A DNA stretch of 64,000 bases, taken from contig CAZCYO010000002.1 of the NCBI GenBank assembly GCA_964503265.1, positions 66,604 through 130,603 of the forward strand, given 5' to 3'. Below the pieces are notes generated by a model that ran no database searches, was not told the DNA's origin, and saw nothing but the letters and a program-made list of their open reading frames with translations. Shown here piece by piece: positions 1 to 64,000 of the stretch. Source of the DNA: an uncultured Gammaproteobacteria bacterium (GTDB taxonomy: Bacteria > Patescibacteriota > Microgenomatia > Levybacterales > UBA12049). The translations under genes were made by a program, and so were the position numbers. Numbering within the stretch: the first letter of the stretch is position 1; every line of letters starts with the position of its first letter.

Positions 1-741
1 AATTATCATAAGGAGAAAAAATTCTTCAAATGGAAACGTATAATTAAATAACGTCACCCATCCGATAAAATTGTGCCCTGGAAATGTCCAGTGACCTAGC
101 TGTAGTGCTGTCAGTTCATTTGTTAATCCAAAAAAAAGAAAATAGGGAGCTGTTTTCATAAATTTTGAAAAAAGGGCTGGAAATTTTACTAAAAATGCGA
201 CCACAGGGAGAAGACACAGTACTATATTTATCCATAAATATGCATATGCTATAGATAAAGATTGTGGTGCCCATGCTAGTTTTAACAGAAAACAAATAAG
301 CACTGCCACGATAAAGTATGCAAGAAGTTTCAAATGTGGATTAACCGCAGCATGCTTTCCTTTATCAAAAAAATGGTCATAAAACATAACAATAAAATAC
401 ACCATAAAGAATGCCCAAATAATATCTTCGACCGGAACAGTACCAAACATTCGAAATGGAAAGATTGTCGGGACAAACCACGCATTATCCATGACAGCTA
501 AGTGATCAGCCATTGGTAAAGCGAGGAGTGAGAAAAATCCAGAAAAAATAAGTGCTCGAACAACAGCATGAGGTGTTCTTATCGATAAATAGATACCCGG
601 AATACCATAGAAAAATAAAATTGAGAGAAGAAAGTTCGCATGAAAGAGGAGTGAAAGCCCTGCTGCAAGGATAGGGAATAGAACTAATAATACAATATCT
701 AAAAGTACACGTTTCTTTTGAATACTTGTTTTCTTAGACAT
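1..741 (-). CDS. Polytopic membrane protein, 5'-partial in window (start ATG at 741, runs off window start); lycopene-cyclase-domain-like PxE(E/D) motif (TVPVEDIIWAFF)
   Basis: Open frame from ATG at 741 to position 1 without stop; multiple hydrophobic segments; not in ORF track because incomplete. Confidence 0.35.
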   Translation of the reverse strand, partial: MSKKTSIQKKRVLLDIVLLVLFPILAAGLSLLFHANFLLSILFFYGIPGIYLSIRTPHAVVRALIFSGFFSLLALPMADHLAVMDNAWFVPTIFPFRMFGTVPVEDIIWAFFMVYFIVMFYDHFFDKGKHAAVNPHLKLLAYFIVAVLICFLLKLAWAPQSLSIAYAYLWINIVLCLLPVVAFLVKFPALFSKFMKTAPYFLFFGLTNELTALQLGHWTFPGHNFIGWVTLFNYTFPFEEFFLLMII

Positions 742-789
742 ACTCTCATTATCAGAGTAAATCACGATAACTGTCAATTGTGATTCATA

Positions 790-1389
790 CTATGAGAATG
801 ATCCAGTTTTTATAGCTCCAGCGCGTGCAAATGAAGCAATGATCACACCAGATGGCGAAACAGTTGACTCTACGAGTGTAAACGCAGCAGGGATAGTGCC
901 TTCTGCAAATAATCTCTTTCCAGAACCAAGTGTTACAGGAAATATTTTAAGCCAGAATTCATCGACTAAATCATGCTTAAGCAACGTTTGAATTAAACTA
1001 GCACTTCCATGCACTTGAAGATCTGGTCCATCTTCATCTTTAATTTTTTTTATTTGTTCGACTACATCTTTACCTATAAATACAGATTTTTTCCAGTCAT
1101 GAGTAGTCAAGGTTGTAGAGACGACGTACTTTGTCGCCATATTTATCCCTGGACCTTCATCACTGTGTTGTGGCCAGTAAGAAGCAAAAATCTCAAATGT
1201 CTTTCTCCCAAGTAATAAATCAAATGGACTATCCATTTGCTTCGTCATAACTTCTCCCAAAAATTCATCAAAATAAGGAACTGTCCATCCACCGAGAGTA
1301 AAATCACCACTCGTGTCTTCTGTCGGACCTCCAGGACCCTGCATGACGCCATCAAATGACACAAAACTGAGTACAATTATCTTTCGCAT
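790..1389 (-). CDS. RibD C-terminal domain / dihydrofolate-reductase-like reductase
   Basis: 199 aa; N-terminal MRKIIVLSFVSFDGVM and overall layout typical of bacterial bifunctional deaminase-reductase C-terminal (DHFR-like) domain. Confidence 0.5.
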   Translation of the reverse strand: MRKIIVLSFVSFDGVMQGPGGPTEDTSGDFTLGGWTVPYFDEFLGEVMTKQMDSPFDLLLGRKTFEIFASYWPQHSDEGPGINMATKYVVSTTLTTHDWKKSVFIGKDVVEQIKKIKDEDGPDLQVHGSASLIQTLLKHDLVDEFWLKIFPVTLGSGKRLFAEGTIPAAFTLVESTVSPSGVIIASFARAGAIKTGSFS

Positions 1390-1452
1390 TAGCGATTATT
1401 ATAGCAAATTATTGTTCGGATCAAAGATTTTTGTAAGATACCATCCGTAGCT

Positions 1453-2100
1453 CTAAGGTTTAATAATATTCGAGGCTGAAATAACAATAAAGATACCTAC
1501 AGCATTTAAGATAAACGAAAGGATAATAAAGTGTGATGTTTTCATTTTTGCTATTCCCATCAAGCTTACTCCCAGTTCATCAGGAAGAGGCGATGCGATG
1601 ATAAGTGCGCCAAAGACAGGAAATGTCCAACTAAAATATTTTGTATGCATAACAGCTGTAACATGTTTTCCACCTAGATAATTATAGATTGGTGTAATTT
1701 CATCTAAAAGACTATCCTTTATAAACCGAAAGATTGTGAGATCTCCCACGACTGCTCCTATACCAGCAAGTATTCCTATCTCTACAGCCGAAAGCTTCTC
1801 TGCTAAAACTAACAGAATAATAGCTCCAGTAGCCACAGTAAACGTAGAGACAAAGAGGATCCCTGCAATGAACGCACCTAGGTAACCTAAATTGCCAAGC
1901 TGAAGAAGAAATTCGTGAAAAGGCTCATAACGAGAAAGAAGAAACGCAATAATAAGAGAAAGAAGAAAAAGAGAAAGGTTTTTATACCGAAATGATCTCC
2001 AACGTTTCACTTTTCCAGTATAACAGAAACAAAAACAGCCAACGTTTGGTCTAATTTTCTGTCGAGCACTGCTTGCTCTTAGTATCTTCGCTCGTTTCAC
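1453..2100 (-). CDS. Integral membrane protein (start probably internal to listed ORF)
   Basis: Several TM segments; listed N-terminus runs up to a terminator hairpin so true start is likely downstream. Confidence 0.4.
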   Translation of the reverse strand: MKRAKILRASSARQKIRPNVGCFCFCYTGKVKRWRSFRYKNLSLFLLSLIIAFLLSRYEPFHEFLLQLGNLGYLGAFIAGILFVSTFTVATGAIILLVLAEKLSAVEIGILAGIGAVVGDLTIFRFIKDSLLDEITPIYNYLGGKHVTAVMHTKYFSWTFPVFGALIIASPLPDELGVSLMGIAKMKTSHFIILSFILNAVGIFIVISASNIIKP

Positions 2101-2147
2101 TCACTTCGACCTGGAACCGCTATCGCGACCATGCTCGCGCTTTCATA

Positions 2148-2178
2148 AAAAAGGACCCTTTAAAGGGTCCTTTTTTAT
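2148..2178. terminator. Bidirectional intrinsic terminator hairpin (AAAAAGGACCCTTTAAAGGGTCCTTTTTT)
   Basis: Perfect palindrome flanked by A-run and T-run, immediately 3' of tRNA-Gln on minus strand. Confidence 0.5.
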
Positions 2179-2181
2179 GAG

Positions 2182-2252
2182 CTGTCGAGCCTGGATTCGA
2201 ACCAGAATAGACGCCTCCAAAGGGCGCCGTCCTACCGTTAGACGACTCGACA
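2182..2252 (-). tRNA. tRNA-Gln (anticodon UUG)
   Basis: Cloverleaf read by hand: acceptor TGTCGAG/CTCGACA (U1:A72, G73), T-loop GGTTCGAATCC, anticodon stem GCGCC/GGCGU loop CUUUGGA. Confidence 0.75.
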
Positions 2253-2511
2253 AGAGTAAATTTTGCTTGTATGTATAAAAAATCGTTCTCAGAACATCTA
2301 AGAACGAATCATATTTCGCATCTGTAATGATACCAAATTACTACTGTGGCTTCAAGGAAAAGAGTTTAGCTATATTTCAAGCTTATCGTCCTTACGAATT
2401 TTATAGATCTGGAAAGAGAAAATCCACCTCACGATAATGCAAAACAAGACATACCCTCTCTTATCAATTTGAGTACAATTAGCGAAAGCGAAAAAACTTC
2501 CCCTTTTCTAT

Positions 2512-2883
2512 TTATTCTTCGTCTAAAAAATACATTTCGGCATCTTTTTTATCTTTCTCCATTTGCGTAATGAGAGCTTCCTGAGAATCGAACTTTTGAT
2601 TATCACGAAGTTTTTTAAGGAGACTTACTGAAATTTCTTTTTCATAAATGTCTTGATCGAAGTTAAGAATATACGTTTCTGATTGATACACATGTTCATT
2701 AAATGTTTTCGCGTTTCCGATAAATGTCAGTGAAGGATATGTTTTAAGCAGTATAGATGTCTCTGAAATATAAATTCCTTCTGGGATATGGATTGAAAGA
2801 GGGACATTAGCAGTGGGGAAATTAAGTAGTCTGCCACGTTTATTTCCATGTGTCACGATACCAGTAAATGTTTGCATATTCAA
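2512..2883 (-). CDS. Riboflavin kinase (stand-alone RibF C-terminal-type domain)
   Basis: GIVTHGNKRGRLLNFPTAN matches flavokinase G-x-V-x-x-G-x-x-x-G-R-x-L-G-F-P-T-A-N signature. Confidence 0.7.
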   Translation of the reverse strand: MNMQTFTGIVTHGNKRGRLLNFPTANVPLSIHIPEGIYISETSILLKTYPSLTFIGNAKTFNEHVYQSETYILNFDQDIYEKEISVSLLKKLRDNQKFDSQEALITQMEKDKKDAEMYFLDEE

Positions 2884-2885
2884 AA

Positions 2886-3485
2886 TTATTTTTTCGCTTT
2901 ACTCACTTTTTTAGTCGTCGCTGTGACAGGCAGAACGAGCAGTTGCTTCATGAAAAGATAACAGATTGTACTCATGATAGAAAAGAAAAGACATAATATG
3001 AGTAATTGAGATGACGTGATAATGTGTACTGAAGAGTTAATAACGAATGTTGGGTTAAATACTAAATCCCAGGAATTAACACGTTCGACTCTGCCTAAAA
3101 CGAGTGCGAATCCGACGATAACATTACATAAAAACAATAATCCAAGTCGAAAGGTACGTTTTTGTTTGATGTTATGGGGGAAAAGTACTTCTAGTGGGCG
3201 AAATGCGAAGAAATAGGTAACTAATCCTAAAGCGACCAGTATTACATACATAAACACCACCACAATTCGTTCTATAGAAGATGCTTCGATAAGATCAGAT
3301 GGCAAATGAATCAGATCAAGAAGAAGATAAATTGTATTTGGCAAAAAAGCTATCCAGAGACTCCCAGCAAGTAGTTTAAGAAATGGATTTTTTACAGTGC
3401 GAAAAAAATAGACGAAGAGAACAGGAAGAACCGCCAGAAAGATATTAAATGACATCCAAGATAAGTTTTCTAGAATAAGCGGCAT
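2886..3485 (-). CDS. Integral membrane protein, function unknown
   Basis: 199 aa, 5-6 hydrophobic helices. Confidence 0.4.
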   Translation of the reverse strand: MPLILENLSWMSFNIFLAVLPVLFVYFFRTVKNPFLKLLAGSLWIAFLPNTIYLLLDLIHLPSDLIEASSIERIVVVFMYVILVALGLVTYFFAFRPLEVLFPHNIKQKRTFRLGLLFLCNVIVGFALVLGRVERVNSWDLVFNPTFVINSSVHIITSSQLLILCLFFSIMSTICYLFMKQLLVLPVTATTKKVSKAKK

Positions 3486-3568
3486 AATTTTAGTATAACA
3501 GCTATTACTTATCTAACAGAATGTGTGAAAGTAGCAGCTGAGGATAGATAAAAAACGTGTGTGACGAG

Positions 3569-3640
3569 AGCGGGCGATGGGAATCGGACCCACTACCTTC
3601 TCCTTGGCAAGGAGACGTTCTACCGATGAACTACGCCCGC
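3569..3640 (-). tRNA. tRNA-Gly (anticodon GCC)
   Basis: GCGGGCG acceptor, anticodon stem UCUCC/GGAGA loop UUGCCAA, T-loop GGGTCCGATTCCC, discriminator U. Confidence 0.85.
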
Positions 3641-3714
3641 ATAGTTGTATTATACCAAATTCACCTAGATTTACCATATTTACATTTATTTGAGATTTAC
3701 GTACTGTAAATATA

Positions 3715-4431
3715 GTGAAGAAATCAGTTCTCAAAAAACACCGTACTCGTAAAATACTGACCTACTTTTTCATATTTAGTGCATTCTTTTTATTCGCCTA
3801 TTCAGTAACCACACTCTATCCCTATACGAAGATTCTACCTTGTGCTAATTCTATTAGTTGTATTACTAATCTTTCAGGAAAACCAGAAAAAGCTGATACG
3901 GGAATATTCATGAATAAAATCGTTACCGTTCCTCAGATAACTGACCCTCCACAACTCCCTCGAGTTCTTGGGGAGTCTACACCAGATAACAAACATATTT
4001 ATGTTGATCTCACAAATCAGCGACTTCTCGCCTATGATGGGGAGAATCTTGTCTATACATTTCTTGTTTCAACAGGAAAATGGGGAAAGACTCCTACAGG
4101 AGATTTTCGTATATGGATCAAGCTTCAAGCAACAAGAATGACAGGGGGAAATAAGTCTCTAGGGACATACTATAATTTGCCCAATGTCCCGTATACGATG
4201 TTCTTTTATAACGATGAAGTGACAAAAAGCGCAGGATACAGCCTTCATGGGGCATACTGGCATGATAACTTCGGTCACCCGATGAGTCATGGCTGTGTGA
4301 ATTTACGCCCAGAAGATGCACACACACTCTATGATTGGGCTAGTCCACCCACCACTGGCTGGACGACATATCCGACAGAAACGAATCCAGGAACTCTTGT
4401 AACCATATATGGGGAATCTCCGTTAGAGTAA
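3715..4431 (+). CDS. L,D-transpeptidase (YkuD domain), GTG start
   Basis: Catalytic motif HGAYWHDNFGHPMSHGCVNL (H...SHGC) plus N-terminal TM anchor. Confidence 0.75.
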   Translation: MKKSVLKKHRTRKILTYFFIFSAFFLFAYSVTTLYPYTKILPCANSISCITNLSGKPEKADTGIFMNKIVTVPQITDPPQLPRVLGESTPDNKHIYVDLTNQRLLAYDGENLVYTFLVSTGKWGKTPTGDFRIWIKLQATRMTGGNKSLGTYYNLPNVPYTMFFYNDEVTKSAGYSLHGAYWHDNFGHPMSHGCVNLRPEDAHTLYDWASPPTTGWTTYPTETNPGTLVTIYGESPLE

Positions 4432-5091
4432 TCCAGCTGCCTGCATTTTTCGTGCACAGCCTGGAAATTGAGTAAAGATACTTGATCGCGATAGAAGCCT
4501 TTGAACAGCATCTTTTTGTACTTCAAGAGGTGCTAAATCTGCGCGCTCATAGCCAGTGTTCATACTATTCCACGTTCCAATACTAAATTGAAAAGCGCCA
4601 TAATACCCATTTCCACTATTTCTATTCGCTGTCATCCCTGCTTCACAAGTACCTAAGTAGGTAATTTGCGCGTCTGTAAGTGGTCCACCAGCATAGGAAC
4701 TAGTTGCAGAAACAGAAACAGGCGATGGAGTAGGGGCTACATACGTCAGAGCAGCATAAAGTTCGCTCTGCTTTTCATCTAATGTTTCTGCTTGTTTTGG
4801 TGTTTGAAGACGAAGCGTTATGATTTCACCTGGGGTAATTGTAGATGGGTTAACAAGAGATGGGTTATCGTTCCAGAGGGTCGTCCAGTAATTTTCATCA
4901 CCATAATACGACTTCGCGATGGTAAAAAGCGTATCTTCAGGTTTTACAACCCAAATAAGCTTCTGTACACTAGGCACTGAAGTTGTTTGAAATTGAGCAG
5001 AGGGCGTGACCGGGACAGATGCTTGGGACGCTGTTAACAGGGCAAATGTTAATGCTCCAGGAACAATTGCCTGAATCATAAAAAAAACCAA
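4423..5091 (-). CDS. Secreted LysM-domain protein with C-terminal Rpf-like transglycosylase domain
   Basis: LysM: VVKPEDTLFTIAKSYYGDENYWTTLWNDNPSLVNPSTITPGEIITL; C-terminus CEAGMTANRNSGNGYYGAFQFSIGTWNS resembles the resuscitation-promoting-factor lytic transglycosylase fold. Confidence 0.6.
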   Translation of the reverse strand: MVFFMIQAIVPGALTFALLTASQASVPVTPSAQFQTTSVPSVQKLIWVVKPEDTLFTIAKSYYGDENYWTTLWNDNPSLVNPSTITPGEIITLRLQTPKQAETLDEKQSELYAALTYVAPTPSPVSVSATSSYAGGPLTDAQITYLGTCEAGMTANRNSGNGYYGAFQFSIGTWNSMNTGYERADLAPLEVQKDAVQRLLSRSSIFTQFPGCARKMQAAGLL

Positions 5092-5208
5092 CTACTCGGA
5101 AGTAGTTGGAACTGATATAAAGTATATCAAAAATAGATTGGTTTGTCAAACCAAATCACAAATAACGTGCGTAATTTGCTTAATTTTCTGATATACTTAC
5201 AGCTACTC

Positions 5209-5290
5209 GCCGAAGTGGTGGAATGCCGCGGTCCTCTGAGCAATATTCGCTCGGAGGGGTAGACACCCGGAGGCAAAGCGACGGAACTAG
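5209..5290 (+). pseudogene. tRNA-Leu 5' fragment (acceptor + D-arm) with 32-nt hairpin insertion; no anticodon/T arm
   Basis: First 17 nt GCCGAAGTGGTGGAATG identical to tRNA-Leu(CAG) 112 nt downstream, then CCTCTGAGC-AATATTC-GCTCGGAGG 9-bp hairpin, then GGTAGACAC (rest of D-loop) and no tRNA continuation. Confidence 0.4.
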
Positions 5291-5320
5291 TACGATAGTA
5301 TAATAACCAAGAAAGTATAA

Positions 5321-5406
5321 GCCGAAGTGGTGGAATGGTAGACACGCAGTGTTCAGAACGCTGTATCCGCAAGGGTGTGGAGGTTCGAATCCTCTTTTCG
5401 GCACCA
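5321..5406 (+). tRNA. tRNA-Leu (anticodon CAG), CCA encoded
   Basis: Long variable arm, anticodon stem CAGUG/CGCUG loop UUCAGAA, T-loop GGTTCGAATCC, 3' ...TTTCGGCACCA. Confidence 0.85.
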
Positions 5407-5483
5407 AAATAGTTTATGGCAAATAGCGTATAGCTTATAGATAGATATACTCATGACTATTTGTTATAATAATGATTCAAAAT

Positions 5484-5566
5484 GCGGACGTGGTGAAATG
5501 GTATACACGCTACCTTGAGGTGGTAGTGCTCGCAAGGGTGTGGAGGTTCAACTCCTCTCGTCCGCA
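5484..5566 (+). tRNA. tRNA-Leu (anticodon GAG)
   Basis: Anticodon stem CUACC/GGUAG loop UUGAGGU, long variable arm, T-loop GGTTCAACTCC; preceded by TGtTATAAT extended -10. Confidence 0.85.
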
Positions 5567-5585
5567 CAATAAGTAGTCATAATAT

Positions 5586-5659
5586 GGACGATTAGCTCAG
5601 CTGGCTAGAGCGGCTCGTTTACACCGAGTAGGTCGGGGGTTCGAATCCCTCATCGTCCA
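5586..5659 (+). tRNA. tRNA-Val (anticodon UAC)
   Basis: GGACGAT acceptor, anticodon loop UUUACAC, T-loop GGGGGTTCGAATCCC. Confidence 0.85.
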
Positions 5660-5665
5660 CTAAAT

Positions 5666-5738
5666 GCCGAGATAGCCAAGGTGGTCAAGGCACCTGTCTG
5701 AAGAACAGGCCATGTCAGTTCGACTCTGACTCTCGGCA
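5666..5738 (+). tRNA. tRNA-Phe (anticodon GAA)
   Basis: Anticodon stem CCUGU/ACAGG loop CUGAAGA, T-loop GTCAGTTCGACTCTGAC. Confidence 0.85.
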
Positions 5739-5852
5739 CATCGTCGAACCAATTCGAACCCTTTCCAGTGCCTTCGGTCTGACTTTCGGCACACTTCACC
5801 TCATTTTTACCTAAAATTTACTTGACTTTACCCCTAAATTTTGACACCATGA

Positions 5853-6443
5853 ATGATACTAATGAGAAGATTCTTTCTGCTTACTACGTTCTTTTCGATT
5901 ATTCCAGTCGTTTTTCTTTTCTCAATCGTTTTCTTACTCTTTTTATCCTATAAAACCTCTGAGCGTGACGATACGAATAACTTCCTCACTTCTCAGCGAA
6001 GCGTTAATTACGCTGCGCTTCCGACCAACGAAAATTCATTTAGTACGTCTATCGTACAAGAAGATGGTCGAATCGAGTTGATAAAAAAATTTCTTGATCG
6101 GTATCATTCACCACTTTACCCATATGCAGCCTCAATAGTAAGAGATGCTGATACATATGGTCTGGACTACCGTCTTATTCCAGCGATAGCCATGCAGGAA
6201 TCAAATTTATGTAAAAAAATGCCTATAGATTCAAATAACTGTTGGGGATTTGGTATTTATGGAGGAAAAATCCTGTATTTTGATACATTTGAGAAGGGAA
6301 TTACGACAGTAACGAAAGCATTAGCTACTAAATATAAAGCTCGAGGTCTTGAAACACCTGATGAAATCATGAAAATGTATACTCCTGGTAGTAATGGGAG
6401 CTGGGCAAATGGTGTGAATTACTTCCTCGACGAGATCCAATAA
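5853..6443 (+). CDS. Secreted/membrane-anchored putative peptidoglycan hydrolase (GH73-glucosaminidase- or SLT-like), paralog 1
   Basis: N-terminal TM; conserved AIAMQESNLCK...NNCWGFGIYGG...TPGSNGSWANGVNYF block shared with ORF 6701-7261. Confidence 0.4.
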   Translation: MILMRRFFLLTTFFSIIPVVFLFSIVFLLFLSYKTSERDDTNNFLTSQRSVNYAALPTNENSFSTSIVQEDGRIELIKKFLDRYHSPLYPYAASIVRDADTYGLDYRLIPAIAMQESNLCKKMPIDSNNCWGFGIYGGKILYFDTFEKGITTVTKALATKYKARGLETPDEIMKMYTPGSNGSWANGVNYFLDEIQ

Positions 6444-6528
6444 CATATTTTCTTACATTTCTCCCAAATGCAACTCATTTTAGGCACGAAATCATTATTC
6501 CTTCCCGCTGTTTAATACCCCATAATAC

Positions 6529-6557
6529 TTGACAAACCTATAGTTATATGATATAGT
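6529..6557 (+). promoter_or_regulatory. Sigma70-type promoter TTGACA-17-TATAGT
   Basis: Exact -35 TTGACA (6529-6534), 17-nt spacer, -10 TATAGT (6552-6557). Confidence 0.5.
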
Positions 6558-6563
6558 ACTGAC

Positions 6564-6645
6564 ATCCGGATTGGAGAGTTATTCCAACACTTTCGAGTCC
6601 GGCTCAAAGTATCCTAATTGGCATTAGTTCAATTAGGATTTTTTG
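6564..6645 (+). ncRNA. Candidate small RNA / cis-regulatory leader (about 82 nt) ending in intrinsic terminator
   Basis: Predicted TSS about 6564; nested stems CCGGA[UUGGA-GAGUUAU-UCCAA]...UCCGG; terminator AUCCUAAUUG-loop-CAAUUAGGAU + U6 at 6611-6645; 55 nt before ORF 6701. Confidence 0.35.
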
Positions 6646-6700
6646 TTAAATAGTGTTCGAACAAATAGTTAGTTCAAAACTAGCTATTTAGAAAGACATT

Positions 6701-7261
6701 ATGAGATATATTATTACATCGCTAATACTTGTAATTATTACAATGGTACTAGCTTTCCCTACAAAAGCGCAGGCTGAGGTTAAAACTCCATCAGCTACGT
6801 TTGGATATCTTGCTTCAAATACTCGAGTAACGAGTGTAAAAGAGCGACGTATCAAAATTCTCCAAAAATACCTTGAAGATCATGACTCATCTATGAGTAC
6901 GTCAGCACGAACATTCGTGGAAACGGCTGAAGCAAACGATCTTGACTGGAGATTCGTCGCATCTATTTCAGGTGTGGAATCATATTTTGGTAAACATATT
7001 CCTTACAACTCATATAATGGATGGGGTTGGGGAGTCTATGGAACGAATGTAATCCGGTTCTCGTCATGGGATGAAGCTATTACGACTATTTCTCAAACAC
7101 TTAAAACGCGCTATATAGATCGTGGTGCAACAGATGTACCATCTATTGGACGTATGTATGCAGCTGACCCTAATTGGTCAAGTAAAGTACAGCACTTTAT
7201 GACTGATATCGCGAAATACGAAAGTACCTTCACGGACACAAAGCTTTCCATTTCTATCTAA
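6701..7261 (+). CDS. Secreted putative peptidoglycan hydrolase, paralog 2
   Basis: Signal peptide ...PTKAQAEV; ASISGVESYFGK...NGWGWGVYGT...ADPNWSSKVQHF paralogous to 5853-6443. Confidence 0.4.
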   Translation: MRYIITSLILVIITMVLAFPTKAQAEVKTPSATFGYLASNTRVTSVKERRIKILQKYLEDHDSSMSTSARTFVETAEANDLDWRFVASISGVESYFGKHIPYNSYNGWGWGVYGTNVIRFSSWDEAITTISQTLKTRYIDRGATDVPSIGRMYAADPNWSSKVQHFMTDIAKYESTFTDTKLSISI

Positions 7262-7285
7262 GTCGATTATAATAATCACGTTCAT

Positions 7286-7366
7286 GCGGATGTGGTGAAA
7301 TGGTATACACGCAAGTTTTAGGAACTTGTGCCGTAAGGCATGGAGGTTCAAGTCCTCTCATCCGCA
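7286..7366 (+). tRNA. tRNA-Leu (anticodon UAG)
   Basis: Anticodon stem CAAGU/ACUUG loop UUUAGGA, long variable arm, T-loop GGTTCAAGTCC; TATAAT 12 nt upstream. Confidence 0.85.
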
Positions 7367-7500
7367 CAGTTAGTTAGGAGTGACTGATCATTCTTTTTTG
7401 TCCAATCACAAATAACCAATCACTAATAACTAGATGTCTTGAAGAGGATTGGCTAAATTGATAGAATTAGGGTATAATCCCAGTCACGGATTACAAAACT

Positions 7501-8349
7501 ATGAATAAAGCAGCGAAAACACCATCCTCAACGATACAAAGAGAAACAGACGGAACTATTACGCTTTCAATCAGTATTCCAAAAGAACAAATCGCTAAAG
7601 TTCGTGAAGAAGTTATCGATCAGACTGTAGCCACTGCTGATCTTCCAGGTTTTCGAAAAGGAAAAGCTCCTCGAAAAATCGTTGAAGAAAGTATTAGTGT
7701 TGAAAAGCTCAATGAAGAAATATTAAAAAAACTTCTTCCTGATTCATATATCGCCACAGTTCAAGAAAACAACCTCAAGCCAATTATCAATCCAAAAATT
7801 CATGTAAATTCAGTAGTTCCTGGAGAAGATTGGACCTATACAGCACTTACATGTGAAGTGCCAGACATCGAACTTGGAAACTATAAAGAAGCTATCGGAA
7901 AAATCACAGCGAAAAGTAAAATTGCGATTCCTGGAAAAGAAAAAATAGAACCAAATTTTGACGATATTATGAAAGCCCTCACAGACACGGTTAAAGTTCA
8001 GGTTCCAAGTATTTTAGTTGAACAGGAAGTAGATAGACTTCTTTCTCAAATGTTAGGAGAAATCAAAACACTCGGACTGACACTTGATCAATACCTCGCT
8101 TCAACGAAGAAAACTCCCGACGATTTAAGAAAAGATTATGGGACTAAAGCTGAGAATGATATAAAGATCGAATTTACTCTTCAAAAAATTGCAGACACTG
8201 AAAAGATTTCAGTCGAAGAAAAAGAAATTGAAGAGGCAATCACGAAAGCGACTTCAGTCGAAGAACGAAATCATCTGCAATCAAACCGCTATTTATTAAC
8301 AAGTATTATAAGACAGCAGAAGACGCTTGATTTCCTAAAGACTCTATGA
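7501..8349 (+). CDS. tig: Trigger factor (short form lacking PPIase domain)
   Basis: Ribosome-binding signature GFRKGKAP near N-terminus; 282 aa. Confidence 0.8.
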   Translation: MNKAAKTPSSTIQRETDGTITLSISIPKEQIAKVREEVIDQTVATADLPGFRKGKAPRKIVEESISVEKLNEEILKKLLPDSYIATVQENNLKPIINPKIHVNSVVPGEDWTYTALTCEVPDIELGNYKEAIGKITAKSKIAIPGKEKIEPNFDDIMKALTDTVKVQVPSILVEQEVDRLLSQMLGEIKTLGLTLDQYLASTKKTPDDLRKDYGTKAENDIKIEFTLQKIADTEKISVEEKEIEEAITKATSVEERNHLQSNRYLLTSIIRQQKTLDFLKTL

Positions 8350-8368
8350 TACATTCCAAACTAAGATT

Positions 8369-9034
8369 ATGGCCAGTAACATTGCATCACACCCTAAAGT
8401 AGGTTCAGCGAACACACATGAGACAGAATCCGTCTCAGGTGCGCTGCGTAGTGCTGCAAATGATATAAAAGACCAGATAACCCCTTTTGGTAGTGACTTC
8501 TTTAAACAACTCCTAGGCCTTGAAGAAAAAACCGCTTCTGCACATAAAAAAGGTGAAGTAGTTGACATGAAACCTGGTGAAGCAATCGACTTCAAAGCAC
8601 TTAAGAAGCAAAAATCGGCTGAAACGATGCATAATCCAAATATTCTTCCCGGCATCGATTACAGACGAGAGATCGTTCATGGATCAGAAACTATTAATGC
8701 CAAAGAGAAAAATGAAATCGCACAGACTATCAACGAAATTAAAAACGAACTTCAACGACTCGTCAGTTCATCAGCACTCCTCCAGGAAGAATTTAAAGGT
8801 GTATATATGAACCAAGCACCAGCTACTCCTGGAAAATATCATCAGAATTTCTTCGAATGGGTACTTATCGTTCTTAAACAAGCTCGCATGAAAGTTGAAG
8901 ATTCTGGGGCATGGATTCAAGCTATGAAAGGAAAAGGCAAAAAAGGAAAAGCAGACTACTGGGGCATGTTCAAAAAACATGGTACAACATTCGGTCAATC
9001 AAATGAACGAAGTGTCGCTACACAAACAGGATAA
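8369..9034 (+). CDS. Hypothetical protein with basic C-terminus
   Basis: 221-aa ORF directly after tig; no recognisable motif. Confidence 0.4.
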   Translation: MASNIASHPKVGSANTHETESVSGALRSAANDIKDQITPFGSDFFKQLLGLEEKTASAHKKGEVVDMKPGEAIDFKALKKQKSAETMHNPNILPGIDYRREIVHGSETINAKEKNEIAQTINEIKNELQRLVSSSALLQEEFKGVYMNQAPATPGKYHQNFFEWVLIVLKQARMKVEDSGAWIQAMKGKGKKGKADYWGMFKKHGTTFGQSNERSVATQTG

Positions 9035-9036
9035 CT

Positions 9037-9303
9037 ATGAGTGCTGAAAATCCACTCCCACCAGGACGAGCTCGTCGAGAACAACGAAAAGCAGCGAGAG
9101 AAGCTATCCGAGAACAAATACGTGACCCCCATCAAATTGATAAGATCGCCCATGAAGTTAGTGGCTCAGAGTACACTCCACCTCCACGTCAGGATAACTC
9201 AGTACAAGCTATCCTAGAACGTGCAGCACAAAGAGAAAAAGAAGAGAAAGAAGAGAATGTAAAATTAATTGATTTATTCGTTGATTCAAGGTTTTCAGAA
9301 TAG
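9037..9303 (+). CDS. Hypothetical charged protein
   Basis: 88 aa, Arg/Glu-rich; 2 nt after previous stop. Confidence 0.35.
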   Translation: MSAENPLPPGRARREQRKAAREAIREQIRDPHQIDKIAHEVSGSEYTPPPRQDNSVQAILERAAQREKEEKEENVKLIDLFVDSRFSE

Positions 9304-9499
9304 TTGACAACGCCAAGCTAAAAATTTATAATTCTCTCAATGTTAAGAAATATCGTGCTCCTACCAGTCGTGATTAATAACCTCCTAATTGGGGGCTTTC
9401 ATACTGGGGAGAATTCGATATAAGGTAAATAAAATACAAAAGACCGATAAAGACCACCTCCCCCAAAGGGAGGTTTTTTTATGGCTAGAAAAGGAATAT
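9304..9499 (+). promoter_or_regulatory. Attenuator module A: promoter TTGACA-17-TATAAT, leaderless leader ORF, hairpin 1 (9381-9395), hairpin 2 CCUCCC-CCAAA-GGGAGG-U7 (9457-9480) carrying SD
   Basis: -35 9304-9309, -10 9327-9332, leader ATG 9340 (7 nt after -10); GGGAGG 3' arm is 8 nt before ATG 9481. Confidence 0.45.
9340..9423 (+). CDS. Leader peptide A, MLRNIVLLPVVINNLLIGGFHTGENSI (Ile/Val/Leu-rich)
   Basis: Leaderless ATG 7 nt after -10; branched-chain codons precede hairpin-1 5' arm. Confidence 0.35.
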   Translation: MLRNIVLLPVVINNLLIGGFHTGENSI

Positions 9500-10267
9500 A
9501 TGTTAGACAAATATCAACAAACAGGGTATGACGCAGAAGCATTTAGATCACCTAAACCAGGTATCTTTACCGCACGTCAAGAAATAACACCAATATTACG
9601 CCCTAATTTTAAAGATCGTCAGCAAGCTAAACCACTTGGAAGACAAAGAGATAATGAAAATGAACAGATGATTGAACAAACATTTCGTTCGGAAGGAGGG
9701 GTAAGAGTCATGGTTCCTATTAAAATTCTTTCAGGAACTCAAAATGGCGAAGCGTATTCTCAAAGTAGACGAAGATATGTAGAAAATCAAATGCGAACTA
9801 ACGGTGTGCAGTTTTTACAGGAAAATCCAATACAAGCATGTTTTATTCCATCTGATGGAGATCAGAACGGAAATCAATTTGGAAGATTAGCAATCTTAGA
9901 AGGACATCATAGGGCCAGATATGCACCAAAATACGGTATTTCTAAAGTTCCAACTGCAATATTTACACTCGAACAAACAGCAAGAGTATTAAACAAAATT
10001 GGTGAGACGTTTAATGGTGATCCGTTTACACCAGAGACAGCAAAAGACTGGCTTGATTTTGGAATTATTAAAGCTGAATATGACTTTACGACATATCCTG
10101 ATAACCTCGCTGCACAAAGACGTCTTACAGGGGTAGCCTCTATAAATGAACTTGTCGATAGCTATAAACTCACCCCCATAGAGCAACCTCATCACTTTCA
10201 CCCAGCAGCTAATTACACTGCTATTGGCACGCATGCATATTATGACTATGCAGCAGGAGATAAATAG
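9500..10267 (+). CDS. ParB/Srx-like nuclease-domain protein (GHHR motif); start re-placed after the terminator
   Basis: LAILEGHHRARYAPKYG matches ParB N-terminal/sulfiredoxin DGHHR motif; TTG-extended track ORF 9389 reads through the hairpin and is rejected; ATG 9500 has GAAAAGGAA RBS. Confidence 0.5.
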   Translation: MLDKYQQTGYDAEAFRSPKPGIFTARQEITPILRPNFKDRQQAKPLGRQRDNENEQMIEQTFRSEGGVRVMVPIKILSGTQNGEAYSQSRRRYVENQMRTNGVQFLQENPIQACFIPSDGDQNGNQFGRLAILEGHHRARYAPKYGISKVPTAIFTLEQTARVLNKIGETFNGDPFTPETAKDWLDFGIIKAEYDFTTYPDNLAAQRRLTGVASINELVDSYKLTPIEQPHHFHPAANYTAIGTHAYYDYAAGDK

Positions 10268-10273
10268 CTATTA

Positions 10274-10449
10274 TTGACAAATAAATTGAAGAATTCTATA
10301 CTCAGATTATGTTCATAACAAGCGCTAACAACTCAATTATTATTATTAACTCCCTCCGGGAGGTTCTTTTCGTGTAATAAGTAAACTTACACGAAAATGA
10401 ATAACCTCCCAAATTGGGAGGTTTTTTTATGGGAAAAATAATTACTTAA
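10274..10449 (+). promoter_or_regulatory. Attenuator module B: TTGACA-17-TATACT, leader ORF, hairpin 1 (10350-10363), hairpin 2 (10405-10428) with SD, mini-ORF MGKIIT
   Basis: -35 10274-10279, -10 10297-10302, leader ATG 10309; hairpin 2 CCUCCCA-AAU-UGGGAGG + U7 then ATG 10429. Confidence 0.5.
10309..10377 (+). CDS. Leader peptide B, MFITSANNSIIIINSLREVLFV (four consecutive AUU Ile codons at 10336-10347)
   Basis: Ile run ends 2 nt before hairpin-1 5' arm CUCCC. Confidence 0.4.
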   Translation: MFITSANNSIIIINSLREVLFV

Positions 10450-10643
10450 ATAAGAGGGGGTCGTAATGCTGATTTAAATCAGCATGAAGATCTCGAGGCT
10501 TAAATAAGCCGAAGATCCTGGAATCATAAAGATTCTAGGGCATACGAACGAATGAAATGAGGAAAGGGGCCACGAGTCTTACGACATCGCGGCATCATAT
10601 ACGATTTATAGGTTACTAACCTAGGAATAAGAGGTGAATATAT

Positions 10644-11033
10644 ATGACAAGAGAAGAAAATTTACAGTACAGAGCAGCACATGGGTATATCGGTGATAAT
10701 GAAATCGGTGTAAATGTTACGCCTACTACAAATAGATCACCATTCAGAGAAACAGGTAGATTACTCAGACTTGCAGAAGCAGCGGGCCGAGGACTAAATG
10801 GTTGGGAAGCGCAATACGAACAAACACGCGTATCAGATCCTATGCCAGAAATAAACGTACCAGAGGCAGACAATCATGTAGCTGAGGCACTTACAACTGT
10901 ATTTGGAGGAGAGCCTACTATGTATAAAGCTGATGCAGCTACCCTTGCAGTAAAAGACCAAGCATATCAAGCAACAGAACTTCCTCGAATTCGAGCAGCA
11001 CTAGCTGATCTTAGTAATGGAAATAGAGAATAA
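10644..11033 (+). CDS. Hypothetical protein
   Basis: 129 aa, strong RBS AAGAGGTGA; GC higher than flanks. Confidence 0.45.
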   Translation: MTREENLQYRAAHGYIGDNEIGVNVTPTTNRSPFRETGRLLRLAEAAGRGLNGWEAQYEQTRVSDPMPEINVPEADNHVAEALTTVFGGEPTMYKADAATLAVKDQAYQATELPRIRAALADLSNGNRE

Positions 11034-11124
11034 ATAGGATTGATTCATTGCCAGGCGGAGACTCTTTCTACGCCTGGCAATAGGACTTGTCACATATCCA
11101 TACTCATGCTAGACTGCCAGGTTA

Positions 11125-11853
11125 ATGGTAACTGTTGAGCAACGGACACATACTGAGAGAACATATGCACAGGCTCCTATGGCTGTTGCGGATGCAATGA
11201 TGGTCGGAACGACTGAATTAGTAACGAGTTATGCAGCTAGGCATCCAGTACAAACACCAGATGGAAGACCTCCTTCTCTCACTGACATAGCACAGACATT
11301 TCCTAAGAATACGTTTATGTACAACATGGAGGTTGTCATGAAAAATGCGACAGAAAAAATGTGCCAAACAGGTTCTGAGGTTGCAGTACGATTTCTTCTC
11401 GATAACCATTCCTCGCTTTTCGATAGGATTGGCCTCATACAGGCAGAAGGGAAACTTAATAATGGAAGTTGGAGACTGCATGAGCTATTTTTAGTTCGTG
11501 ATACGCGGAAGATATGGTACGCGGGAAGTCCGGCAAATTACGAACCAGAAGTAGCTGATAGGAAGTTAGCCTCTAGAAAGAACCAATCTGGTACTCTCGA
11601 ATTATTTCAACATCCCGATCTAGATATGCTTCTGAGTCACATTAAACAATCTGTAGGCGGACAATGGCCTGATCCATCATTTATTGAAGAAACCATTAAC
11701 ACAGGACCATTTCCAGGTAATCGGGAATGGTCATCGAATTATGCTATTCCTTTTAAACGATTAAAACGTGTTTACTCGTCTGATCAAGAAACCTATGACA
11801 AAGAAGAAAAAATCCTTCTTCAACCATATCGACGAGGAGGAAGAGTACTCTAA
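11125..11853 (+). CDS. Hypothetical protein
   Basis: 242 aa; no recognisable motif. Confidence 0.45.
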   Translation: MVTVEQRTHTERTYAQAPMAVADAMMVGTTELVTSYAARHPVQTPDGRPPSLTDIAQTFPKNTFMYNMEVVMKNATEKMCQTGSEVAVRFLLDNHSSLFDRIGLIQAEGKLNNGSWRLHELFLVRDTRKIWYAGSPANYEPEVADRKLASRKNQSGTLELFQHPDLDMLLSHIKQSVGGQWPDPSFIEETINTGPFPGNREWSSNYAIPFKRLKRVYSSDQETYDKEEKILLQPYRRGGRVL

Positions 11854-11893
11854 TTGTGAGAAATGAATAAATTTGTTAGAATAGGCACTACAC

Positions 11894-11970
11894 GGAGCTA
11901 TAGCTCAGTTGGCTAGAGCGTTTCATTGACATTGAAAAGGTCACTGGTTCGAGTCCAGTTAGCTCCACCA
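11894..11970 (+). tRNA. tRNA-Val (anticodon GAC), CCA encoded
   Basis: GGAGCTA acceptor, anticodon stem UUUCA/UGAAA loop UUGACAU, T-loop GGTTCGAGTCC, ...TAGCTCCACCA. Confidence 0.85.
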
Positions 11971-12042
11971 GGCACAATTCTGCGCCTGGCTTCGCCGGAT
12001 TTAGTCTTGTATATCCTCATTAAACAACCGTATACTAATCAT

Positions 12043-12651
12043 ATGATTACAGTAGCATCACCATCTTCATCTTTTACCCGTGAACAGGCAAATGAAATTC
12101 TCCATAAGTATTTAAAAAATATAAATCTTTTGAAACATTCATTTGCGGCTGAGGCGGCGATGAAGGCAATTTATGAGAAGTTCTATCTTAACGATATTAA
12201 TTACTCACTCGCCGAGAAAGAAAAGTGGGGGATAACTGGGCTTCTTCATGATGCAGATTATGAGTTATCTAAAAATAATCCTGAAGTTCATGGGTTACTG
12301 CTGTTTGAAAAAGAAGTAGGTGTCGTACCTGAGGACATTGCCCACGCAATTAAAGCACATAATTGGGAATACACGAAAATCATGCCAGAGTCACTCATGG
12401 ATTGGGCGATCGCATGTTCCGATCAACTAACGGGTTTAATCGTCGCTGCAACGCTAATTCATCCGGACAAGAAAATAAAGAATATTACCGCAGATTTCGT
12501 CCAGAAGCGTATGAATGAAAAAACATTTGCAAAAGGTGCTAAAAGAGAATCAATTCTACTATGTGAAGAAAAACTAGGTATCCCACTTCCAGAATTTATC
12601 GAAATAGTTTTACGTGCTATGCAAGGAATAAATACAGAGTTGGGGTTATAA
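12043..12651 (+). CDS. HD-domain phosphohydrolase
   Basis: H...HD motif (LLHDADYE); track ORF start (TTG 11926) lies inside the tRNA so ATG 12043 preferred; TTGTAT-18-TATACT upstream. Confidence 0.55.
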   Translation: MITVASPSSSFTREQANEILHKYLKNINLLKHSFAAEAAMKAIYEKFYLNDINYSLAEKEKWGITGLLHDADYELSKNNPEVHGLLLFEKEVGVVPEDIAHAIKAHNWEYTKIMPESLMDWAIACSDQLTGLIVAATLIHPDKKIKNITADFVQKRMNEKTFAKGAKRESILLCEEKLGIPLPEFIEIVLRAMQGINTELGL

Positions 12652-12693
12652 TTCTCTTGACGTCACAGTTATTACATTTGTTATACTGCTATT

Positions 12694-13026
12694 ATGAACC
12701 ATCAGACTCCACAATTAACAAAGTCAGATCTTCAGGAAACATTGAAGGACTACCCTACGAAACAGGATCTCCATAATGCGTTGAAAGATTACCCGACCAA
12801 ACAAGACCTTCATAACGAAATAGCAATTACTCATGAAGTTATGGAGATAAAATTAAAAGAACAAAGTAATAGTATTTTTGAGAAATTAGACTATCTTATT
12901 AAACAATTTGAGGAAATGAGAGAAGATAGAGAATTAAAAACATATCATGATGCAAATACGGCAAAAACACTTCAAAATCATGATAAAAGAATAAAAAAAC
13001 TTGAACAAACAATCCAGAAAGCATAA
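12694..13026 (+). CDS. Coiled-coil protein with tandem 14-aa repeat LKDYPTKQDLHNxL
   Basis: Two consecutive near-identical 42-nt units at 12745-12830 with synonymous changes. Confidence 0.45.
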   Translation: MNHQTPQLTKSDLQETLKDYPTKQDLHNALKDYPTKQDLHNEIAITHEVMEIKLKEQSNSIFEKLDYLIKQFEEMREDRELKTYHDANTAKTLQNHDKRIKKLEQTIQKA

Positions 13027-13028
13027 TA

Positions 13029-13244
13029 ATGCAAAAATACGAACAGGCAGTTGAAACAAATCGTAAGAAGATTTTCATCAATAACGTTATTGGTGGATTT
13101 GGATGGGCACTAGGAAGTACTATTGGATTAGCGATCTTTGCGACACTTCTAACATTTTTACTAAGTAAAATTGATTTGATTCCACTACTAGGAACCTATC
13201 TCGCTAAGCTTAATGCATTTATCGCTACACACCCGCACCAATAA
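13029..13244 (+). CDS. Small membrane protein (2 TM)
   Basis: 71 aa, hydrophobic, 2 nt after previous stop. Confidence 0.4.
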   Translation: MQKYEQAVETNRKKIFINNVIGGFGWALGSTIGLAIFATLLTFLLSKIDLIPLLGTYLAKLNAFIATHPHQ

Positions 13245-13248
13245 TTCT

Positions 13249-13381
13249 TGACGATTATAAATAACCATGATACAGTAAAAAAAATGAGTAACTTTTCTAA
13301 GATTATTACAACAACTACAACTCCCTAGCGGAGGTTGTTTTGTTATAGAGACAGACACCTCCCACATGGGAGGTTTTTTTT
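13249..13381 (+). promoter_or_regulatory. Attenuator module C (Thr leader) upstream of thrS operon: TTGACG-16-TACAGT, leader ORF, hairpin 1 (13321-13334), hairpin 2 (13358-13381)
   Basis: -35 13249-13254, -10 13271-13276, leader ATG 13284; hairpin 2 CCUCCCA-CAU-GGGAGG + U8 then ATG 13382. Confidence 0.55.
13284..13328 (+). CDS. Leader peptide C, MSNFSKIITTTTTP (Ile-Ile-Thr x5)
   Basis: Thr codons ACA ACA ACU ACA ACU at 13308-13322 abut hairpin-1 5' arm; stop UAG lies in hairpin-1 loop. Confidence 0.45.
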   Translation: MSNFSKIITTTTTP

Positions 13382-13654
13382 ATGATTGAATCACAAATAC
13401 AAACCCTCGAACAAGCAAGTAATGAGCCTAAAAATAGAGAAGGATTTGATCCAACCATACGAGGTCCTATTGCGACACTTTACTTACCACTAGAGAAAAA
13501 AGTAATAGCACATGCAATTCAATTTGAAAAATGGCAAAAAGAAACTATTGACTCAGGGAAGCCTCTCAATGGGATTACGAGAGAAAGCGAAGTAACAACT
13601 CAGCCAACCCGACAAGAAGAAATTATTCTCTTTGAAACTAGTGAAAGTAAATAA
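13382..13654 (+). CDS. Hypothetical 90-aa protein (possible divergent TGS-like N-terminal piece of ThrRS)
   Basis: SD in hairpin 2; C-terminal GKPLNGITRESEVTTQPTRQEEIILFET weakly resembles ThrRS TGS domain (..KLNGKEIDL.TPI.EDGTVEII.). Confidence 0.4.
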   Translation: MIESQIQTLEQASNEPKNREGFDPTIRGPIATLYLPLEKKVIAHAIQFEKWQKETIDSGKPLNGITRESEVTTQPTRQEEIILFETSESK

Positions 13655-13707
13655 ATCTTTAAAAGCATATCTGTATCTGCTATAGTCGAGATCAGAGGAG
13701 ATAAATT

Positions 13708-15462
13708 ATGGAAAACGACAAAAGACAACATATGAGACATTCTGCAGCACATTTACTCGCTGCTGCGATGATGAAACTGTATCCTAAAACCAAACTTACT
13801 ATTGGTCCTGCGATTGAAAACGGGTTTTATTATGATTTCGATTTGGAAAATCCTATTAACGAGGAAGACTTTTCTAACATTGAAGCAACTATGAGAGAAC
13901 TACTTCCTTCATGGAAAGCATTTACTCACCGTGAAGTATCAGAGCATGATGCGAAAGAATTTTATAAGCATAATGAGTATAAGCTAGAACTGATCGATGA
14001 AATTATCGCTAAAGGCGAGAAGATTACATTTTATACGTCTGGTGACTTTGAAGATCTTTGTCGTGGCGGACATAGTGAGAATCCATCTAAAGATATTGGC
14101 GCTGTAAAACTTCTTTCGATTGCAGGAGCGTATTGGCGAGGGAGTGAGAAAAATAAAATGCTTACTCGTATCTATGGAACGGCATTTGCCACTCAAGAAG
14201 AACTTGACGAGTATTTAGGGATGTTAGAGGAAGCAAAAAAGCGTGATCATAAGAAGTTAGGTCGAGAACTTGATCTCTTCTTCTTTACAGAAACCTCTCC
14301 TGGCATGGCATACTGGCTTCCAAAAGGACTTACCGTGTATAACACACTTTATGGGTATGTACGAGAAATGTATAAAAAGTATGGATATCAAGAAGTCGCT
14401 ACCCCACAACTAAATAAAAAAGAACTATACGAAATATCTGGTCATTGGCAGCACTACCGTGGGGACATGTTTATTTCTCCGATGAGCTATATAACCGAAG
14501 ACTCGTCTGAACTTCTAGAGGGAAGTGAGGTGTTTGGTATTAAGCCGATGAATTGCCCAAATGCCATGACAATTTTCGATTTGAGAACGAGATCATACAC
14601 AGAATTACCACTTCGACTTGCCGAGACATCCATTCTCCATCGATTTGAACTATCCGGGACACTTAATGGTCTTTTCAGAATTCGACAATTCCGACAAGAT
14701 GACGCTCACGTATTTATGACAGTTACTCAAATAAAACAAGAGTTTGAAGCTCTCATGGACATGATTGCTGATATGTATGCTCCATTTGATTTATCATACA
14801 AGCTTCGTTTTGGAACCCGGCCAGAAAAATTTATGGGAGAAAGTAGCGATTGGGATGTGGCAGAACGAGAACTCAAACAAGTATTAGTTGATTCAGGCCA
14901 AGAATTCTTTGAGGCAGCAGGTGAAGGAGCTTTTTATGGTCCTAAAATTGATATCTTAATGCGTGATTCAATCGGGAGAGAATGGCAGACAGGAACGATT
15001 CAACTAGACTTCCAACAGCCAAAGAATTTTACATTGAAATATACCGATAATGACGGTTCTGAGAAAACTCCGGTTGTCCTTCATCGTGCTATTTATGGTT
15101 CGTTCGAAAGATTTCTTGGAATTCTCGTTGAACACTATGGAGGAAAATTCCCATTATGGCTTGCTCCTATACAATTAACGCTTCTTCCAATTGCTGACAG
15201 ACATGTCGAGTTCGCTGAAAAAATAGCCTCAGAATATAAAGAATTAGGAATTCGAGTCGAAGTTGACAGTACGTCAGAGCGCTTACAAGCTAAGATTAGG
15301 AACGCTACTTTACAAAAAGTGCCGTTTATGGGTATAATAGGGGACGCGGAAATTGCTGAGAACGTAATTTCGGTTCGTGTAAGAAGCGGCGAAGATCTCG
15401 GTAAAATCGAAACTTCCAAGTTTCTGACCCAACTTAAAGAAAACATTGATAAAAAAGTATAA
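13708..15462 (+). CDS. thrS: Threonyl-tRNA synthetase, lacking N-terminal TGS domain
   Basis: Starts at editing-domain HxxxH motif (HMRHSAAHLLAAAMM); class II aaRS core and anticodon-binding domain alignable along full length. Confidence 0.9.
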   Translation: MENDKRQHMRHSAAHLLAAAMMKLYPKTKLTIGPAIENGFYYDFDLENPINEEDFSNIEATMRELLPSWKAFTHREVSEHDAKEFYKHNEYKLELIDEIIAKGEKITFYTSGDFEDLCRGGHSENPSKDIGAVKLLSIAGAYWRGSEKNKMLTRIYGTAFATQEELDEYLGMLEEAKKRDHKKLGRELDLFFFTETSPGMAYWLPKGLTVYNTLYGYVREMYKKYGYQEVATPQLNKKELYEISGHWQHYRGDMFISPMSYITEDSSELLEGSEVFGIKPMNCPNAMTIFDLRTRSYTELPLRLAETSILHRFELSGTLNGLFRIRQFRQDDAHVFMTVTQIKQEFEALMDMIADMYAPFDLSYKLRFGTRPEKFMGESSDWDVAERELKQVLVDSGQEFFEAAGEGAFYGPKIDILMRDSIGREWQTGTIQLDFQQPKNFTLKYTDNDGSEKTPVVLHRAIYGSFERFLGILVEHYGGKFPLWLAPIQLTLLPIADRHVEFAEKIASEYKELGIRVEVDSTSERLQAKIRNATLQKVPFMGIIGDAEIAENVISVRVRSGEDLGKIETSKFLTQLKENIDKKV

Positions 15463-16009
15463 AACAAAACAAGATCAAAAGTTCTATAGAATAAACGAGC
15501 GTATCTTTGCCCAGACGCTTCGAGTGATTGATCTAGAAGGAAAACAAATCGGGGTTATCTCAAAAAGCGAAGCCATAAGCCTCGCCCGAGAGCAAGGGTT
15601 AGACGTAGTTGAAATTGCACCACTCGCTACACCGCCTGTTGCTAAGATTATCGATTATAATAAATTCCTTTACCAAGAAGAAAAGAAAAAAAGAGAAGAA
15701 AAGAGAAACGCAAAGGTATCCGAGACGAAGGAAGTTCGACTAGGTCCGTTTATGTCTGACAATGATTTAGCAACCATGGTCAAGCGAACACGAGATTTTC
15801 TAGAAGACGGAGACAAGGTTCGACTGGTCGTTAAATATAAAGGAAGACAAATAACCCATCCAGAATTTGGACAGGTTATAATGCAAAAAGTAATACTAGC
15901 AGTTGACGATATATCGAAAGTAGATCGTGAGCCTAAATTTGAAGGTAAACAACTGATTACATTACTCTCACCTGAAAGGAAGAAAAAGAATGCCGAAGAA
16001 AAAAATTAA
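15446..16009 (+). CDS. infC: Translation initiation factor IF-3 (non-ATG start: TTG 15446 or AUA 15449)
   Basis: YRINERI...LDVVEIAPLATPPVAKIIDYNKFLY typical IF3; overlaps thrS end. Confidence 0.85.
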   Translation: MIKKYKTKQDQKFYRINERIFAQTLRVIDLEGKQIGVISKSEAISLAREQGLDVVEIAPLATPPVAKIIDYNKFLYQEEKKKREEKRNAKVSETKEVRLGPFMSDNDLATMVKRTRDFLEDGDKVRLVVKYKGRQITHPEFGQVIMQKVILAVDDISKVDREPKFEGKQLITLLSPERKKKNAEEKN

Positions 16010-16187
16010 AAAATCAGTATCTAGACGCTTTAAAGTTACAAAAACTGGAAAAGTGATGTTTAGCCATCAATATGCTGGTCATCATAAAATCCATAAATCA
16101 AAAAAACGTCTTCGCAGACTGAAAGAACCAGCAGAAATGACTGGAAGATTCGCAAGAAACATTAAAAAATTATTAGGAGCACTATAA
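15990..16187 (+). CDS. rpmI: 50S ribosomal protein L35
   Basis: MPKKKIKKSVSRRFKVTKTGKV... 65 aa basic. Confidence 0.85.
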   Translation: MPKKKIKKSVSRRFKVTKTGKVMFSHQYAGHHKIHKSKKRLRRLKEPAEMTGRFARNIKKLLGAL

Positions 16188-16188
16188 T

Positions 16189-16539
16189 ATGGCAAGAGTA
16201 AAACGAGGTATTGTTTCAAGACGCAAACACAATAAACTACTTGGATTAACCAAGGGTTTTCGTGGTACAAAAAGCAGTCTTATTAAAACAGCACATGAAG
16301 CTGCACTTCACGCTGGAGCATATGCATTCCATGGACGAAAATTACGAAAACGAGATATTCGATCTCTATGGATTATTAGAATTGGTGAAGCAGTTAAAAA
16401 AGAAAGTCTTTCATACAGTAAATTTATTGATATGCTTAAAAAAGCAAATGTTGAACTTGATAGAAAGATTCTAAGTGATCTTATCGTAAACCATCCTGAA
16501 ACATTTAAAAAAGTTCTTGACAGTGTTAAAACTGCTTGA
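16189..16539 (+). CDS. rplT: 50S ribosomal protein L20
   Basis: MARVKRGIVSRRKHNKLL... 116 aa. Confidence 0.9.
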   Translation: MARVKRGIVSRRKHNKLLGLTKGFRGTKSSLIKTAHEAALHAGAYAFHGRKLRKRDIRSLWIIRIGEAVKKESLSYSKFIDMLKKANVELDRKILSDLIVNHPETFKKVLDSVKTA

Positions 16540-16708
16540 TAAGCTAATACCCATGATCACAACACGACAATCATATTTCTATTTTTACTTTACTTCCTTA
16601 ACCGGGAGGTCTTTTGCTGTCTAAGCAAGAAAAGTAAAACATAGACACAAAAGAGTACACCTCCCACACGGGAGGTTTTTTTATGGGAAAAATAAGAAAG
16701 GAATCACT
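16517..16708 (+). promoter_or_regulatory. Attenuator module D (Phe/Tyr leader, pheM-like): TTGACA-17-TAAGCT, leader ORF, hairpin 1 (16593-16609), hairpin 2 (16661-16682), mini-ORF MGKIRKESLCQE overlapping next start
   Basis: -35 16517-16522 overlaps rplT stop; leader ATG 16553; hairpin 2 CCUCCCA-CAC-GGGAGG + U7 then ATG 16683. Confidence 0.55.
16553..16624 (+). CDS. Leader peptide D, MITTRQSYFYFYFTSLTGRSFAV (Phe/Tyr run; compare E. coli PheM [15 protein letters not shown])
   Basis: Six consecutive Tyr/Phe codons 16574-16591 end 1 nt before hairpin-1 5' arm CUUCC. Confidence 0.45.
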   Translation: MITTRQSYFYFYFTSLTGRSFAV

Positions 16709-17662
16709 ATGCCAGGAATAGAAATGCGACATCATTCAGTTGAAATTATTGCAGGACCATGCTCAATGGATGAGAAAAACAGAGGAGAAATAGATACCAT
16801 TGCAGGGATTAGTTTACCTGACGGCCGTCCTGCCATTTATGGAACACGTGTGGTCGGATATAAATCACGAACAGAGTTAGATCCTTCAGGGAAAGGAATG
16901 GGGGTCGATTATCATGCAGTCGAACATGCGTTAGATACGAATGAACTAGGAGATGATCCACAAAGTGTAATGTGGGCACGGGAAATCGTAAAAGATACTG
17001 GCCTTCAAATTGCAACTGAAATTATGGTTCCTCATATTCAATTAGGATATTTTCAACGAGACCCGCTATTTCAAGGCAAACTATTACCATGGAATCCATC
17101 AGTTGATCAATTAGGACCTCATATGAGGCAAATGGGGAAATTTGCAATTAAAAATGAGTGGAGACTAGGTATAAAAAATGGAAAAGATTTAGGAGTAACC
17201 CCAAGTGTTGCAAATGATAAGAATGGCCGAGCACCTACCCCTCTTGAAAAAACATGGGGAGGACTTGCCACATGGGCACATGGATTAGATGAAAGTAATT
17301 TGGTTTTCATACAACGTGGAGTAAATATTCCTGAGAGAGGAGATCATAGAAACCTTCCAATACATGAAGCGACACGGCGAATTAAAGAAAGGTTTCCACA
17401 TGCTATTACATTATTTGATCCAAGTCATAGCTTTGGACCGAAGATGCGAGATCAAATTGTAGAAGGAAGTATAGATGCATTACGAATGACAGCAGGGAGT
17501 AGACCACTATATGATGGACTACTTATTGAAGCAGGGAGCTCAGATACTGATACAGACCAACATATTACCATTCAAGAACTTACCGAACTTGTTGATACCG
17601 TTCAACGGATTAGAGATGTTCGCACACGAGAACCACACAACTTCTATCAAAGAAGGGCGTAG
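16709..17662 (+). CDS. 3-deoxy-7-phosphoheptulonate (DAHP) synthase, class I-alpha (AroG-like)
   Basis: IIAGPCSMDE (GPCS), KSRT (KPRT analogue), KTWGGLATWAHG...FIQRGVN, LFDPSHS, GLLIEAG line up with E. coli AroG blocks. Confidence 0.6.
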   Translation: MPGIEMRHHSVEIIAGPCSMDEKNRGEIDTIAGISLPDGRPAIYGTRVVGYKSRTELDPSGKGMGVDYHAVEHALDTNELGDDPQSVMWAREIVKDTGLQIATEIMVPHIQLGYFQRDPLFQGKLLPWNPSVDQLGPHMRQMGKFAIKNEWRLGIKNGKDLGVTPSVANDKNGRAPTPLEKTWGGLATWAHGLDESNLVFIQRGVNIPERGDHRNLPIHEATRRIKERFPHAITLFDPSHSFGPKMRDQIVEGSIDALRMTAGSRPLYDGLLIEAGSSDTDTDQHITIQELTELVDTVQRIRDVRTREPHNFYQRRA

Positions 17663-17685
17663 TAGTACATAAAACATATTCAATT

Positions 17686-18645
17686 GTGTCGGTCACACAG
17701 TTGCAGTATAATGAGCTAGTTATGAAAAATGAAATGATTTTTATCGATGGCAAATTTGTTTTAGAAACTGATGCGAGAATATCGCTTAAAACACATGCAC
17801 TCCAGTATGGAACTGGCTGCTTTGAAGGAATTAGAGCGTACTATTCAGAAGAAGACGATGCGCTCTATGCATTTAGAGTAGAAGATCATTTTAGGAGATT
17901 TCTTAAATCATGTCATATACTGTTTATGAAACTTCCATATTCTGTTGAGGAATTAACGACATTTACTATCGAACTCTTAAAAAAGAACTATGACAAAACA
18001 GATATTTATATTAGGCCATTCGCTTTTAAATCTGAACCGACAGTCAGTAGTTTTAATCTTCAAACTCTTAAAACAAGTGTAGCGATCTATACAATCGCGA
18101 TGGGAAGATATCTCGATACAAAAGGTCTGAAAGCAAATATCTCTACCTGGAAAAGAGTCAATGACAATGCAATTCCACCTCGTGCAAAGATTACTGGCTC
18201 ATATATAAATACAGCACTTGCTAAAACAGAATCTCAGCTGAACGGATATGACGAAGCATTATTTTTAGATGAATCTGGCCATGTCGTCGAAGGAAGTGCA
18301 GAGAATATTTTCATTATTAAAGGAAATACTTTGATTACTCCATCTATCTCTGAAGATATTCTTCAGGGAATCACGAGGGAAACTATTATGATGTTAGCTC
18401 GTGATCATACTAATCTCACACTTGTCGAAAGAAGTATCGGGCGAACAGAACTATATCAAGCTGATGAAGTATTTTTAGTAGGAACGGGAGCCGAAGTAGC
18501 ACCAGTTATCGAAATTGATAAACGTGAAATTGGTACAGGTAAAACAGGACCACATACAGAAAAGATAAAAGATCTTTATTTTAAACTCGTTCATGGACAG
18601 TTACCAGAATATAAACAGTTATTTACCAAAATAACGTCTGACTAA
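17686..18645 (+). CDS. ilvE: Class IV PLP aminotransferase (branched-chain/aromatic amino-acid aminotransferase)
   Basis: EVFLVGTGAEVAPV and GSAENIFIIKGN motifs; probable start ATG 17722 (TTGTGT-17-TATAAT 9 nt upstream). Confidence 0.7.
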   Translation: MSVTQLQYNELVMKNEMIFIDGKFVLETDARISLKTHALQYGTGCFEGIRAYYSEEDDALYAFRVEDHFRRFLKSCHILFMKLPYSVEELTTFTIELLKKNYDKTDIYIRPFAFKSEPTVSSFNLQTLKTSVAIYTIAMGRYLDTKGLKANISTWKRVNDNAIPPRAKITGSYINTALAKTESQLNGYDEALFLDESGHVVEGSAENIFIIKGNTLITPSISEDILQGITRETIMMLARDHTNLTLVERSIGRTELYQADEVFLVGTGAEVAPVIEIDKREIGTGKTGPHTEKIKDLYFKLVHGQLPEYKQLFTKITSD

Positions 18646-18647
18646 AC

Positions 18648-18721
18648 GTCATTCTGGAGCGCAGCGATAGAATCTCACATATTTTGAGATCCTATCAAAG
18701 TCGTTGCTTTTCCAGGATGAC
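18648..18721. repeat. REP-like imperfect palindromic element, copy 1 (GTCATTCTGGAG...CCAGGATGAC)
   Basis: 74-nt near-palindrome; reverse complement of copy at 21846-21917 aligns over almost entire length. Confidence 0.5.
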
Positions 18722-18734
18722 AGAGTAATAAAAT

Positions 18735-19787
18735 ATGGAAGATAAACTTAATTCTATTAAAAACGCAGCGCTTCCTCTTGTTTTGGATGCGAAATCTGCC
18801 AAAGAACTTGAAGATATTAAACTACAATTTTTAGGCAGAAGTGGACTCTTAACCGTAGCTCTTAAAGAACTCTCAAGTGTTCCAGCAGAAAAAAGGCCAG
18901 AAATCGGACGAGTTGCCAATGAAGTAAAACAGACGATAGAAAATGCGATAGAGTCGGTTGCAGAATCATTTATTAAACAAAAAAGACAACATAAAACGAA
19001 ACTTGACGTAACCGAGCCTGGAATAAGACCTTCTCTTGGGAATCTTCATCTGGTAACACAGGCGATAGAAGAAATTACTGCTATTTTTAATTCAATTGGA
19101 TTTACACGAGTTCGATATCCAGAAGTAGAATGGGATTGGTATGCTTTTGAGGCTCTTAATTTTCCTGAAAACCATCCAGCACGTGATGACTGGGAAACGT
19201 TTTTTATTAAACAGTCACCTGATGCTAAAAAAGGACCTGTCATTTTAACTCCGCATACCTCAAGTGGACAAATTCGTGAAATGGAAAAAGGAATACTTCC
19301 AATTAAAATGCTTAACATCGCTAAATGTTATCGAAGACAATCAGATGTTTCTCACTCATCGATGTTTCATCAATTTGAAACATTATGTGTCGGTGAAAAT
19401 GTCTCTATTGCAGATCTTAAAGGAGCACTTGATTACTTTGCCAAATCGTATTTCGGAGAAAAAAGAAAAACGAGAATCAGGCCATATCATTTCCAATTCA
19501 CCGAACCGTCTTTTGAGGTAGATATCTCATGTGGAATTTGTAATGGTACTGCTAAACTTGAGAATGGTGAGCCATGCAAACTATGTAAATCAGGATGGCT
19601 GGAGTTAGGTGGAGCAGGAATGGTTCATCCAAATGTATTAAAATATTGTGGTATCGATTCAACCAAATATACAGGATTTGCATCAGGATTTGGTGTTGAG
19701 CGAGTACTGATGATGAAAGATGGAATAGAACTCGATGATTTACGGCTCATTTACAGCCCTAAACTTGAGTTTTTACAACAGTTCTAA
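18735..19787 (+). CDS. pheS: Phenylalanyl-tRNA synthetase alpha subunit
   Basis: Class II motifs in a pheS-length ORF directly followed by pheT. Confidence 0.9.
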   Translation: MEDKLNSIKNAALPLVLDAKSAKELEDIKLQFLGRSGLLTVALKELSSVPAEKRPEIGRVANEVKQTIENAIESVAESFIKQKRQHKTKLDVTEPGIRPSLGNLHLVTQAIEEITAIFNSIGFTRVRYPEVEWDWYAFEALNFPENHPARDDWETFFIKQSPDAKKGPVILTPHTSSGQIREMEKGILPIKMLNIAKCYRRQSDVSHSSMFHQFETLCVGENVSIADLKGALDYFAKSYFGEKRKTRIRPYHFQFTEPSFEVDISCGICNGTAKLENGEPCKLCKSGWLELGGAGMVHPNVLKYCGIDSTKYTGFASGFGVERVLMMKDGIELDDLRLIYSPKLEFLQQF

Positions 19788-19830
19788 TTTTAGCAAAAAG
19801 CATAGAGCAAAGGGCTAAGAGAAATACCCT

Positions 19831-21813
19831 ATGCACTATGCTCAAAGCTCTAAGCAATTTATGGATATAAAATTACTTGATAGTCACGTACGTGAATTTT
19901 TAAAAACAAATGCGACAGCGAAAGAAATCGCTGAGAAGCTAACATTAACCAGTCTTTCTGTCGAAAAGGTAGAGAAATGGAAAGAAGACTATATTTATCA
20001 TGCGGAAGTTATGACGAACAGACCGGATCTTGCATCAGTGGTCGGATTTGCGAGAGAGGCAAGTGCGGTCCTTCCACAACATGGAATTAAGGCTAACTTT
20101 GTACGTCCTGAGATTGAAAAAGCCACAACGGTAAAACAGCCAGTATCAATCACAATTAAAAGTAACGATAAACTTATTTATCGAATTTGTGCAGTTGTCA
20201 TGGAAGTCGAAATAGGGGAGTCGCCAGACTTTATAAAAAAACGTCTTGAAGCAGCAGATATAAGAAGCCTCAATAATGTAATCGACATTACAAATTACGT
20301 CATGCGAACGATTGGACATCCAGCACATGTTTTTGATTATGATAGACTCCCAAATCACACAGTCAACATTAGAGAATCTAAAAAAGGAGAACAGCTCACG
20401 ACGCTTGATCATAAGACGCATACGCTTCTGGGTGGAGATATCGTAGCTGACGATGGAAACGGGAATATTATCGATCTTATCGGCATTATGGGGCTTGAGA
20501 ATAGCGTTGTTACAAAAGAAACGAAACGAATTCTTTTCTTTATCGATAATAATGATGTAAACAAAATTAGAAATACGTCTATGAACCTAGGGATTCGTAC
20601 GGACGCAGCACAGTTAAATGAAAAAGAATTAGATCCAGAGCTAGCTATGGAAGCACTTCTTTATGGGATATCTCTATATAAAGAGCTAGCTCACGCAAAA
20701 GAGTTATCAGACATTATCGATATCTATCCGCATCCTAAAAAAATATCTTCAGTAACTGTCAGTGAAGAAAAAATTCAACAAGTCATCGGTGTACCTATTA
20801 CGCTTAAACAATCAAAGGAGATTCTTGAAAACCTCGGTTTTCAAGTTGAACTAAAAGGAGAATCGATCACTGTTACTCCATCATCTTTGCGAAGTAAAGA
20901 TATTCTTATTCCAGAAGATGTTATTGAAGAAATTGCTCGAATTTACGGATATCATTTGATTCCAAACAAATTACCATCATTTGTTGAACAACAGATTAAA
21001 AATCCCGAAAATAACGAATTCTTCTGGGAATCACACATTAAACACGCGATGAAGTATTGGGGATTTACTGAAGTTTTCACGTATTCAATGGTTAGTGAAA
21101 ATCTCTACGAAGGTCCATTAGAAGATGCAGTTACTATTTCAAATCCACTGAGTGAAGATATGATGTATTTACGTTGCACACTCGTTCCAAGCTTACTCCA
21201 AGTGCTTTCAGAAAATAAAACGACAGAGCAAATAAACATATTTGAAATAGCAAATGTGTACCATAAAAAAGAAAAGAGTTTACCACAAGAAATACTGACA
21301 TTTGCTGGAGTTATTAAAAAACCTAAAATCTCTTTCTTTGAAATAAAAGGCATCGTCGAACAACTCGCAAAAGATTTAGGGATCAGAGACATCTCGTTTA
21401 AAAATAATGAGGATGCAAATGAAGTCGAGATCTATAGTCAAAAAACACATATCGGAAATATCGAAATATTAGGTGACGATCTTATTAACTTCGAACTAAA
21501 TGCAAAACTACTAATCGATATGGCAACGACAAAGAAAGTATACACGCCACTTTCCAAATATCCCTCTGCTTCAGAAGATATAACAGTAATTTCAACTCCT
21601 GAAACATTGGCAGATGAGATCATCCATCTGATAAAAAGACAAAGTACTCTTATTAAAGAAATAACACTTTTTGATAAATACCAAGACGCACGAACTTTTA
21701 GAATTACCTATCAAAGTAATCAGAAAAATTTAACAACAGAAGATATAAAACCAATTCGCGAAAAAATAGTTTCATCACTCAAATCAGAACTCCACGCCAA
21801 GATAAAAGAATAG
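19831..21813 (+). CDS. pheT: Phenylalanyl-tRNA synthetase beta subunit (short form; start may be ATG 19861)
   Basis: ...AKEIAEKLTLTSLSVEKVE, B3/4 and B5 domain order; 660 aa. Confidence 0.85.
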   Translation: MHYAQSSKQFMDIKLLDSHVREFLKTNATAKEIAEKLTLTSLSVEKVEKWKEDYIYHAEVMTNRPDLASVVGFAREASAVLPQHGIKANFVRPEIEKATTVKQPVSITIKSNDKLIYRICAVVMEVEIGESPDFIKKRLEAADIRSLNNVIDITNYVMRTIGHPAHVFDYDRLPNHTVNIRESKKGEQLTTLDHKTHTLLGGDIVADDGNGNIIDLIGIMGLENSVVTKETKRILFFIDNNDVNKIRNTSMNLGIRTDAAQLNEKELDPELAMEALLYGISLYKELAHAKELSDIIDIYPHPKKISSVTVSEEKIQQVIGVPITLKQSKEILENLGFQVELKGESITVTPSSLRSKDILIPEDVIEEIARIYGYHLIPNKLPSFVEQQIKNPENNEFFWESHIKHAMKYWGFTEVFTYSMVSENLYEGPLEDAVTISNPLSEDMMYLRCTLVPSLLQVLSENKTTEQINIFEIANVYHKKEKSLPQEILTFAGVIKKPKISFFEIKGIVEQLAKDLGIRDISFKNNEDANEVEIYSQKTHIGNIEILGDDLINFELNAKLLIDMATTKKVYTPLSKYPSASEDITVISTPETLADEIIHLIKRQSTLIKEITLFDKYQDARTFRITYQSNQKNLTTEDIKPIREKIVSSLKSELHAKIKE

Positions 21814-21845
21814 TTAGCACGTCATCTCCCAGAGGGAGTCTGTGA

Positions 21846-21917
21846 CCTGGAGCAAAGCGATAGGATCTCATACAATGTGGGATTCTATCATGGTCGCTGC
21901 CATTCCAGAATGACAAG
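21846..21917. repeat. REP-like palindromic element, copy 2 (inverted relative to copy 1)
   Basis: CCTGGAGCAAAGCGATAGGATCTCA...GGGATTCTATCATGGTCGCTGCCATTCCAGAATGAC. Confidence 0.5.
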
Positions 21918-21968
21918 AACAAAAATAACTATGAGAAACAATTTTACTTAGTATCAATTGCATGTGTA

Positions 21969-24260
21969 TTACGGCGTCGCTGTTGGAGTAGGAGTTGCAT
22001 CTACTTGTTGTGCTTGACCGCTATTCGCATTCTTTAATTCATCTGGTGGATTCCAGAGCTCTTCACCTTTATGGTTTTGCTCAATCCACGCTGTAATTCC
22101 TTCTTGCCAGCGATTTTTTCCATCTGTTGAAACTGGATCATCTTCTTGAAATACGACAAATTGTTTTCCGTCTTTAGACTTGTACGCTGGTGATTCTGTG
22201 GTTGGTTCTGTTCCTTTAATAAAATATTCAGAACGAGTTGACTGGCCACCATGAGGAAGACCACCAGCTAATGCATCAATTTGTAAAGCATTTACCGAGT
22301 CGGGTTTGTATGGTTGTTCATCAGGTTTTCCTTTAAGAACTGCAGTCATGATTTTATTCCAAATAGGACTTGCACCTGTAATACCAGAGGCGATTTTTTG
22401 ATTCATGGGTGAGTTATCATTATTTCCAACCCATACACCCACAACATACGAAGGAGTATATCCAAGTGTCCAGTTATCTCGTTTTTCATCGGTAGTTCCT
22501 GTTTTAACTGATACAGTTTTACCCGACACGACAAGAGCTGAATTTGTTCCAAATTCAAGTGCGCGCGCACTATTATCTAAGAGGATATGTGAGATAAGAA
22601 AAGAAATTTCAGCAGAAAGTACTTGAGGCCCATCTTTTTTCTTATATTCATAAAGGACATGACCATTTCCATCTTCTACTTTAAGAATGCCTACTAAGTC
22701 TTGTTTTACTCCACGATTGGCAAATACACCATATGCTTCCATCTCGTCCATTAATGTCGTTTCACGCCCTCCTAAAACCAGAGACAGACCAACATTTGCC
22801 ATGTTGGCTGTAGTTGGCTCCCACTGAGAAATTCCCATATCATATGCTTTTTGCATCGCAGATTTAATACCAACTTTCGCAAGCATTTTAACTGCTGGAA
22901 TATTCATAGAATTAGCAAGAGCATATCTGACTTGAACTGGTCCATGAAATTTTCCATCATAATTTACAGGTGAGTAGGGAGGTTGTGTGTCTGACGGATC
23001 CCCAGTCGTAAAATCTGTTTTAACGTCCATGAGAACCGTTGCAGGTGTATATCCTTTTTCAAAAGCCGTTGCATAGATAATCGGTTTTAGCGAAGAACCA
23101 GGTTGTCTATTTCCTTTAACAGCTACATTAAAATTTCCATCATTATTCTCATCAAAATAATCTTTACTGCCAACCATAGTTAGAATCTCTCCAGTCTTTG
23201 GATCAGTAACCATTGCAGCACCATTACCCACTCGATATGATTTCAAATCATCAATTTCATTTTTAACAATTTCTTCAGCTTTTTCCTGAAGTTTGTAATC
23301 AAGTGACGTAGTTATTTTAAGCCCTCCTGCTTCAAGTGCTTGCTCACCAAATTGTTCAGCTATTTTTTCTTTAATATACATGACAAAATGTGGCGCTTTA
23401 ATCCCTGTAGCGTGTTGGGAGAATGTCATTTTTTGGATTGATACAAGAGCGGCATCACTTTGTTTTTGGGAAATGAATTTATCTTCAACCATTTGCTTAA
23501 GTACAGCTTTAGCTCTATCAATGTAATATTTGTTTCCGGTAAATGGAGAATAGACACTAGGACTCTGTGGTAATCCAGCTAGGAGCGCTGATTCGGCAAG
23601 CGTTAATTCCTTTGCTTTTTTTCCAAAATACGTTTCAGATGCTGCTTCAATACCAACAGCTGCGCCACCGTAAGGAATATTATTTAAATACATCTCAAGA
23701 ATCTGATCCTTACTATATCTCTTATTAACTTGAATCGCTAAAATAAATTCTTTAATCTTTCGAGAAGGTGTGCGCCTGGCATCTTGAAGTAGCGCAATTT
23801 TTACTAACTGCTGAGTTATCGTTGATGCACCTGCAAGTCCTTTTCCAGTTAAGAAATTTTTAAGTACTCGTACATATCCAATCGGTGAGAAACCATTGTT
23901 CTTATAAAAGTCTTTATCTTCAATTGCGATGGTTGCTTCTTGGAGAGTTTTTGGAATATCTGAGAGTTTTATATATGTACGGTTCTGGTCCGTATATACT
24001 GAATAGAGAAGCGTACCATTTCGATCATAGATACCTGATGAGTTTTTTGTATTTGATGCTACAAGTTTTCCAGGAGTTGGAAGATCTCGACTAAACCACA
24101 AGAACATCAGAGGGATAATCACGATTAGAGAAAGAAGCCCAAAGAAAATATATTTTGTTATACGACTAACGAGAAAAATAGTTTTTGGATCACGGAGGTT
24201 AAATTCAGTAACACTACTGTTTTTTACTCTACGCCGACTACGCTGACTGTAATCAACCAT
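21969..24260 (-). CDS. Class A penicillin-binding protein (transglycosylase + transpeptidase)
   Basis: GT51 motifs (ITQQLVK), SxN (SMN), KTGT; track ORF N-terminal extension to 24476 rejected: ATG 24260 gives signal-anchor MVDYSQRSRRRVKN... and leaves promoter region. Confidence 0.8.
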   Translation of the reverse strand: MVDYSQRSRRRVKNSSVTEFNLRDPKTIFLVSRITKYIFFGLLSLIVIIPLMFLWFSRDLPTPGKLVASNTKNSSGIYDRNGTLLYSVYTDQNRTYIKLSDIPKTLQEATIAIEDKDFYKNNGFSPIGYVRVLKNFLTGKGLAGASTITQQLVKIALLQDARRTPSRKIKEFILAIQVNKRYSKDQILEMYLNNIPYGGAAVGIEAASETYFGKKAKELTLAESALLAGLPQSPSVYSPFTGNKYYIDRAKAVLKQMVEDKFISQKQSDAALVSIQKMTFSQHATGIKAPHFVMYIKEKIAEQFGEQALEAGGLKITTSLDYKLQEKAEEIVKNEIDDLKSYRVGNGAAMVTDPKTGEILTMVGSKDYFDENNDGNFNVAVKGNRQPGSSLKPIIYATAFEKGYTPATVLMDVKTDFTTGDPSDTQPPYSPVNYDGKFHGPVQVRYALANSMNIPAVKMLAKVGIKSAMQKAYDMGISQWEPTTANMANVGLSLVLGGRETTLMDEMEAYGVFANRGVKQDLVGILKVEDGNGHVLYEYKKKDGPQVLSAEISFLISHILLDNSARALEFGTNSALVVSGKTVSVKTGTTDEKRDNWTLGYTPSYVVGVWVGNNDNSPMNQKIASGITGASPIWNKIMTAVLKGKPDEQPYKPDSVNALQIDALAGGLPHGGQSTRSEYFIKGTEPTTESPAYKSKDGKQFVVFQEDDPVSTDGKNRWQEGITAWIEQNHKGEELWNPPDELKNANSGQAQQVDATPTPTATP

Positions 24261-24291
24261 ATAGTTTAGTATAGCAAAAATAGAAAGAAAA

Positions 24292-24466
24292 CTCGAATAT
24301 CGAAGCACGAAATACGAAACGCACATTACCATCTCGGTAAATGGTATCGAAACTCGTATCGTTAAGCGTAAAACGTTATTCCTAACCAAACATCGATACA
24401 AGCATCCATACCGACAAACAAAAAAATCGCATTCTTTCGTTTCGGATTTCGAAATTTGGTATTCGA
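24292..24466. repeat. Cluster of 8-bp-periodic TTCGAA-type palindromic repeats in PBP/tyrS divergent promoter region
   Basis: CTCGAATATCGAAGCACGAAATACGAAACG ... TTTCGTTTCGGATTTCGAAATTTGGTATTCGAG; related block at 48751-48823. Confidence 0.35.
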
Positions 24467-24496
24467 GTTTTATCATGTCTATGATATACTTTTGCT

Positions 24497-25687
24497 ATGG
24501 ACCAGACTGAGGAATTATTAACACGAGGTGTTGCAAATATTATTCCAAACAAAGAAGAATTGAGGAAAACACTTGAAAGTGGACGAAAACTTAACATTTA
24601 TATTGGAATTGATCCAACTGCGACAAAAATTCACGTCGGCCATGCTGTTCCTCTTCGAAAACTCCAAAAGTTTGCAGATATGGGACACAATGTAACCTTT
24701 TTAATAGGTGACTTCACCTCTCTCATTGGTGATACATCAGATAAAGATACAGAGCGCCCAGTATTAACGACAGAAAAAATAGAAGAGAACTTTCAGACAT
24801 ACAAAAAACAAGCTGAAAAAGTACTCGATTTTTCAAAAGTAAACGTAAGACATAACAGTGAATGGCTTAAAAAGCTTACCTTTGAAGAAATCGTCAAGTT
24901 ATGCCAACACTTCTCAATGAACGACTTTATTAGTCGGGAACTCATTCGTCGTCGACTTGATGCTGGAACGAAAGTGGCATTACACGAAGTACTTTACCCA
25001 GTCATGCAAGGATATGATAGTTACTTTATGGATACGGATGTTCAACTTGGAGGAACAGATCAGACGTTTAATATGCAGGCAGGACGTATGCTTCAAAAAG
25101 ATTTACGAGGCAAAGAATCATTTGTTATGTCGAATGTTTTCCTAGAGGGAACAGATGGACGAAAAATGAGTAAATCATGGGGGAATGCGATCTGGCTTGA
25201 TGATTCACCAGTTGATATGTACGCCAAAGTTATGGCAGTTCATGATGATTTCGTGATTAATTATTTTACACTCGCGACAGCACTTCCACTATCTGAAATT
25301 GAAGTCATAAAAAAACAACTTGAAGATGGAGAGCACCCGATGGAAATTAAGAAAAAACTAGCTGAACAAATTGTTACCGAACTTTATTCTAAGGAAGAAG
25401 CTCAGGAAGCTCGTGAACATTTCAAAAAGACTGTGCAAGAAAAAGAAATTAACTCAGAAACGATCGAAATACTTTCTCTTCAAAGTGATAGTCAGACAAT
25501 AGTTGATTTTTTAGTTGAGAAGAAACTCGTTGAGAGTAAATCTGAGGCTAAAAGACTCATCGAGCAAAAAGCTATTGAAATTGATAACGTCACGATAGAG
25601 TCAAATAAGCTCCTTGCTGAAATTCCAGGGTTTAAACATAATATTCTTCTTAAAGTTGGGAAAAGAACCCTTGTCAGATTACAGTAA
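24497..25687 (+). CDS. tyrS: Tyrosyl-tRNA synthetase
   Basis: GIDPTATKIHVGH (HIGH), GDFTSLIGDTSDKDTER, KMSKS, C-terminal S4 domain. Confidence 0.85.
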   Translation: MDQTEELLTRGVANIIPNKEELRKTLESGRKLNIYIGIDPTATKIHVGHAVPLRKLQKFADMGHNVTFLIGDFTSLIGDTSDKDTERPVLTTEKIEENFQTYKKQAEKVLDFSKVNVRHNSEWLKKLTFEEIVKLCQHFSMNDFISRELIRRRLDAGTKVALHEVLYPVMQGYDSYFMDTDVQLGGTDQTFNMQAGRMLQKDLRGKESFVMSNVFLEGTDGRKMSKSWGNAIWLDDSPVDMYAKVMAVHDDFVINYFTLATALPLSEIEVIKKQLEDGEHPMEIKKKLAEQIVTELYSKEEAQEAREHFKKTVQEKEINSETIEILSLQSDSQTIVDFLVEKKLVESKSEAKRLIEQKAIEIDNVTIESNKLLAEIPGFKHNILLKVGKRTLVRLQ

Positions 25688-25817
25688 TACGCTACAATAA
25701 CAGTATGGAATTCATTCGAAAACACGAAAAATTCTTTAGAATCATAATGGCAATCTCTATTGCTGCGCTTATTCTTTCATCATTCTTGCCATTTCTTCCC
25801 TACCTTTCACAGTAACT

Positions 25818-27899
25818 ATGACACTTGATACTCCTGTTGAGAAATTGCCACGCGCTGGCAAAGCTTACGCCGAAAAATTAGAAAAACTAAATATTTTTAC
25901 GTTTGGTGATTTGCTTTTACATATTCCCTCACGCTATGAAAACTATTCCATTATTTCACCCATTGATAACCTTCAAGAAGGAGAAACAGTGACAGTCATC
26001 GGAACTATTACAGAACTGAAGAATACGCATATATCAAAATTTAAAACTATTCAACGAGGAGTTATAACAGATGAGACAGGTTCTATGAATATTAGTTGGT
26101 TCAATCAGCCATTTCTCACGAAAAATATTCAAGTAGGAGACAATGTGGCAGTTGCAGGAAGAGTAGAGATATTTGCACATAAACTTTCAATGCAGTCACC
26201 AGACTACGAAAAAGTAGTTGAAGGCCAGGAACTCATCCATACAGGAAGGCTTGTTCCTGTTTATCCAGAAACCAGAGGTGTAACATCCAAATGGATTCGT
26301 AAGCAAATCCACACACTTCTTACAGTAAACGGTGACATCATAGAGGAGTTTATGCCAGAAGATATAAAGAAGAAATATGATCTTATTGATTTACTAGATG
26401 CGTATAAGAAAATTCATTTTCCAAAAGACTTTGAAGAAGTATCTGTTGCCCGAAAAAGGCTTGCGTTTGATGAACTACTAACATTACAGCTAAAAAGTAT
26501 GCATAAACGTGAAGAATGGAAAGCATTATCGCTACGAAAACCCTTTGAGGTAACCAAATATGAAAATAAGGTTATAACGCTTAAAGAAAAACTGCCATTT
26601 ACTCTAACAGATGCACAAGAATCAGCTGTAAAAGATATTTTTCACGATATGGCTTCTACAACTCCCATGAATAGATTACTCCAAGGAGATGTGGGAAGTG
26701 GAAAAACGATTGTAGCATGCATTTCAATGTATCTATCCTATCTTAATGGTTACCAAAGTGTCCTCATGGCGCCGACAGAAATCTTAGCCCAGCAGCATTA
26801 TGCATCGATTTCAAAACTTTTGACGCCACTTGGAGTAACTGTTGGACTTGCCACTGGGAGTAATAAACTTAAAGCAAAGAGCATAGAGCAAAGTGAAGAA
26901 AAAATTAATAAATCTTTTGCCCTTAGCTCAACGCCGCATGCTGAAGATATCCTTATTGGCACTCATGCAGTGTTATCAGAAAAAATTACGTTTACGAACT
27001 TAGGACTCGTCGTTATCGATGAGCAGCAACGGTTTGGTGTTGAGCAGCGAGGATTAATACGCCAAAAAGGAGAAAACCCACATCTTCTCACTATGACAGC
27101 GACACCTATCCCGCGAACTGTTGCACTAACTCTTTATGGAAATTTAGATCTTTCATTTTTAAATGAACTTCCAAAAGGAAGAAAAATTATTAAAACATGG
27201 CTCGTTCCGCCAACGAAAAGAGATAGCGCGTATGCATGGATACAAAAAGAAATAGAAGTAAATGATTCCCAGGCATTTATTATTTGTCCCTTAATTGATG
27301 AGTCAGAAAATATGACGACTGTCAAAGCTGCAAATAAAGAACACGAATATTTACAGAAAGAAGTATTTACCGAGTTTAATCTCGGACTTCTTCATGGAAG
27401 AGTAAAGGCAAAAGAAAAAGATGCTATCTTGCAAGATTTTCGAGATAAAAAATATGACATCCTCGTTGCTACACCAGTAGTTGAAGTTGGGATAGATATC
27501 CCAAACGCCACAATTATCATGATTGAAGCATCAGAACGATTTGGGTTATCACAACTTCATCAACTACGAGGACGAGTTGGCAGGGGAGACAAACAATCAT
27601 ATTGTCTTCTTTTTACTGAAGCGACAAACGACGTAACTCTCACGAGACTTAAAGCAATGGAACGAATTCATATTGGTGGAGAGCTTGCTGAGCTAGATTT
27701 AAAACTTCGTGGGGCAGGGGATATGTATGGAACAACACAACATGGAAGAACATTTCTTCGAATTGCGTCGTTTTCAGATAGTAAATTAATTGCAGATGTC
27801 CAGATTGCTGCAAAAGAACTATTTGCAAAACGTGAAGTTCTTTCATTCGTTAAAGATAAAATTGCGACAGTCACATCGAGACTCGTTACTCCTGATTAA
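25818..27899 (+). CDS. recG: ATP-dependent DNA helicase RecG
   Basis: N-terminal wedge/OB domain, GDVGSGKT Walker A, DEQQRFGVEQR DEAH box, C-terminal helicase domain. Confidence 0.85.
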   Translation: MTLDTPVEKLPRAGKAYAEKLEKLNIFTFGDLLLHIPSRYENYSIISPIDNLQEGETVTVIGTITELKNTHISKFKTIQRGVITDETGSMNISWFNQPFLTKNIQVGDNVAVAGRVEIFAHKLSMQSPDYEKVVEGQELIHTGRLVPVYPETRGVTSKWIRKQIHTLLTVNGDIIEEFMPEDIKKKYDLIDLLDAYKKIHFPKDFEEVSVARKRLAFDELLTLQLKSMHKREEWKALSLRKPFEVTKYENKVITLKEKLPFTLTDAQESAVKDIFHDMASTTPMNRLLQGDVGSGKTIVACISMYLSYLNGYQSVLMAPTEILAQQHYASISKLLTPLGVTVGLATGSNKLKAKSIEQSEEKINKSFALSSTPHAEDILIGTHAVLSEKITFTNLGLVVIDEQQRFGVEQRGLIRQKGENPHLLTMTATPIPRTVALTLYGNLDLSFLNELPKGRKIIKTWLVPPTKRDSAYAWIQKEIEVNDSQAFIICPLIDESENMTTVKAANKEHEYLQKEVFTEFNLGLLHGRVKAKEKDAILQDFRDKKYDILVATPVVEVGIDIPNATIIMIEASERFGLSQLHQLRGRVGRGDKQSYCLLFTEATNDVTLTRLKAMERIHIGGELAELDLKLRGAGDMYGTTQHGRTFLRIASFSDSKLIADVQIAAKELFAKREVLSFVKDKIATVTSRLVTPD

Positions 27900-27985
27900 T
27901 TCTTCTTGCAAATCTCTTACCACGTATTTGTCTATTTCTCATGAACTGCATGTATTGTAGATGTGAGAAGAAAGGAGGGAAATAT

Positions 27986-28135
27986 ATGGCTAATAAAAAC
28001 GCAGCAGCTAACTTAACCAGAGAAGCAAGAAGTAAAGGAGGCAGTATGAGCAGTGGAAATTTTAAATATGATCGTAAAAGAGCAAGTATTGCTGGGCAAA
28101 AAGGTGGGAAAAGTGTTCATAAAAGATCAGCTTAA
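27986..28135 (+). CDS. KGG-repeat stress-protein-like small basic protein
   Basis: SKGG...GQKGGKS repeats; perfect RBS AGGAGG 8 nt upstream; track ORF start 27941 lacks RBS. Confidence 0.45.
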   Translation: MANKNAAANLTREARSKGGSMSSGNFKYDRKRASIAGQKGGKSVHKRSA

Positions 28136-28179
28136 TTCATCAATACTCATATATTTAAATTAGGTATCATGACAGATAT

Positions 28180-28665
28180 CTAATTTAGTTTTGAAACTGA
28201 TGTGCCTGAAGTAATAATATAATTGAATAATTCAATGCTTTTGATTACTGCAGATGACATACGCTCTTTATCTTGAATCCCAGCATCAATAGTAATGTGA
28301 AATGTTCCAAACGGGTCATCAACCCAATTCCATGATGTTAGTCCGTTATATTCAGAATCAATTCCTTCAACTGATTTCTCTAGACAGAGATACTCAAGAA
28401 GAATGTGTTCAAATAAATGTCCAATTTCTGTTTTTTTTGCTTCTTTATGAAATGGCAAAGAGAATTCATTAAAACAAACAGAGAGTAGTACACCTGGTAA
28501 CATTTTTTTTAAAATTTTCACTGTTTGGGGGAAATATGTTGTATTAACCTGGGAAATTGATAACGACATAATAATTTTAGTTTCATGATCAAAATGATCA
28601 AGAAATAAGTTACAGTAGTTAGCTGAAATCGTTTGTGAGTAATGGGCTTCACGAGAAGTATTCAT
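28180..28665 (-). CDS. Hypothetical protein
   Basis: 161 aa, no recognisable motif. Confidence 0.4.
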   Translation of the reverse strand: MNTSREAHYSQTISANYCNLFLDHFDHETKIIMSLSISQVNTTYFPQTVKILKKMLPGVLLSVCFNEFSLPFHKEAKKTEIGHLFEHILLEYLCLEKSVEGIDSEYNGLTSWNWVDDPFGTFHITIDAGIQDKERMSSAVIKSIELFNYIITSGTSVSKLN

Positions 28666-28803
28666 AAGCGAGCTCTTACATATTCCTTACAAATAGCGTA
28701 TCGTACCTTCCTTTGTTCGTCAAGCTGAACGATACACTGTTCACTTATTGCAAGAAAACGATAAATACAGTAAAATAAGAGATACCTAAAAGAAAGGAAA
28801 TAT

Positions 28804-28944
28804 ATGCCACACGAACCAAAGAAAAGACATTCTCGAGCACGACAGGGAAAAAGACGAGCAAGTATCTCACTTACAGTCACTAATCTTTCTCATCGTTTAG
28901 CTAAGTATCTTACTATTGAAAAAGATGCTGCTATTAAAAAATAA
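28804..28944 (+). CDS. Small basic protein, ribosomal protein bL32-like (no zinc ribbon)
   Basis: MPHEPKKRHSRARQGKRRASISLTV parallels L32 N-terminal signature P-x-R-R-T-S-K-x-x-K-R-K-R-R-T-H-x-x-L-S-V; RBS AAAGGAAAT; not in ORF track (<60 aa). Confidence 0.35.
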   Translation: MPHEPKKRHSRARQGKRRASISLTVTNLSHRLAKYLTIEKDAAIKK

Positions 28945-28958
28945 TACATCCGTAACGC

Positions 28959-29318
28959 ATGAAAACTTCTGAAGATCCACGACACAAGAGGCGACAAGAG
29001 ACTGTTCAGGAGTTATTCAAAATTCAGTTTCATAATCAACATGTTTCTTCTCGTGCCCAGGAAGTTGTGGATAACTTCGAAACCATAAATAGTATTATTC
29101 AAAAAGCTGCTCCAGAGTTCACCATTGATAAGATTCATAAAGTCGATCTCGCAATATTACAATTAGCGATTTTTGAACTAGTGATTGAAAAAAAAGAACC
29201 ACCACACGTTATTATCGATGAAGCGATTGAACTTGCTAAAGAATTTGCTGGAGAAAATAGCCCAGCATTTGTAAATGGTGCACTAGGTAACGTAATAAAT
29301 AATGAAAAATCTTCCTAA
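28959..29318 (+). CDS. nusB: Transcription antitermination factor NusB
   Basis: DLAILQLAIFELV...IIDEAIELAKEF...FVNGALGNV. Confidence 0.8.
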   Translation: MKTSEDPRHKRRQETVQELFKIQFHNQHVSSRAQEVVDNFETINSIIQKAAPEFTIDKIHKVDLAILQLAIFELVIEKKEPPHVIIDEAIELAKEFAGENSPAFVNGALGNVINNEKSS

Positions 29319-29967
29319 TTTCGTCAACAAACAATTACTTGAACAAGCTTTTGTCCATAGATCGTATCTCAACGAGACACGAGATCATATGGAATCAAAC
29401 GAACGTCTTGAATTTTTAGGTGATAGTATCCTCTCGTATATTATTTCAAACCACTTATATCGCACGTATCCAGAATTTAATGAAGGTATTTTAACTAATT
29501 TACGATCACTCGTTGTTAACACCAAAAGTCTCGCTGAAGCAGCACGTTCTTTGGAATTTGGTAGTTTATTAAAGCTTTCCCATGGAGAAGAAGAATCAAA
29601 AGGCCGAGAAAATGAATCATTACTCGCAAATTCTTTTGAAGCCTTCCTCGGCGCACTTTTTATCGATCAAGGTATCGAACCTGTTGCATTGTTTCTTGAA
29701 GAAGTATTATTCCCTAAAATTGATATGCATGTCCAGACAAAAACGTTTAAAGATCCTAAAAGTTTACTCCAGGAATATGTCCAGTCTAAAAAGCAACCAT
29801 CTCCACTCTATAAAGTAATTGGAGAGGATGGTCCACCACATGCAAAACATTTCACCATAGGAGTTTTTGTCCAAGATAAGCTGCTTGGTGAGGGAGAAGG
29901 AAAATCAAAACAAGAAGGTGAAGAGAATGCAGCAAAGCAGGCGCTTGAGAAGCTGCGCAATTTTTGA
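29302..29967 (+). CDS. rnc: Ribonuclease III
   Basis: ERLEFLGDSIL catalytic signature plus C-terminal dsRBD. Confidence 0.9.
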   Translation: MKNLPNFVNKQLLEQAFVHRSYLNETRDHMESNERLEFLGDSILSYIISNHLYRTYPEFNEGILTNLRSLVVNTKSLAEAARSLEFGSLLKLSHGEEESKGRENESLLANSFEAFLGALFIDQGIEPVALFLEEVLFPKIDMHVQTKTFKDPKSLLQEYVQSKKQPSPLYKVIGEDGPPHAKHFTIGVFVQDKLLGEGEGKSKQEGEENAAKQALEKLRNF

Positions 29968-30048
29968 TACAATACACACACGAGCGTATAGAAAAAAGCG
30001 TATAGCGTATAGTTGCTCTAAAACTATTTGCCATAAGCCACAACCTAT

Positions 30049-30285
30049 ATGCCAATACATATGGCAGTTGTAATTAGATTAACTAAAACAGGCAAACGTG
30101 GAGAACGAAAGTTCCGTATCGTTGTTAAAGAAAAAAGAAGTCGTCGTGATGGCGGCTATATTGAGGAACTTGGTTGGATCGAAAAAGGTCCTACAGGGAA
30201 AAAACAAGTCAATATGGATAGATATGCTTATTGGACATCACAAGGTGCACAGCCAAGTCCAACAGTTCAGGAAATTGTTAAATAA
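30049..30285 (+). CDS. rpsP: 30S ribosomal protein S16 (start probably ATG 30061)
   Basis: MAVVIRLTKTGKRGERKFRIVV. Confidence 0.85.
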   Translation: MPIHMAVVIRLTKTGKRGERKFRIVVKEKRSRRDGGYIEELGWIEKGPTGKKQVNMDRYAYWTSQGAQPSPTVQEIVK

Positions 30286-30521
30286 TGAAAGATACGCTTA
30301 ATTTTATTATCGTAAGTATTGTCGATAATCCAGATGCTGTTTCTATCGATGAGTCAGAAACAGATGGATATATTACCTTCACGGTTACTGCTGCTAAAGA
30401 AGATATGGGGAAAATCATAGGAAAAGAAGGAAAAATTATCCGTAGTATTCGAAATATTATGAAAATTAAAGCAATGAAAGAAAATAAAAGAATAAACATT
30501 ACCCTTGCAGAGAATGTCTAA
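30285..30521 (+). CDS. khpA: KH-domain RNA-binding protein (KhpA/YlqC-like)
   Basis: GKIIGKEGKIIRSIR KH motif; rpsP-adjacent synteny. Confidence 0.7.
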   Translation: MKDTLNFIIVSIVDNPDAVSIDESETDGYITFTVTAAKEDMGKIIGKEGKIIRSIRNIMKIKAMKENKRINITLAENV

Positions 30522-30665
30522 GCAGATTTCTTCTTCGTACTTCAACAATCCAACACATATCAGTTATCTAATTTACAAGTTAAAATTTTTAACCAAATCC
30601 TAATGTTTTAACCATTTAATTTTAAAAATTGATTGTAAATTAAAAATTTCAAATTAAAAATTATA

Positions 30666-31373
30666 ATGAAAATAACCATTCTCACTCTTTTTCCAGAAAT
30701 GTTTCGCGGTCCATTTGATGAATCAATCATTAAACATGCACAAACCAAAGGTCTTGTTGAAATACAATTAGTTAATATCCGAGATTTTGGGATAGGAACC
30801 CATAAAACAGTCGATGATACTCCGTACGGTGGGGGAATAGGCATGGTAATGAGAGTTGATGTGATCCATAGCGCAATTAAACAGATTCGCGATAAGAACT
30901 ATACAAAAGATGAAGAAAAAGTATATTTACTTAGTGCAGGTGGCAAAATATTTAATCAGGAGACAGCAGTCTTTTTATCAAATCTTAAACATCTTATTCT
31001 TATTTGTGGTCATTATGAAGGAATAGATGGACGGATTGAAGCATTCATTGATGGAGAGCTTTCAATTGGAGACTATGTACTGACCGGAGGAGAGATTCCA
31101 GCAATGGTTATCACCGATAGTGTTACTCGGCTGATTAGCGGTGTACTAAAAGATGATGCTACAAAACTGGAATCATTTTCAACAAATACTGATTCTAACA
31201 AAAAAAGAGTGGAACATAGGCATTTCACACGACCTCAAAGCTATGAAGATCATATTGTCCCTGAAGTACTATTATCAGGCAATCACAAAGAAATTGAAAA
31301 TTGGAGACAAAAAGATTCACTCGAGAAAACAAAACAAAATCGCCCAGATCTTCTTACCGATTTCCAGGAATAG
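30666..31373 (+). CDS. trmD: tRNA (guanine37-N1)-methyltransferase
   Basis: MKITILTLFPEMF... SPOUT fold signature. Confidence 0.9.
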   Translation: MKITILTLFPEMFRGPFDESIIKHAQTKGLVEIQLVNIRDFGIGTHKTVDDTPYGGGIGMVMRVDVIHSAIKQIRDKNYTKDEEKVYLLSAGGKIFNQETAVFLSNLKHLILICGHYEGIDGRIEAFIDGELSIGDYVLTGGEIPAMVITDSVTRLISGVLKDDATKLESFSTNTDSNKKRVEHRHFTRPQSYEDHIVPEVLLSGNHKEIENWRQKDSLEKTKQNRPDLLTDFQE

Positions 31374-32058
31374 TTGGAATTACAGGTATATTTGATACAT
31401 TATCCGAGTTGACTTCCCACCCAGATAAAATTGCATAAATATCATTAAATTTTCCAGATATTTTCTGAATTGGGTCCGCATCATTCACTTTAAAAACCGG
31501 CAACGTTTTATAATAAATATTCAGTGTTAACTCGGCATTCTGTCCATTTAATTCAATGTTAGCAATATCAACCAATGGCAGACGTGATTGCAGATTAGCA
31601 ATAAATTTTCGCTGAAGAGTTGGAACGCCCTTCGCACTAACGGTCAACTTTAACGATGATAAGTTAGATTTTGCTCCTTTTGGCGATAACTCTCCAATGG
31701 TGAGTGAAAAATCATCAAGTTCTACTGATGCATTTAGTGCTGAAGAAGAAATAATCGTCAATAATCCTTGGACATCTTTTTCAAGAGGAAGTGCACGAAC
31801 AAATAACGTACGTTTTTGGGCTAAATCTTGCTCCTCAAGGGAATTAATATATGCTATATTTGCATCAATTACATCAATTTTTTTCCTGGTCGCTATAACT
31901 TCATTATTAATTGAAAACCAATTATACATTTGTGGTAGCACTACTTTTAGTAATAACAATCCCGCAATAAGTAGCAATACGAAAAATATACTAAGAGAGA
32001 AGTATGTTGAGTCTTTATATTTATAGTAATAGAGCATTAAATGCCTTCGCGAATACAT
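31354..32058 (-). CDS. pilO: Type IV pilus assembly protein PilO-like
   Basis: Single N-terminal TM, coiled coil, position after pilM/pilN. Confidence 0.5.
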   Translation of the reverse strand: MYSRRHLMLYYYKYKDSTYFSLSIFFVLLLIAGLLLLKVVLPQMYNWFSINNEVIATRKKIDVIDANIAYINSLEEQDLAQKRTLFVRALPLEKDVQGLLTIISSSALNASVELDDFSLTIGELSPKGAKSNLSSLKLTVSAKGVPTLQRKFIANLQSRLPLVDIANIELNGQNAELTLNIYYKTLPVFKVNDADPIQKISGKFNDIYAILSGWEVNSDNVSNIPVIPTIPGNR

Positions 32059-32060
32059 AA

Positions 32061-32624
32061 TTACAGTGTAAAAACGATATGAACCTGTGCTTTGTTACTA
32101 TTTGGAGTTATAGAAAAAGCTGACTGTGTAATTGTAGAAAAAAGTTTTTTATCAGTATTCTCTTTTACAAGAGCATCAACATATGTTTGCAAACTAAGAA
32201 GTGATGTACTTGAAGCATCAAGAAGTATATCTGTATCAATTGATTTTAACGCATCAACAGTGACACCAGATGGTACATTGTCTAAAATTCCCCCTACAAT
32301 TGCATCATAATTAACTCTCTTATCCAATACTTCAGACACTCCTTTCATTCGGTCGTTAAGAATATATAAATCTGTAATTTTTCCATACAGAGAACGTAGA
32401 GCAAGTCGTTTTGCATTTTCTTCTCTTCTAAGAGAGGGAAGTGGGGAAACTAATACTAAAAAGAAAAATGTGACTGAAAGAAATGCAACCAGAAAAAGCA
32501 AAAATACAGCGATAGTACGCAAAATATCAACTTTATTTGCAAGTGAATTAAGTGGTGATTTAGTTTTGGAGTGAAGTAAGTTAATATCATTTTTCATACT
32601 CTTTAAGTGCAAGTCCAATCGCAA
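32061..32624 (-). CDS. pilN: Type IV pilus assembly protein PilN-like
   Basis: N-terminal TM anchor, follows pilM with overlap. Confidence 0.5.
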   Translation of the reverse strand: MRLDLHLKSMKNDINLLHSKTKSPLNSLANKVDILRTIAVFLLFLVAFLSVTFFFLVLVSPLPSLRREENAKRLALRSLYGKITDLYILNDRMKGVSEVLDKRVNYDAIVGGILDNVPSGVTVDALKSIDTDILLDASSTSLLSLQTYVDALVKENTDKKLFSTITQSAFSITPNSNKAQVHIVFTL

Positions 32625-33624
32625 TGGTATATTCCGAAACTGTATCTACAATTTCTTGGGGTACATTTTGAATGTTTAATGTCTGCCATGGATTTACAAT
32701 CGATGTTTCAAGGCCAGCATTCTTCACAAAGAATTTTTCAATTCCAGGCAATCGTGCAGTTCCTCCTGAAAGGAGAATCTGAGTAATTGGAGAGTCATTT
32801 TTATATTTTTCGGTATAAAAAGACACTGCTTTTTTAACTTCAGTCACAACAGCCATAAGAATGGGGCTAATTGCGTGATTAATTTTAGTTCCTACACTAT
32901 CTTCATTGATACCATATATTTTTTTATATTCTTCAGCCTGTTCAATACTGAAACCGAAATCGGTAGAAATAGCACGATTAATAGCGACTCCTCCAAGAGG
33001 AACAGTATAGGTAAAAATAATATTTCCACCTCTAATAATTGCAATTGATGTGCTCATCGCTCCGAGGTGGATAATACATGATGTAGGAAATGCATCTTGC
33101 GTAACAATTGATCGAATAACTGAAAGAATCTCTGTTTCAAGTGATGCAATAGTAAGACCAGCAAGCCCTAAAATGTTTTGATATTTCTTAATCAGAAGCG
33201 TTGGTGCACCGACCAATAAGACTTGCATACGGGGTTCTGCTTGCGTTTTATCATCTCGAGATAACACCTGGTGATCAATTGTAAGCGTATTTAATGGAGC
33301 AGGAATATATTGTTCTGCTTCCCAATAAATAGCACTTGATAACTCACGATCAGAAAGTAACGGCATTTCTATAACTTTCATATACACTTGATTCTCGGCT
33401 AAGGCAATATTGACTGAACGAGTAGCTACCTTCGAATCAATAACCAGTTGATGAATTGCATCTGCCATGTCTTCTTGATCAAAAGGGGAGTCAGAAATAA
33501 TTCCTTTTTCAGGTGTAACCCCAGTTGCAGCCATCTCAAAGGAAAGTACCTCCTTATCACGACTTAAGGAAACTGCCTTCATTGTGGTTGTACCAATATC
33601 TAATCCAAATGTATTACTTTTCAT
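32587..33624 (-). CDS. pilM: Type IV pilus assembly ATPase-fold protein PilM
   Basis: Actin/FtsA-like fold motifs FGLDIGTTTMKAV. Confidence 0.75.
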   Translation of the reverse strand: MKSNTFGLDIGTTTMKAVSLSRDKEVLSFEMAATGVTPEKGIISDSPFDQEDMADAIHQLVIDSKVATRSVNIALAENQVYMKVIEMPLLSDRELSSAIYWEAEQYIPAPLNTLTIDHQVLSRDDKTQAEPRMQVLLVGAPTLLIKKYQNILGLAGLTIASLETEILSVIRSIVTQDAFPTSCIIHLGAMSTSIAIIRGGNIIFTYTVPLGGVAINRAISTDFGFSIEQAEEYKKIYGINEDSVGTKINHAISPILMAVVTEVKKAVSFYTEKYKNDSPITQILLSGGTARLPGIEKFFVKNAGLETSIVNPWQTLNIQNVPQEIVDTVSEYTIAIGLALKEYEK

Positions 33625-33627
33625 AAT

Positions 33628-34476
33628 TTATTGTGGCCAAAATAACATGTGCGGGAAAACTTCTGATGGAAGTTTAGAATACCCTTTAAAGGTCACTATT
33701 TTGCGTGTAGCATCTCCTGATGAACCAACTGACTCTATGATAGTTCCTTGTGCTGGAAGAGCGACACTTCCTTCAACACCAATTTTCGTATCTGCGTAGA
33801 GTGGAATTATCCGAAGGAGCAGGCCATTCGTGATACCTGAAATGGTTGATTTGAATCGGAATGTACCCCATCCAGAAGGAGTAGTTACGACACCATCAAA
33901 TTTATTCGATGCAGCTCTGGAAGGACTACCACTCGTACATGGATCAAAGAGATAATGATGACTCGAAGGAGCAGTATCAGTTCCTGTTATTGTAACTACT
34001 TCAAGTGCAGCCATTGTGTTATTTGCAAGAGTTGATGAACAGGTATCTGATGCACTGCCCCAATAAACAGACAGATTACCATTCCATGAAGACGAATAAT
34101 TTGGTGTCCCATCTGCATTGTGAGGAACAAACCAAACATCAACTCCATCATCACGGCTCACAATCGAACCATTATTGACCAATAGTTGATTTCCAGAGAG
34201 TTGTGCAACAGTCAACGTTTTTATTTGTGCTTTACTATCTAATTGAATTGGAGATGCAATTGTTCCACTATTTGAACTATTCAATGCCCGCTCTATACCA
34301 GCTTCAGCAGCAGAAAAAGCACGTTGAGAATCTTGTTCTTCACTTGAAGTTCGTAGATTTGTGATACTCCGGGTTGCCACGGATAGACCAATTGTCATAG
34401 AGATAACGAGAACAATAACCACAAGCAACAGTGCTTGTCCTTGTTGAGCGAAAAACAATACGTTTTTTTGGTTCAT
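33628..34476 (-). CDS. PilX-like minor pilin/pilus-associated protein
   Basis: PilX_N-like QGQALLLVVIVLVISMTIGLSVA; start trimmed to MNQKN. Confidence 0.45.
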   Translation of the reverse strand: MNQKNVLFFAQQGQALLLVVIVLVISMTIGLSVATRSITNLRTSSEEQDSQRAFSAAEAGIERALNSSNSGTIASPIQLDSKAQIKTLTVAQLSGNQLLVNNGSIVSRDDGVDVWFVPHNADGTPNYSSSWNGNLSVYWGSASDTCSSTLANNTMAALEVVTITGTDTAPSSHHYLFDPCTSGSPSRAASNKFDGVVTTPSGWGTFRFKSTISGITNGLLLRIIPLYADTKIGVEGSVALPAQGTIIESVGSSGDATRKIVTFKGYSKLPSEVFPHMLFWPQ

Positions 34477-34542
34477 AAACAAAATCCCTAAAAAAGGGGC
34501 TCTATTTAGAGTACATTGCAAGCATTAGTACTGTCAATCATA

Positions 34543-35175
34543 CTACTCTGACACTGGATTCCTAAATGTAACCGCTGTCTGAAAAGGAATAGTCGTGTTC
34601 TTCTCTGTAATACCAGGTATCCCTACTTCTGAAAGTGTGAGATTTATGAGAATTGTCGGAGAATCACCTTTATTTGCTTGTGAACAACTAAACGAACATG
34701 CATCTACTCGTTTAACAATATTTGTATCTAGAAGCGACGCACTATTCGATGCAATATTTCCATTATCACCAGTCGTACACTGAAAAACAGTGGGCTGCCC
34801 ATCAAACGACTGTATTTTAAGATAGGGATATGCAGTATCTTTAACTGGCGCGACATCACATGCTGGAGAATATGTGACACCATCTGCACTAACTCCTTCA
34901 AAGACAACCGCATATCGAATCATTTTTGTCATCTGACTTAATGCATAGTTACCGTTTTCACGAAGTGATGCAATTGAATTTGATTTATTAACTACACGAA
35001 GAGAGGTAAAAAATATAGCTGCAGCAATAGATCCAATAACAATAAAAACGATAATAACTGCTAGTATTTCAACAATTGTAAAACCCTGCTGACAAGCCGC
35101 GAGCTTTACGTGCAAAGCTCTAAAAGACGCCCTCTTTTTGTGATTTATTTTTTGTGATTTATTATTTTTTCTCAT
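34543..35175 (-). CDS. Type IV prepilin-like protein (minor pilin)
   Basis: Class III signal QQG|FTIVEILAVIIV. Confidence 0.6.
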   Translation of the reverse strand: MRKNNKSQKINHKKRASFRALHVKLAACQQGFTIVEILAVIIVFIVIGSIAAAIFFTSLRVVNKSNSIASLRENGNYALSQMTKMIRYAVVFEGVSADGVTYSPACDVAPVKDTAYPYLKIQSFDGQPTVFQCTTGDNGNIASNSASLLDTNIVKRVDACSFSCSQANKGDSPTILINLTLSEVGIPGITEKNTTIPFQTAVTFRNPVSE

Positions 35176-35657
35176 AATCCTGATACCACGTTTGTAACAG
35201 CGATGCACGAAGAAATAGTTGCATTGTGACAAAATGATGAGCTTGTACACTTCCCATCATTCCACGTAACAATTACAGTTGTTTTTGTTCCTCCAGCACA
35301 TATCGCTGCATTATTTTTTTCAATTGTTACAGATCGTTTAAATAACGTTCCAATGTTAACTGTACACGCGTTTGACTGGGTTAAGACATCGCTATCCTCA
35401 GCAAGACAATATGATCCATTAAGTGCACTAAATGTTGAAAGTTGGGAATTTCGTATGCTTCTTATGGTTTCCATTCCTTCTTGTGCATATTGTGTCGCTT
35501 GATTCTGTGTTTTACTAAATTCCATATTCGAAAGGGAAGTAGCCGTTGAAATTGTTATTGTTGAAACCACAACAACAATCACGCTTAGCGCCACAAGCAC
35601 TTCGATAAGAATTTGTCCTGATGCAATGTTAGTTTTCAGTAAGAGTAATTTGTCCAT
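35172..35657 (-). CDS. Type IV prepilin-like protein (minor pilin)
   Basis: SG|QILIEVLVALSVI. Confidence 0.6.
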   Translation of the reverse strand: MDKLLLLKTNIASGQILIEVLVALSVIVVVVSTITISTATSLSNMEFSKTQNQATQYAQEGMETIRSIRNSQLSTFSALNGSYCLAEDSDVLTQSNACTVNIGTLFKRSVTIEKNNAAICAGGTKTTVIVTWNDGKCTSSSFCHNATISSCIAVTNVVSGL

Positions 35658-36183
35658 ACGACGAAACGGAAACAGTACGACTGCCAGCAGAATTCGTAAT
35701 TTTAAATAATCCAGTCATTGCGCCTCCCGTTAACACATCAAACGAAAGTGTTGTAGCACTTGAGTTATCAAACGACACATTGGGGGAGAGTGATTTCTCC
35801 TCCACCAAAAATGTCCCATTACTACACACAGACTGAAGTTCAAATGTCGTAGCTGTTGCACCAGTCGTTTTACAGACAGGACCAGCAGAACAACGCATGA
35901 GTTGGTAGCTTTTAAGCGATGTGCATGATGATGATGCTGTTTGTGCTTGGGCTTTTGCTTTAGCTGTATGAAGCAGTACGAGTATGTCTTGTGCGGAGTT
36001 ATTAAGTTGTTGTTTTGTATTATAAGAAGAATAAGCTACCACACTCGCAACTGATAAAATAGCTATAACGGAAAATACGAGAAGAATTTCAATTAAGGTG
36101 AACCCTCGTTGTAATGATTCATGTCTCAAGCTACAAGCTCGAGAATAATTTTTAACAACATATTTTTTATAAACATTTGACAT
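35629..36183 (-). CDS. Type IV prepilin-like protein (minor pilin)
   Basis: QRG|FTLIEILLVFSVIAIL. Confidence 0.6.
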   Translation of the reverse strand: MSNVYKKYVVKNYSRACSLRHESLQRGFTLIEILLVFSVIAILSVASVVAYSSYNTKQQLNNSAQDILVLLHTAKAKAQAQTASSSCTSLKSYQLMRCSAGPVCKTTGATATTFELQSVCSNGTFLVEEKSLSPNVSFDNSSATTLSFDVLTGGAMTGLFKITNSAGSRTVSVSSYGQITLTEN

Positions 36184-36199
36184 TTGAGTTAGACATTTC

Positions 36200-36760
36200 T
36201 TAAGGATTATTCACCCAGTAATTAAACGTAGCACTACATCCCGTCGTGGTCGAATACTGTTTGCATTTACCCGCAACACTTCCGTTCAGACAGTTAGAAA
36301 CAAGCCCTGCATTGGAAAGAGGAGCTTTTTTATCGACAGTAGCATCAGCGTCGTTACTATTTTCAAGAATTGTATAAATAGTGTAGCTTGAGCCAGTAGA
36401 CGAGACTAAATAATTTGCACATGAACTAGATGGCAATGGATCTGTAATATCATCGTTAAGGTATCCGACCAGTGTCGCAGATAAATTATCGACAATATTT
36501 GCTTTACTTTCAGTACAATCTGCAGGATACGATCCAATGCATGGATAATGACCATTATCTGATCTATACACTTCAAACGCAGATTGCAGTTGCTTGAGAT
36601 GCGTTTTACGTTGAGCATCACGAGCACGTTGTCTAACTCCGATGAAATTAACCATTAGTACCGAAGATAAGATACCAATTATTGCAATGACGACAAGTAA
36701 TTCAATAAGAGTAAAACCTTTCTGCTTAGCTTCAAAAATTGTATTTTTTTTGTTGTTCAT
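36200..36760 (-). CDS. Type IV pilin-like protein
   Basis: KQKG|FTLIELLVVIAIIGIL. Confidence 0.65.
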   Translation of the reverse strand: MNNKKNTIFEAKQKGFTLIELLVVIAIIGILSSVLMVNFIGVRQRARDAQRKTHLKQLQSAFEVYRSDNGHYPCIGSYPADCTESKANIVDNLSATLVGYLNDDITDPLPSSSCANYLVSSTGSSYTIYTILENSNDADATVDKKAPLSNAGLVSNCLNGSVAGKCKQYSTTTGCSATFNYWVNNP

Positions 36761-36779
36761 ATGTTTCTCAACACCACGT

Positions 36780-37370
36780 TCATGGTTCAATAGATACATT
36801 TGGACTAGTTACACCAAAATTACAAAAAACACCATTCCCGCACATGTTATTTGCCGGTGTACTTGTACAGTTAACTCCATTATTACATACTGCAGGATCA
36901 CTTGCACCACGTTCAAGAGACACAAAAAGATAATAGGACTGTCCTTTAGATGCAACAGGTGAATAATAAGCAAATTTTCTCGCTGGAGATTTAGGATCAG
37001 TAGGAAGAACATCCATGTACGGTTGCCATGTGTCACCCCATGAAAGAGTTGTAGTTATGCTATTTACAATACTAACAATTCTATAACTATTATCAGAGGC
37101 AGGATATTGGCCGTGATCTTGATAGTATGATTCTAACGCTCGCTGGATTTGGCCGATAGATGACTTGCGCTGTGTATCACGTGATTTTTTAAATTGCTCA
37201 AGTGGGTTAACTGTCGTCAATAATGCAGTAAACAGAACTCCCAATACGGCAATAACGATAATAAGTTCAATAAGCGTAAACCCATTTGTGAAACCAGTAT
37301 TATTACTGAGAAATAGTGCTTTATTCTTAAAGTAATACATAGATCTTTTCATAGTTAATTTTGTGGACAC
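36780..37370 (-). CDS. Type IV pilin-like protein
   Basis: TNG|FTLIELIIVIAVLGVL. Confidence 0.65.
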   Translation of the reverse strand: MSTKLTMKRSMYYFKNKALFLSNNTGFTNGFTLIELIIVIAVLGVLFTALLTTVNPLEQFKKSRDTQRKSSIGQIQRALESYYQDHGQYPASDNSYRIVSIVNSITTTLSWGDTWQPYMDVLPTDPKSPARKFAYYSPVASKGQSYYLFVSLERGASDPAVCNNGVNCTSTPANNMCGNGVFCNFGVTSPNVSIEP

Positions 37371-38011
37371 TCTTCTATACAGAAGATCCCTTGTCCTGCA
37401 GGAGCTATGTTACATGTTCCATTACTGTCTTTAATATAGTTTTTAGGACTGTTCACCGGACAGCTACCTGAACCTAGATTATTTATCGGATTATTTGAGA
37501 TATAATTACAGTCCACGGCTCCCGAAATTGAACATGCCATTTGCCCTGAATAATTACAGGTAGTCATGGCAGTTAATGGGCAATCTTCATCAGTAAACGG
37601 ACGAGACGTGTATGTAGAATAAAGGACATTCCATTGTGGGCATGAATCAGTTGCATCTATTTGATAACCATATCCGCTGTTGGTGGATGTTCCAATATCA
37701 GGATCTTTAGGGACTTTTATCATATAAACTACTCCGTTTTCGATCCATGTATCTGTCGGGATTGCATCAGGATAACACTTATGATCATCATAGTAGAGAT
37801 CGAGTGCTGCTTTTAGTTGTCTGATGTCGCTGATACGTTCTGCATCTTTCGCTTTGGAAGATTGAAGACTCGGGTTACCAAAGATTAGATAGACTGTGAC
37901 AAGTGTCGCTGCTATGCCTACAACTATCACAAGTTCTATCAGGGTAAATCCATTTAATGGATGAGTACATGAAGGAAAAAGGTTGTAATAGAATTTCCGT
38001 AAAGAAGACAT
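37355..38011 (-). CDS. Type IV pilin-like protein, Cys-rich C-terminus
   Basis: PLNG|FTLIELVIVVGIAATL; track ORF 5' extension overlapping pilD rejected. Confidence 0.6.
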   Translation of the reverse strand: MSSLRKFYYNLFPSCTHPLNGFTLIELVIVVGIAATLVTVYLIFGNPSLQSSKAKDAERISDIRQLKAALDLYYDDHKCYPDAIPTDTWIENGVVYMIKVPKDPDIGTSTNSGYGYQIDATDSCPQWNVLYSTYTSRPFTDEDCPLTAMTTCNYSGQMACSISGAVDCNYISNNPINNLGSGSCPVNSPKNYIKDSNGTCNIAPAGQGIFCIEECPQN

Positions 38012-38742
38012 ACATATGTCCCGAAAACTAAAAAGGGTCCAAATGGAATCGTACCATTTTTTAGCTTCTTTATTCTCCATAGAATTAGTATGAGTGAAAC
38101 AAAAGCCCCAGTCAAGAATGCGATGTAGAAGGCAGTTATAATGTTTGGAAATCCTAAAAGTAATCCCATTAATAATGCAAAAATACAATCTCCAAATCCC
38201 ATACCTCGTCCCCTCGTTCCTAAAAATATCAAAAATAAAAATAAGAAAGCGCCTATGCCAGATTGAAGAAAAAAGAGTGGAGCATCAAGAGGAAACATAG
38301 TATTTGAACTAAGAAGAATGACTATACACGGAATAACTACAAAAAACGGAATAATTCCAGATTTTATATCTATAAAAAAAGTGAGAATAAACGTGCATAA
38401 GACAAATAGTGTGCTTATAATCGAAAGTATATGAACAGCGTCGAGTGAAAAAGTATTAACAACAGAGAGTTGTTGGAAGGAATATAAGAAAAAGAGTGCA
38501 GTACCAAATTCAGATAATGGAAAAAGTAACGATAGTTTTCTATGACAATATCTACATTTTCCACTAAGACTTAAAAAGGAAATAATTGGAAGTAGATCAT
38601 ACCAAGCCAGAGTATGGTGACAGTAGTCACATTTCGATCTTCCTCGAATAAATGATTCGCCTGCACAATAACGGTTAATAACAACGAGAAGAAAAGATCC
38701 AATAAATAATCCTACTAGAAATATATAAAGTAAAAAGAGCAT
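37954..38742 (-). CDS. pilD: Prepilin peptidase (A24 family)
   Basis: N-terminal CDYCHH...CRYCHRKLS zinc motif; polytopic membrane domain with catalytic Asp (GFGDCIFA). Confidence 0.8.
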   Translation of the reverse strand: MLFLLYIFLVGLFIGSFLLVVINRYCAGESFIRGRSKCDYCHHTLAWYDLLPIISFLSLSGKCRYCHRKLSLLFPLSEFGTALFFLYSFQQLSVVNTFSLDAVHILSIISTLFVLCTFILTFFIDIKSGIIPFFVVIPCIVILLSSNTMFPLDAPLFFLQSGIGAFLFLFLIFLGTRGRGMGFGDCIFALLMGLLLGFPNIITAFYIAFLTGAFVSLILILWRIKKLKNGTIPFGPFLVFGTYVCLLYGNSITTFFLHVLIH

Positions 38743-38770
38743 TGTATTAATGGTACAGAAGGGTGAAGCA

Positions 38771-38800
38771 AAAAAAAAGAGTCAATTTCTTGACTCTTTT
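38771..38800 (-). terminator. Intrinsic terminator of pilA (AAAAAAAGAGTCAA-TTTC-TTGACTCTTTT)
   Basis: 8-bp stem, 4-nt loop, U-run on minus strand directly after pilA stop. Confidence 0.55.
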
Positions 38801-39407
38801 ATGGGAGACAGTAGAATTTATTTACTGTCGAGCAGGCTTCAGTTGGAAAGTCTGAAGGTGGTGTTCCATTACATCGTGTTGCTGCTTTCTGTTCGATCGA
38901 TCCAGACTGTGGAAGGAAACAAACATAGACACTGCTTCCAGCTGCTGCATCTTTATACACATAGAGTGGATTAGATGTACTATCATTCAAACGTGTGATG
39001 TATGCTGGAAGTAATTCACCTGTTCCTCCAAGAGCTGTATCAGTTCCAAGCAAATCGAGAACTAATGGATTACCTGATACATTACTTTCCCAGCCAGAAG
39101 CAAATACTGTTCCTTGTTTATCTGTATATGCAGCATTTTTAACTACTTGCCAATCCTGTGTATCAACTGATCCTTCTCCATCTTGCCATGGGAGAAATCC
39201 TTGAGCAGCATTATAACGATCGATAGCACTATGAAGTTGTTCTGCATCAGAAAGAGAACCTGTATCACGACCACGATTTATTTGTTCAACTGGATTGATA
39301 GCGGAAAGGACTGCTGCAGCAAGTACACCAAGAATAGCGATTACGATAAGTAATTCGATAAGGGTAAAACCTTTTTGAATTTTTTGAAATGTAGATTGGG
39401 CAGTCAT
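38799..39407 (-). CDS. pilA: Type IV major pilin PilA-like
   Basis: QKG|FTLIELLIVIAILGVLAAAVL; own promoter region and terminator, monocistronic. Confidence 0.7.
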   Translation of the reverse strand: MTAQSTFQKIQKGFTLIELLIVIAILGVLAAAVLSAINPVEQINRGRDTGSLSDAEQLHSAIDRYNAAQGFLPWQDGEGSVDTQDWQVVKNAAYTDKQGTVFASGWESNVSGNPLVLDLLGTDTALGGTGELLPAYITRLNDSTSNPLYVYKDAAAGSSVYVCFLPQSGSIEQKAATRCNGTPPSDFPTEACSTVNKFYCLP

Positions 39408-39498
39408 ACTTTTTAGATAACGTTTTTATTTATCTGTATTCATTATTCACATGTTTGCTAATCTGTGTCAATAGAGCAAAATAGATCAATATCTTTTC

Positions 39499-40704
39499 TT
39501 ACTGAATAGATGAAATAAGACTATAAATAGGCGTAATAATTGAAATAATAAGGAACCCCACGCCTCCAGCTAAGAAAATCATAATAAATGGCTCTAGTGC
39601 AGATGTTAATGTCTTAACACGCTGATCTACCTCTCGTTCAAAGTAATCAGACACACGCAGCAGTGATTCGTCAAGCTTTCCAGTTTGTTCACCAATTTTC
39701 ACAGTTTCAACAACGATAGAAGGGAATAACGGACTAAAACTCATCGCATCGCCAATCGCTACTCCTTTTTCAACACGTTTTGCCACCGATTCAATAGCAC
39801 GTTGATAAGGAAGATTCCCGACAACTCCTCCACTTTTCTCAAGTGAATCAACGACAAGTGATCCCGTACCAACAAGTAATCCAAACGTTCGTGTAAATTC
39901 TGCCATAATTGTTTCAGAAAGTAATCTTCCAAAAACAGGTATTTTTAGTACCATTCCATCAACACGCATTCTCCCAGGTTCAGTCGCGTACCATTTTTTA
40001 AAATAATAAACAGCTCCAACGCAAGTACCTAACACAAATGGCCAGGTATAAATAAAGGTATTTCCAATACCTACAATTATTTGTGTAGACATAGGCAATT
40101 CAACATTAAGACCTTTATAAAATTTAGTTAAATTAGGAATAACAAACACTAACATTAGAATCACTACTAATATCATCATGATCACAACAATTGCAGGATA
40201 GGTTAGTGCACCACGAATAGTAGATTTCAACTTCATTTGCTTCTCAAGAGTATCTGCCAATCGTTCAAGCACTTTATCAAGTAATCCTGACTCTTCAGCT
40301 GCTTTTACAAGTGCTATATAAATAGGGGTAAAAGCAGCTGGGTATTTAACAATCGAATTAGAAAATGAGTTTCCTTCTTCAATATTTGTAATAATGCCAT
40401 TTACTATGTCTTTCATTTGTGCATTTTGGACTTGTTTTTTTAGAATTGAGAGAGCTTGCATTAAGGTCAAGCCTGAATTAAGCATTGATGCCAACTGTCG
40501 GGTAAAAAAAACAATTTCTTTTCGGTTTACTTTCTTCCCAAATGTGAGAAAGCGCATAAGATTAGCTTCGTCTTGGGGAACAATTTTAATCGGATGGTAG
40601 TCGTGATTACGAAGATACGTCGCAACCTCAGCTGGAGTTTTCGCTTCGATAAGCCCTTGAATAATTTTTCCTTCTTTGGTTGCTGCTTTATAAACAAGTT
40701 TCAT
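39499..40704 (-). CDS. pilC: Type IV pilus platform protein PilC (GspF family)
   Basis: Two GspF repeats, three TM segments. Confidence 0.85.
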   Translation of the reverse strand: MKLVYKAATKEGKIIQGLIEAKTPAEVATYLRNHDYHPIKIVPQDEANLMRFLTFGKKVNRKEIVFFTRQLASMLNSGLTLMQALSILKKQVQNAQMKDIVNGIITNIEEGNSFSNSIVKYPAAFTPIYIALVKAAEESGLLDKVLERLADTLEKQMKLKSTIRGALTYPAIVVIMMILVVILMLVFVIPNLTKFYKGLNVELPMSTQIIVGIGNTFIYTWPFVLGTCVGAVYYFKKWYATEPGRMRVDGMVLKIPVFGRLLSETIMAEFTRTFGLLVGTGSLVVDSLEKSGGVVGNLPYQRAIESVAKRVEKGVAIGDAMSFSPLFPSIVVETVKIGEQTGKLDESLLRVSDYFEREVDQRVKTLTSALEPFIMIFLAGGVGFLIISIITPIYSLISSIQ

Positions 40705-40721
40705 ATGAATAAAATACCAAG

Positions 40722-40827
40722 GGTATCAAGAGTATCAAAGGTATCAAGGGTTTAACATACTTCAGAAAAAAAGCTCTTGATACTCCTGATACTCTTTTTA
40801 TACTTCATGTCTTACCCCTGATACAGG
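40722..40827. repeat. GTATCAAG repeat array: 3 direct copies (GGTATCAAG AGTATCAAA GGTATCAAG) + 2 inverted copies + CCCTGATACAGGG hairpin
   Basis: Read directly at 40722-40748 (direct), 40776-40793 (inverted), 40815-40827; lies between pilT 3' end and pilC start. Confidence 0.4.
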
Positions 40828-40831
40828 GTAT

Positions 40832-41899
40832 TTAGATGATCATTTTCTGAAAATCTTCTGGATGTAATGCGTAGCCTTTGGCGTCATCGACTGTTACCAT
40901 ACCTGCTTTAACTAAATCTGCAAGTGATTCTTCAATCGTCATCATGCCAATATCTTTAGATGTTTGCATCGCTGATTCAATAAGATGTGTTTTACCATCT
41001 CTAATATTACTCGCAATAGCAGGTGTACCGAGAAGTATCTCAACTGCAGGTATTCTTCCGCCACCAATTTTAGGAAGAAGACGCTGGGAAATAATTCCTT
41101 TGAGCGTAGTTGAGAGTTGTACACGTATTTGTGACCTTTGATGGTCTGGAAAAGAGTCGACGATACGATCAATACTTTGTGAAGCAGAATTCGTATGCAG
41201 CGTTGCAAATACGACGTGTCCTGTTTCTGCCACGGTAAGTGCAGCCTGCATAGTTTCTGGATCTCGCATTTCTCCAACAAGTACAACATCTGGATCTTCA
41301 CGAAGAGCCGATTTAAGTGCCATCGCCCATGAATGAGTATCATTCCCAAGTTCTCGCTGAGAGATGATACTCATACCTTTTGGATAAACATATTCGATCG
41401 GATCTTCAATCGTTAAGATATGGACAGGTTTGTTTTTATTAATCTCATTTATAATTGCAGCCAGTGTGCTTGATTTTCCATGTCCAGTCGGACCTGTTAC
41501 CAGAACAAATCCTTGTACTAACTGTGCAAAATCATTGCAAATTTTCGGGAGTTCTAATTCTTCAATTGTTTTAATATTTGGAGGCAAGAAACGAAGTGCA
41601 GCGGACATATACGAACGCTGAAAATACGCGTTCACTCGGAATCGTCCTAAATCACCATACGTACCACCACCATAGCCAAATGAGAAATCAAGTTCTTTGT
41701 TTGTTAATAAAAGCTCCTTCTGTTCAGGGGTAATGAGTGCAAACACCATTCGCTGAATATCCTCGCCAGTTATTGGAGGGAGATCCGCAACTGGACGAAG
41801 TGTGCCGTCAATTCTCAGAGATGGTGGAAGCCCTGCTAATAAATGCAAATCTGATGCTTTTGATTGAATCGTTACTGCTAATAATTCTTGTATTTCCAT
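40832..41899 (-). CDS. pilT: Twitching-motility ATPase PilT
   Basis: MEIQELLAVTIQSKASDLHL..., Walker A GPTGHGKSST; track TTG start at 41926 adds 9 aa. Confidence 0.85.
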   Translation of the reverse strand: MEIQELLAVTIQSKASDLHLLAGLPPSLRIDGTLRPVADLPPITGEDIQRMVFALITPEQKELLLTNKELDFSFGYGGGTYGDLGRFRVNAYFQRSYMSAALRFLPPNIKTIEELELPKICNDFAQLVQGFVLVTGPTGHGKSSTLAAIINEINKNKPVHILTIEDPIEYVYPKGMSIISQRELGNDTHSWAMALKSALREDPDVVLVGEMRDPETMQAALTVAETGHVVFATLHTNSASQSIDRIVDSFPDHQRSQIRVQLSTTLKGIISQRLLPKIGGGRIPAVEILLGTPAIASNIRDGKTHLIESAMQTSKDIGMMTIEESLADLVKAGMVTVDDAKGYALHPEDFQKMII

Positions 41900-41920
41900 A
41901 ATATTAGTTAAAAATGTAAC

Positions 41921-41986
41921 ATTCAAAATTAAAAGTTATTTTTTTTGAAATTACAATTTTGAACTTTTCACTTTTAATTTTGAACT
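41921..41986. repeat. AT-rich palindrome TTCAAAATTAAAAGT ... ACTTTTAATTTTGAA sharing TTTTGAAnTTTTCACTTTTA core with 49428-49520
   Basis: Inverted arms read directly; core ATTTTGAACTTTTCACTTTTAATTTTGA vs ATTTTGAATTTTCACTTTTACATTTTGA. Confidence 0.3.
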
Positions 41987-41989
41987 AGA

Positions 41990-44146
41990 TTATTCCTGTG
42001 CAACTCTTAGTACTTCTTCTATTGTGGTCAGTCCGGCTAATACTTTCAAGTATCCATCTTGCATCATCGTGATCATTCCATCTGCAATTGCTTGTTTTTG
42101 AATTTCTTCACTTGCTGCATGCTCCAAAACGAGTTTGCCTAATTTCTCAGTCGCTGAGAGTACTTCGTAAATACCGATTCGTCCGTTATATCCAGATCCA
42201 CCACATTCATTACATCCTTTTCCTTTATATACTTTCACTTCAGCATCCTGAACAGTGTAAAAACGCCCAAGAACTGTTTTCATTTCATTGAGTTCCTGGG
42301 GAATTGGGGGAGAGCTTACTTTACAGTATTCACAAATACGTCTGACGATACGTTGTCCAACAATCGCATTAATTGTCGATACGAGAAGAAATGTTTCAGC
42401 ACCTAAATCTAAAAGTCGCGGAAGTGCGCCAGCTGCATCTGAGGTATGAAGCGTTGAAAACACCAAATGCCCAGTCAGTGCTGCTTGCATCGCCAGATCA
42501 GTCGTTTCTTTATCTCGGATTTCTCCGACCAGAATGATATTTGGATCTTGACGTAAAAAAGAACGAAGTCCAGACGCGAATGTTAATCCAACTCCTGTAT
42601 TAATCTGCACTTGATTAACACCCGGCATTTGATACTCGACTGGATCCTCAAGTGACATAATATTTACTTTTGGCGTATTTAATTTTGAGAGAAGAGAGTA
42701 GAGTGTCGTGGTTTTACCAGAACCTGTCGGACCACACACTAAAATAATTCCATGAGGTCGCGAAATGGCGGTCTCTAAACTTTTAAGTGATGTCCCGTCT
42801 AGGCCCAATTCGTGAAGTGTCGGAATTCCGCCTGATTTTCGAAGCAAACGCATAACGATTTTTTCACCATCAACTGTCGGTACAACTGAAATACGAAGAT
42901 CAACCTCATCATCTCGAACTTTAAAATTAAACCTTCCATCCTGAGGGCTTCGATGTTCATCAATCTTCATTTCAGAAAGAATTTTAATACGAGACACAAG
43001 TGCTTCCTGAACGTTTTTAGGTAGACTTAATTTATCGTAGAGAATACCATCAATTCGGTACCGAACACGCACACGATCTTCTTGGGGTTCGATATGTACA
43101 TCAGATGATCGGCTCGTTACAGCATACTCAAGGATGGTCGAAACGATTTTTGCAATTGGTGCTTCCTTAATGATCTGACCGATTTGGGTACTATCAACGG
43201 TTCGTCTTGCAAATTGTTCTGTTTCTTTAACAGCTGCACCGACTTCACCTACTAATTCTTGACGATATTGTTGATCTATCGCGTTTTTAACATCTTTGGG
43301 TGAAGCGGCCAAAGATTTAATTGAAAGGCCTGTTTTTTGCCTGACGAAGTCAATCGCATCTAAATCGACTGGATTAGACATCGCAATTGAGAGCGTTTTC
43401 GATTTATCATCGAAAAAGATAGGAATTAACTGAAACCGTTCTACAACAGCACGTGGAAGAAGACTTAGCGCTTCTGGAGAAAAAGACATGGAAGCAAGTG
43501 AGACATAGGGAACATTTAATAATTTCGCCTTTGCTTCAGCAAATGCATCTTCTGAGACAATTTGAAGTGATTTTAAAATTTCATCCCCATTCGCACCATC
43601 TAAAGCAGCTTTTACTTTTACTTCATCATACTGTTCTTTTGTAATTTTGTGCTCCATCAAGAGAATATCGAGAACTGTTTTCTCGTCATTTATTCCAGCC
43701 GTTCCAGTCGCATCGATCGATTGTGCAGTGACATTATCAGCACGCGGAGTTAACGTCGACTCATCTGTTAACATTTCTTCTTGAACTGGCTCCTGAGGAG
43801 GTAGGGTAGCAGGATTATTCGTCTGTTGAGCAGGTGATGGGGTACTAAGCGTATGTTGAATATCTTTTAAGGCTGAGAGTGATGCATCAAGTGATTTTTC
43901 ATCAAGTGGCGTTTCACCTAACTCATTTGCATGAGTATGTAGTGTAGGTGAGGACGTAGCAGTCTCATTAGTCGGTATAGGATGAGAATTATCAGTAGAT
44001 GGCACTGATGGATTTGTTTTAACAATAAGTGAATCCCCAGATACGAGAGGAGCTGGCATCGACGGAAGAGATGATGGGATTGTCGTATCCGTATTTTGAG
44101 ATGGGAGCAGTGAGTTTACATCAGGCATTACTTTTATAGTACTCAA
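41990..44146 (-). CDS. pilB: Type IV pilus assembly ATPase PilB (GspE family) with about 150-aa S/T/P-rich N-terminal extension
   Basis: MshEN-like region, Walker A GPTGSGKTTT, C-terminal CNECGGSGYNGR zinc motif; alternative start M125 (about 43774) possible. Confidence 0.85.
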   Translation of the reverse strand: MSTIKVMPDVNSLLPSQNTDTTIPSSLPSMPAPLVSGDSLIVKTNPSVPSTDNSHPIPTNETATSSPTLHTHANELGETPLDEKSLDASLSALKDIQHTLSTPSPAQQTNNPATLPPQEPVQEEMLTDESTLTPRADNVTAQSIDATGTAGINDEKTVLDILLMEHKITKEQYDEVKVKAALDGANGDEILKSLQIVSEDAFAEAKAKLLNVPYVSLASMSFSPEALSLLPRAVVERFQLIPIFFDDKSKTLSIAMSNPVDLDAIDFVRQKTGLSIKSLAASPKDVKNAIDQQYRQELVGEVGAAVKETEQFARRTVDSTQIGQIIKEAPIAKIVSTILEYAVTSRSSDVHIEPQEDRVRVRYRIDGILYDKLSLPKNVQEALVSRIKILSEMKIDEHRSPQDGRFNFKVRDDEVDLRISVVPTVDGEKIVMRLLRKSGGIPTLHELGLDGTSLKSLETAISRPHGIILVCGPTGSGKTTTLYSLLSKLNTPKVNIMSLEDPVEYQMPGVNQVQINTGVGLTFASGLRSFLRQDPNIILVGEIRDKETTDLAMQAALTGHLVFSTLHTSDAAGALPRLLDLGAETFLLVSTINAIVGQRIVRRICEYCKVSSPPIPQELNEMKTVLGRFYTVQDAEVKVYKGKGCNECGGSGYNGRIGIYEVLSATEKLGKLVLEHAASEEIQKQAIADGMITMMQDGYLKVLAGLTTIEEVLRVAQE

Positions 44147-44158
44147 AGGTGACTTCGT

Positions 44159-44893
44159 GTGTCAATGTTCACTGGTATAATAGAATACATGACAAGTTTT
44201 CTGATAACTGCAAGCGACAAAGAAAAGAGAGAAGCGTATGCATTTACGTTCTGTCAGGAGAAACAGATAGACCAATTCGACACCACCGTTCTCGGACTTG
44301 AAGTTGAAGAAAAAGGTAAAAAAACCGCTCCAAAACAAAGTATCGGCATCGAGGAGATAAAAGTCATTCAACAAAAACTGTTTTTAAAACCTATGCACAG
44401 CCCTCAAAAAGCAATCATTATCCATGATGCACATACACTCACCACAGAAGCCCAAAACGCAATGTTAAAAGTCTTAGAGGAACCACCTGAACAGACTATT
44501 ATAGTTCTCGTCGCAGAGTCAACTGAAAGCTTACTTCCAACCATCATCTCACGATGTTTCGTTATATCGCTTGAAGAAGAGATAAGAGAAGTACTATCTG
44601 AAGATACGGCAGAAATCGCTGAATTTTATCAGTCACTTGGAAGCTTTACGATTAATGACGCACTAGGACACGCCGAGCGAATAGGCAAGTCAAAAGTAAT
44701 TGCACTAAGTTGGCTTGAAAAAGCGATTACTATAATAAGAGAAGATCAGTTATTACAAAGTTATAACCAAGCTTCAATCGCCGCAAAGGTAATTCGAGAC
44801 CTCCAAAAAACCCACACGCTCATCAAAACAACGAACGTAAACGTCCGCATGGCACTAGAAGCAGTCTTCCTCTCTTTTGTCTCATCACACTGA
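44159..44893 (+). CDS. holB: DNA polymerase III delta-prime subunit-like (degenerate AAA+)
   Basis: LKVLEEPPEQTIIVLV and TIISRCFVISL (SRC motif) without Walker A. Confidence 0.6.
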   Translation: MSMFTGIIEYMTSFLITASDKEKREAYAFTFCQEKQIDQFDTTVLGLEVEEKGKKTAPKQSIGIEEIKVIQQKLFLKPMHSPQKAIIIHDAHTLTTEAQNAMLKVLEEPPEQTIIVLVAESTESLLPTIISRCFVISLEEEIREVLSEDTAEIAEFYQSLGSFTINDALGHAERIGKSKVIALSWLEKAITIIREDQLLQSYNQASIAAKVIRDLQKTHTLIKTTNVNVRMALEAVFLSFVSSH

Positions 44894-46109
44894 GTGCTAC
44901 AATGACGCCATGAACCTCGCGTATAACCTCCGTCCAGGCACACTTGCAGAATTCTTTGGCCAGGAACACCTCGTCGGGGAGGGAAAGATCCTTCGTAAAA
45001 TGATCGAGTCGGGCAACCTATTCTCGATTCTCTTCTGGGGACCTCCAGGGAGTGGGAAGACGACACTCGCATATCTGATCGCGAAAGAAGCTAAAGCCGA
45101 CTTCCACGAACTCTCAGGTGTGACCAGTGGGAAAGAAGACTTACGAAAAGTCATCGAAGCAGCCAAAAAAAGTAAAGAAGAGGGGAGACCCACCATTCTT
45201 TTTATCGATGAAATCCACAGATGGAATAAAGCCCAGCAGGATGCACTCCTTCCACAAGTCGAAAGTGGACTCCTGACCCTCATCGGTGCGACGACAGAAA
45301 ACCCGTCATTCGAAGTCATCAGTGCACTCTTATCAAGGAGTAGAGTCTTCGTCCTCCAGGGATTATCGTATGAAGACTTACAAAAAGTCATTAAACGAGC
45401 ACTCACTGATAAAGAAAAAGGACTCGGGGAGTATAAAAGAACGATAGCAGACTCAGCTGAGGAACTCCTGATAAGATTTTCAGGCGGAGACGCCAGAATC
45501 ATGCTCAACGCTCTTCAAATCGCTGTCACGAATTATCAAGAGAAGAAAATCACTGATGAAATCATCAAAGAGGTTTTCCAGACGAGAAGTGCTGGCATTT
45601 ACGATAAAAAAGCCGATGAACACTATAATATAATAAGCGCCTTTATCAAAAGCATGCGCGGTTCAGACGTCGATGCATCACTATATTACTTAGCAAGGAT
45701 GCTAGAGAATGGAGAAGACCCTAAATTCATCGCTAGACGAATGATCATCTTCGCTTCAGAAGACATAGGACTCGCCGACCGCGGAGCGCTCATCCAAGCC
45801 AACGCAGGATTTGAAGCCATCACGAAAATCGGCATGCCCGAATCTCAGCTCATCCTCGCACAAATAGTATGCTATCTCGCAAGTGCAAAGAAATCACGCG
45901 CCACCACAAACGCACTAGGAAAGGCTAAAGCCGCAGTCTACGAATTTCCAAACGAACCAATTCCGCTCCATCTGAGAAATGCACCGACGAAGTTAATGAA
46001 GAATCTAGACTATGGAAAAGGCTACGCCTGGTCAGAAACCAACGTTGGACCAACAGATGGACAATCATTTCTCCCTGAGAAAATAAAAAACAAACGATTC
46101 TACGAATAA
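44877..46109 (+). CDS. rarA: Replication-associated recombination protein A (AAA+ ATPase RarA/MgsA); start probably ATG 44907
   Basis: LRPGTLAEFFGQEHLVGEGK..., WGPPGSGKTTLA, C-terminal MgsA domain. Confidence 0.85.
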   Translation: MSHHTECYNDAMNLAYNLRPGTLAEFFGQEHLVGEGKILRKMIESGNLFSILFWGPPGSGKTTLAYLIAKEAKADFHELSGVTSGKEDLRKVIEAAKKSKEEGRPTILFIDEIHRWNKAQQDALLPQVESGLLTLIGATTENPSFEVISALLSRSRVFVLQGLSYEDLQKVIKRALTDKEKGLGEYKRTIADSAEELLIRFSGGDARIMLNALQIAVTNYQEKKITDEIIKEVFQTRSAGIYDKKADEHYNIISAFIKSMRGSDVDASLYYLARMLENGEDPKFIARRMIIFASEDIGLADRGALIQANAGFEAITKIGMPESQLILAQIVCYLASAKKSRATTNALGKAKAAVYEFPNEPIPLHLRNAPTKLMKNLDYGKGYAWSETNVGPTDGQSFLPEKIKNKRFYE

Positions 46110-46137
46110 TAGAATCCCTATCAATTAATCCCATAGT

Positions 46138-46166
46138 TTGACAGCGTGAGGATAATCTAGTATAAT
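46138..46166 (+). promoter_or_regulatory. Consensus promoter TTGACA-17-TATAAT, 7 nt before ATG 46174 (leaderless mRNA)
   Basis: Exact hexamers read at 46138-46143 and 46161-46166. Confidence 0.55.
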
Positions 46167-46173
46167 TTTACCT

Positions 46174-46722
46174 ATGAAAGATCTTGATGGTATTTACCAA
46201 CCTGACATCCTTACTGCATCATTTCAACCTGATGAGCAGCTACTTCGTGATATACGAGAAGAATTAGAAACGGGTACGTTCGACTTTCATGAGGGATATG
46301 AAGAAAATCAGGGTAACGCGGCTGCTGTTGAAAAATATCTCGATGAAGAAGTTACAAGTAATAGTGGAATTTTAGGTGAAGCATATCAATATGGTGGACG
46401 AATTATGAATGTGATTGTCCAAAGAACGTATGAAAGAAATGGCAAACGTCTCCCACAAATCCGTAGGGAACACTTTTCATTAAATAGACAGATCGATCTT
46501 GAACTAGCAGCTAGACTTGATACGGATCAGACCATTTTAGACGGCAGAATGATTGAATGGAAAGTGATGCAACAAGAAATGCCAGCCTTTGGAAAAGCTC
46601 CAATTGTTCCTGATGAATCTACACATCTAGGAAGACAGGTATGTGCAGGATTTGTTGATATAGCAAACCTCTATGATATTGCTGCAAAAAAACCAGTAAG
46701 AACATTTCCCACTTCAAAATAG
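46174..46722 (+). CDS. Hypothetical protein
   Basis: 182 aa, acidic N-terminus. Confidence 0.45.
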   Translation: MKDLDGIYQPDILTASFQPDEQLLRDIREELETGTFDFHEGYEENQGNAAAVEKYLDEEVTSNSGILGEAYQYGGRIMNVIVQRTYERNGKRLPQIRREHFSLNRQIDLELAARLDTDQTILDGRMIEWKVMQQEMPAFGKAPIVPDESTHLGRQVCAGFVDIANLYDIAAKKPVRTFPTSK

Positions 46723-46738
46723 GAATGTATTGTGCATG

Positions 46739-46767
46739 TTGATCTCCCTTGACACTATATGTATAAT
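46739..46767 (+). promoter_or_regulatory. gyrB promoter TTGATC-17-TATAAT, 8 nt before ATG (leaderless)
   Basis: -35 46739-46744, -10 46762-46767, ATG 46776. Confidence 0.5.
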
Positions 46768-46769
46768 AG

Positions 46770-48746
<1,977 letters not shown>

Positions 48747-48750
48747 AAGT

Positions 48751-48823
48751 AAATTCGAAGTACGAATATCGAAATACGAAGAAAATATCTTGTTTCGAAT
48801 TTCGTACTTCGATATTCGAATTT
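48751..48823. repeat. TTCGAA-periodic palindrome after gyrB (AAATTCGAAGTACGAATATCGAAATACGAAG ... GTTTCGAATTTCGTACTTCGATATTCGAATTT)
   Basis: Read directly; shares CGAATATCGAA/CGAAATACGAA units with 24292-24466. Confidence 0.35.
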
Positions 48824-48834
48824 ATTTATATATG

Positions 48835-49419
48835 GCTAAAAGACTAATAGATCACACAAATACCTGGGAAGTGTCATTCTTTCAAAAGAAAGACACGATT
48901 AAGACTGAAAAATACGGGAATAGTGAGACGTTTGAAAGTCCAAAACGACAAATCGAACAGATTGGACAAGCATCACTTCTGTTTACTAGATTTGATAAAA
49001 AAGATATTCCGAGCATGTATAAGGAAGACGAAAAAGCATACGCTCTGGATAGCTTTGGAAACTTCATGCTTGCAAATGCACGAGAGCTGGCTCTATCAAA
49101 TATGTTTGAAGTGATGGTAATGCTTCGAACAAAAAAAAGAAAAATCGATGAACAAATGATTTGTAATCTATGGATTAAAGACCAAACAAATGTATTCTCA
49201 ACACACATGGAGAGTAAAAGTACTGCTAAACAGCCGACGACACTCTATATCGGAGGATTTACCTGGTGGTCAAGTGAAGAAGTAAATATACAAGTAAAAA
49301 AATTACTTCTCCCTAAGAATATGAATATATTAAGTACAATTTGCATGAGTGTCGCAACAATTCCATCACAATTGCATAAACATGACAGTGATGATATAGA
49401 TGATATGTTCTTTTGGTAA
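48835..49419 (+). CDS. Hypothetical protein (start moved to MAKRL)
   Basis: Track ORF 5' end overlaps the palindromic repeat; ATG 48835 preferred. Confidence 0.4.
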   Translation, partial: AKRLIDHTNTWEVSFFQKKDTIKTEKYGNSETFESPKRQIEQIGQASLLFTRFDKKDIPSMYKEDEKAYALDSFGNFMLANARELALSNMFEVMVMLRTKKRKIDEQMICNLWIKDQTNVFSTHMESKSTAKQPTTLYIGGFTWWSSEEVNIQVKKLLLPKNMNILSTICMSVATIPSQLHKHDSDDIDDMFFW

Positions 49420-49427
49420 ATAAAAAG

Positions 49428-49520
49428 TTAAAACTCAAAAAGCAAAAATACAAGTCAAAAATCAAAAGTTTTTACTTTTTACTTGTAATTTTGAATTTTC
49501 ACTTTTACATTTTGAGTTTA
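49428..49520. repeat. AT-rich imperfect palindrome upstream of ppa
   Basis: AAAACTCAAAAAGCAAAAATACAAGTCAAAAATCAAAAG / ACTTTTTACTTGTAATTTTGAATTTTCACTTTTACATTTTGAGTTT. Confidence 0.3.
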
Positions 49521-49587
49521 TTAAAAGTAAGAGAACATGATAAAATGCAAATTACGTTAAAAACGAAAGTGAGGTGAAATATAATTT

Positions 49588-50103
49588 ATGGATGTAACTA
49601 AATTACCAACGGGTAAAAACCCGACAAATGGCGAAGTAAATGTCTTTATCGAAATTCCTAAAGACAGTACGATTAAGTACGAACTCGATAAGGATTCAGG
49701 AGTCGTCATGGTCGATCGCTTTTTATATGGAGCGATGGCATTTCCATTTAATTATGGATTTGTACCAAACACACTCGCTGAAGATGGAGACCCACTTGAC
49801 GTGATGCTTATCGCTGATAAAACTCTCGTTCCTGGAGTAATGGTCCCATCAGTGATTATCGGAATGCTTGAAATGGAAGATGAAGCTGGAATCGATACAA
49901 AAATTATCGCTGTTCCAACTGCTAAAATCGATCCTTTCTCTGCTCACTACAAAGATATCTCAGACGTGCCACAAGCACTAAAAGATAAAATGAAGCATTT
50001 TTATGAGAACTATAAAACACTTGAACCTGGAAAATGGGTCAAGTTAAAGGAATGGAAAGGGAAAGAAGAAGCACTCAAGGCAGTACAAAAAGCTTTGAAA
50101 TAA
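49588..50103 (+). CDS. ppa: Inorganic pyrophosphatase (family I)
   Basis: Conserved Asp/Glu metal-binding blocks; RBS AGGTGA. Confidence 0.9.
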   Translation: MDVTKLPTGKNPTNGEVNVFIEIPKDSTIKYELDKDSGVVMVDRFLYGAMAFPFNYGFVPNTLAEDGDPLDVMLIADKTLVPGVMVPSVIIGMLEMEDEAGIDTKIIAVPTAKIDPFSAHYKDISDVPQALKDKMKHFYENYKTLEPGKWVKLKEWKGKEEALKAVQKALK

Positions 50104-50110
50104 AACAACT

Positions 50111-50173
50111 GTCATTCTGAGGCGACGCCGAAGAATCTTGAAGGAAAAGATCCAACAAGACCCTCAGGATGAC
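50111..50173. repeat. REP-like palindromic element, copy 3 (GTCATTCTGAGG...CCTCAGGATGAC)
   Basis: 12-nt terminal inverted repeats with 1 mismatch, same GTCATTCTG/CAGGATGAC termini as 18648 and 21846 copies. Confidence 0.45.
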
Positions 50174-50198
50174 ATTGTTCGTTTAGAAAAATAACACT

Positions 50199-52778
50199 AT
50201 GGATATAGGAAGACTACAAAAAACAAATATTAGTACGGAGATGAAGAAAGCGTATCTTAATTACGCTATGTCTGTTATCGTCGCACGTGCACTTCCAGAT
50301 ATTAGAGACGGGCTTAAACCAGTTCATCGCCGCATTCTTTTTGCTATGCATGAGATCGGACTTACACATAGCGCGAAATATAAGAAAAGTGCGACGGTCG
50401 TCGGAGAAGTGCTCGGTAAATATCATCCACATGGTGATGTTCCAGTCTATGATGCGATGGTACGTCTGGCTCAGGATTTCGCGATGCGCTATCCACTTAT
50501 TCAAGGTCAAGGAAATTTCGGATCAATTGATGGCGATCCACCAGCTGCTATGCGTTATACCGAAGCTCGAATGGCTGCTATTGCAAGTGAATTACTCGCA
50601 GATATTGATAAAGAAACGGTAAACTTCTCACCTAACTTTGATTCTAGCTATAGTGAACCAGACTATTTACCAGCAAAACTTCCAAATTTACTTCTCATGG
50701 GATCAGAAGGAATTGCTGTTGGTATGGCGACTAAGATTCCACCACATAATTTAGGTGAAGTAATTGATGCAATTATTTACACGATTAGTAAAACAACCAT
50801 AGTAGGCGGTTCAGCAGCGATTCAAGAAACGAAAACCCCAGCTATACCTACACCAACAGATGAAAAAGCACAATCAACTGAAGTCGTATTTAATCTAACC
50901 AGTGAAGCAACTATCGAAGAATTACTTGAATTCGTTAAAGGACCTGATTTCCCAACTGCTGGAAATATATACGACATAACTGAAATTCGCCAAGCATATA
51001 TGACAGGACGTGGAAAAATTATGATTAGAGGAAAAGCAGATATTGAGGAAATTGGACAAGGAAAATCAGCGATCATTATTACTGAACTTCCATATCAGGT
51101 AAATAAAGCACTGCTCGTCGCGAAGATCGCTGACCTTGTTAAAGAAAAGAAATTAGAAGGCATTTCAGATCTTAGAGACGAATCAGACAGACGAGGCCTC
51201 AGAGTATATGTCGAATTAAAACGTGATGCTACACCGAAAAAAGTATTAAATAATCTCTTTAAACATACGTCACTACAGACATCATTCCCAGTTAATATGG
51301 TTGCACTCGTTAATGGTACGCCTCAAACAGTAAATCTTAAACTTATTCTTGAGGAATATCTTAAGCATCGCTACATCGTTATCAGAAAGCGTTCAGAATT
51401 CGAACTTCGACAAGCAAGAGCAAGAGAACATATTTTGGAAGGACTCAAGATTGCAGTTGATCATATCGATGCAGTTATCAAAACTATTCGTGAATCAGCT
51501 GACCAAGAAGAAGCCAAGAAAAACCTTATTGAGCGATTTAAACTATCTGAAATACAAGCCACAGCAATTCTCGATATGCAACTTCGTCGTCTTGCTGCAC
51601 TTGAAAGACAGAAGATTGAAGATGAATTAAAAGCTATTCGTGAGACAATTGCGTTTCTTGAAGATTTACTTGCTCATCCTGAAAAAATACTTTCAGTCGT
51701 TAAAGAAGAGTTACTCTCGATCAAACAAAAATATGCCGATCCTCGACGAACGAAAGTCTTTAAGAGTAAAGTAGGGGAGTTCTCAGAGGAAGATCTTATT
51801 CCAAATGAACCAACTGTTATCACAATGACAGAAACAGGATATATTAAACGCCAAAGTGTGAATAGTTTCCAGGTCCAGCACAGAGGAGGAAAAGGAATTA
51901 GTGGTATGAAGATGAAAGACGAAGATGCAATTTCACATATTCGCTACGCACAGACACACGATAATATTATTTTCTTTACCAATAAAGGGAAAGCATATCA
52001 GATAAAAGCATATGAGATAGGGGAGAGTAGTCGAATTAGTAAAGGAACAGCTGTCGTCAACCTCCTTAATATTGAAGCTGGAGAAGAAGTTGAATCATTT
52101 ATCGTGTATAGCAATAAAGAGAAAAATGGCTACGTCTTTCTTACCACACGAAGTGGAACTGTGAAGAAAAGTAATATTTCAGAATTCGAAAATATTAGAA
52201 AAAATGGCATGATCGCGATTAAACTTGACGCTGGTGATGAGCTCGTATGGAGTAACCTCACCAATGGTGATAATCAAGTCTTACTTGTAACGAAAATGGG
52301 GAAATCAATTAAATTTGCTGAAAAGTCAGTGCGACCTATGGGAAGAGCTACTATGGGAGTTCGTGGAATTTTAATTGGAAAAGATGACCAAGTCATCGGG
52401 ATGGAAGTAATCGGAAAGGACGATAATTCACTTGTCCTTTCAGTTATGGAAAACGGACTAGGCAAGAAAACCCCAGTAAGTCAATTTCCGCTCCAAAACA
52501 GAGGTGGACAAGGTGTTAAAGTCGCTAAAGTAAGTGATAAAACAGGACAGGTAGTCGTCGCTCAAATTATCCCACCTAAAGCTGGAGAAGTTATTCTGAC
52601 ATCTAAACGTGGTCAAATTGTTCGACTCGGACTGGCTTCAGTTCCAAAACTTGGACGTGATACACAAGGAGTAATCCTCATGCGTTTCTCAAACGGAGCA
52701 GATAAGATTTCAGCAGCTACCTGTGTTGAATCAGAGCCAGAAGGCAAGCAGGAAAGTAGCAAAGAGCTTAGAGCTTAG
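50199..52778 (+). CDS. gyrA: DNA gyrase subunit A
   Basis: Catalytic Tyr region (...AMRYTEARM), QRDR ([12 protein letters not shown]), C-terminal beta-pinwheel; about 35-aa insertion near 50770-50930. Confidence 0.95.
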
Positions 52779-52866
52779 AGTTCGTCACTTTTGCGCCTAC
52801 GCTTTCCTTTCCATCCTCTTACACACCTCACATATCCTTCTCATAAAGCGGTGTTAAAGTAGTTAT

Positions 52867-53283
52867 ATGATTGCATTAATAATATTATTACTTTTCGGAA
52901 TTGGAGTAAGTATTTTCGCCCTTCAAAACACGCTTGTGACCACAGTATCATTTTTCGGAAATAGCTTTACTGGAGTTCCACTATATACCGTAATACTCGG
53001 CTCAATGCTCTTTGGTGTGATAGCTGCAAGTATTATCGGGCTTATAGATTCTGTGGGAAATGCATTTACTCTTTCACGAAAAAATCGCCAAATTGCATCA
53101 GTCAGTAACGATGTAGAAGCACTACAAAAAAAGATAGGAGAACTTGAGGATGAAAACGCACTGCTGCGTCAAGATAAAAAAGAAATAATAGTCGAAAAAA
53201 ATGCTGAACTCTATAAAAAAGATGAAGAAGTTAGAGCTGCAAAACCAACGTTCATGGAGAACCTCAGACAAACCTTCAGATAA
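52867..53283 (+). CDS. Membrane protein with 2 TM + coiled coil (LapA/DUF1049-like)
   Basis: Two N-terminal hydrophobic helices then heptad-repeat region. Confidence 0.4.
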   Translation: MIALIILLLFGIGVSIFALQNTLVTTVSFFGNSFTGVPLYTVILGSMLFGVIAASIIGLIDSVGNAFTLSRKNRQIASVSNDVEALQKKIGELEDENALLRQDKKEIIVEKNAELYKKDEEVRAAKPTFMENLRQTFR

Positions 53284-53300
53284 ATCATTGTACTACTTCC

Positions 53301-54680
53301 TTATTTACACGCAATTGATAGCGGCGCATAGATACACCACCACGGCTTTGAAGAGATAGTAGGTGTAGGGGTTATTGTAGGTACAGCTGTTGGAGCGAGT
53401 GTTGGTTTGGGAGTAGGGGAAACTGTCGGCGTAGGGGAAGAGATAGGTGTAATAGTCGGTGCTTGAGTAATAGTCGGAGTAACTGTTGGAGTGATAGTTG
53501 GTGTCGTTGTTGGAGTAGGGTTGATCGGAACACAATCTACAGCTTTACAAGCATTAATACGACCATATTTCCAAAACATTCCCGTTCCACTGATGGAATC
53601 TGCAGTAGTTTCAATTTTATTTATTACCTCCGATGCTGACCAGTCAGGATGGAGCCCTCGAATAAGACTTGCTAACCCAGAAACAAAAGGAGAAGCCATC
53701 GAGGTCCCAGACAGATACGCATAGCCACCTTTGTATGTTGAATAAATCGAAACACCTGGAGCAGCGAGTGTTACCCAATTCCCATAGGTTGAAAACGATG
53801 CCTTTTTATCACTAGAATCTGTGGCTGCAACACTTATGACTTGTGGATAATTCGCTGGATAGGTAGGTGCGATTCCGTATCCATTCCCGGCTGAGGCAAT
53901 AATAATGACACCTTTATTTGCTGCATATTCAACAGCATTCTGTAATGTAGATGATGGAGCAGAACCCCCAAGGCTCAGATTAATAATTTTCACTCCATTA
54001 TCAGCAGCCCAGATAATCCCATTTGCAATCCAAGAATAATAACCACTACCTGTACTATCTAATACCTTAACTGAAATGAGTGAAGAATTATAGCCAACTC
54101 CAGCAATTCCCATACTATTATTCGTAACTCCACTCGCAATTCCTGCCACATGTGATCCATGGCCATTAGTATCGATATCTGAATCTGTCGTGAAATTTAC
54201 TCGCTGAATAATATGACCAGCTAAGTCTGGATGAGCTGCATCAATTCCAGAGTCAATGATCGCAATCGCAGATTGCGATGAGCTGTGTGTCATATCCCAT
54301 GCACCAGGTGCTTGGATTTTTTGTAGTCCCCACTGAATAGAATAACTTGGATCATTGGGTACATCAAAGGCCTGAGCAATTTGATCCATTTCTGCATATT
54401 GTACATGTGGAAGCTTTCCAAGCTGTTTAATCATATTCTGTGCTACTCCACGCGGAATAGTAATAGCAAGTGCATTATGCAATTTCAGCTTTTCTTTTTT
54501 AATAATGGCAAATTTATTTACAATATCATTTTGAACATCCTCGGAAGCTGACGAGGTAAAGCGAACAAGAATTCGTTCATTGAGCTGTGTCTGGGATGAA
54601 ACTGCAAATACTTTTTGAGAAAGTGAAACAATACTTAAAACTACAGAAAACAAAAAGAAGATAGCAACTATTTTTCTCAT
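53301..54680 (-). CDS. Secreted subtilisin-family (S8) serine protease with Pro/Thr-rich C-terminal linker
   Basis: Catalytic triad contexts IIDSGIDAAHPDL (D), HGSHVAGIASG (H), GTSMASPFVSGLASL (S); signal peptide; PTPTTTPTITPTVTP... tail. Confidence 0.8.
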   Translation of the reverse strand: MRKIVAIFFLFSVVLSIVSLSQKVFAVSSQTQLNERILVRFTSSASEDVQNDIVNKFAIIKKEKLKLHNALAITIPRGVAQNMIKQLGKLPHVQYAEMDQIAQAFDVPNDPSYSIQWGLQKIQAPGAWDMTHSSSQSAIAIIDSGIDAAHPDLAGHIIQRVNFTTDSDIDTNGHGSHVAGIASGVTNNSMGIAGVGYNSSLISVKVLDSTGSGYYSWIANGIIWAADNGVKIINLSLGGSAPSSTLQNAVEYAANKGVIIIASAGNGYGIAPTYPANYPQVISVAATDSSDKKASFSTYGNWVTLAAPGVSIYSTYKGGYAYLSGTSMASPFVSGLASLIRGLHPDWSASEVINKIETTADSISGTGMFWKYGRINACKAVDCVPINPTPTTTPTITPTVTPTITQAPTITPISSPTPTVSPTPKPTLAPTAVPTITPTPTISSKPWWCIYAPLSIACK

Positions 54681-54763
54681 ATACTATAAGAAAATATAGC
54701 ATGAAAAATCATTTATGAATAGTATATTTAGCATAATAAGGTACACACTGCTATAATAGGAGC

Positions 54764-55600
54764 ATGGAAATTAACGGAAAAGAAATCGCATCGAACATGT
54801 ATACTGACCTCAAGGCAAAAGTCACACGACTACATTCAGAAGGAATAGTTCCACATCTGGTTGTTCTCCTCGTCGGACAAAATCCAAGCTCAATCGCCTA
54901 CGTTAATCAGAAAAAAATATGGGCAGAATTTATTGGAGCAAAGATAACAGTCGATACCTATCCAGAACACACATCTCAAGAACTATTAGAGAATAGAATC
55001 AGAGACTTAAACGCTGATAACTCTGTTCACGCAGTACTCGTCCAGATTCCACTTCCACCACACTTAGATGCACAGAAACTCACAGAACTCGTTAGTCCAG
55101 AAAAAGACATCGACGGATTTCATCCTGATTCACCCTTTACTCCACCTCTTGCAGCAGCAGTGATGACAATTCTTGAGGAAATAAAAACAAGAGAAGGAGA
55201 AGGAAGTGAACTATATGCGTGGTTACGAAGTAAACGTATTGTTCTATTAGGAAAAGGAAAAGCTGGTGGTATGCCAGTTCACAATTTGCTAACTGCAAAG
55301 GGCATAGAGCATAGTGTTATAGATAGTAAGACTGAAAACCGAGAAGAGTTGATGAAAGCTGCAGATATCATCATCACGGCTGTCGGGAAAAAGCATATAG
55401 TAACAAGTGATGCGATTAAAGAAGGAGTCATTCTGATTGGGGTGGGGATGAACTTAGATGAAAACAATAAACTTTATGGAGACTATGACGTAGATGATAT
55501 TCAAGAAAAAACATCTTATTACACACGAACACCTGGGGGAGTTGGTCCTGTTAATGTTGCTTGTTTACTCAGGAACCTTATCTCAGCGGTAACCAAATAG
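54764..55600 (+). CDS. folD: Methylenetetrahydrofolate dehydrogenase/cyclohydrolase
   Basis: Length and conserved blocks (VGQNPSSIAYV, IPLPPHL, DIDGFHP) typical of FolD. Confidence 0.85.
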   Translation: MEINGKEIASNMYTDLKAKVTRLHSEGIVPHLVVLLVGQNPSSIAYVNQKKIWAEFIGAKITVDTYPEHTSQELLENRIRDLNADNSVHAVLVQIPLPPHLDAQKLTELVSPEKDIDGFHPDSPFTPPLAAAVMTILEEIKTREGEGSELYAWLRSKRIVLLGKGKAGGMPVHNLLTAKGIEHSVIDSKTENREELMKAADIIITAVGKKHIVTSDAIKEGVILIGVGMNLDENNKLYGDYDVDDIQEKTSYYTRTPGGVGPVNVACLLRNLISAVTK

Positions 55601-55667
55601 TAGTCGCTTTCTATAATTATTGATATCGTATTGCAATTGTAAAATGTATCTTGTACAGTAATATGCA

Positions 55668-56624
55668 ATGAACGCTGGAAAGAAACAAAATCTCTTTCAC
55701 AACCTCGATATTTTATCTCTCGACCAATTTACCTCGTCAATGATCACAATACTCTTCAACGAGACTGCTCACATGGCAACAATAGCTAAACACTCAATAC
55801 CTTCAGATCTGTTAAAAGGGAAAAACCTAACGCTGTTATTCTATGAACCCTCTAGTCGTACATATGGTAGTTTTGCGTCTGCGATTAATAGATTAGGGGG
55901 AACTGTCGTGAGTATTCTCAACCCTCAACAATTTTCATCTGTCGCTAAGGGAGAGACACTTGAAGATACAATCAGAACATTCCAATCATACAGTGAAGCA
56001 ATTATCATGAGACATCACCAAGCAGGTGCTGCAAAGATAGCGGCAAATGTTTCGACTATTCCTATTATTAACGCAGGAGATGGGGTAGGTGAGCATCCTT
56101 CCCAAGCACTTCTTGATCTATATACGATTTATGAACATACAGGAAGACTCGATAACTTAACCATACTAATTGCAGGAGATATTCTTAACGGTCGTACTGT
56201 TCATTCGCTTATTCGAGGATTGTCGTTATATAAAAATAATACGATATACCTTCTTTCACCCAAAAATCTTACCTTGTCATCTGAAGAAAAGACATTGTTA
56301 ACAGCGCGTGGGATAACACTTATTGAAATTACTAGTGAAAAAGATATTCCTAAAAATGCTCATGTCTGGTATTGGACACGTGTTCAAAAAGAACGGTTTA
56401 ATAGCCTTGAGGAATACGAAAAAGTAAAACATTCATTTGTCGTGACGCCTGAATTAATGAAAAAATATGCAAGTAACGAAATGATTCTTATGCATCCACT
56501 TCCACGAGTGGGTGAGATAGACGAGCGAGTAGATTCAGATCCACGTGCCGTATATTTAACGCAACAAATGAGAAATGGCATGTATGTACGAATGGCTCTA
56601 TTACACCTCGTTTTGAATAAATAA
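55668..56624 (+). CDS. pyrB: Aspartate carbamoyltransferase catalytic subunit
   Basis: LFYEPSSRT (STRTR-type), HPSQALLD, HPLPRVGEIDERVD (ATCase HPLPR signature rather than OTC HCLP). Confidence 0.7.
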   Translation: MNAGKKQNLFHNLDILSLDQFTSSMITILFNETAHMATIAKHSIPSDLLKGKNLTLLFYEPSSRTYGSFASAINRLGGTVVSILNPQQFSSVAKGETLEDTIRTFQSYSEAIIMRHHQAGAAKIAANVSTIPIINAGDGVGEHPSQALLDLYTIYEHTGRLDNLTILIAGDILNGRTVHSLIRGLSLYKNNTIYLLSPKNLTLSSEEKTLLTARGITLIEITSEKDIPKNAHVWYWTRVQKERFNSLEEYEKVKHSFVVTPELMKKYASNEMILMHPLPRVGEIDERVDSDPRAVYLTQQMRNGMYVRMALLHLVLNK

Positions 56625-56713
56625 GCTCGCTTTCTTACGTACCTCTTACCATTACTTCACTTAGCCTTTACTGACGAGCTATAGTATAGATACAGAAAGG
56701 AGGAAAACAATAT

Positions 56714-57049
56714 ATGACAAACGATAAAAAACCAGGTTCATCAGTTGCAGCAGGCGTAGCAGGAGCAATCGTCGGAGTAGCAGCTGGAGCAGCAGCAGTA
56801 TTTCTTAGTGAAAAGAAAAACCGCGACCTTGCAAAAAAGAAAATCGAGCATTTAAAAAAACAGGGTAATAAAATGCTTGGATCAATGAATGATAAAACAC
56901 AAGAAATGACAGACTCTGCAAAAGAATCTGTTAAATCTATGGCTGATAAAATGCAGTCGAAATCTGCTGAGACAGCAGAAGAAGTTAAAAAGGCAGCAGA
57001 TAAAGCATCTGGTGCAGTTAAAAAAACCACAGAGAGAATTGCTAACTAG
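56714..57049 (+). CDS. YtxH-like general stress/coiled-coil protein
   Basis: N-terminal Gly/Ala-rich TM then Lys/Glu-rich helices; RBS AGGAGG. Confidence 0.45.
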   Translation: MTNDKKPGSSVAAGVAGAIVGVAAGAAAVFLSEKKNRDLAKKKIEHLKKQGNKMLGSMNDKTQEMTDSAKESVKSMADKMQSKSAETAEEVKKAADKASGAVKKTTERIAN

Positions 57050-57078
57050 CATTCTCTCTGTCACAAGAAAGGAGGAAT

Positions 57079-57162
57079 ATGGAATTCTCATACATGCTAA
57101 TATATATGGTACCACTAGCTTTTTTACTACTCACATGGGTAGTTAAAGAAAACTATAAATAA
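57079..57162 (+). CDS. 27-aa hydrophobic micro-protein (MEFSYMLIYMVPLAFLLLTWVVKENYK)
   Basis: AGGAGG RBS 7 nt upstream; one TM; not in ORF track. Confidence 0.25.
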   Translation: MEFSYMLIYMVPLAFLLLTWVVKENYK

Positions 57163-57164
57163 TT

Positions 57165-57425
57165 ATGGACGCACAAACAATTTTCTATACACTTGGAAGT
57201 GTATTTATGACACTTGGAATAATTACCCTCATTGGAGTTATTGTGGGAGTAATAATAGTTATAAATATTGCTAAACAAACCCAAAAACAAATAATCGAAA
57301 AAATAGACTCTTTCAAAGAGACTATTCTTGAACCCACAAAATACGTAAAAGGAATGGGAGCACTTACAGCAGGAATGCTATCTTTTGGAATGAAACAGTT
57401 CTTCAACCGCTTCACAAAAGAATAA
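57165..57425 (+). CDS. Small membrane protein
   Basis: 86 aa, one long TM segment. Confidence 0.4.
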   Translation: MDAQTIFYTLGSVFMTLGIITLIGVIVGVIIVINIAKQTQKQIIEKIDSFKETILEPTKYVKGMGALTAGMLSFGMKQFFNRFTKE

Positions 57426-57476
57426 GCAATTTTCTGCCTACTAAACACCTCTTTCAATCCGTGATAAACTATTAGT

Positions 57477-58247
57477 ATGTCTAAGGAAAACAATCCAATT
57501 ATTTCTGTTTCTAACCTGATTAAGAAATATGCTGATTTTACTGCAGTAGATGATATTACATTTCACGTAAATGAAGGGGAGATTTTTGGTATATTGGGTC
57601 CAAATGGGGCAGGGAAGACCACTACTCTTGAAATCATGGAGACGCTTAAAGAACAGACAAGTGGAACAGTCTTGATTGACGGAGTAGACACAAAAGAAGC
57701 ACCAGAAGAAGTAAAGCGTCGTATTGGGGTTCAGCTCCAGTCATCGAATTTCTATCCAGAACTAACACTCGTTGAGCTCCTTCAAATGTTTGCTGCTATG
57801 TATGATGTTCCAGTTAATCCAATGGCGATGCTTAAAAAAGTACAGCTTGAAGATAAAGCGAAAAGTTTTGTTAACAAGTTATCTGGTGGTCAAAAACAGC
57901 GTTTTTCTATCGCGACAACACTTATTAATAAACCTCGGGTAATTTTTCTCGATGAGCCAACCACTGGACTTGACCCACAAGCGAGAATTAACTTATGGGA
58001 GATGATTCGTGAAGTCCGTAAAGAAGGTGTCACACTCGTTCTTACCACACACTACATGGATGAAGCACAGGAACTGTGTGATAGACTCGCAATCATGGAC
58101 AGTGGAAAGATCATAACCATCGGATCTCCACGGGAACTTATCGATAAGCTTCTTAAAACAGGCTTTAAAAAAGAAGTAAAACCACAACCTGCTACACTTG
58201 AAGATGTCTTTTTACATATGACAGGAAAGGCACTACGAGATGAGTAA
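57477..58247 (+). CDS. ABC transporter ATP-binding protein
   Basis: Walker A GPNGAGKTTT, signature LSGGQKQR, Walker B VIFLDEPTTGLD. Confidence 0.85.
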   Translation: MSKENNPIISVSNLIKKYADFTAVDDITFHVNEGEIFGILGPNGAGKTTTLEIMETLKEQTSGTVLIDGVDTKEAPEEVKRRIGVQLQSSNFYPELTLVELLQMFAAMYDVPVNPMAMLKKVQLEDKAKSFVNKLSGGQKQRFSIATTLINKPRVIFLDEPTTGLDPQARINLWEMIREVRKEGVTLVLTTHYMDEAQELCDRLAIMDSGKIITIGSPRELIDKLLKTGFKKEVKPQPATLEDVFLHMTGKALRDE

Positions 58248-59340
58248 AACATATAAAAAACCAAGTCAATTTAAAGCGTTTGTCGCAATCGCCTGGTTTG
58301 CTCTTAAAGCGCAGACGAGAAATCCTGCTACATTCGCATTTGGATTTATTTTTCCTATCGTTTTTATTAGTGTATTTGGCCTCATCGGAACCTCAACTCC
58401 AAAACTTTCTGTAGGAATTCCCACAGAAAGTCCTAGCCATAATTTTTTTATGGAAACTCTTCAAAAGCAGCCTATTCTTACAATTCAACGTGGAAGTAAA
58501 GAAGAGCTTGAAAAAAAATTGACACAAGGGAAATTAGCTGGAATTGTTTCTTCTGATAACCAAGGAAATTCTAATGAAGCTATAATTTCGGTAACATACT
58601 CGTCAGCAACACCCCAAGAATCAGGAAGTCTCAAAGCACTCATTACAGGAATAGTAGATAAAACAAATCTCATGTCTGCTGGGGTAATAGATCCTCCAGT
58701 GAAACTTCAAGAACAAAAAATAGAAGGGAGACAAGCTCGTTATATAGATTTTGCTCTTCCTGGTCAAATAGGTTTCTCTCTTCTCTCAACTGCAATATTT
58801 GGTACTGTTTTTGGTCTTATTTATCTTAAAAAGGCAGGGGTACTTAAGAGAATGTTTGCCACTCCAACAAAAGCGTTAACTATCCTGCTCGCACAAGGAT
58901 TAAGTCGACTCGTCGTAGCACTCATGCAAACGATGCTTATTCTCGTGATCGGAGTACTCGTGTTTAAATTCTATCTTCCGCATGGATTTATCACCCTTCT
59001 CGAACTTATCTTACTCTCAACCATCGGACTAATCGCATTTCTTGGCTTTGGCTATTTCTTCGCTGGACTTGCTAATGATGAGAACTCAGCTGGGCCACTG
59101 GTCAACCTGGTTACCCTTCCACAATTCTTACTTAGTGGTACATTCTTCTCAACAGATAGTTTACCGACATGGCTTCAACCAATTGCAAATAATCTTCCAC
59201 TGTCATACTTTAACATGGCTGTTCGTAAGATAACGACTGAAGGGGGATCACTGTCAGAAACTACCCCATACATCATTGGCCTTCTTATTTGGGGAGCTGT
59301 GATGTATATACTCGCCGCACGAACATTTAAGTGGGAATAA
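58240..59340 (+). CDS. ABC-2 family transporter permease
   Basis: 6 TM with large periplasmic loop after TM1; overlaps ATPase gene stop. Confidence 0.75.
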   Translation: MSKTYKKPSQFKAFVAIAWFALKAQTRNPATFAFGFIFPIVFISVFGLIGTSTPKLSVGIPTESPSHNFFMETLQKQPILTIQRGSKEELEKKLTQGKLAGIVSSDNQGNSNEAIISVTYSSATPQESGSLKALITGIVDKTNLMSAGVIDPPVKLQEQKIEGRQARYIDFALPGQIGFSLLSTAIFGTVFGLIYLKKAGVLKRMFATPTKALTILLAQGLSRLVVALMQTMLILVIGVLVFKFYLPHGFITLLELILLSTIGLIAFLGFGYFFAGLANDENSAGPLVNLVTLPQFLLSGTFFSTDSLPTWLQPIANNLPLSYFNMAVRKITTEGGSLSETTPYIIGLLIWGAVMYILAARTFKWE

Positions 59341-59404
59341 GATACAATTCGTAATTTAAAATTTCAAATTTGACATTTTTTCTCTCAGTCTCTAGTATAA
59401 ATAC

Positions 59405-60151
59405 ATGCCTTCACTCTTTGATCAAGTAAAAGTTCCATTTCTGACTGTATTATTTGCGTTAATTTCATTTTTTCTTCTTGGTAAACTCTTTGGCGTTATT
59501 CCATTTACTGTGACAAATATTAGTCCTAATTACTTCACTGCAACTGGAGTAGGGGAGGTATCTGGTGTCGCTGGAAAAGCATCTGCATCACTGGGTATTA
59601 CTGTTACTGATAAAACAGCAGAAGCAGCAAAGGATAAAGCAAATCAAATGATAAATAAACTAACTACTGACTTGAAAAATACCGGAGTCGAAGCGAAAGA
59701 TATTAAGACATCTAACTTCTCTTCTTATCCAGAAAGAGACTTTTCAGGGAAAAACGAAATTACGGGATATACAGTTAGCGAACAACTTGACGTAACATTT
59801 GCGTCTATTGAACTGGCAAATAAAGGGATTGATCTCGCAACAGCAGCTGGTGCCAATCAAATTGGAAGTCTTTCATTTAATCTCGATGATAAGGATAAAG
59901 AAACATTCCAAGACAAAGCACGCGACATAGCAATTAAAGATGCAAAAGAAAAAGCTATTCGAACCGCAAAAGCAGCTGGGATTAAACTCGGTCGAGTGGT
60001 AAATATTTACGAAGATAGTGGTAGTCAACCTATGCCAATGTATGACCTGAAATCAGCCAATCAAGCTGCACCAGCATCAGAAACCACACAACTTAATCCA
60101 GGTGAAAATAAAGTTACCCTCAACGTCACCCTCACTTACGAAGTATTGTAA
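59405..60151 (+). CDS. SIMPL-domain (DUF541) secreted protein
   Basis: Signal anchor; C-terminal TQLNPGENKVTLNVTLTYEV typical of SIMPL family. Confidence 0.55.
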   Translation: MPSLFDQVKVPFLTVLFALISFFLLGKLFGVIPFTVTNISPNYFTATGVGEVSGVAGKASASLGITVTDKTAEAAKDKANQMINKLTTDLKNTGVEAKDIKTSNFSSYPERDFSGKNEITGYTVSEQLDVTFASIELANKGIDLATAAGANQIGSLSFNLDDKDKETFQDKARDIAIKDAKEKAIRTAKAAGIKLGRVVNIYEDSGSQPMPMYDLKSANQAAPASETTQLNPGENKVTLNVTLTYEVL

Positions 60152-60290
60152 AGTAATTCTTCTTGCTTCCTTCTTACAGAATCTTTATTTCTTTCACACC
60201 GGTAAGCTCTAATATAAGGTAACGTCAACCTTAATCCTTCTCGTAAAAGACGAAGGAGAGACGAGACAAAAATTTATTGAAAGGAGGAAT

Positions 60291-60440
60291 ATGGGATTAC
60301 TTGAAATCGTCGCAATTATTTTAGTTATTGCATGGCTTGGTGGATTCTCACTGCACATCGCAGGGGGACTTATTCACATTTTACTCGTAGTAGCAGTAGT
60401 ATTATTTCTATTACGTTTTTTCAGAAGTAACACAGTATAA
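60291..60440 (+). CDS. lmo0937-family small membrane protein
   Basis: MGLLEIVAIILVIAWLGGFSLHIAGGLIHILLVVAVVLFLLRFF; RBS AGGAGG; not in ORF track. Confidence 0.5.
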   Translation: MGLLEIVAIILVIAWLGGFSLHIAGGLIHILLVVAVVLFLLRFFRSNTV

Positions 60441-60441
60441 G

Positions 60442-61377
60442 TTACTTGTTACCACTGTGGAATGATTTATGAACCTCACGGAGCTGTTTATTTGTTACGT
60501 GTGTATAGATTTGGGTAGTCGCAATGTTTTTATGACCTAACATCTCCTGCACCGAGCGAATATCAGCTCCATTCGTTAATAAATCAGTCGCGAATGAGTG
60601 TCTAAGAGTATGGACTGTCGCATCGACAGGAAGCCGTGTCGCCAGCACATATTTCTTCACAATTCTTTCAATAGTGCGCACAGTTAACCGCATTTTCTCT
60701 CCTTCATCTATTTCGATTTGTGCTCCCGAATACCGGATAAACAGTGGTTTATACTCATCTTTTCTCGTTTCTGTATAAAGCTGTACCCATTGTGCAGCAT
60801 GATCAGAGACGAAAACAATTCGAGATTTTCTCCCTTTCCCGATGATTCCAAATTCTCGTCGCTCAAAATTAATTTGATTACGATTAAGACTTACTAACTC
60901 TGACACACGAAGCCCTGTGGAGAAGAGAAGTTCGAGTATTGCTCTATCACGAAGTCCTTCTTCTTTCGTCACGTCTGGAGCTGCTACAAGCCGTTCTACC
61001 TGTTCTCGTTCAAGGAATTTAAGACTTCGACTTTCAGTCTTTGGAAGATCTATCTTTGAAGGCTCTATCGTCTTTACATCGTTTTTCAGAAGGAAACGGA
61101 GAAACGAACGAAGTGCAATAACATAATAATTCTGTGTAACTTTTTTCATCGTCTGACCATGTTGGTCAACTCTGTTAGAGAGGAATACACGGTATTTCCG
61201 TATCGAAGGAAGATCTAAATCTGCTACCGTTTTTCCTTGCATATGGATTTCAAACCACCGATTAAACACGACGAGATAGTGCTTATAATCACGAATCGTA
61301 AGTTTGCTACAATTTTTTTCAATCTCCAAATATTCAAGAAATTGATCAATCAGACTAGTAAGTGAGGCGTTCTGCAT
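60442..61377 (-). CDS. Tyrosine site-specific recombinase (XerC/XerD family)
   Basis: C-terminal HTLRHSFATDLLTNGADIRSVQEMLGHKNIATTQIYTHV (R-H-R-Y catalytic set); N-terminal core-binding domain. Confidence 0.8.
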   Translation of the reverse strand: MQNASLTSLIDQFLEYLEIEKNCSKLTIRDYKHYLVVFNRWFEIHMQGKTVADLDLPSIRKYRVFLSNRVDQHGQTMKKVTQNYYVIALRSFLRFLLKNDVKTIEPSKIDLPKTESRSLKFLEREQVERLVAAPDVTKEEGLRDRAILELLFSTGLRVSELVSLNRNQINFERREFGIIGKGRKSRIVFVSDHAAQWVQLYTETRKDEYKPLFIRYSGAQIEIDEGEKMRLTVRTIERIVKKYVLATRLPVDATVHTLRHSFATDLLTNGADIRSVQEMLGHKNIATTQIYTHVTNKQLREVHKSFHSGNK

Positions 61378-61428
61378 ACATCTACTCTATACCACTTCAT
61401 CATTGTCTTGCAAATCATAATGATTTTC

Positions 61429-61653
61429 TTATGCTATTAGTATTTCATAGATTAAAACCAATGCGCTTATAATCGATGAAATACATGAGATAATAATGAC
61501 CCCCGTTAATAATTGAAGCAATTTAGGTGGAGTTTGAATACTGGTTTCTTTTTGTGCTTCTTTAACTTTCTGTCTATATAATGCGCAATATATTCCAAGG
61601 TACAATCCGACTAGAATAAACGTCGAAAGAATGACAATGCTAATAAGCTTCAT
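61429..61653 (-). CDS. Small membrane protein
   Basis: 74 aa, two TM. Confidence 0.35.
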   Translation of the reverse strand: MKLISIVILSTFILVGLYLGIYCALYRQKVKEAQKETSIQTPPKLLQLLTGVIIISCISSIISALVLIYEILIA

Positions 61654-62267
61654 ATCGCGTGTTTCGGAATGATTGTATCGATCATATAGAATTTATGATC
61701 TTTATTATCTTTATACCACTGTGCTGAATCCACCTGTGAACTCGAATTCATGAGAAGCTGAGTCAAAAGCGATCCAACTTGACGCGCATGGGTCATATTG
61801 CTTAAAACAAACTCTTCACGATGAGTAGGACGATCAAAGGTCATCGCGATATCACCAATCCCGAGCATTTCACGTAAAAAACCGCTCATACGTATGTCAA
61901 TCTCCGTACATTTTACCTGCTCGAGAAATACATCGTTTACTGTATAAGAGGAGAGTGGGATATAGACGATCTCAAGTATTTTTTTATTCGTAACAATGAA
62001 CATATGGAAGTACCATTCTATGATGACTTTAAGACATAACAAAAGCCCGATATCAACCATTATCACTATACCAATTGCTGAAACATAAAAAGGAACAAGT
62101 CCGTAAAAAGAAATCGTATAGAACGCTATAATAAAAAAAAAGCATAGCATTGTAATAAGTGTAATTAATGGAACGAGTGTCAGGAGAGATGTACGTTTAA
62201 TGAAGTGAATTTTTTCCCCAGAAAAAGTTAAATAATGCTTTAGAATTTCATTAGTATCCTGATTCAT
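61650..62267 (-). CDS. Membrane protein with bacterial PH-like (YdbS/T-type) domain
   Basis: Two TM followed by soluble domain; overlaps downstream small ORF. Confidence 0.4.
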   Translation of the reverse strand: MNQDTNEILKHYLTFSGEKIHFIKRTSLLTLVPLITLITMLCFFFIIAFYTISFYGLVPFYVSAIGIVIMVDIGLLLCLKVIIEWYFHMFIVTNKKILEIVYIPLSSYTVNDVFLEQVKCTEIDIRMSGFLREMLGIGDIAMTFDRPTHREEFVLSNMTHARQVGSLLTQLLMNSSSQVDSAQWYKDNKDHKFYMIDTIIPKHAI

Positions 62268-62370
62268 ACTTGGAAATTTTTTCCTCTATCAAGCTACCTT
62301 ATATAGTCATATTGATCGATTTGTATAAGAGATATATGAAACTTTCGTAAGAGATATGTAGTAAGAAAAA

Positions 62371-62979
62371 TTAACAGGTAGTATCTGGAATAGTAATTAT
62401 AACTGTCGTAAAGCCAAGTGATTTAAAAAGCGCTGTGAGCTGTGAACGTGCATTTTTGGACGCTTCCGTAAGAATATTTCCAGTACATGCAGCCTGTGAA
62501 ATGATTTTCTCAGCTTCAGCTCTAGCGTTGGCTTCTAAATTTTTATCTCCCTTTGAAAGGAGGCCTGTTCGTCTATCATAAACTCGAGTTTGCGTATTAT
62601 CTAACTTCGTCACCAGTATAGAAGGAGAGGGGAGTGTAAGACGAAGTGTCGACTGATCAATCGCTATACTATTTGCTGGAAGCTGTGAAAGATCAAAACC
62701 AGCGATTACTTCCCCATGGGCGATCAGCAGTAGCCGATCACCAAAAAGAAATTGAGAAAGAGCATTTCCAGACGTCCCAGCGTCAATTATTTTTTCAATC
62801 GTGAATGTCGCAGTTTCAAGACGATTAAGTGAGCGCATTTCTTTAATTACGGTTTCTGAACTCGTCGTAAAAGTATATGGCGCTTTCGCTGAAAAAAGGT
62901 GGCGGAATGTAAAAATAAAAGCAAAGATACATACTATGATAACGATAAACACCACAGAAATAAGACGTAATGATTTCAT
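62371..62979 (-). CDS. DUF4230-like membrane-anchored protein
   Basis: N-terminal TM; domain layout typical of DUF4230. Confidence 0.4.
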   Translation of the reverse strand: MKSLRLISVVFIVIIVCIFAFIFTFRHLFSAKAPYTFTTSSETVIKEMRSLNRLETATFTIEKIIDAGTSGNALSQFLFGDRLLLIAHGEVIAGFDLSQLPANSIAIDQSTLRLTLPSPSILVTKLDNTQTRVYDRRTGLLSKGDKNLEANARAEAEKIISQAACTGNILTEASKNARSQLTALFKSLGFTTVIITIPDTTC

Positions 62980-63047
62980 ATATAAAAGTATACCACTTTT
63001 CTTAGCTATGTATTGACAAACAAACCATGGAAGATTAGTATCGTTTT

Positions 63048-63929
63048 ATGACGAAATTTATCCTCGATAGCGGCAATCCACAAGAATATCGAGAAATAAG
63101 TCACCTCGCTAAGGAGCATAACAGCATGATCTGGGGAAGTACGACTAATCCTAGTCTGGTTGCCAAACAGCTCTCAGGCAAGCATCTCACACTCGAACAA
63201 GCATTTGCACTTCAGAAAGAACTTGTGATGGAAATTCTAACTATTGTACCAGGTGCTGTATCAGCTGAAGTGTATGCTGATGCAGAAACAAAAGCTGAGG
63301 CGATGATAGAACAGGGGAGAGATATCGCTTCATGGCATGAAAGAGTAGTCGTCAAACTCCCGACCACGCTCGAAGGATTTAAAGCAAGAACTGCACTACG
63401 ATCTGAAGATATTTTAACTAATAATACACTTGTATTTAGCCAACAACAAATTTTCGCAATTTGTCTGCATGAAAAAATAATCCTCACCAATAATTCGTTA
63501 ACACCGAAAGCATATCCATCATTTATTTCACCCTTTGTCGGTAGACTTGATGATATCGGAGAAAACGGCATGGACCTCATCGCAAATGGCATGAAAATTA
63601 AATCTCTTTTCCCATCAGTCACTCTCTGGATGCTAGAGGCATCAGTCAGAAGTACATACCATATCACACGGGGCATAGAAGTAGAGACAGAACTCATTAC
63701 TGCACCAGCAAAAGCGTACCAAGAATATTTCTCTAATAACTCAGCTCAAGCTGAAGAGAAAGAGCTAAAAACAATCTCTTACTGGGAACCATCACCTGAA
63801 CTACTTGCTATTGAAACCATGGACGAATTTATGCAAGCGATAGAAAGTGATATGCTTGATATTACTCATCCCTTAACTGAAAAAGGAATAGTTCGCTTCG
63901 CCGAAGATTGGAAAGCCATCCTCACATAA
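63048..63929 (+). CDS. tal: Transaldolase / fructose-6-phosphate aldolase family
   Basis: FILDSGNPQE, TTNPSL signature, VKLPTT, NNTLVFS blocks. Confidence 0.75.
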   Translation: MTKFILDSGNPQEYREISHLAKEHNSMIWGSTTNPSLVAKQLSGKHLTLEQAFALQKELVMEILTIVPGAVSAEVYADAETKAEAMIEQGRDIASWHERVVVKLPTTLEGFKARTALRSEDILTNNTLVFSQQQIFAICLHEKIILTNNSLTPKAYPSFISPFVGRLDDIGENGMDLIANGMKIKSLFPSVTLWMLEASVRSTYHITRGIEVETELITAPAKAYQEYFSNNSAQAEEKELKTISYWEPSPELLAIETMDEFMQAIESDMLDITHPLTEKGIVRFAEDWKAILT

Positions 63930-64000
63930 TCCTTCTAGTAGCAAAGATTCACCAATTCAGAGACGCAAAGAGAACCTGATATCATCTATGACAAACGCAG

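What the first reader, a model, noticed from the sequence alone, without database searches (positions are those of the whole stretch)
9304..16711. Four copies of a minimal leader-peptide attenuator module: consensus promoter, leaderless uORF, hairpin 1, hairpin 2 carrying the Shine-Dalgarno, next ATG
The same architecture occurs at 9304-9481, 10274-10431, 13249-13384 and 16517-16685. (i) Each has a TTGACA/TTGACG -35, a 16-17 nt spacer and a TAnnnT -10, and each -10 ends exactly 7 nt before an ATG, which implies a leaderless transcript. (ii) Each encodes a 14-27 codon peptide with a run of one amino-acid class: ...IVLLPVVINNLLI, ...SIIIIN, ...KIITTTTTP, ...SYFYFYFT. (iii) The run is placed so that its last codons abut or overlap the 5' arm of hairpin 1, CUCCC/CUUCC..GGGAGG, which is followed by GUUnUUUU. 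(iv) 30-50 nt later comes hairpin 2, (A)CCUCCC(A)-3..5 nt-GGGAGG, followed by U7-8 and an ATG. Regions 1/2 (hairpin 1) and 3/4 (hairpin 2) are all CCUCC/GGAGG words. The 3' arm of hairpin 1 (GGGAGG) is therefore perfectly complementary to the 5' arm of hairpin 2 (CCUCCC), which gives the alternative 2:3 antiterminator expected for trp/thr/pheA-type attenuation. Hairpin 2 also sequesters the SD (GGGAGG, 7-8 nt before the ATG) of the next ORF, so one element can control both termination and translation initiation. The four copies differ outside the hairpins, so they are not recent MITE copies; that suggests selection on the structure. No database search was run here, so novelty is not established. 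The four-fold minimal form, and its use in front of thrS and a pheST block, looks unusual for a compact genome.
Basis: partly seen in the sequence, partly recalled or inferred. Interest (0 to 1): 0.9.

Follow-up and report, generated by a model that had tools for sequence, protein, structure and literature searches.

The report
Leader-peptide amino-acid attenuators in CPR bacterium
Four short regulatory leaders in this candidate-phyla-radiation (Levyibacteria-like) genome look like classical ribosome-sensing attenuators: each encodes a tiny peptide rich in one amino-acid class and probably switches off the downstream genes (thrS, aromatic-pathway genes plus pheST, and unknown genes) when that amino acid is plentiful. 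The same design recurs across related uncultured bacteria.

Summary
CCTCCC-N3-7-GGGAGG occurs exactly four times in 64 kb (0 expected by chance). All four are on the + strand. Each lies behind a near-consensus promoter, an ATG 6-7 nt after the -10, and a 14-27 codon ORF.

The attenuator reading holds up well against related sequences. In thrS-anchored loci of related Levyibacteria/Microgenomates, the same hairpin plus U7 occurs 70 times, 67 of them on the gene strand, at the same syntenic places. Leader peptides match the gene context:
- Thr runs lie before thrS.
- Phe/Tyr/Trp runs lie before shikimate-pathway genes, pheA, DAHP synthase and pheST.
- Ile/Leu/Val runs lie in a third slot.
- Metagenomic copies add Cys (before a PLP enzyme), Ser (before a serA-like gene) and Leu types.

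A ribosome-position scan shows the terminator favoured by 8-16 kcal/mol when the leader is free or the ribosome is at the stop codon. The gap collapses only when the A site sits on the last run codons.

- The ATG after hairpin 2 starts a real gene only in module 3.
- Nucleotide covariation is not significant, because the arms are conserved.
- No transcript data exist.

It works like classical attenuation. It matches no Rfam family (Phe_leader scores 38.6 against a threshold of 55). I found no description of it for CPR bacteria.

The parts
9304..9332 (+). M1 promoter: TTGACA, 17-nt spacer, TATAAT
   Evidence: 12/12 consensus. The -10 ends 7 nt before the ATG.
9340..9423 (+). M1 leader ORF MLRNIVLLPVVINNLLIGGFHTGENSI (Ile/Leu/Val type)
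   Evidence: Structure-sensitive A-site codons are VLLPV and NLLIG.
9350..9421 (+). M1 hairpin-1 domain. The core is CCUCC/GGGGG at 9381-9395. A second G-run, GGGGAG (about 9406-9411), pairs with region 3 when the ribosome stalls.
9456..9480 (+). M1 hairpin 2 (ACCUCCC/GGGAGGU) plus U7: predicted intrinsic terminator. Its 3' arm is SD-like.
9481..9531 (+). M1 mini-ORF (16 codons) starting right after the U-tract. It overlaps, out of frame, the real start of the 255-aa gene at 9500.
10274..10302 (+). M2 promoter: TTGACA, 17-nt spacer, TATACT
   Evidence: The -10 ends 6 nt before the ATG.
10309..10377 (+). M2 leader ORF MFITSANNSIIIINSLREVLFV (Ile type)
   Evidence: Sensitive codons are the last two Ile codons.
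10350..10402 (+). M2 hairpin 1 core (CUCCC/GGGAG, 10350-10362) and middle hairpin (10363-10402). In the stalled state GGGAGGUU pairs with AACCUCCC around the middle hairpin.
10403..10428 (+). M2 hairpin 2 (AACCUCCCA/UGGGAGGUU) plus U-tract; followed by the mini-ORF MGKIIT (10429-10449)
13248..13276 (+). M3 promoter: TTGACG, 17-nt spacer, TACAGT (with TG before the -10)
13284..13328 (+). M3 leader ORF MSNFSKIITTTTTP (Thr type). The stop codon lies in the loop of hairpin 1.
13310..13344 (+). M3 hairpin 1. The Thr codons plus CUCC pair with GGAGGUUGUUUUGUU.
13357..13381 (+). M3 hairpin 2 (ACCUCCC/GGGAGGU) plus U8. Here the following ATG (13382) starts a 90-aa ORF, so the 3' arm is a true SD.
13382..16539 (+). 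Genes behind M3: 90-aa ORF, thrS (13708-15462), infC, rpmI, rplT
   Evidence: A possible extra promoter lies at 13658-13686.
16517..16545 (+). M4 promoter: TTGACA, 17-nt spacer, TAAGCT. It lies inside the 3' end of rplT.
16553..16624 (+). M4 leader ORF MITTRQSYFYFYFTSLTGRSFAV (Phe/Tyr type)
   Evidence: Sensitive codons are YF.
16578..16645 (+). M4 hairpin-1 domain. The codon run pairs with AAAGUAAAACAUAG. This encloses the core ACUUCC/GGGAGGU (16592-16610) and the middle hairpin (16612-16630).
16659..16682 (+). M4 hairpin 2 (ACCUCCC/GGGAGGU) plus U7; followed by a 12-codon mini-ORF (16683-16721)
16709..21813 (+). Genes behind M4: divergent DAHP-synthase-like 317-aa protein, ilvE-type aminotransferase, pheS, pheT

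Best explanation
Each module is a ribosome-mediated (leader-peptide) transcription attenuator that senses the charging of one class of tRNA.

Proposed sequence of events:
1. Transcription starts 6-7 nt after the -10, at or next to the leader AUG, so the leader is translated as a leaderless mRNA. This step is inferred.
2. The run codons and the following CUCC word form region 1.
3. A GGAGG word at or just after the leader stop codon forms region 2.
4. ACCUCCC is region 3. GGGAGGU followed by U7 is region 4.

Amino acid plentiful: the ribosome runs to the stop codon and covers region 2, or it is released and 1:2 re-forms. In either case 3:4 folds as an intrinsic terminator.

Cognate charged tRNA scarce: the ribosome stalls on the last run codons and masks region 1. 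Region 2 pairs with region 3 before region 4 is made. A middle hairpin often brings 2 and 3 together. RNA polymerase then reads into thrS-infC-rpmI-rplT (M3), into the DAHP-synthase-like/ilvE/pheST genes (M4), or into unannotated genes (M1, M2).

Secondary outputs (inferred):
- The freed region 4 is a strong SD with an RUG start 7 nt downstream. This gives a translational layer that is direct in M3 and acts through a mini-ORF elsewhere.
- For transcripts arriving from the upstream gene, the leader AUG is internal and has no SD. The module then defaults to termination and serves as that gene's terminator.
- Hairpin 1 with its U-rich tail may act as the pause that synchronises the ribosome and the polymerase.

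Shown versus inferred: the sequence anatomy, its conservation, the match between codon and downstream gene, and the energetics are shown. Transcription start, translation, stalling and termination are inferred.
For: Non-random occurrence and specificity:
- Exactly 4 hairpin-2 matches in the window against 0 expected.
- Other terminators in the window use unrelated stems.

Conservation:
- 70 hairpin-2 plus U-tract sites in thrS-anchored loci, 67 on the gene strand. They occur only in Levyibacteria/Microgenomates-like relatives.
- The U-tract is exactly 7 nt in 57 of 71 sites, counting the window.
- 56 sites (window included) have a TTGnnn / 16-18 nt / TAnnnT promoter with a start codon 6-11 nt downstream.

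Match between leader codons and downstream genes:
- Synteny is tig, DUF5660 gene, [Ile/Leu/Val leader] ... [Thr leader], thrS operon, [aromatic leader], pheST.
- Aromatic leaders precede EPSP synthase, dehydroquinase, shikimate dehydrogenase, shikimate kinase, chorismate synthase, prephenate dehydratase and DAHP synthase.
- In metagenomic copies, Cys leaders precede a PLP enzyme, Ser leaders precede a serA-like/HAD gene, a Thr leader precedes a class II aminoacyl-tRNA synthetase, and an aromatic leader precedes DAHP and DHQ synthases.

Ribosome-position scan:
- The terminator is favoured by 5.5-16.7 kcal/mol with a free leader or a ribosome at the stop codon, typically 8-16; the few metagenomic free-leader values lower than this are listed in the Against line.
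- The gap falls to about -5 to +7 (mostly -4 to +4) only at the last run codons.
- Classifying modules by genomic position alone, the sensitive codons are 74% Thr before thrS, 92% Phe/Tyr between rplT and pheS, and 56% Ile/Leu/Val in the third slot.
- The metagenomic set gives the same result. Two sites that lack the architecture (L101, L129) show no drop.

Structure:
- In all four window modules, the nascent RNA with a stalled ribosome folds 2:3 at -12.7 to -24.7 kcal/mol.
- Native 5' and 3' halves of the hairpin-1 domain interact at -13.0 kcal/mol, against -7.3 for partners taken from another class.
- The same leaderless geometry occurs at long ORFs in the window.
- The best Rfam match is Phe_leader, which shows the same layout.
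Against: - No transcript or translation data exist for this uncultured organism.
- Hairpin 2 and the 2:3 helix are almost invariant, so they carry no covariation. Within the Thr class, shuffles reach the observed covariation score 200 times in 500.
- Swapping region 3 between modules barely changes the 2:3 energy (-14.0 against -12.7 kcal/mol).
- At equilibrium the terminator stays 2.5-3.7 kcal/mol more stable even with the ribosome stalled, so antitermination must be kinetic.
- The genes behind M1 and M2, and behind most Ile/Leu/Val leaders, have no annotation. They are not conserved between genomes.
- thrS may have its own promoter at 13658-13686.
- Two relatives (L029, L035) have a module before thrS without a Thr run, ending ...MQMK(A/S)S.
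- The scan uses a fixed 12-nt footprint and treats all RNA 5' of the ribosome as unavailable.
- In the metagenomic set a few free-leader gaps are small: 1.1 kcal/mol in L150, 5.1 in L115 and 5.5 in L088.
Confidence: 0.85

Rival explanations
1. Purely translational attenuation, as in the mycobacterial polycysteine leaderless sORFs. Hairpin 2 is not a terminator. It only hides the GGGAGG Shine-Dalgarno of the RUG that follows, and the stalled ribosome frees it.
For: GGGAGG-U7-RTG is present in all four window modules and in 50 of 70 sites in relatives. In M3 and in 8 sites in all (window included), the RTG starts an ORF of at least 78 aa. The mechanism has been shown experimentally in mycobacteria (bioRxiv 10.1101/834739).
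Against: 32 of the 50 RTG ORFs are only 1-7 codons long. The real gene usually has its own SD (GAAAGGAGGUGA) further downstream. The spacer is an uninterrupted U7 in 57 of 71 sites. It remains U6-7 in 19 of the 21 sites that lack RTG. That pattern is what a terminator requires and an SD spacer does not. The stem plus U-tract meets the intrinsic-terminator criteria.
Confidence: 0.08
2. The hairpins are just the terminators of the upstream genes. The promoters and short ORFs between them are unrelated, or are independent small-protein or sRNA genes.
For: Each hairpin 2 lies 130-180 nt after the stop of the preceding gene. No other terminator lies in between. The units have their own promoter and terminator.
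Against: A consensus promoter sits between the upstream stop codon and the hairpin. Only the codon run and the hairpin words of the peptides are conserved. The run amino acid tracks the downstream genes, not the upstream ones. The four words are mutually complementary, and the stem is not used by other terminators in the window. This rival is compatible with the best explanation as a secondary role.
Confidence: 0.04
3. Dispersed repeat or miniature mobile element copies with no regulatory role.
For: There are four similar units within 7.5 kb. They share a stereotyped 25-nt hairpin plus U-tract.
Against: Copies are only 50-66% identical and share only functional words. There are no terminal repeats or target duplications. 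All copies are co-oriented with the genes. They hold syntenic positions in genomes whose thrS is only about 50-74% identical.
Confidence: 0.01

Closest known systems
E. coli pheST (pheM) and pheA (pheL) leader-peptide attenuators; Rfam RF01859 Phe_leader
   Same: A short ORF with a Phe-rich run. The run pairs with a downstream A-rich segment. The GCCUCCC...GGGAGGC terminator is followed by a U-tract. It controls pheST or Phe biosynthesis. M4 aligns end to end with the Rfam model.
   Different: The score is below the family threshold (38.6 bits against 55). The leader start appears leaderless rather than SD-led. The run mixes Phe, Tyr and Trp. The target operon combines a DAHP-synthase-like gene, ilvE and pheST. 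The host is a CPR bacterium. The resemblance may be convergent.
Classical thr, ilv, leu, trp and his operon attenuators of Proteobacteria
   Same: Four-region logic, regulatory codons inside region 1, a stop codon next to region 2, and an intrinsic terminator as 3:4.
   Different: Here the Thr attenuator controls the synthetase operon thrS-infC-rpmI-rplT. From general knowledge, thrS is controlled by translational autoregulation in E. coli and by a T-box in Bacillus. All four regions are built from SD and anti-SD words. One scaffold is reused for many amino acids. No Rfam Thr_leader hit was found.
Actinobacterial leader-peptide attenuators: mycobacterial polycysteine leaderless sORFs (10.1101/834739), C. 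glutamicum ilvBNC three-hairpin attenuator (PMC11857589), and predicted Streptomyces trpS/leuS attenuators (PMC1262725)
   Same: Leaderless sensory short ORFs. Several loci respond to the same amino acid (a 'ribulon'). Attenuators lie in front of aminoacyl-tRNA synthetase genes. The layout has three hairpins. In mycobacteria the SD is sequestered.
   Different: Different phylum and unrelated sequences. Here a canonical U7 terminator is always present, whereas the mycobacterial Cys elements act on translation without an obvious terminator.
T-box riboswitches
   Same: They serve the same physiological purpose: inducing aminoacyl-tRNA synthetase and amino-acid genes when the cognate tRNA is uncharged, through a choice between terminator and antiterminator.
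   Different: A T-box binds tRNA directly and needs no translation. No T-box was detected here. These leaders are far too short (about 100-140 nt) and are coding.

Membership tests
Ribosome-mediated (leader-peptide) transcription attenuator | Promoter-proximal short ORF with a run of codons for the regulating amino acid | tested here: met
   Four window leaders and 52 in relatives, plus about 30 metagenomic ones.
Ribosome-mediated (leader-peptide) transcription attenuator | Intrinsic terminator (GC-rich stem plus U-tract) between the leader ORF and the structural genes | tested here: met
   Stems of 7-9 bp plus U7-8. The U-tract is exactly 7 nt in 57 of 71 sites. This is prediction only.
Ribosome-mediated (leader-peptide) transcription attenuator | A mutually exclusive antiterminator (2:3) that forms only when the ribosome stalls on the regulatory codons | tested here: met
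   Constraint folding shows that 2:3 forms in the nascent RNA of all four modules. The energy gap collapses only at the run codons. This is computational. There is no covariation support.
Ribosome-mediated (leader-peptide) transcription attenuator | The amino acid of the run matches the function of the regulated genes | tested here: met
   Met for Thr/thrS, for aromatic/shikimate-pathway genes plus pheA plus pheST, for Cys/PLP enzyme and for Ser/serA-like gene. Inconclusive for the Ile/Leu/Val modules M1 and M2, whose targets are unannotated. ilvE follows such a leader only in L016.
Ribosome-mediated (leader-peptide) transcription attenuator | Premature termination relieved by starvation for the amino acid | not testable with these tools
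   Uncultured organism. No transcript data are available here.
Rfam RF01859 Phe_leader | Covariance-model score at or above the gathering threshold (55 bits) | tested here: not met
   M4 scores 38.6, M2 32.4 and M3 22.8 bits.
Rfam Thr_leader, Leu_leader, Trp_leader, His_leader | Any match with E-value up to 5 | tested here: not met
   No hit in 9200-16800.
T-box riboswitch | Match to the T-box model upstream of the synthetase genes | tested here: not met
   No hit at the gathering threshold or at E-value up to 5.
Leaderless sensory sORF attenuators (mycobacterial 'ribulon' type) | The transcript begins at the sORF start codon | tested here: inconclusive
   The -10 ends 6-7 nt before the ATG in all four modules and 6-9 nt before it in 48 of 56 modules. 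The same geometry is found at four long ORFs in the window. No 5'-end data exist.
Leaderless sensory sORF attenuators (mycobacterial 'ribulon' type) | The output is unmasking of the downstream gene's ribosome-binding site, without a terminator | tested here: not met
   A canonical terminator is always present. The hidden SD serves the main gene in only 8 of 70 sites.

The most novel reading that the evidence does not exclude
The CCUCC/GGAGG four-word module is a lineage-wide, plug-and-play regulatory chassis of Microgenomates-type CPR bacteria.

Under this reading:
- One scaffold is re-coded for at least seven amino-acid specificities: Thr, Phe/Tyr/Trp, Ile/Val, Leu, Cys, Ser and possibly Met.
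- It acts at two levels at once. It is a terminator, and it also masks an SD whose RUG mini-ORF loads ribosomes for the downstream gene.
- It doubles as the terminator of the upstream operon.
- It is the main amino-acid-sensing system of organisms that have very few transcription factors. It could therefore be used to assign amino-acid-related roles to the many unannotated genes it controls.
Probability: 0.35. Interest if true: 0.75.

Novelty: new variant of a known kind. Interest (0 to 1): 0.6.

Why it matters
- Almost nothing is known about gene regulation in candidate-phyla-radiation bacteria. They cannot be grown alone and have tiny genomes.
- These leaders indicate that at least the Levyibacteria/Microgenomates branch senses tRNA charging with the ribosome itself. 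It reuses one compact RNA scaffold for many amino acids.
- The regulated genes include synthetase genes (thrS, pheST) and an aromatic-amino-acid pathway that such organisms are often assumed to lack.
- The codon run is a built-in label of specificity. The modules therefore give testable functional hints for the unannotated genes behind the Ile/Leu/Val, Leu and other leaders. They also offer small, well-defined parts for synthetic amino-acid sensors.
- The mechanism itself is textbook attenuation. The advance is in distribution, modularity and the targets, not in principle.

Tried and rejected
- Exact-sequence look-up of the window's ThrS found no record.
- RNAalifold on a MAFFT alignment of Thr-class leaders recovered only hairpin 2, with no compensatory pairs.
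- Pair counting on a hand-drawn hairpin 1 plus hairpin 2 structure gave 85% of cells paired, against 41-64% for slid controls. Covariation was no better than shuffles.
- The 2:3 helix has no covariation. A region-swap test was not discriminating because the core words are shared. I therefore rely on class-level co-adaptation and on positional energetics instead.
- Pfam and NCBIfam gave nothing for the proteins behind M1 and M2, nor for most Ile/Leu/Val-leader targets. Those targets are not homologous between genomes.
- The 317-aa protein behind M4 has no PDB sequence relative and only weak DAHP-synthase hits.
- I considered that RTG after the U-tract might be the general gene start, and rejected it because most such ORFs are 1-7 codons.
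- I considered that the CCUCCC stem might be the genome's generic terminator, and rejected it.
- blastn of the structured 10430-10645 spacer against all loci found nothing.
- I did not build a covariance model. Regex plus synteny already recovered the family, and alignments fitted to a model would not add independent covariation.

Full report
**1. Observation**

The four modules are real. The hairpin-2 word pair CCTCCC-N3-7-GGGAGG occurs exactly four times in the 64-kb window, at 9457, 10405, 13358 and 16660. All four are on the + strand, and 100 dinucleotide shuffles gave 0.00 matches. Each is followed by T7-8 and ATG, and each scores as an intrinsic-terminator-like site.

Upstream of each lies a strong sigma-70-type promoter:
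- M1: TTGACA-17-TATAAT.
- M2: TTGACA-17-TATACT.
- M3: TTGACG-17-TACAGT.
- M4: TTGACA-17-TAAGCT.

An ATG follows 7, 6, 7 and 7 nt after the -10. It opens a short ORF:
- M1: MLRNIVLLPVVINNLLIGGFHTGENSI.
- M2: MFITSANNSIIIINSLREVLFV.
- M3: MSNFSKIITTTTTP.
- M4: MITTRQSYFYFYFTSLTGRSFAV.

Folding gives hairpin 1 and hairpin 2 in every module, with z-scores of -2.8 to -6.3. M2 and M4 have a middle hairpin. Hairpin 1 extends so that the run codons themselves are paired. The copies are 50-66% identical, and identity is concentrated in the functional words.

**2. Context**

The genes around the modules are as follows:
- M3 is followed by a 90-aa ORF and then thrS-infC-rpmI-rplT.
- M4 starts inside the end of rplT. 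It is followed by a 317-aa divergent DAHP-synthase-like protein, an ilvE-type aminotransferase, pheS and pheT.
- M1 precedes a 255-aa protein with no family match.
- M2 precedes about 200 nt of strongly structured RNA and then a 129-aa protein with no family match.

ThrS places the organism among Candidatus Levyibacteriota (Microgenomates, candidate phyla radiation). The best relative is 73% identical.

The leaderless geometry, with a -10 followed 6-7 nt later by ATG, also occurs at four long ORFs in the window. It is therefore a habit of this genome and not peculiar to the leaders. Other terminator-like hairpins in the window use unrelated stems. The CCUCCC/GGGAGG stem is thus specific to these modules.

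**3. Related sequences**

I examined 80 loci fetched around thrS homologues.
- CCTCC-N3-9-GGAGG plus a T-run occurs 70 times, 67 of them on the thrS strand. It occurs only in loci whose ThrS is at least about 46% identical to the query.
- The U-tract is exactly 7 nt in 57 of 71 sites, counting the window.
- Fifty-six sites (window included) have a TTGnnn / 16-18 nt / TAnnnT promoter (TTGACA in 37). A start codon lies 6-11 nt after the -10, followed by a 13-37 codon ORF. Several sites missed by the regex have the same layout on inspection.
- Gene order is conserved: tig, DUF5660 gene, [leader], variable genes, HD-domain gene, [leader], (HAD hydrolase or small ORF), thrS-infC-rpmI-rplT, [leader], variable genes, pheS-pheT.

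The peptides fall into classes by position:
- Before thrS: MQNKQLVITTTTTTL, MKIQIALTTTTTLS, MANQFISTTTTIS, and others.
- After rplT: MTLRANNYFWFYFTSQQGGRIVA, MIKGLNFGFYFTHPTGR, VNKNRVIFFFFSFTSLTGR, and others.
- After the DUF5660 gene: MHSRSLILSVVVLLLTEGGNAVVRK, MQAIKNLILVILKSLKGGKSDA, and others.

Only the run and the residues encoded by the hairpin arms (for example TS...GR) are conserved.

More distant CPR loci also carry Thr-run ORFs just before thrS. Examples are MASTTTTTSTMIQDFFIFL, MSLIELVHIITTTTTER and MFCHRCTTTTTTTIPAGV. The reverse-strand control gave such an ORF in 1 of the 80 loci (L069).

**4. Match between codons and regulated genes**

- Aromatic leaders precede EPSP synthase, type I dehydroquinase, shikimate dehydrogenase, shikimate kinase and chorismate synthase (L016). 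They also precede prephenate dehydratase (L005) and DAHP synthase (L003), and always pheST.
- Thr leaders precede thrS directly, or a HAD hydrolase and then thrS.
About 30 of these have the full layout, and they add new specificities.
- In that set, a Cys leader (MTIRKSIIVCCCTSRLKGRYF) lies before a PLP-dependent enzyme. Ser-type leaders lie before a D-2-hydroxyacid (serA-like) dehydrogenase, in one case fused to a HAD domain. A Thr leader lies before a class II synthetase. An aromatic leader lies before DAHP synthase and dehydroquinate synthase. A Met-containing leader lies before a SAM hydroxide adenosyltransferase.
- Ile/Leu/Val leaders are the weak point. Their targets mostly lack any family match and are not homologous between genomes. 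The exception is an ilvE-like gene in L016.

**5. Mechanism test**

For every module I moved a ribosome codon by codon along the leader. All RNA up to 12 nt past the A-site codon was masked. At each position I compared the best structure that contains hairpin 2 with the best structure that has region 4 unpaired.

- With no ribosome, or with the ribosome at the stop codon, the terminator state wins by 5.5-16.7 kcal/mol, typically 8-16.
- The gap falls to about -5 to +7 (mostly -4 to +4) only for a few A-site positions. These are the last codons of the run.
- Grouping modules by genomic position only, which avoids circularity, the sensitive codons are 74% Thr before thrS (13 modules; 13% Thr in the rest of the peptide). 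They are 92% Phe/Tyr between rplT and pheS (15 modules). They are 56% Ile/Leu/Val in the third slot (24 modules).
- The independent metagenomic set behaves the same way, with sensitive codons such as CC, SSS, LLL, II, TT and FF. Two hits that lack the architecture (L101, L129) show no drop. Exceptions are three metagenomic leaders with small free-leader gaps: 1.1 kcal/mol in L150, 5.1 in L115 and 5.5 in L088.
- For the four window modules, the nascent RNA ending before region 4 folds region 2 onto region 3 when the ribosome is stalled. The energies are -12.7, -24.7, -13.4 and -22.4 kcal/mol. Once region 4 is added, the terminator is 2.5-3.7 kcal/mol more stable. Read-through must therefore be a kinetic outcome, as in the classical systems.
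- The stop codon sits in or just after region 2 in all classes. This is what the model needs for termination when the amino acid is plentiful.

**6. Structure evidence and its limits**

- Hairpin 2 and the 2:3 core are nearly invariant, so they cannot show covariation.
- In the Thr class, 85% of cells pair in my hairpin 1 plus hairpin 2 drawing, against 41-64% when the partners are slid. The covariation score is no better than shuffles.
- The stronger evidence is at class level. The 3' strand of the extended hairpin 1 is complementary to whichever codon run the leader carries. Native halves interact at -13.0 kcal/mol. Partners from the same class give -9.4, and partners from other classes give -7.3.
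- Some subfamilies extend 2:3 beyond the shared core in a way that region 4 cannot match. An example is GAAGGCGGU pairing with ACCGCCUC. The swap test as a whole is not discriminating.

**7. The start codon after the U-tract**

RTG directly follows the T-run in 50 of 70 sites. However, 32 of these ORFs are only 1-7 codons long, and only 8 are at least 78 aa. The real gene usually follows within 8-26 nt, behind its own SD (GAAAGGAGGUGA).

The claim that hairpin 2 hides the SD of the next gene therefore holds for M3 and for a minority of relatives. Elsewhere the exposed SD-RUG pair may load ribosomes onto a mini-ORF next to the true start. This is unresolved.

The uninterrupted U7 is kept even where RTG is absent. 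That argues that termination is the primary output.

**8. Comparison with what is known**

- Rfam has no family for these elements. The only matches are sub-threshold hits to Phe_leader RF01859 (38.6, 32.4 and 22.8 bits against 55). Its consensus has the same layout and a similar GCCUCCC/GGGAGGC terminator. No T-box or Thr_leader match was found.
- The mechanism is classical attenuation. E. coli pheST and pheA, and the thr and ilv operons, are the textbook cases (my own knowledge).
- Leader-peptide attenuators in front of synthetase genes have been predicted in Streptomyces (PMC1262725).
- Leaderless sensory short ORFs forming a 'ribulon' have been shown in mycobacteria, where they act on translation (10.1101/834739).
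- A three-hairpin attenuator is described for C. glutamicum ilvBNC (PMC11857589).
- Full-text searches that combined attenuation or leader-peptide terms with CPR or Patescibacteria found nothing relevant.

**9. Verdict**

It is not a member of any curated RNA family. It works like a classical leader-peptide attenuator, so I class it as a new variant of a known kind. Its distinguishing features are:
- apparent leaderless translation of the leader;
- four regions built from SD and anti-SD words;
- a terminator that is also an SD-start-codon pair;
- one scaffold re-coded for many amino acids;
- control of thrS and pheST plus aromatic biosynthesis in CPR bacteria.

Interest is moderate to high for people working on CPR biology and RNA regulation, and lower for the mechanism itself.

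Noticed in passing
window 10429-10650: The spacer between M2 and the next ORF (10644) folds into several strong hairpins. The minimum free energy is -60.8 kcal/mol and the z-score is -5.66; none of 200 shuffles folded as well. It has no Rfam match and no similar sequence in any fetched locus. It could be an unknown structured RNA or a long regulatory 5' UTR.
   Followed up: partly
L029 about 2260, 3150, 4140, 6640, 10110; L006 about 10850; L011 about 5200; L020 about 6250; L055 about 10160: A small recurring motif, (A/U)CCUGAGC-N3..20-(G)CCGAAGG(A/G)U, lies between hairpin 2 and the next gene in several relatives. It looks like a short hairpin with a conserved GA-rich internal loop. Its function is unknown. 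A possible analogue in the window is gatctcgaggcttaaataagccgaagatc at about 10488-10516.
   Followed up: no
window 46138, 59370, 63013 (+) and 44165 (-): Consensus TTGACx / 17 nt / TAnnnT promoters lie 6-7 nt before the ATG of long ORFs (182, 248, 293 and 712 aa). Leaderless mRNAs therefore seem common in this genome.
   Followed up: partly
window 16709-17662: The 317-aa protein behind the aromatic leader has no Pfam hit and no PDB sequence relative. Its only matches are weak NCBIfam hits to DAHP synthase (E = 1.8e-6). Homologues in L017 and L041 (47% identical) sit behind the same type of leader. It may be a divergent DAHP synthase.
   Followed up: partly
L016 9970-14527; L005 11104-12309; L093 3221-5058: Relatives encode a run of shikimate-pathway genes: EPSP synthase, dehydroquinase, shikimate dehydrogenase, shikimate kinase, chorismate synthase, prephenate dehydratase, and DAHP and DHQ synthases. 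This is notable because CPR bacteria are usually described as lacking amino-acid biosynthesis.
   Followed up: partly
L029 6453-6616; L035 about 6387-6486: In two relatives, the module just upstream of thrS has no Thr run. The leader ends ...MQMK(A/S)S, and the structure-sensitive codons are Q and M. This may be a different specificity, or a module that regulates the small ORF that follows it.
   Followed up: no
window 9500-10267 and 10644-11853; L003 570-2026; L025 2647-3447; L150 2096-2803: Genes behind Ile/Leu/Val-type leaders are mostly unannotated and differ between genomes. One is a Peptidase_S51 and one has a weak nucleotidyltransferase hit. The leader may be a clue to an amino-acid-related role.
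   Followed up: partly
window 5321-5739 and 11894-11970: A cluster of tRNA genes (Leu-CAG, Leu-GAG, Val-TAC, Phe-GAA) lies at 5321-5739. A lone tRNA-Val(GAC) lies at 11894-11970. It sits behind a TTGTGA / 17 nt / TAGAAT promoter-like site, between the M2 and M3 regions.
   Followed up: no
L007 9831-9950; L030 10104-10200: Phe-only leaders (MISSTQKFSFFFTFA, MHKTAQSFFFFAFA) lie directly before pheS. They have a longer terminator, ACCUCCAC...GUGGAGGU, that encloses an extra small hairpin. This shows that the scaffold tolerates insertions.
   Followed up: no

Follow-up and report, generated by a model that had tools for sequence, protein, structure and literature searches.

A short regulatory module, here called copy A, precedes the gene of a 255-aa protein in the window, by which we mean the whole 64,000-nt stretch of DNA that was analysed. 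The host genome is a Patescibacteria/CPR relative of the Levyibacteriota. Copy A is probably a ribosome-mediated transcription attenuator that senses the charging state of the tRNAs for Ile, Leu and Val and provides the sole transcription route into the gene, whose product has a predicted ParB/Srx fold. It is most likely a classical attenuator that is new in its lineage (CPR) and in its cargo. An earlier note on this DNA had proposed a leader-peptide attenuator, and the proposal was supported by matched sister modules, by biased leaders in about 30 related genomes and by the presence of antiterminator pairing in predicted folds. The coordinates of the features are collected in Table 1.

Table 1. 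Features of copy A, the downstream gene and the three sister modules
Feature	Position	Strand	Basis or remark
Sigma-70-type promoter, TTGACA-17-TATAAT	9304–9332	+	12/12 consensus, best in 6000–14000
Leader frame, 27 codons + stop, MLRNIVLLPVVINNLLIGGFHTGENSI	9340–9423	+	Sequence; ATG 9340, TAA 9421–9423
Long 1:2 hairpin, 72-nt stem	9350–9421	+	Minimum-free-energy and centroid structures
Antiterminator strand GGGGAG (region 2)	9406–9411	+	Constrained folds, duplex energy
Intrinsic terminator ACCUCCC-CCAAA-GGGAGGU + seven U (regions 3 and 4)	9456–9480	+	Terminator scan, shuffles
Mini-frame, 16 codons + stop, MARKGIYVRQISTNRV	9481–9531	+	Sequence
Shine-Dalgarno AAAGGAA (probable) for ATG 9500	9490–9496	+	Sequence; relatives carry AAAGGAGGTGA at the same place before ATG
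Gene for ParB/Srx-fold protein (predicted), uncharacterised family	9500–10267	+	255 codons, EGHHR at residues 134–138
Sister module B: promoter, leader MFITSANNSIIIINSLREVLFV (Ile run), hairpin, terminator 10403–10428	10274–10430	+	
Sister module C: leader MSNFSKIITTTTTP (Thr run), 5′ of a 90-codon frame and thrS (13708–15462)	13248–13381	+	
Sister module D: leader MITTRQSYFYFYFTSLTGRSFAV (Phe/Tyr run), 5′ of a DAHP-synthase-like gene, a class IV aminotransferase gene, pheS and pheT	16517–16683	+	

In a promoter scan of positions 6000–14000, the sole 12/12 match consisted of TTGACA (9304–9309) and TATAAT (9327–9332) separated by 17 nt, so that the perfect promoter claimed earlier matches at every base. 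It begins one base past the stop of an upstream 88-codon frame. Since the AUG at 9340 is located 7 nt 3′ of the −10 box, translation of the leader frame probably begins on a leaderless transcript. Across 51 related modules, the distance from the −10 box to the ATG was 6–10 nt with a mode of 7, and TTGACA was present in 33 of the 51 equivalent promoters. Ten of the codons between positions 5 and 17 of the copy A leader specify Ile, Leu or Val, and we propose I5, V6, L7, L8, V10, V11, I12, L15, L16 and I17 as the regulatory codons.

The leader RNA of copy A has a fold energy of −41 kcal/mol (z = −2.97). The 5′ strand of the long hairpin is formed by the Ile/Val/Leu codons and is paired with the 3′ part of the leader frame. 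The hairpin 1 of the earlier note, CCUCC (9381–9385), the loop UAAUU and GGGGG (9391–9395), was present where it had been placed, but as the apex of this longer hairpin. The hairpin 2 that had been described ahead of ATG 9481 was found as a terminator hairpin (9456–9474) followed by seven T (9474–9480). The terminator comes after the leader frame and before the structural gene, and the distance from the end of the U-run at 9480 to ATG 9500 leaves no space for a further promoter. The pattern CCTCC-loop-GGAGGTTTTT occurred four times in the window and not once in 100 shuffles; together with the z value of the fold, these counts show that the arrangement of the copy A elements exceeds chance.

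When the footprint of a stalled ribosome was masked in the folds, GGGGAG paired with CUCCCC (9458–9463) in the 5′ arm of the terminator, and the corresponding pairing of region 2 with this arm was obtained for all four window copies. The antiterminator duplex of copy A had an energy of −11.8 kcal/mol, compared with −7.0 ± 2.2 kcal/mol for shuffles (z = −2.2), and with 6 base pairs it was the weakest of the four. GGGGG (9391–9395) is a second candidate antiterminator strand in this copy. Among 56 leaders, the best duplex with the 5′ arm had a median z of −3.45, and 89% of the values were below −2.

Sequence and comparison give the parts and their conservation, the alternative pairings, the protein fold and the link between leader and family; from these we infer where transcription starts, that the ribosome stalls, in which direction regulation works and any role of the protein. 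Transcription would start at or beside the A of AUG 9340, and a ribosome would read the 27-codon leader from the 5′ end. With ample charged tRNA, the ribosome would reach the stop at 9421 and cover GGGGAG, the hairpin 9456–9474 would form, and transcription would terminate at the U-run. If the leader were not translated at all, the long hairpin would sequester GGGGAG with the same outcome, termination. When Ile, Leu or Val tRNA is scarce, the ribosome would be expected to stall on codons 5–17 (9352–9390), covering the 5′ strand of the long hairpin and leaving GGGGAG, or GGGGG at 9391–9395, free to pair with CUCCCC of the terminator. The terminator would then be blocked and the 255-aa protein made from ATG 9500; that is, the protein would be produced when Ile, Leu and Val run short.

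Copy A is one of four attenuator-type modules in the window (copies A–D). At gathering thresholds, Rfam returned only tRNAs and no leader families in the window, and a T-box covariance model had no match there. When Rfam matches up to E = 5 were admitted, copy A was without a match; the Phe_leader model (RF01859) gave 38.6 bits for copy D (E = 8.6e-4), 32.4 for B and 22.8 for C, all below its threshold of 55. A 213-nt structured region after copy B had no sequence match in any locus compared. The gene order thrS-infC-rplT-leader-pheST is the same as in E. coli.

For comparison, we used 80 thrS-centred loci from Patescibacteria, and leaders were classed solely by the flanking conserved genes before their amino-acid bias was scored. 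Leaders held both position and amino-acid bias in about 30 related genomes. Those between HD203 and thrS contained 29% Thr against a background of 7%, those between rplT and pheS contained 24% Phe/Tyr/Trp against 8%, and those between DUF5660 and HD203, the position of copy A, contained 34–40% Ile/Leu/Val against 24%. At the copy A position, stop codons were lacking in the leader frame only, the other frames being interrupted. In the relatives, a Thr leader was found ahead of thrS or an amino-acid kinase gene, and a Phe/Tyr/Trp leader ahead of pheST, a prephenate dehydratase gene or an EPSP-synthase-like gene, the last of which was identified by eye, without an HMM. A conserved tRNA-Val(GAC) gene lies between DUF5660 and the HD-domain gene; it was considered as the target of the attenuator and rejected, as it lies on either strand in different genomes.

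The Ile/Leu/Val enrichment is milder than that of Thr or the aromatic residues, and it might be asked whether the module senses translation in general, that is, ribosome availability or a translation inhibitor, as antibiotic-sensing leader frames do. In that case the hydrophobic codons would simply follow from the hairpin sequence, with CUC CUN Leu codons forming the CCUCC arm. Indeed, the 5′ arm of hairpin 1 is made up by Leu codons 15–16 and its 3′ arm by Gly codons, and the cargo is without a known amino-acid role. However, the Ile/Val/Leu run reaches well 5′ of the arm (codons 5–12), it is kept in lineages whose CCGCC arms do not encode Leu, and the sister modules are clearly amino-acid specific. 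We therefore consider such general sensing unlikely.

The downstream gene encodes a protein that had been called a ParB-like nuclease-domain protein. The motif LAILEGHHRARYAPKYG reported in the frame from ATG 9500 is present. No Pfam, NCBIfam, PADLOC or PHROGs model matched the protein; the suggested profile search thus gave nothing for ParBc (PF02195), and no anti-phage defence or phage family was matched in PADLOC or PHROGs. Among 95 family members, one had a weak match to ParBc_2 (E = 0.0077). Structure prediction, also suggested in the earlier note, was more informative. The AlphaFold model had a pLDDT of 79 overall and above 90 in the core, and its Foldseek matches included Noc, ParB, KorB, sulfiredoxin (Srx), SbnI, the free serine kinase SerK and PadC, with E values from 8.5e-5 to 5e-2 and a probability of about 1 for most. 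The protein is thus predicted to have a ParB/Srx (ParB-CTPase) fold, and the first part of the earlier label stands while the nuclease part is without any support.

A search of representative sequences returned 121 matches including the protein itself, so that at least 120 distant relatives exist; in a word-indexed protein search it found only itself, and the family profile retrieved 5 proteins only from the word-indexed database. In an alignment of 95 sequences, residues G135, H136 and R138 of EGHHR were at least 90% conserved, and EGHHR aligns to IVDGHHR of 1vk1. EGHHR is thus of the GxxR type of phosphate-binding motif, which reads DGHHR in the enzyme branch of the fold. The family has motifs of its own, IPxxxLxGxQ..EY, ENPxxxC and a C-terminal RFxSF, the last of which is absent from the window protein. 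Profile comparison with the PDB (SerK/SbnI and sulfiredoxin-fold proteins) gave E values of 0.33–0.77, which are not significant. For the DNA-clamp domains (helix-turn-helix, C-terminal dimerisation), no such Pfam domain was found, and the alignments with Noc and ParB beyond about 110 columns had an rmsd of 9–20 Å. Helices at 157–221 lie in a part of the protein without a domain assignment. On the basis of the GHHR motif and the matched solved structures, the most we would say is that the protein may bind a nucleotide triphosphate, as an enzyme or as a switch. It is not known to be connected with Ile, Leu or Val.

Relatives of the 255-aa protein on independent metagenome contigs also sit behind Ile/Leu/Val-rich leaders. 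The metagenome scan was run with an 18-sequence family alignment; the 95-sequence alignment had no sufficiently conserved stretch. Six family members found by protein homology alone (L081, L082, L086, L090, L092 and L093) had an Ile/Leu/Val-rich leader with two hairpins, and in five of these six leaders CCGCC/GGCGG-type arms replace CCUCC/GGAGG. Examples of leaders of ParB/Srx-family genes are MNKVLSINLVLLSR, MNSKILSNKLVLLITR and MLKIIAINLNKLVVFTSTLRRSF. In folds with the stalled-ribosome footprint masked, region 2 paired with the terminator 5′ arm in 6/8 leaders located 5′ of ParB/Srx-family genes, the eight being seven loci picked by protein homology plus the window copy. Because distant homologues follow Ile/Leu/Val leaders despite different hairpin arms, the link between leader and gene appears to be conserved and accidental reuse of the module unlikely. 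The same observation weighs against the alternative raised earlier, that copy A reuses the module for another signal.

The leader is not tied to the ParB/Srx protein everywhere, because the closest relatives keep the leader and swap the gene. In the Levyibacteriota loci L002–L035, the Ile/Leu/Val leader was kept, the downstream gene changed between genomes, and the genes behind the leader were orphan frames of 70–280 codons. When the family HMM was applied to the genes behind Ile/Leu/Val leaders of these relatives, only L002 scored (E = 0.02), with weakly similar frames that carry a DGNHRA motif. The module is also absent from some family members, namely L094, L089 and the second genes of tandem pairs.

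The persistence of the leader ahead of varying genes would also be expected if 9340–9480 were an independent small RNA gene, or if its RNA had two functions and also encoded a small hydrophobic peptide, with the downstream gene transcribed by incidental read-through alone. A strong promoter and a strong terminator bracket these ~140 nt, and trans activity of released attenuator RNAs and of leader peptides is known from Sinorhizobium (PMC6614838, PMC7298713). Yet an RNA gene of this kind would leave unexplained the conserved antiterminator strand as well as the Thr runs before thrS and the Phe/Tyr runs before pheST and phenylalanine-pathway genes, and the peptide is not conserved among relatives beyond the Ile/Leu/Val run and the hairpin arms. 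Like general sensing of translation, it is an improbable account of copy A. A trans role of the RNA or the peptide could coexist with attenuation.

A still less probable explanation is that hairpin 2 is the plain terminator of the upstream operon (trigger factor, DUF5660 and the 88-codon frame) and that the promoter at 9304 is an ordinary one with a structured 5′ untranslated region. The terminator scan found no other terminator in 9034–9456, so upstream transcripts would meet hairpin 2, and they would terminate there because the leader frame has no Shine-Dalgarno sequence and would be poorly translated from them. Nevertheless, an ordinary promoter ahead of a strong terminator would be self-defeating unless the terminator could be overridden, and conservation extends to the short frame, to its codon bias and to the antiterminator. 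The two roles are in any case compatible, and we consider it very unlikely that termination of the upstream operon is all that hairpin 2 does.

Attenuation also presupposes that the gene starts beyond the terminator. The database entry P0001 is a 292-aa form, which corresponds to the frame from TTG 9389; if that start were used, the hairpins would be part of the coding sequence and the attenuator would not exist. A look-up of this form by exact sequence returned no contig. The frame is indeed open from 9389 and the entry has that length, but the TTG start is hardly credible, as the extra 37 codons would hold the terminator hairpin and its seven U, the alignments with homologues begin at residue ~26 of the 255-aa form at the earliest (most start at ~50–70), the N-terminal region before these alignments is predicted by AlphaFold to be disordered, the same promoter-leader-terminator unit also precedes unrelated genes, and a Shine-Dalgarno-like AAAGGAA stands before ATG 9500. 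In relatives, too, the terminator is followed by a Shine-Dalgarno sequence and then by an ATG. The earlier preference for ATG 9500 is therefore retained, and P0001 probably has a wrong start.

A mini-frame opens directly after the U-run and overlaps the gene start out of frame. The earlier note had counted 17 codons, which agrees with the 16 codons plus stop seen here. Reassigned UGA (genetic code 25) was considered as an explanation of this short frame and rejected, since a TAG follows four codons further on. The 3′ arm of the terminator, GGGAGG, is placed as a Shine-Dalgarno sequence for the start at 9481. In 39 of 51 related modules, an ATG or GTG follows the T-run directly, and in four of the related modules the start codon after the T-run opens the real gene. 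The start codon after the T-run is thus a conserved feature of the module family. Since the frames opened in this way range from 2 to 39 codons, the mini-frame peptide is not.

The enterobacterial ilvGMEDA, ilvBN and leu operons are controlled by multivalent Ile/Leu/Val leader-peptide attenuators. In copy A, as in these, the promoter is followed by a short frame in which Ile/Leu/Val codons form a run, then by a 1:2 hairpin and a 3:4 intrinsic terminator, and a stalled ribosome would free a 2:3 antiterminator. Unlike these attenuators, copy A belongs to a Patescibacteria/CPR host, is probably leaderless, uses the same CCUCC/GGAGG words in both hairpins, has no Rfam match, and its cargo is a protein of predicted ParB/Srx fold rather than a biosynthetic enzyme. 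In Actinobacteria, candidate ilvB leaders have been described, and in a Streptomyces ilvB leader resembling an attenuator, codon mutation showed no attenuator behaviour (PMC1262725). Attenuators of translation-apparatus genes include the gamma-proteobacterial pheM-pheST system and those of Streptomyces trpS and leuS (PMC1262725). Window copy D, with FYFYF before pheST, is a direct analogue of pheM-pheST in this leader-peptide control, whereas copy A, unlike all three systems, is not ahead of a tRNA synthetase gene.

In mycobacteria, leaderless polycysteine short frames attenuate operon expression (bioRxiv 10.1101/834739). Copy A resembles these in its putative leaderless first cistron rich in one kind of codon and sensing amino-acid supply, and differs in its amino acids, in its phylum and in an evident canonical intrinsic terminator and antiterminator. 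T-box riboswitches likewise act by antitermination on tRNA synthetase and amino-acid genes in response to tRNA charging, but they bind tRNA directly, whereas copy A would sense charging via the translating ribosome. Most descriptions of leader-peptide attenuation concern Proteobacteria and Actinobacteria, and a few cases come from Firmicutes (PMC2965389, PMC1262725); in the full-text literature we found no paper linking it to Patescibacteria.

The predicted cargo also has known counterparts, as ParB-CTPase/sulfiredoxin-fold proteins without DNA-clamp domains include the free serine kinase SerK, SbnI and sulfiredoxin (PMC12704722). The window protein resembles these in the predicted fold of residues ~66–165 and in the position of GHHR at the nucleotide-phosphate-binding loop. 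Unlike SerK and SbnI, it has an unmatched C-terminal part (Foldseek aligned ~91–100 residues, with a TM-score of ~0.25 on target length), and its sequence similarity to them is not significant.

Across the window and ~30 related genomes, Thr, Phe/Tyr/Trp, Ile and Ile/Leu/Val switches all occur, and they precede tRNA synthetase genes, the few retained amino-acid pathway genes, and genes without a known function. This points to regulatory logic in organisms that are not culturable alone and are thought to be poor in regulation. Because the leader codons name the amino acid, the condition inducing an uncharacterised gene may be read from the sequence; for the family with the predicted ParB/Srx fold, the prediction is that its members are expressed under shortage of Ile, Leu or Val, which is testable in a cell-free system without culture. 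More tentatively, it is possible that Microgenomates-type CPR bacteria use a leaderless attenuator family, built on one reusable pair of hairpin words, as a general sensor of tRNA charging in place of T-boxes, and that its Ile/Leu/Val member controls a CPR-specific ParB/Srx-fold nucleotide-dependent enzyme or switch in a starvation response, acting for example on an amino acid, tRNA or the ribosome. If this were true, the leader would serve as a functional label for the ParB/Srx family and, in related genomes, for the varying orphan genes that stand in its place.

The promoter, leader, both hairpins, ATG 9481 and ATG 9500 that the earlier note had described in module A were all present when 9100-10400 was read. 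The promoter was the sole 12/12 consensus match within 6000-14000, and ATG 9340 lay seven bases past the -10 box. Folding of the copy A leader RNA (-41 kcal/mol, z = -2.97) revealed that hairpin 1 was the mere tip of a long hairpin at 9350-9421, the 5' strand of which was made up of Ile/Val/Leu codons. Copy A had no match in either the gathering-threshold or the permissive Rfam search.

Features of copy A and of its sister modules in the window
Feature	Position	Strand	Description	Basis
Promoter, copy A	9304-9309, 9327-9332	+	TTGACA, 17 nt, TATAAT	sequence reading
Leader frame, copy A	ATG 9340 to stop 9421-9423	+	encodes MLRNIVLLPVVINNLLIGGFHTGENSI	sequence reading of 9100-10400
Hairpin 1, copy A	9381-9385, 9391-9395	+	CCUCC / GGGGG	sequence reading
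Terminator hairpin, copy A	9456-9474	+	ACCUCCC-CCAAA-GGGAGGU, then seven T	sequence reading
Mini-frame, copy A	ATG 9481	+	16 codons plus stop	sequence reading
Gene for ParB/Srx-fold protein	ATG 9500 to 10267	+	255 codons, AAAGGAA ahead	sequence reading
Copy A	9304-9500	+	leader MLRNIVLLPVVINNLLIGGFHTGENSI; downstream, the 255-aa ParB/Srx-fold protein	
Copy B	10274-10430	+	leader MFITSANNSIIIINSLREVLFV; downstream, two orphan frames (129 and 242 codons)	
Copy C	13248-13381	+	leader MSNFSKIITTTTTP, Thr run; terminator, then 90-codon frame and thrS-infC-rplT (13708-16539)	
Copy D	16517-21813 including genes	+	leader MITTRQSYFYFYFTSLTGRSFAV, Phe/Tyr run; 317-aa DAHP-synthase-like protein, class IV aminotransferase, pheS, pheT	
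U-run plus start codon	9474-9483, 10422-10431, 13374-13384, 16676-16686			

The pattern CCTCC-loop-GGAGGTTTTT occurred four times in the window, always on the + strand and within 9.3-16.7 kb, and in none of 100 shuffles. In every one of copies A-D the promoter was close to consensus and a short frame opened with an ATG 6-7 nt past the -10 box; a first hairpin and the terminator were likewise present. We know of no described case of thrS control by a leader peptide. Thr-rich leaders occupied the position of copy C, upstream of thrS, in 12 related loci. The promoter of copy D overlapped the end of rplT, its 317-aa protein resembled DAHP synthase faintly (27 bits vs a cutoff of 335), and the Rfam Phe_leader model scored 38.6 bits, under the threshold of 55. 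The layout of copy D was the same as that of the attenuator described in gamma-proteobacteria, with a Phe/Tyr-rich leader ahead of pheST (PMC1262725). The 213 nt of noncoding sequence that separate the copy B terminator from the 129-codon frame (10431-10643; the frame begins at 10644) were predicted to fold very stably into several hairpins (-60.8 kcal/mol, z = -6.06), with no match in Rfam or, by sequence, among the fetched loci.

A scan with the window ThrRS gave 80 loci, the closest of which (73-63% identity) came from Candidatus Levyibacteriota, Microgenomates and other Patescibacteria. Loci titled 'uncultured Gammaproteobacteria bacterium' (L002, L003, L005-L011 and others) had gene order and 60-73% ThrRS identity in common with Levyibacteriota/Microgenomates; therefore, judged by sequence, this label is probably wrong for many such assemblies. 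The conserved order was trigger factor, DUF5660, a variable stretch, an HD-domain gene (HD gene), thrS-infC-rplT, a second variable stretch and pheS-pheT. The trigger factor of the window (7501-8349) had just 282 aa, matching the N- and C-terminal Pfam domains with the PPIase domain between them absent. A tRNA-Val(GAC) lay between DUF5660 and the HD gene (window 11894-11970) and was kept in 17 of the 18 related loci scanned; it was rejected as an attenuator target because it stands on either strand in different genomes.

The thrS-centred loci were screened first by the terminator pattern and next by the presence of a short frame close to a promoter, which yielded 51 modules, 33 of them with TTGACA as the -35 box; the spacing from -10 to ATG was 6-10 nt (mode 7). 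When classes were assigned from the flanking conserved genes alone, leaders between the HD gene and thrS contained 29% Thr (background 7%), those between rplT and pheS 24% Phe/Tyr/Trp (background 8%), and those between DUF5660 and the HD gene, such as MHSRSLILSVVVLLLTEGGNAVVRK and MQKIKNLILVILNSLKGGKSDA, 34% Ile/Leu/Val (background 24%). The residue bias was confined to the leader frame, as was the lack of stops. Single loci had an amino-acid kinase behind a Thr leader (L023), and a prephenate dehydratase (L005) or, by eye, an EPSP synthase-like gene (L016) behind an aromatic leader. The sequence comparison indicates that the short frames encode leader peptides specific for particular amino acids and do not occur by chance.

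Constrained folds of the nascent RNA, ending at the terminator loop, were then computed with the footprint of a stalled ribosome on the regulatory codons masked. In all four window copies the first hairpin's 3' strand paired with the terminator 5' arm; in copy A, GGGGAG 9406-9411 paired with CUCCCC 9458-9463, with GGGGG 9391-9395 as the alternative. Masked folds also gave antiterminator pairing in six of eight leaders ahead of ParB/Srx-family genes (the window copy and seven loci found by protein homology). Compared with shuffled leaders, the most stable leader duplex with the terminator 5' arm had a median z of -3.45 across 56 leaders (89% below -2), and z = -2.2 in copy A. In the Ile/Leu/Val leader alignment, leader and terminator-arm changes co-varied by lineage: GGCGG in the leader with CCGCC beside the terminator arm, GUGGGAGG with CCUCCCAC, and GGGAGG with CCUCCC. 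The claim of a branched-chain leader attenuator thus gained support from matched leader biases in relatives and from predicted antiterminator pairing.

GGGGAG ends 10 nt upstream of stop codon 9421, and a ribosome that reached this stop would cover it and favor the terminator. Copy A would therefore be off both without translation of the leader and after full translation, and on when a ribosome stalls at Ile, Leu or Val codons. The gap from the U-run to ATG 9500 is too short for another promoter, so the copy A promoter is the sole entry to the gene. The terminator would also stop transcripts from upstream genes, which themselves appear to have no other terminator.

An ATG or GTG stood immediately 3' of the T-run in 39 of 51 modules (L001-L066), as RTGG in 25, with GGGAGG of the terminator 3' arm at Shine-Dalgarno distance. 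This codon was the real gene start in four cases; otherwise it opened unconserved frames of 2-39 codons, mostly 2-7. Given this recurrence, the short ORF noted at ATG 9481 is better regarded as an instance of a conserved, probably ribosome-loading feature than as a peptide gene. Ribosomes may load there only on antiterminated RNA, in which the terminator has not formed. The database form of the protein (P0001, 292 aa) begins at TTG 9389 (9389-10267), which is probably wrong because the terminator hairpin and U-run would fall inside the coding sequence. Homologues aligned from about residue 50 on only, and the first 50 residues were predicted to be disordered. ATG 9500, favored in the earlier note, is likely the protein start.

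The 255-aa protein matched no Pfam model, ParBc (PF02195) included, and none from NCBIfam, PADLOC or PHROGs. Exhaustive HMMER searching found 121 matches including itself at E <= 1e-3, most of 160-230 aa, sharing IPxxxLxGxQ..EY, ENPxxxC and DGHHRxRY; the conserved C-terminal RFxSF was absent from the window protein. Its AlphaFold model (95-sequence input) had a pLDDT of 79 overall and above 90 over residues ~55-225, and Foldseek against the PDB returned the N-domains of Noc, ParB and KorB, sulfiredoxin, SbnI, free serine kinase and PadC, most with a probability of about 1. Profile search of PDB sequences gave weak matches centred on DGHHR (E = 0.3-0.8) to 1vk1 and free serine kinase. Structure prediction thus supports the proposed ParB/Srx fold; membership in ParBc, the DNA clamps or the serine kinases is not supported.

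Leader-peptide attenuators have been described in Proteobacteria, Actinobacteria (including trpS and leuS) and some Firmicutes (PMC1262725, PMC2965389), and leaderless Cys-rich versions in mycobacteria (10.1101/834739). A full-text search of a limited collection, which does not imply absence elsewhere, found no paper combining leader-peptide attenuation with Patescibacteria or the candidate phyla radiation. As read from sequence, the mechanism is classical leader-peptide attenuation; new are the lineage, the leaderless start, the reuse of one hairpin-word pair and the cargo.

The closest relatives (L002-L035) kept the Ile/Leu/Val leader after DUF5660, and the gene behind it differed in almost every genome, being an orphan frame of 70-280 codons with no Pfam match. 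Weakly similar DGNHRA frames were found in L002 alone. L025 and L030 shared a 266-aa protein with GSVAKG, a motif that looked nucleotidyltransferase-like. A second set of loci was chosen by protein similarity only; one was a Logan contig and the others were metagenome contigs. The ParB/Srx-like gene was flanked by DUF5660 and the HD gene in seven of them (L082-L085, L087, L088, L091) and had a different neighborhood in L093. In six (L081, L082, L086, L090, L092, L093) it stood behind a module made up of promoter, short Ile/Leu/Val-rich frame, first hairpin and terminator, five of these with CCGCC/GGCGG-type arms replacing CCUCC/GGAGG; leaders ahead of these genes included MSKFANIYVLLINP, MNKVLSINLVLLSR, MNSKILSNKLVLLITR, MYKRRFIITNALLISSAQRGGRVVV and MLKIIAINLNKLVVFTSTLRRSF. 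The leader of L088 and L091 was rich in Phe, Ile, Trp and Leu, and no leader was found ahead of the gene in L089 and L094. Some lineages (L083-L085, L087, L088, L091) had the gene in tandem duplicate, the upstream gene behind a leader and terminator (L088, L091) and the downstream one served by a separate consensus promoter whose position suits a leaderless start (L083-L085, L087); in P0002 (383 aa) two such domains are fused.

Since the leaders recur before genes found by protein homology, with differing arms, the pairing of family and leader is old and recurrent. This argues against the alternative that copy A reuses the module for another signal. The window looks to have kept an ancestral arrangement of leader and ParB/Srx gene, and the interval between DUF5660 and the HD gene looks like a hotspot that places new genes under one amino-acid signal. 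Proteins known to have the ParB/Srx fold include CTP-dependent clamps as well as enzymes that use ATP or ADP (PMC12704722); our best guess, held with low confidence, is that the protein may be a nucleotide-dependent enzyme or switch used in Ile/Leu/Val shortage.

Follow-up and report, generated by a model that had tools for sequence, protein, structure and literature searches.

How is thrS, the gene for threonyl-tRNA synthetase (ThrRS), controlled in a bacterium of the Patescibacteria? The textbook controls of this gene are protein autoregulation (E. coli) and the T-box (Firmicutes), and classical attenuation is known as a textbook case of the Proteobacteria that was later found in Actinobacteria and a few Firmicutes. 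The DNA analyzed here, called the window throughout, is a stretch of 64,000 nt assigned to an uncultured Gammaproteobacteria bacterium (assembly GCA_964503265.1, contig CAZCYO010000002.1, positions 66,604-130,603 of the forward strand), the GTDB lineage of the source being Bacteria; Patescibacteriota; Microgenomatia; Levybacterales; UBA12049. An earlier note on this DNA had proposed that a short leader peptide rich in Thr codons governs transcription of thrS and the genes behind it. From the sequence and from modelling of its RNA, we consider it likely that the element is a ribosome-mediated transcription attenuator that senses charged tRNA-Thr.

Table 1. Positions of the attenuator elements, promoters and genes discussed in the text, numbered from the first nucleotide of the window
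Feature	Position	Strand	Description
Promoter P1	13248-13276	+	-35 TTGACG (13248-13253), 17-nt spacer, extended -10 TG-a-TACAGT; promoter scan
P1 extended -10	13268-13269, 13271-13276	+	TG (flagged by promoter scan), a, TACAGT
Leader ORF	13284-13328	+	MSNFSKIITTTTTP, 14 codons plus TAG; ATG 13284-13286, TAG 13326-13328
Regulatory codons	13308-13322	+	ACA ACA ACT ACA ACT, five consecutive Thr; double as region 1 (5' strand of 1:2)
Hairpin 1:2 (pause / anti-antiterminator)	13310-13344	+	-10.8 kcal/mol; stop TAG in apical loop; core ACAACTCC (13317-13325) / GGAGGTTGT (13330-13338)
Antiterminator 2:3	13330-13363	+	GGAGGT (13330-13335) with ACCTCC (13357-13362), inner helix; -13.4 kcal/mol
Intrinsic terminator 3:4	13357-13381	+	ACCTCCC (13357-13363), ACAT, GGGAGGT (13368-13374), U8 (13374-13381); -10.3 kcal/mol
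ORF90 (90-codon orphan ORF)	13382-13654	+	between attenuator and thrS
Promoter-like site P2	13658-13686	+	TTTAAA-17-TG-c-TATAGT (TGcTATAGT 13678-13686), directly before thrS
thrS Shine-Dalgarno	13694-13700	+	AGAGGAG, after P2
thrS	13708-15462	+	TIGR00418 (1.9e-197); Pfam
infC	15446-16009	+	named from ORF translation
rpmI	15990-16187	+	named from ORF translation
rplT	16189-16539	+	named from ORF translation
Phe/Tyr leader	16553-16624		after rplT, upstream of pheS

As can be seen in Table 1, a promoter, P1, precedes the leader ORF. Only 7 nt separate its end from the leader ATG, which makes a leaderless leader mRNA probable, with a predicted 5' UTR of 0-1 nt. There is no Shine-Dalgarno sequence upstream of this ORF. 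P1 is absent from the earlier note, as is the second promoter-like site (P2) before thrS. The Thr run, which is directly preceded by two Ile codons, is of a kind, (ACN)5, that occurs once in the window on either strand, compared with the 0.03 occurrences expected from shuffles. The earlier note had placed five Thr codons in the leader and its stop codon within the loop of the first hairpin, and direct reading and folding confirmed both placements.

Three mutually exclusive helices can be drawn from this RNA. Region 2 (GGAGGT) has as its alternative partners the Thr codons and the 5' arm of the terminator; in hairpin 1:2, the Thr-Pro codons are paired with GGAGGTTGT..TTGTT. The minimum free energy fold of the whole leader includes 2:3, and the 126-nt region is more stable than its shuffles (z = -2.72). 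The terminator was also picked up independently by a terminator scan. Its CCTCCC/GGGAGG stem is generic for terminators of this genome, with four copies in the window, and the terminator at 16657-16682 matches the present one at 96% identity over 26 nt. As the earlier note had it, this hairpin would combine a terminator stem with sequestration of a Shine-Dalgarno sequence: the GGAGG of its 3' arm is that of ATG 13382, and lies 8 nt before it.

We used a ribosome-masking simulation, that is, thermodynamic (equilibrium) folding with masked footprints, to follow the response of these helices to a ribosome on the leader. With the A site at Thr1-2, the probability of the terminator, P(terminator), was 0.00-0.01; at Thr3-5 it had already risen to 0.67-0.99, and at the stop codon it stood at 0.99. 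The outcome was stable across footprints of +8 to +12. Exclusive helices, folding energies and simulation thus agree with the earlier proposals that GGAGG, when free, pairs with the CCUCCC arm and blocks the terminator, and that a ribosome stalled on the Thr codons brings about antitermination. At equilibrium, the untranslated leader favours the antiterminator (P(terminator) 0.06), and an 'off' default would therefore need either co-transcriptional folding or a ribosome at the stop codon. When the simulation was applied to 18 elements, all 18 gave a P(terminator) of 0.92 or more with the ribosome at the stop codon. In 17/18, P(terminator) dropped to at most 0.04 for one or more positions of the A site on the Thr codons, L089 reaching a minimum of only 0.17 and L004 of only 0.39. 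By its sequence, then, the window element has the features that define a leader-peptide attenuator: a codon cluster, a terminator, mutually exclusive helices and, in simulation, a response to stalling and to the stop codon.

We propose the following course of events, of which the start, the leader translation and the three helices are read from the sequence and the later steps, from the Thr-replete case on, we infer. RNA polymerase would start at P1, at the leader AUG or 1 nt before it, and a 70S ribosome would initiate at the leaderless AUG and translate MSNFSKII and then the five Thr codons. The RNA could fold into 1:2 (Thr codons with GGAGGUUGU), 2:3 (GGAGGU with ACCUCC) or 3:4 (the terminator plus U8), each to the exclusion of the others. 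With Thr-tRNA-Thr abundant, the ribosome would reach the UAG in the 1:2 loop and cover region 2, 3:4 would form, and transcription would end near 13381, leaving a leader RNA of about 98 nt. With charged tRNA-Thr scarce, the ribosome would stall on the first Thr codons and cover region 1, leaving region 2 free to form 2:3 with no terminator, a state that may be aided by pairing of CUCCC (13321-13325) with GGGAG (13368-13372). The polymerase would then continue via the 90-codon ORF into thrS-infC-rpmI-rplT, and read-through would also uncover the GGAGG/AUG 13382 ribosome-binding site. Transcripts from the DUF5665 gene upstream would carry the leader AUG internally and with no Shine-Dalgarno sequence, and are predicted to remain untranslated and to terminate here.

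The earlier note had suggested a search of related genomes for Thr-run leaders before thrS, and this search was positive. Among 132 distinct related Patescibacteria thrS loci, 15 have an element of this design ahead of thrS and on its strand (L004/L085, L008, L013, L015, L018, L019, L021, L025, L034, L047, L054, L071, L083, L088 and L089), two of which, L008 and L019, carry two elements each, in tandem. The shared features are the promoter, a Thr-run leader (runs of 4-7 codons), a stop codon in the hairpin loop, the antiterminator and the terminator. A TTGACA-16/18-TAnAnT box stands 6-9 nt before the leader ATG in 14/15 elements, with TG in most, these boxes and TG having been read by eye; the stop codon is in or beside the apical loop in all 15. 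The three-helix layout is present in most of the 15 tabulated elements and is not clear in L008b, L019b and L071. ThrRS identity to the window protein is 47-73% for these relatives; no ThrRS of >74% identity appeared in genome or metagenome scans. That the related elements were recently copied from a single mobile sequence is argued against by their divergence. Some 89% of the related thrS loci have no such element, several of the closest (L005, L006) included; ahead of a serB-like gene and thrS, L002 and L003 have another leader (MKRYY..KTxTS).

Four types of terminator stem are represented, CCTCC(C), CCCCGC, CCCCTC and CCCTCC, and each is accompanied by a matching region 2. For the 2:3 duplex, the cognate energy was -13.4 kcal/mol, compared with -11.0 kcal/mol for swapped partners, and 0/5000 permutations were as good, a count that is not a true probability because the related loci are phylogenetically non-independent. 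We judged covariation by folding of each element, by cognate-versus-swapped duplex energies and by ribosome-mask simulation; column-wise analysis (MAFFT and RNAalifold, alignments A1 and A2) gave only 3 pairs, the helices being out of register in the alignments. A scan for a Thr-rich leader plus terminator over 0.98 Mb, both strands, gave 16 matches, all of them upstream of thrS on the thrS strand and none elsewhere.

Comparison with Rfam, at E<=10 for the region and at the gathering score for the window and 9 relatives, yielded tRNAs, one sub-threshold match to Phe_leader (RF01859) and nothing else. The latter, at 13280-13383, scored 22.8 bits (E = 0.33) against a gathering score of 55 bits, and is a likeness of generic architecture only. 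A T-box leader was rejected, neither the window nor 9 related loci giving a match, as was Thr_leader (RF00506), with no match at E<=10 for 13000-13900 nor at the gathering score in the window. A translational operator of the E. coli thrS type was likewise rejected by folding, the segment 13640-13735 being no more stable than its shuffles (z = +0.96).

The genes downstream are as the earlier note described them, a 90-aa ORF followed by thrS and infC-rpmI-rplT, and the thrS-infC-rpmI-rplT run is repeated in most related loci. The distance from the terminator to thrS is 326 nt, ORF90 included. ORF90 has no Pfam or NCBIfam match, found only itself among 5.8 billion proteins and has no homologue in 80 related loci by tblastn. 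The same slot in relatives is occupied by unrelated small ORFs of 59-91 aa or by a serB-like gene; kinship of ORF90 with either was rejected for lack of homology, and it stays an orphan. Possibly, it is a real, very fast-evolving gene. Most relatives, with or without an attenuator, have a TGnTATAGT/TATAAT box like that of P2 at 6-14 nt upstream of the start codon of thrS. Given P2, the attenuator would add to basal thrS expression and would not be its sole control; probably, it provides a starvation-inducible boost over expression from P2. Also, with P2 in this position, a thrS 5' end downstream of 13382 is by itself compatible with the attenuator. In several relatives (L004, L083), thrS is apparently leaderless, lacking a Shine-Dalgarno sequence and having its -10 box immediately behind the terminator, and thrS on read-through transcripts of these loci might be translated poorly.

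The P2-like boxes of most relatives also lend themselves to a reading in which a genuine attenuator has the small ORF behind it as its regulated cargo, thrS being expressed essentially from P2 and linked to the attenuator by a conserved neighbourhood. Such a reading would account for the Shine-Dalgarno sequence in the terminator arm, for the ATG or GTG that some two thirds of the elements have behind the U-tract, and for the orphan ORFs behind other attenuators of the window and of L015/L034. We nevertheless hold it unlikely: the small ORFs are mutually non-homologous, and in nine loci (L004, L018, L021, L047, L054, L071, L083, L088 and L089) the attenuator abuts thrS with no small ORF between. 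Moreover, thrS is the sole conserved downstream gene, the identity of the codons, Thr, fits it in 16/16 matches, and no terminator separates ORF90 from thrS, the terminator scan having given no terminator-like site on the + strand from 13374 to 16592. The sequestered Shine-Dalgarno sequence could also mean that control is translational only, with 3:4 masking the start of ORF90 and the leader opening 3:4 in the absence of regulated termination. Of the readings weighed here we give this one the least credence, since U8 directly after the stem is a hallmark of an intrinsic terminator and since L083, L088 and L071, which abut thrS and have no start codon after the U-tract, keep the terminator all the same; translational and termination modes are in any case not exclusive of each other.

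That the hairpin and U-tract are a plain terminator of the DUF5665 gene (and of noise from P1), with the Thr-run ORF a chance frame, is suggested by a location 113 nt past the DUF5665 stop codon (13244) and by the generic nature of the stem. A good promoter, however, intervenes between the end of that gene and the ORF. The rarity of (ACN)5, the confinement of Thr-run leaders to thrS within 0.98 Mb, and the recurrence of Thr run, promoter spacing, stop in loop and 2:3 complementarity in 15 other, otherwise unalignable loci already disfavour such a chance arrangement strongly, and we regard it as very improbable. Equally improbable is a stand-alone gene for a functional Thr-rich micropeptide that is not a sensor. 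The short ORF does have its own promoter and terminator, and an (I/L)TTTTT motif is conserved, but beyond the Thr run the peptides (MSNFSKIITTTTTP, MNKEIVATTTTTAS, MALFERAYTITTTTTDR and others) have no common sequence or length. What is conserved instead is the RNA complementarity of Thr codons, region 2 and terminator, and sister modules carry Ile or Phe/Tyr runs in place of Thr.

The reading of the element as a tRNA-Thr-sensing attenuator can be set beside several known systems. E. coli pheM is a Phe-codon leader peptide that controls the phenylalanyl-tRNA synthetase operon, pheST. Both systems combine an aminoacyl-tRNA synthetase (aaRS) operon, a short leader ORF rich in cognate codons, alternative hairpins and an intrinsic terminator, and the Phe/Tyr leader of the window corresponds in place to pheM, lying between rplT and pheS. 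The window element differs in serving Thr and thrS, in being apparently leaderless, in lacking sequence similarity and in its host group (Patescibacteria versus Gammaproteobacteria). Like the E. coli thrL/thrABC leader (RF00506), it has runs of Thr (and Ile) codons, would sense Thr-tRNA charging and has a terminator/antiterminator switch, but thrL controls threonine biosynthesis, whereas the window element would control the synthetase; with no RF00506 match even at E<=10, it is an analogue and not a family member. The T-box and the E. coli ThrRS operator also raise thrS expression under a shortage of ThrRS or of charged tRNA-Thr; the sensors there are uncharged tRNA and the ThrRS protein on anticodon-like hairpins, respectively, whereas the window has no stable structure beside the thrS Shine-Dalgarno sequence.

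Attenuation of an aaRS gene by its cognate codons has a known case in E. coli pheST and predicted ones in trpS and leuS of Streptomyces (PMC1262725) and in hisS paralogues (PMC2965389). In S. lividans, the leaders alaL, leuL2 and trpL2 precede aaRS genes, and a weak 'thrL' (MKRVRPFLETTPGFVPAR), which has two Thr codons only and, according to the authors, no clear U-rich terminator, precedes thrS (PMC8079986). Like the window element, whose mRNA is probably leaderless, these actinobacterial leader ORFs lack a 5' UTR and stand before aaRS genes, thrS among them; in contrast to thrL, the window element shows a run of five Thr codons and a canonical terminator, and it is supported by comparison with relatives. 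The novelty that the earlier note had seen in a Thr leader before thrS was put too high: cognate-codon attenuation of aaRS genes is established and the weak thrL has been reported. We found no Thr-run thrS leader, nor leader-peptide attenuation in the Candidate Phyla Radiation (CPR), in the literature searched, although the survey of Lopatovskaya et al. 2010 (Mol Biol 44:128) could hold a precedent. By its sequence, the element would bring a known mechanism to a gene and a bacterial group in which it is new.

A Thr-codon attenuator before thrS would be a third solution beside protein autoregulation and the T-box, and would extend ribosome-coupled attenuation to the CPR. It would imply coupled transcription-translation and leaderless initiation in these bacteria, and suggests that reduced, probably host-dependent cells track the charging of individual tRNAs. 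The recognisable signature of promoter, codon run and CCUCC terminator may help in the annotation of CPR genomes, both for regulatory units and for the start and end points of transcription.

Three further modules in the window are built like the Thr element, on Ile/Val/Leu, Ile and Phe/Tyr codons, respectively. We advance tentatively, as a possibility short of an expectation, that the Thr element is part of a lineage-wide network of leaderless attenuators in Levyibacteriota-like CPR bacteria. In such a network, a duplicated promoter/terminator cassette, holding the Shine-Dalgarno sequence and start of the next ORF in its terminator, would have had its specificity swapped (Thr, Ile, Ile/Val/Leu, Phe/Tyr, perhaps Met); the cassettes, sometimes in tandem, would control aaRS operons and arrays of fast-evolving orphan ORFs. 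If true, this would amount to a starvation regulon based on tRNA charging in organisms thought to be minimally regulated and with little amino-acid biosynthesis. Phe-rich leaders of the related loci are located mostly after rplT, and pheS lies downstream in two such loci.

The earlier note's sequence-level description of the Thr leader proved exact to the base when nucleotides 12900-14100 were read directly, and folding recovered helices 2:3 and 1:2, so that region 2 (GGAGGT, 13330-13335) can indeed swap partners between the CCUCC arm and the Thr/Pro codons. The window is AT-rich (GC 38%), and the closest ThrRS matches in genome and metagenome searches, 73-74% identical, place the source, an uncultured Patescibacteria/CPR organism, near Candidatus Levyibacteriota. 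The sequence (ACN)5 was observed once on both strands of the 64 kb (expected, 0.03), and the leader folds better than its shuffles (z = -2.72). Two promoter-like sites, P1 before the leader and P2 before thrS, had not been mentioned previously. The leader ATG lies 7 nt past the end of P1 and has no Shine-Dalgarno element upstream, so the mRNA translated into the leader peptide is most likely leaderless.

Coordinates of the putative attenuator modules and adjoining genes in the window
Feature	Position	Strand	Sequence or basis
P1	13248-13276	+	TTGACG-17-TGaTACAGT; promoter scan
Thr leader ORF	ATG 13284	+	MSNFSKIITTTTTP*; read from sequence
Five Thr codons	13308-13322	+	read from sequence
Leader stop	13326-13328	+	TAG; read from sequence
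Hairpin 1:2	13330-13338 (3' arm)	+	Thr/Pro codons with GGAGGTTGT, stop codon in loop; -10.8 kcal/mol (folding)
Helix 2:3	13357-13362 (3' arm)	+	GGAGGT with ACCTCC; -13.4 kcal/mol; alternative to 1:2
Terminator 3:4		+	ACCTCCC-ACAT-GGGAGGT + eight U, canonical intrinsic; -10.3 kcal/mol; terminator scan
ORF90 (90 codons)	13382-13654	+	ORF translation
P2 (of thrS)	13658-13686	+	TTTAAA-17-TGcTATAGT; promoter scan
thrS SD	13694-13700	+	AGAGGAG; sequence
thrS	13708-15462	+	TIGR00418, 1.9e-197; Pfam
infC, rpmI, rplT	after thrS	+	ORF translations
Phe/Tyr module	16507-16682		immediately past rplT
Phe/Tyr promoter	within rplT 3' end		TTGACA-17-TAAGCT
Phe/Tyr leader	16553-16624		MITTRQSYFYFYFTSLTGRSFAV*
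Phe/Tyr hairpin	16592-16610		ACTTCC..GGGAGGT
Phe/Tyr terminator	16660-16682		CCTCCC-ACAC-GGGAGG + U7
DAHP-synthase-like ORF	16709-17662		weak NCBIfam match, 1.8e-6
ilvE	17686-18645		
pheS	18735-		
Ile module	10276-10430		design of Thr element
Ile promoter	6 nt before ATG		TTGACA-17-TATACT
Ile leader	ATG 10309		MFITSANNSIIIINSLREVLFV*
Ile terminator	10405-10427		CCTCCC-AAATT-GGGAGG + U7
Orphan ORFs behind Ile module	10644-11033; 11125-11853		129 aa; 242 aa
Branched-chain-type module	9304-9480		
Branched-chain promoter	upstream of ATG		TTGACA-N17/18-TATAAT
Branched-chain leader	ATG 9340		MLRNIVLLPVVINNLLIGGFHTGENSI*
Branched-chain terminator	9457-9479		CCTCCCCC-AAA-GGGAGG + U7

We compared 160 thrS loci, drawn equally from GTDB genomes (80) and metagenomes (80), and scanned them for a terminator preceded by a short ORF that has four or more Thr within six residues. 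All 16 matches in 0.98 Mb lay upstream of thrS on the same strand, and none was found away from thrS on either strand. The element was present in 15/132 distinct loci with sufficient upstream sequence, so that the T-run leader sought before thrS was indeed found in relatives. The Thr run is the sole common feature of the leader peptides: MNKEIVATTTTTAS (L083), MQNKQLVITTTTTTL (L013), M..QIALTTTTTLS (L015, L034), MNKQFALTTTTAL (L018), MIANHNITTTTIPS (L025), ..ITTTTT(D/E)R (L047, L054), seven Thr (L071), ..ITTTTATP (L088, L089), MTQLTHNITTQNRPL (L021) and MIYSDIITTTIIL (L004). MAFFT could not align the element DNA, yet the architecture is constant: by eye, a TTGACA-16/18-TAnAnT promoter, mostly with an upstream TG, ends 6-9 nt before the leader ATG in 14/15 elements, the stop codon lies in or beside the apical loop of 1:2, and in most elements 2:3 is at least as stable on folding as the terminator. 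Four types of terminator stem occur, CCTCC(C), CCCCGC, CCCCTC and CCCTCC, and region 2, just past the stop codon, varies together with them. Cognate duplexes averaged -13.4 vs -11.0 kcal/mol for swapped ones in 2:3 (0/5000 permutations as good) and -14.8 vs -13.0 kcal/mol in 1:2 (21/5000), counts which are indications and not probabilities, since the loci share phylogeny. Two loci carry tandem Thr elements (L008:1407-1683, L019:1957-2166; e.g., MANQFISTTTTIS* then MKKYIFIIETTTTTQFFWEC*), followed in L019 by a serB-like gene and in L008 by a P-loop (GSGKS-motif) ORF and a 144-aa ORF, then in each by thrS.

To simulate ribosome positions, we masked the presumed footprint, which reached 10 nt beyond the first base of the A-site codon, and computed how probable the terminator stem was in the folding ensemble, P(terminator). 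It fell to 0.04 or less in 17 of 18 elements when the A site was on one or more of the Thr codons; minima were only 0.17 in L089 and 0.39 in L004, which has three Thr codons. With the ribosome at the stop codon it was at least 0.92 in 18/18. The window values were 0.00-0.01 on Thr1-2, 0.67-0.99 on Thr3-5 and 0.99 at the stop, a profile that held when the footprint was varied from +8 to +12. Without translation, the window leader favours the antiterminator at equilibrium (P(terminator) 0.06), and termination there therefore needs a ribosome over region 2 or co-transcriptional formation of 1:2. The comparative scan and masked folding together support the attenuator interpretation offered previously, and we regard a classical ribosome-mediated attenuator sensing charged tRNA-Thr as the likely identity of the element. 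Stalling on the first Thr codons would free region 2, the antiterminator would form, and transcription would continue via ORF90 into thrS-infC-rpmI-rplT; without a stall, transcription would stop, leaving a leader RNA of ~98 nt.

The main competing explanation, that the attenuator serves the small ORF alone and thrS depends on P2, appears improbable, and all others combined are less probable still. In most relatives, whether or not they carry the attenuator, a TGnTATAGT/TATAAT box precedes the thrS ATG by 6-14 nt, which suggests that the attenuator probably adds inducible read-through on top of basal P2 transcription. ORF90 is an orphan: it has no Pfam or NCBIfam family match, a search of 5.8 billion proteins recovered it alone, and the related thrS loci hold no homologue. 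In those loci its slot is empty or is taken by a serB-like phosphatase gene or by unrelated ORFs of 59-91 aa. The sole conserved gene downstream of the attenuator is thrS, with which the Thr codon specificity agrees. The reported order of a 90-aa ORF, thrS and infC-rpmI-rplT was confirmed, thrS by its TIGR00418 match and the last three genes by their ORF translations, and on the + strand the terminator scan detected nothing else resembling a terminator between the attenuator and the end of rplT. In L004 and L083 thrS is apparently leaderless and SD-less, and its translation from read-through transcripts there is thus uncertain.

TGnTATAAT-like boxes ending 6-8 nt before an SD-less thrS ATG also occur in L007, L009, L013, L020, L023, L026, L031-L035, L081 and L082, besides those two loci, and suggest that this lineage expresses thrS, and probably many other genes, from leaderless mRNAs; the window copy has its box 21 nt upstream of the ATG, and an SD. 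The window ThrRS (584 aa) lacks the N-terminal TGS domain, with Pfam matches only to tRNA_SAD, the class II core and the anticodon-binding domain; all related thrS starts examined likewise fall just ahead of a conserved RHS(A/T)AH motif.

The closest analogue of the Thr element is E. coli pheM-pheST. In Streptomyces, trpS and leuS have predicted leader-peptide attenuators (PMC1262725), as do hisS paralogues in bacilli (PMC2965389). S. lividans RNA-seq listed leaderless alaL, leuL2, trpL2 and a 'thrL'; the last of these precedes thrS, contains just two Thr codons and lacks a clear terminator (PMC8079986). Rfam searches rejected Thr_leader, Phe_leader and T-box membership, and no E. coli-type operator was found at the thrS SD. 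The literature searched yielded nothing on attenuation in CPR bacteria. What is new here is a known mechanism on a new gene, in a new phylum, and probably leaderless.

The interest lies less in the mechanism than in signs that such modules are numerous in this CPR lineage, with four in a 7.4-kb part of the window. These four share a repeated terminator cassette (9435-9493, 10383-10441, 13355-13380, 16637-16695), 26 nt at 73-96% identity; the Phe/Tyr and Thr terminators are 96% identical, and the Ile and Phe/Tyr cassettes match over 59 nt at 76%, with an identical tail GGGAGGTTTTTTTATGGGAAAAATAA. This repetition suggests that the modules arose by duplication, the codon run being exchanged later. 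Simulated P(terminator) fell to 0.01 on the LLPVV codons of the branched-chain module and ~0.4-0.6 at lowest on the YFYFYF codons of the Phe/Tyr module. The latter is placed as pheM is in E. coli, between rplT and the DAHP-synthase-like ORF, ilvE and pheS; similar (F/Y)-rich leaders also follow rplT in L029, L035, L055/L113 and L034. Neither orphan ORF behind the Ile module has a Pfam match or a homologue in the 160 loci, and no ileS lies nearby. An unannotated ORF behind the branched-chain module (to 10267) carries an EGHHR motif that may be ParB-like.

ATG or GTG very often comes directly after the terminator U-tract, both in the window (13369-13384, 16671-16685, 10416-10429, 9468-9483) and in L013, L015, L019, L025, L034, L047 and L054. 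With the 3' arm GGAGG, this start forms a canonical ribosome-binding site, hidden in the terminator and exposed upon read-through, which may restore transcription-translation coupling. It opens ORF90 in the Thr element and elsewhere mini-ORFs of 6-12 codons (MGKIIT*, MGKIRKESLCQE*, MEKRPFE*).

A distinct conserved leader with a CCTCC terminator, MKRYY(I/V)MSxKTxTS*, precedes a serB-like HAD phosphatase gene and then thrS (L002:~2190-2292, L003:~2200-2300, L030:~1950-2050, L084:984-1084, L107:371-468); its candidate specificity residues are Tyr-Tyr, Met, Ser and 2-3 Thr. Further attenuator-like modules lie upstream of an HD-domain/DUF5665/thrS block (L015:~420-520, ~985-1085; L034:243-330, ~650-750; L035:~866-985; L025:~1500-1600), with Ile-run (MNKQIIGIIIITR), Phe-run (MTFS(R/K)RFS(I/F)FFFNSLDGGEC) and Met-run (MKFVYSSMMMTNPS) leaders, and mostly precede small orphan ORFs with strong SDs.
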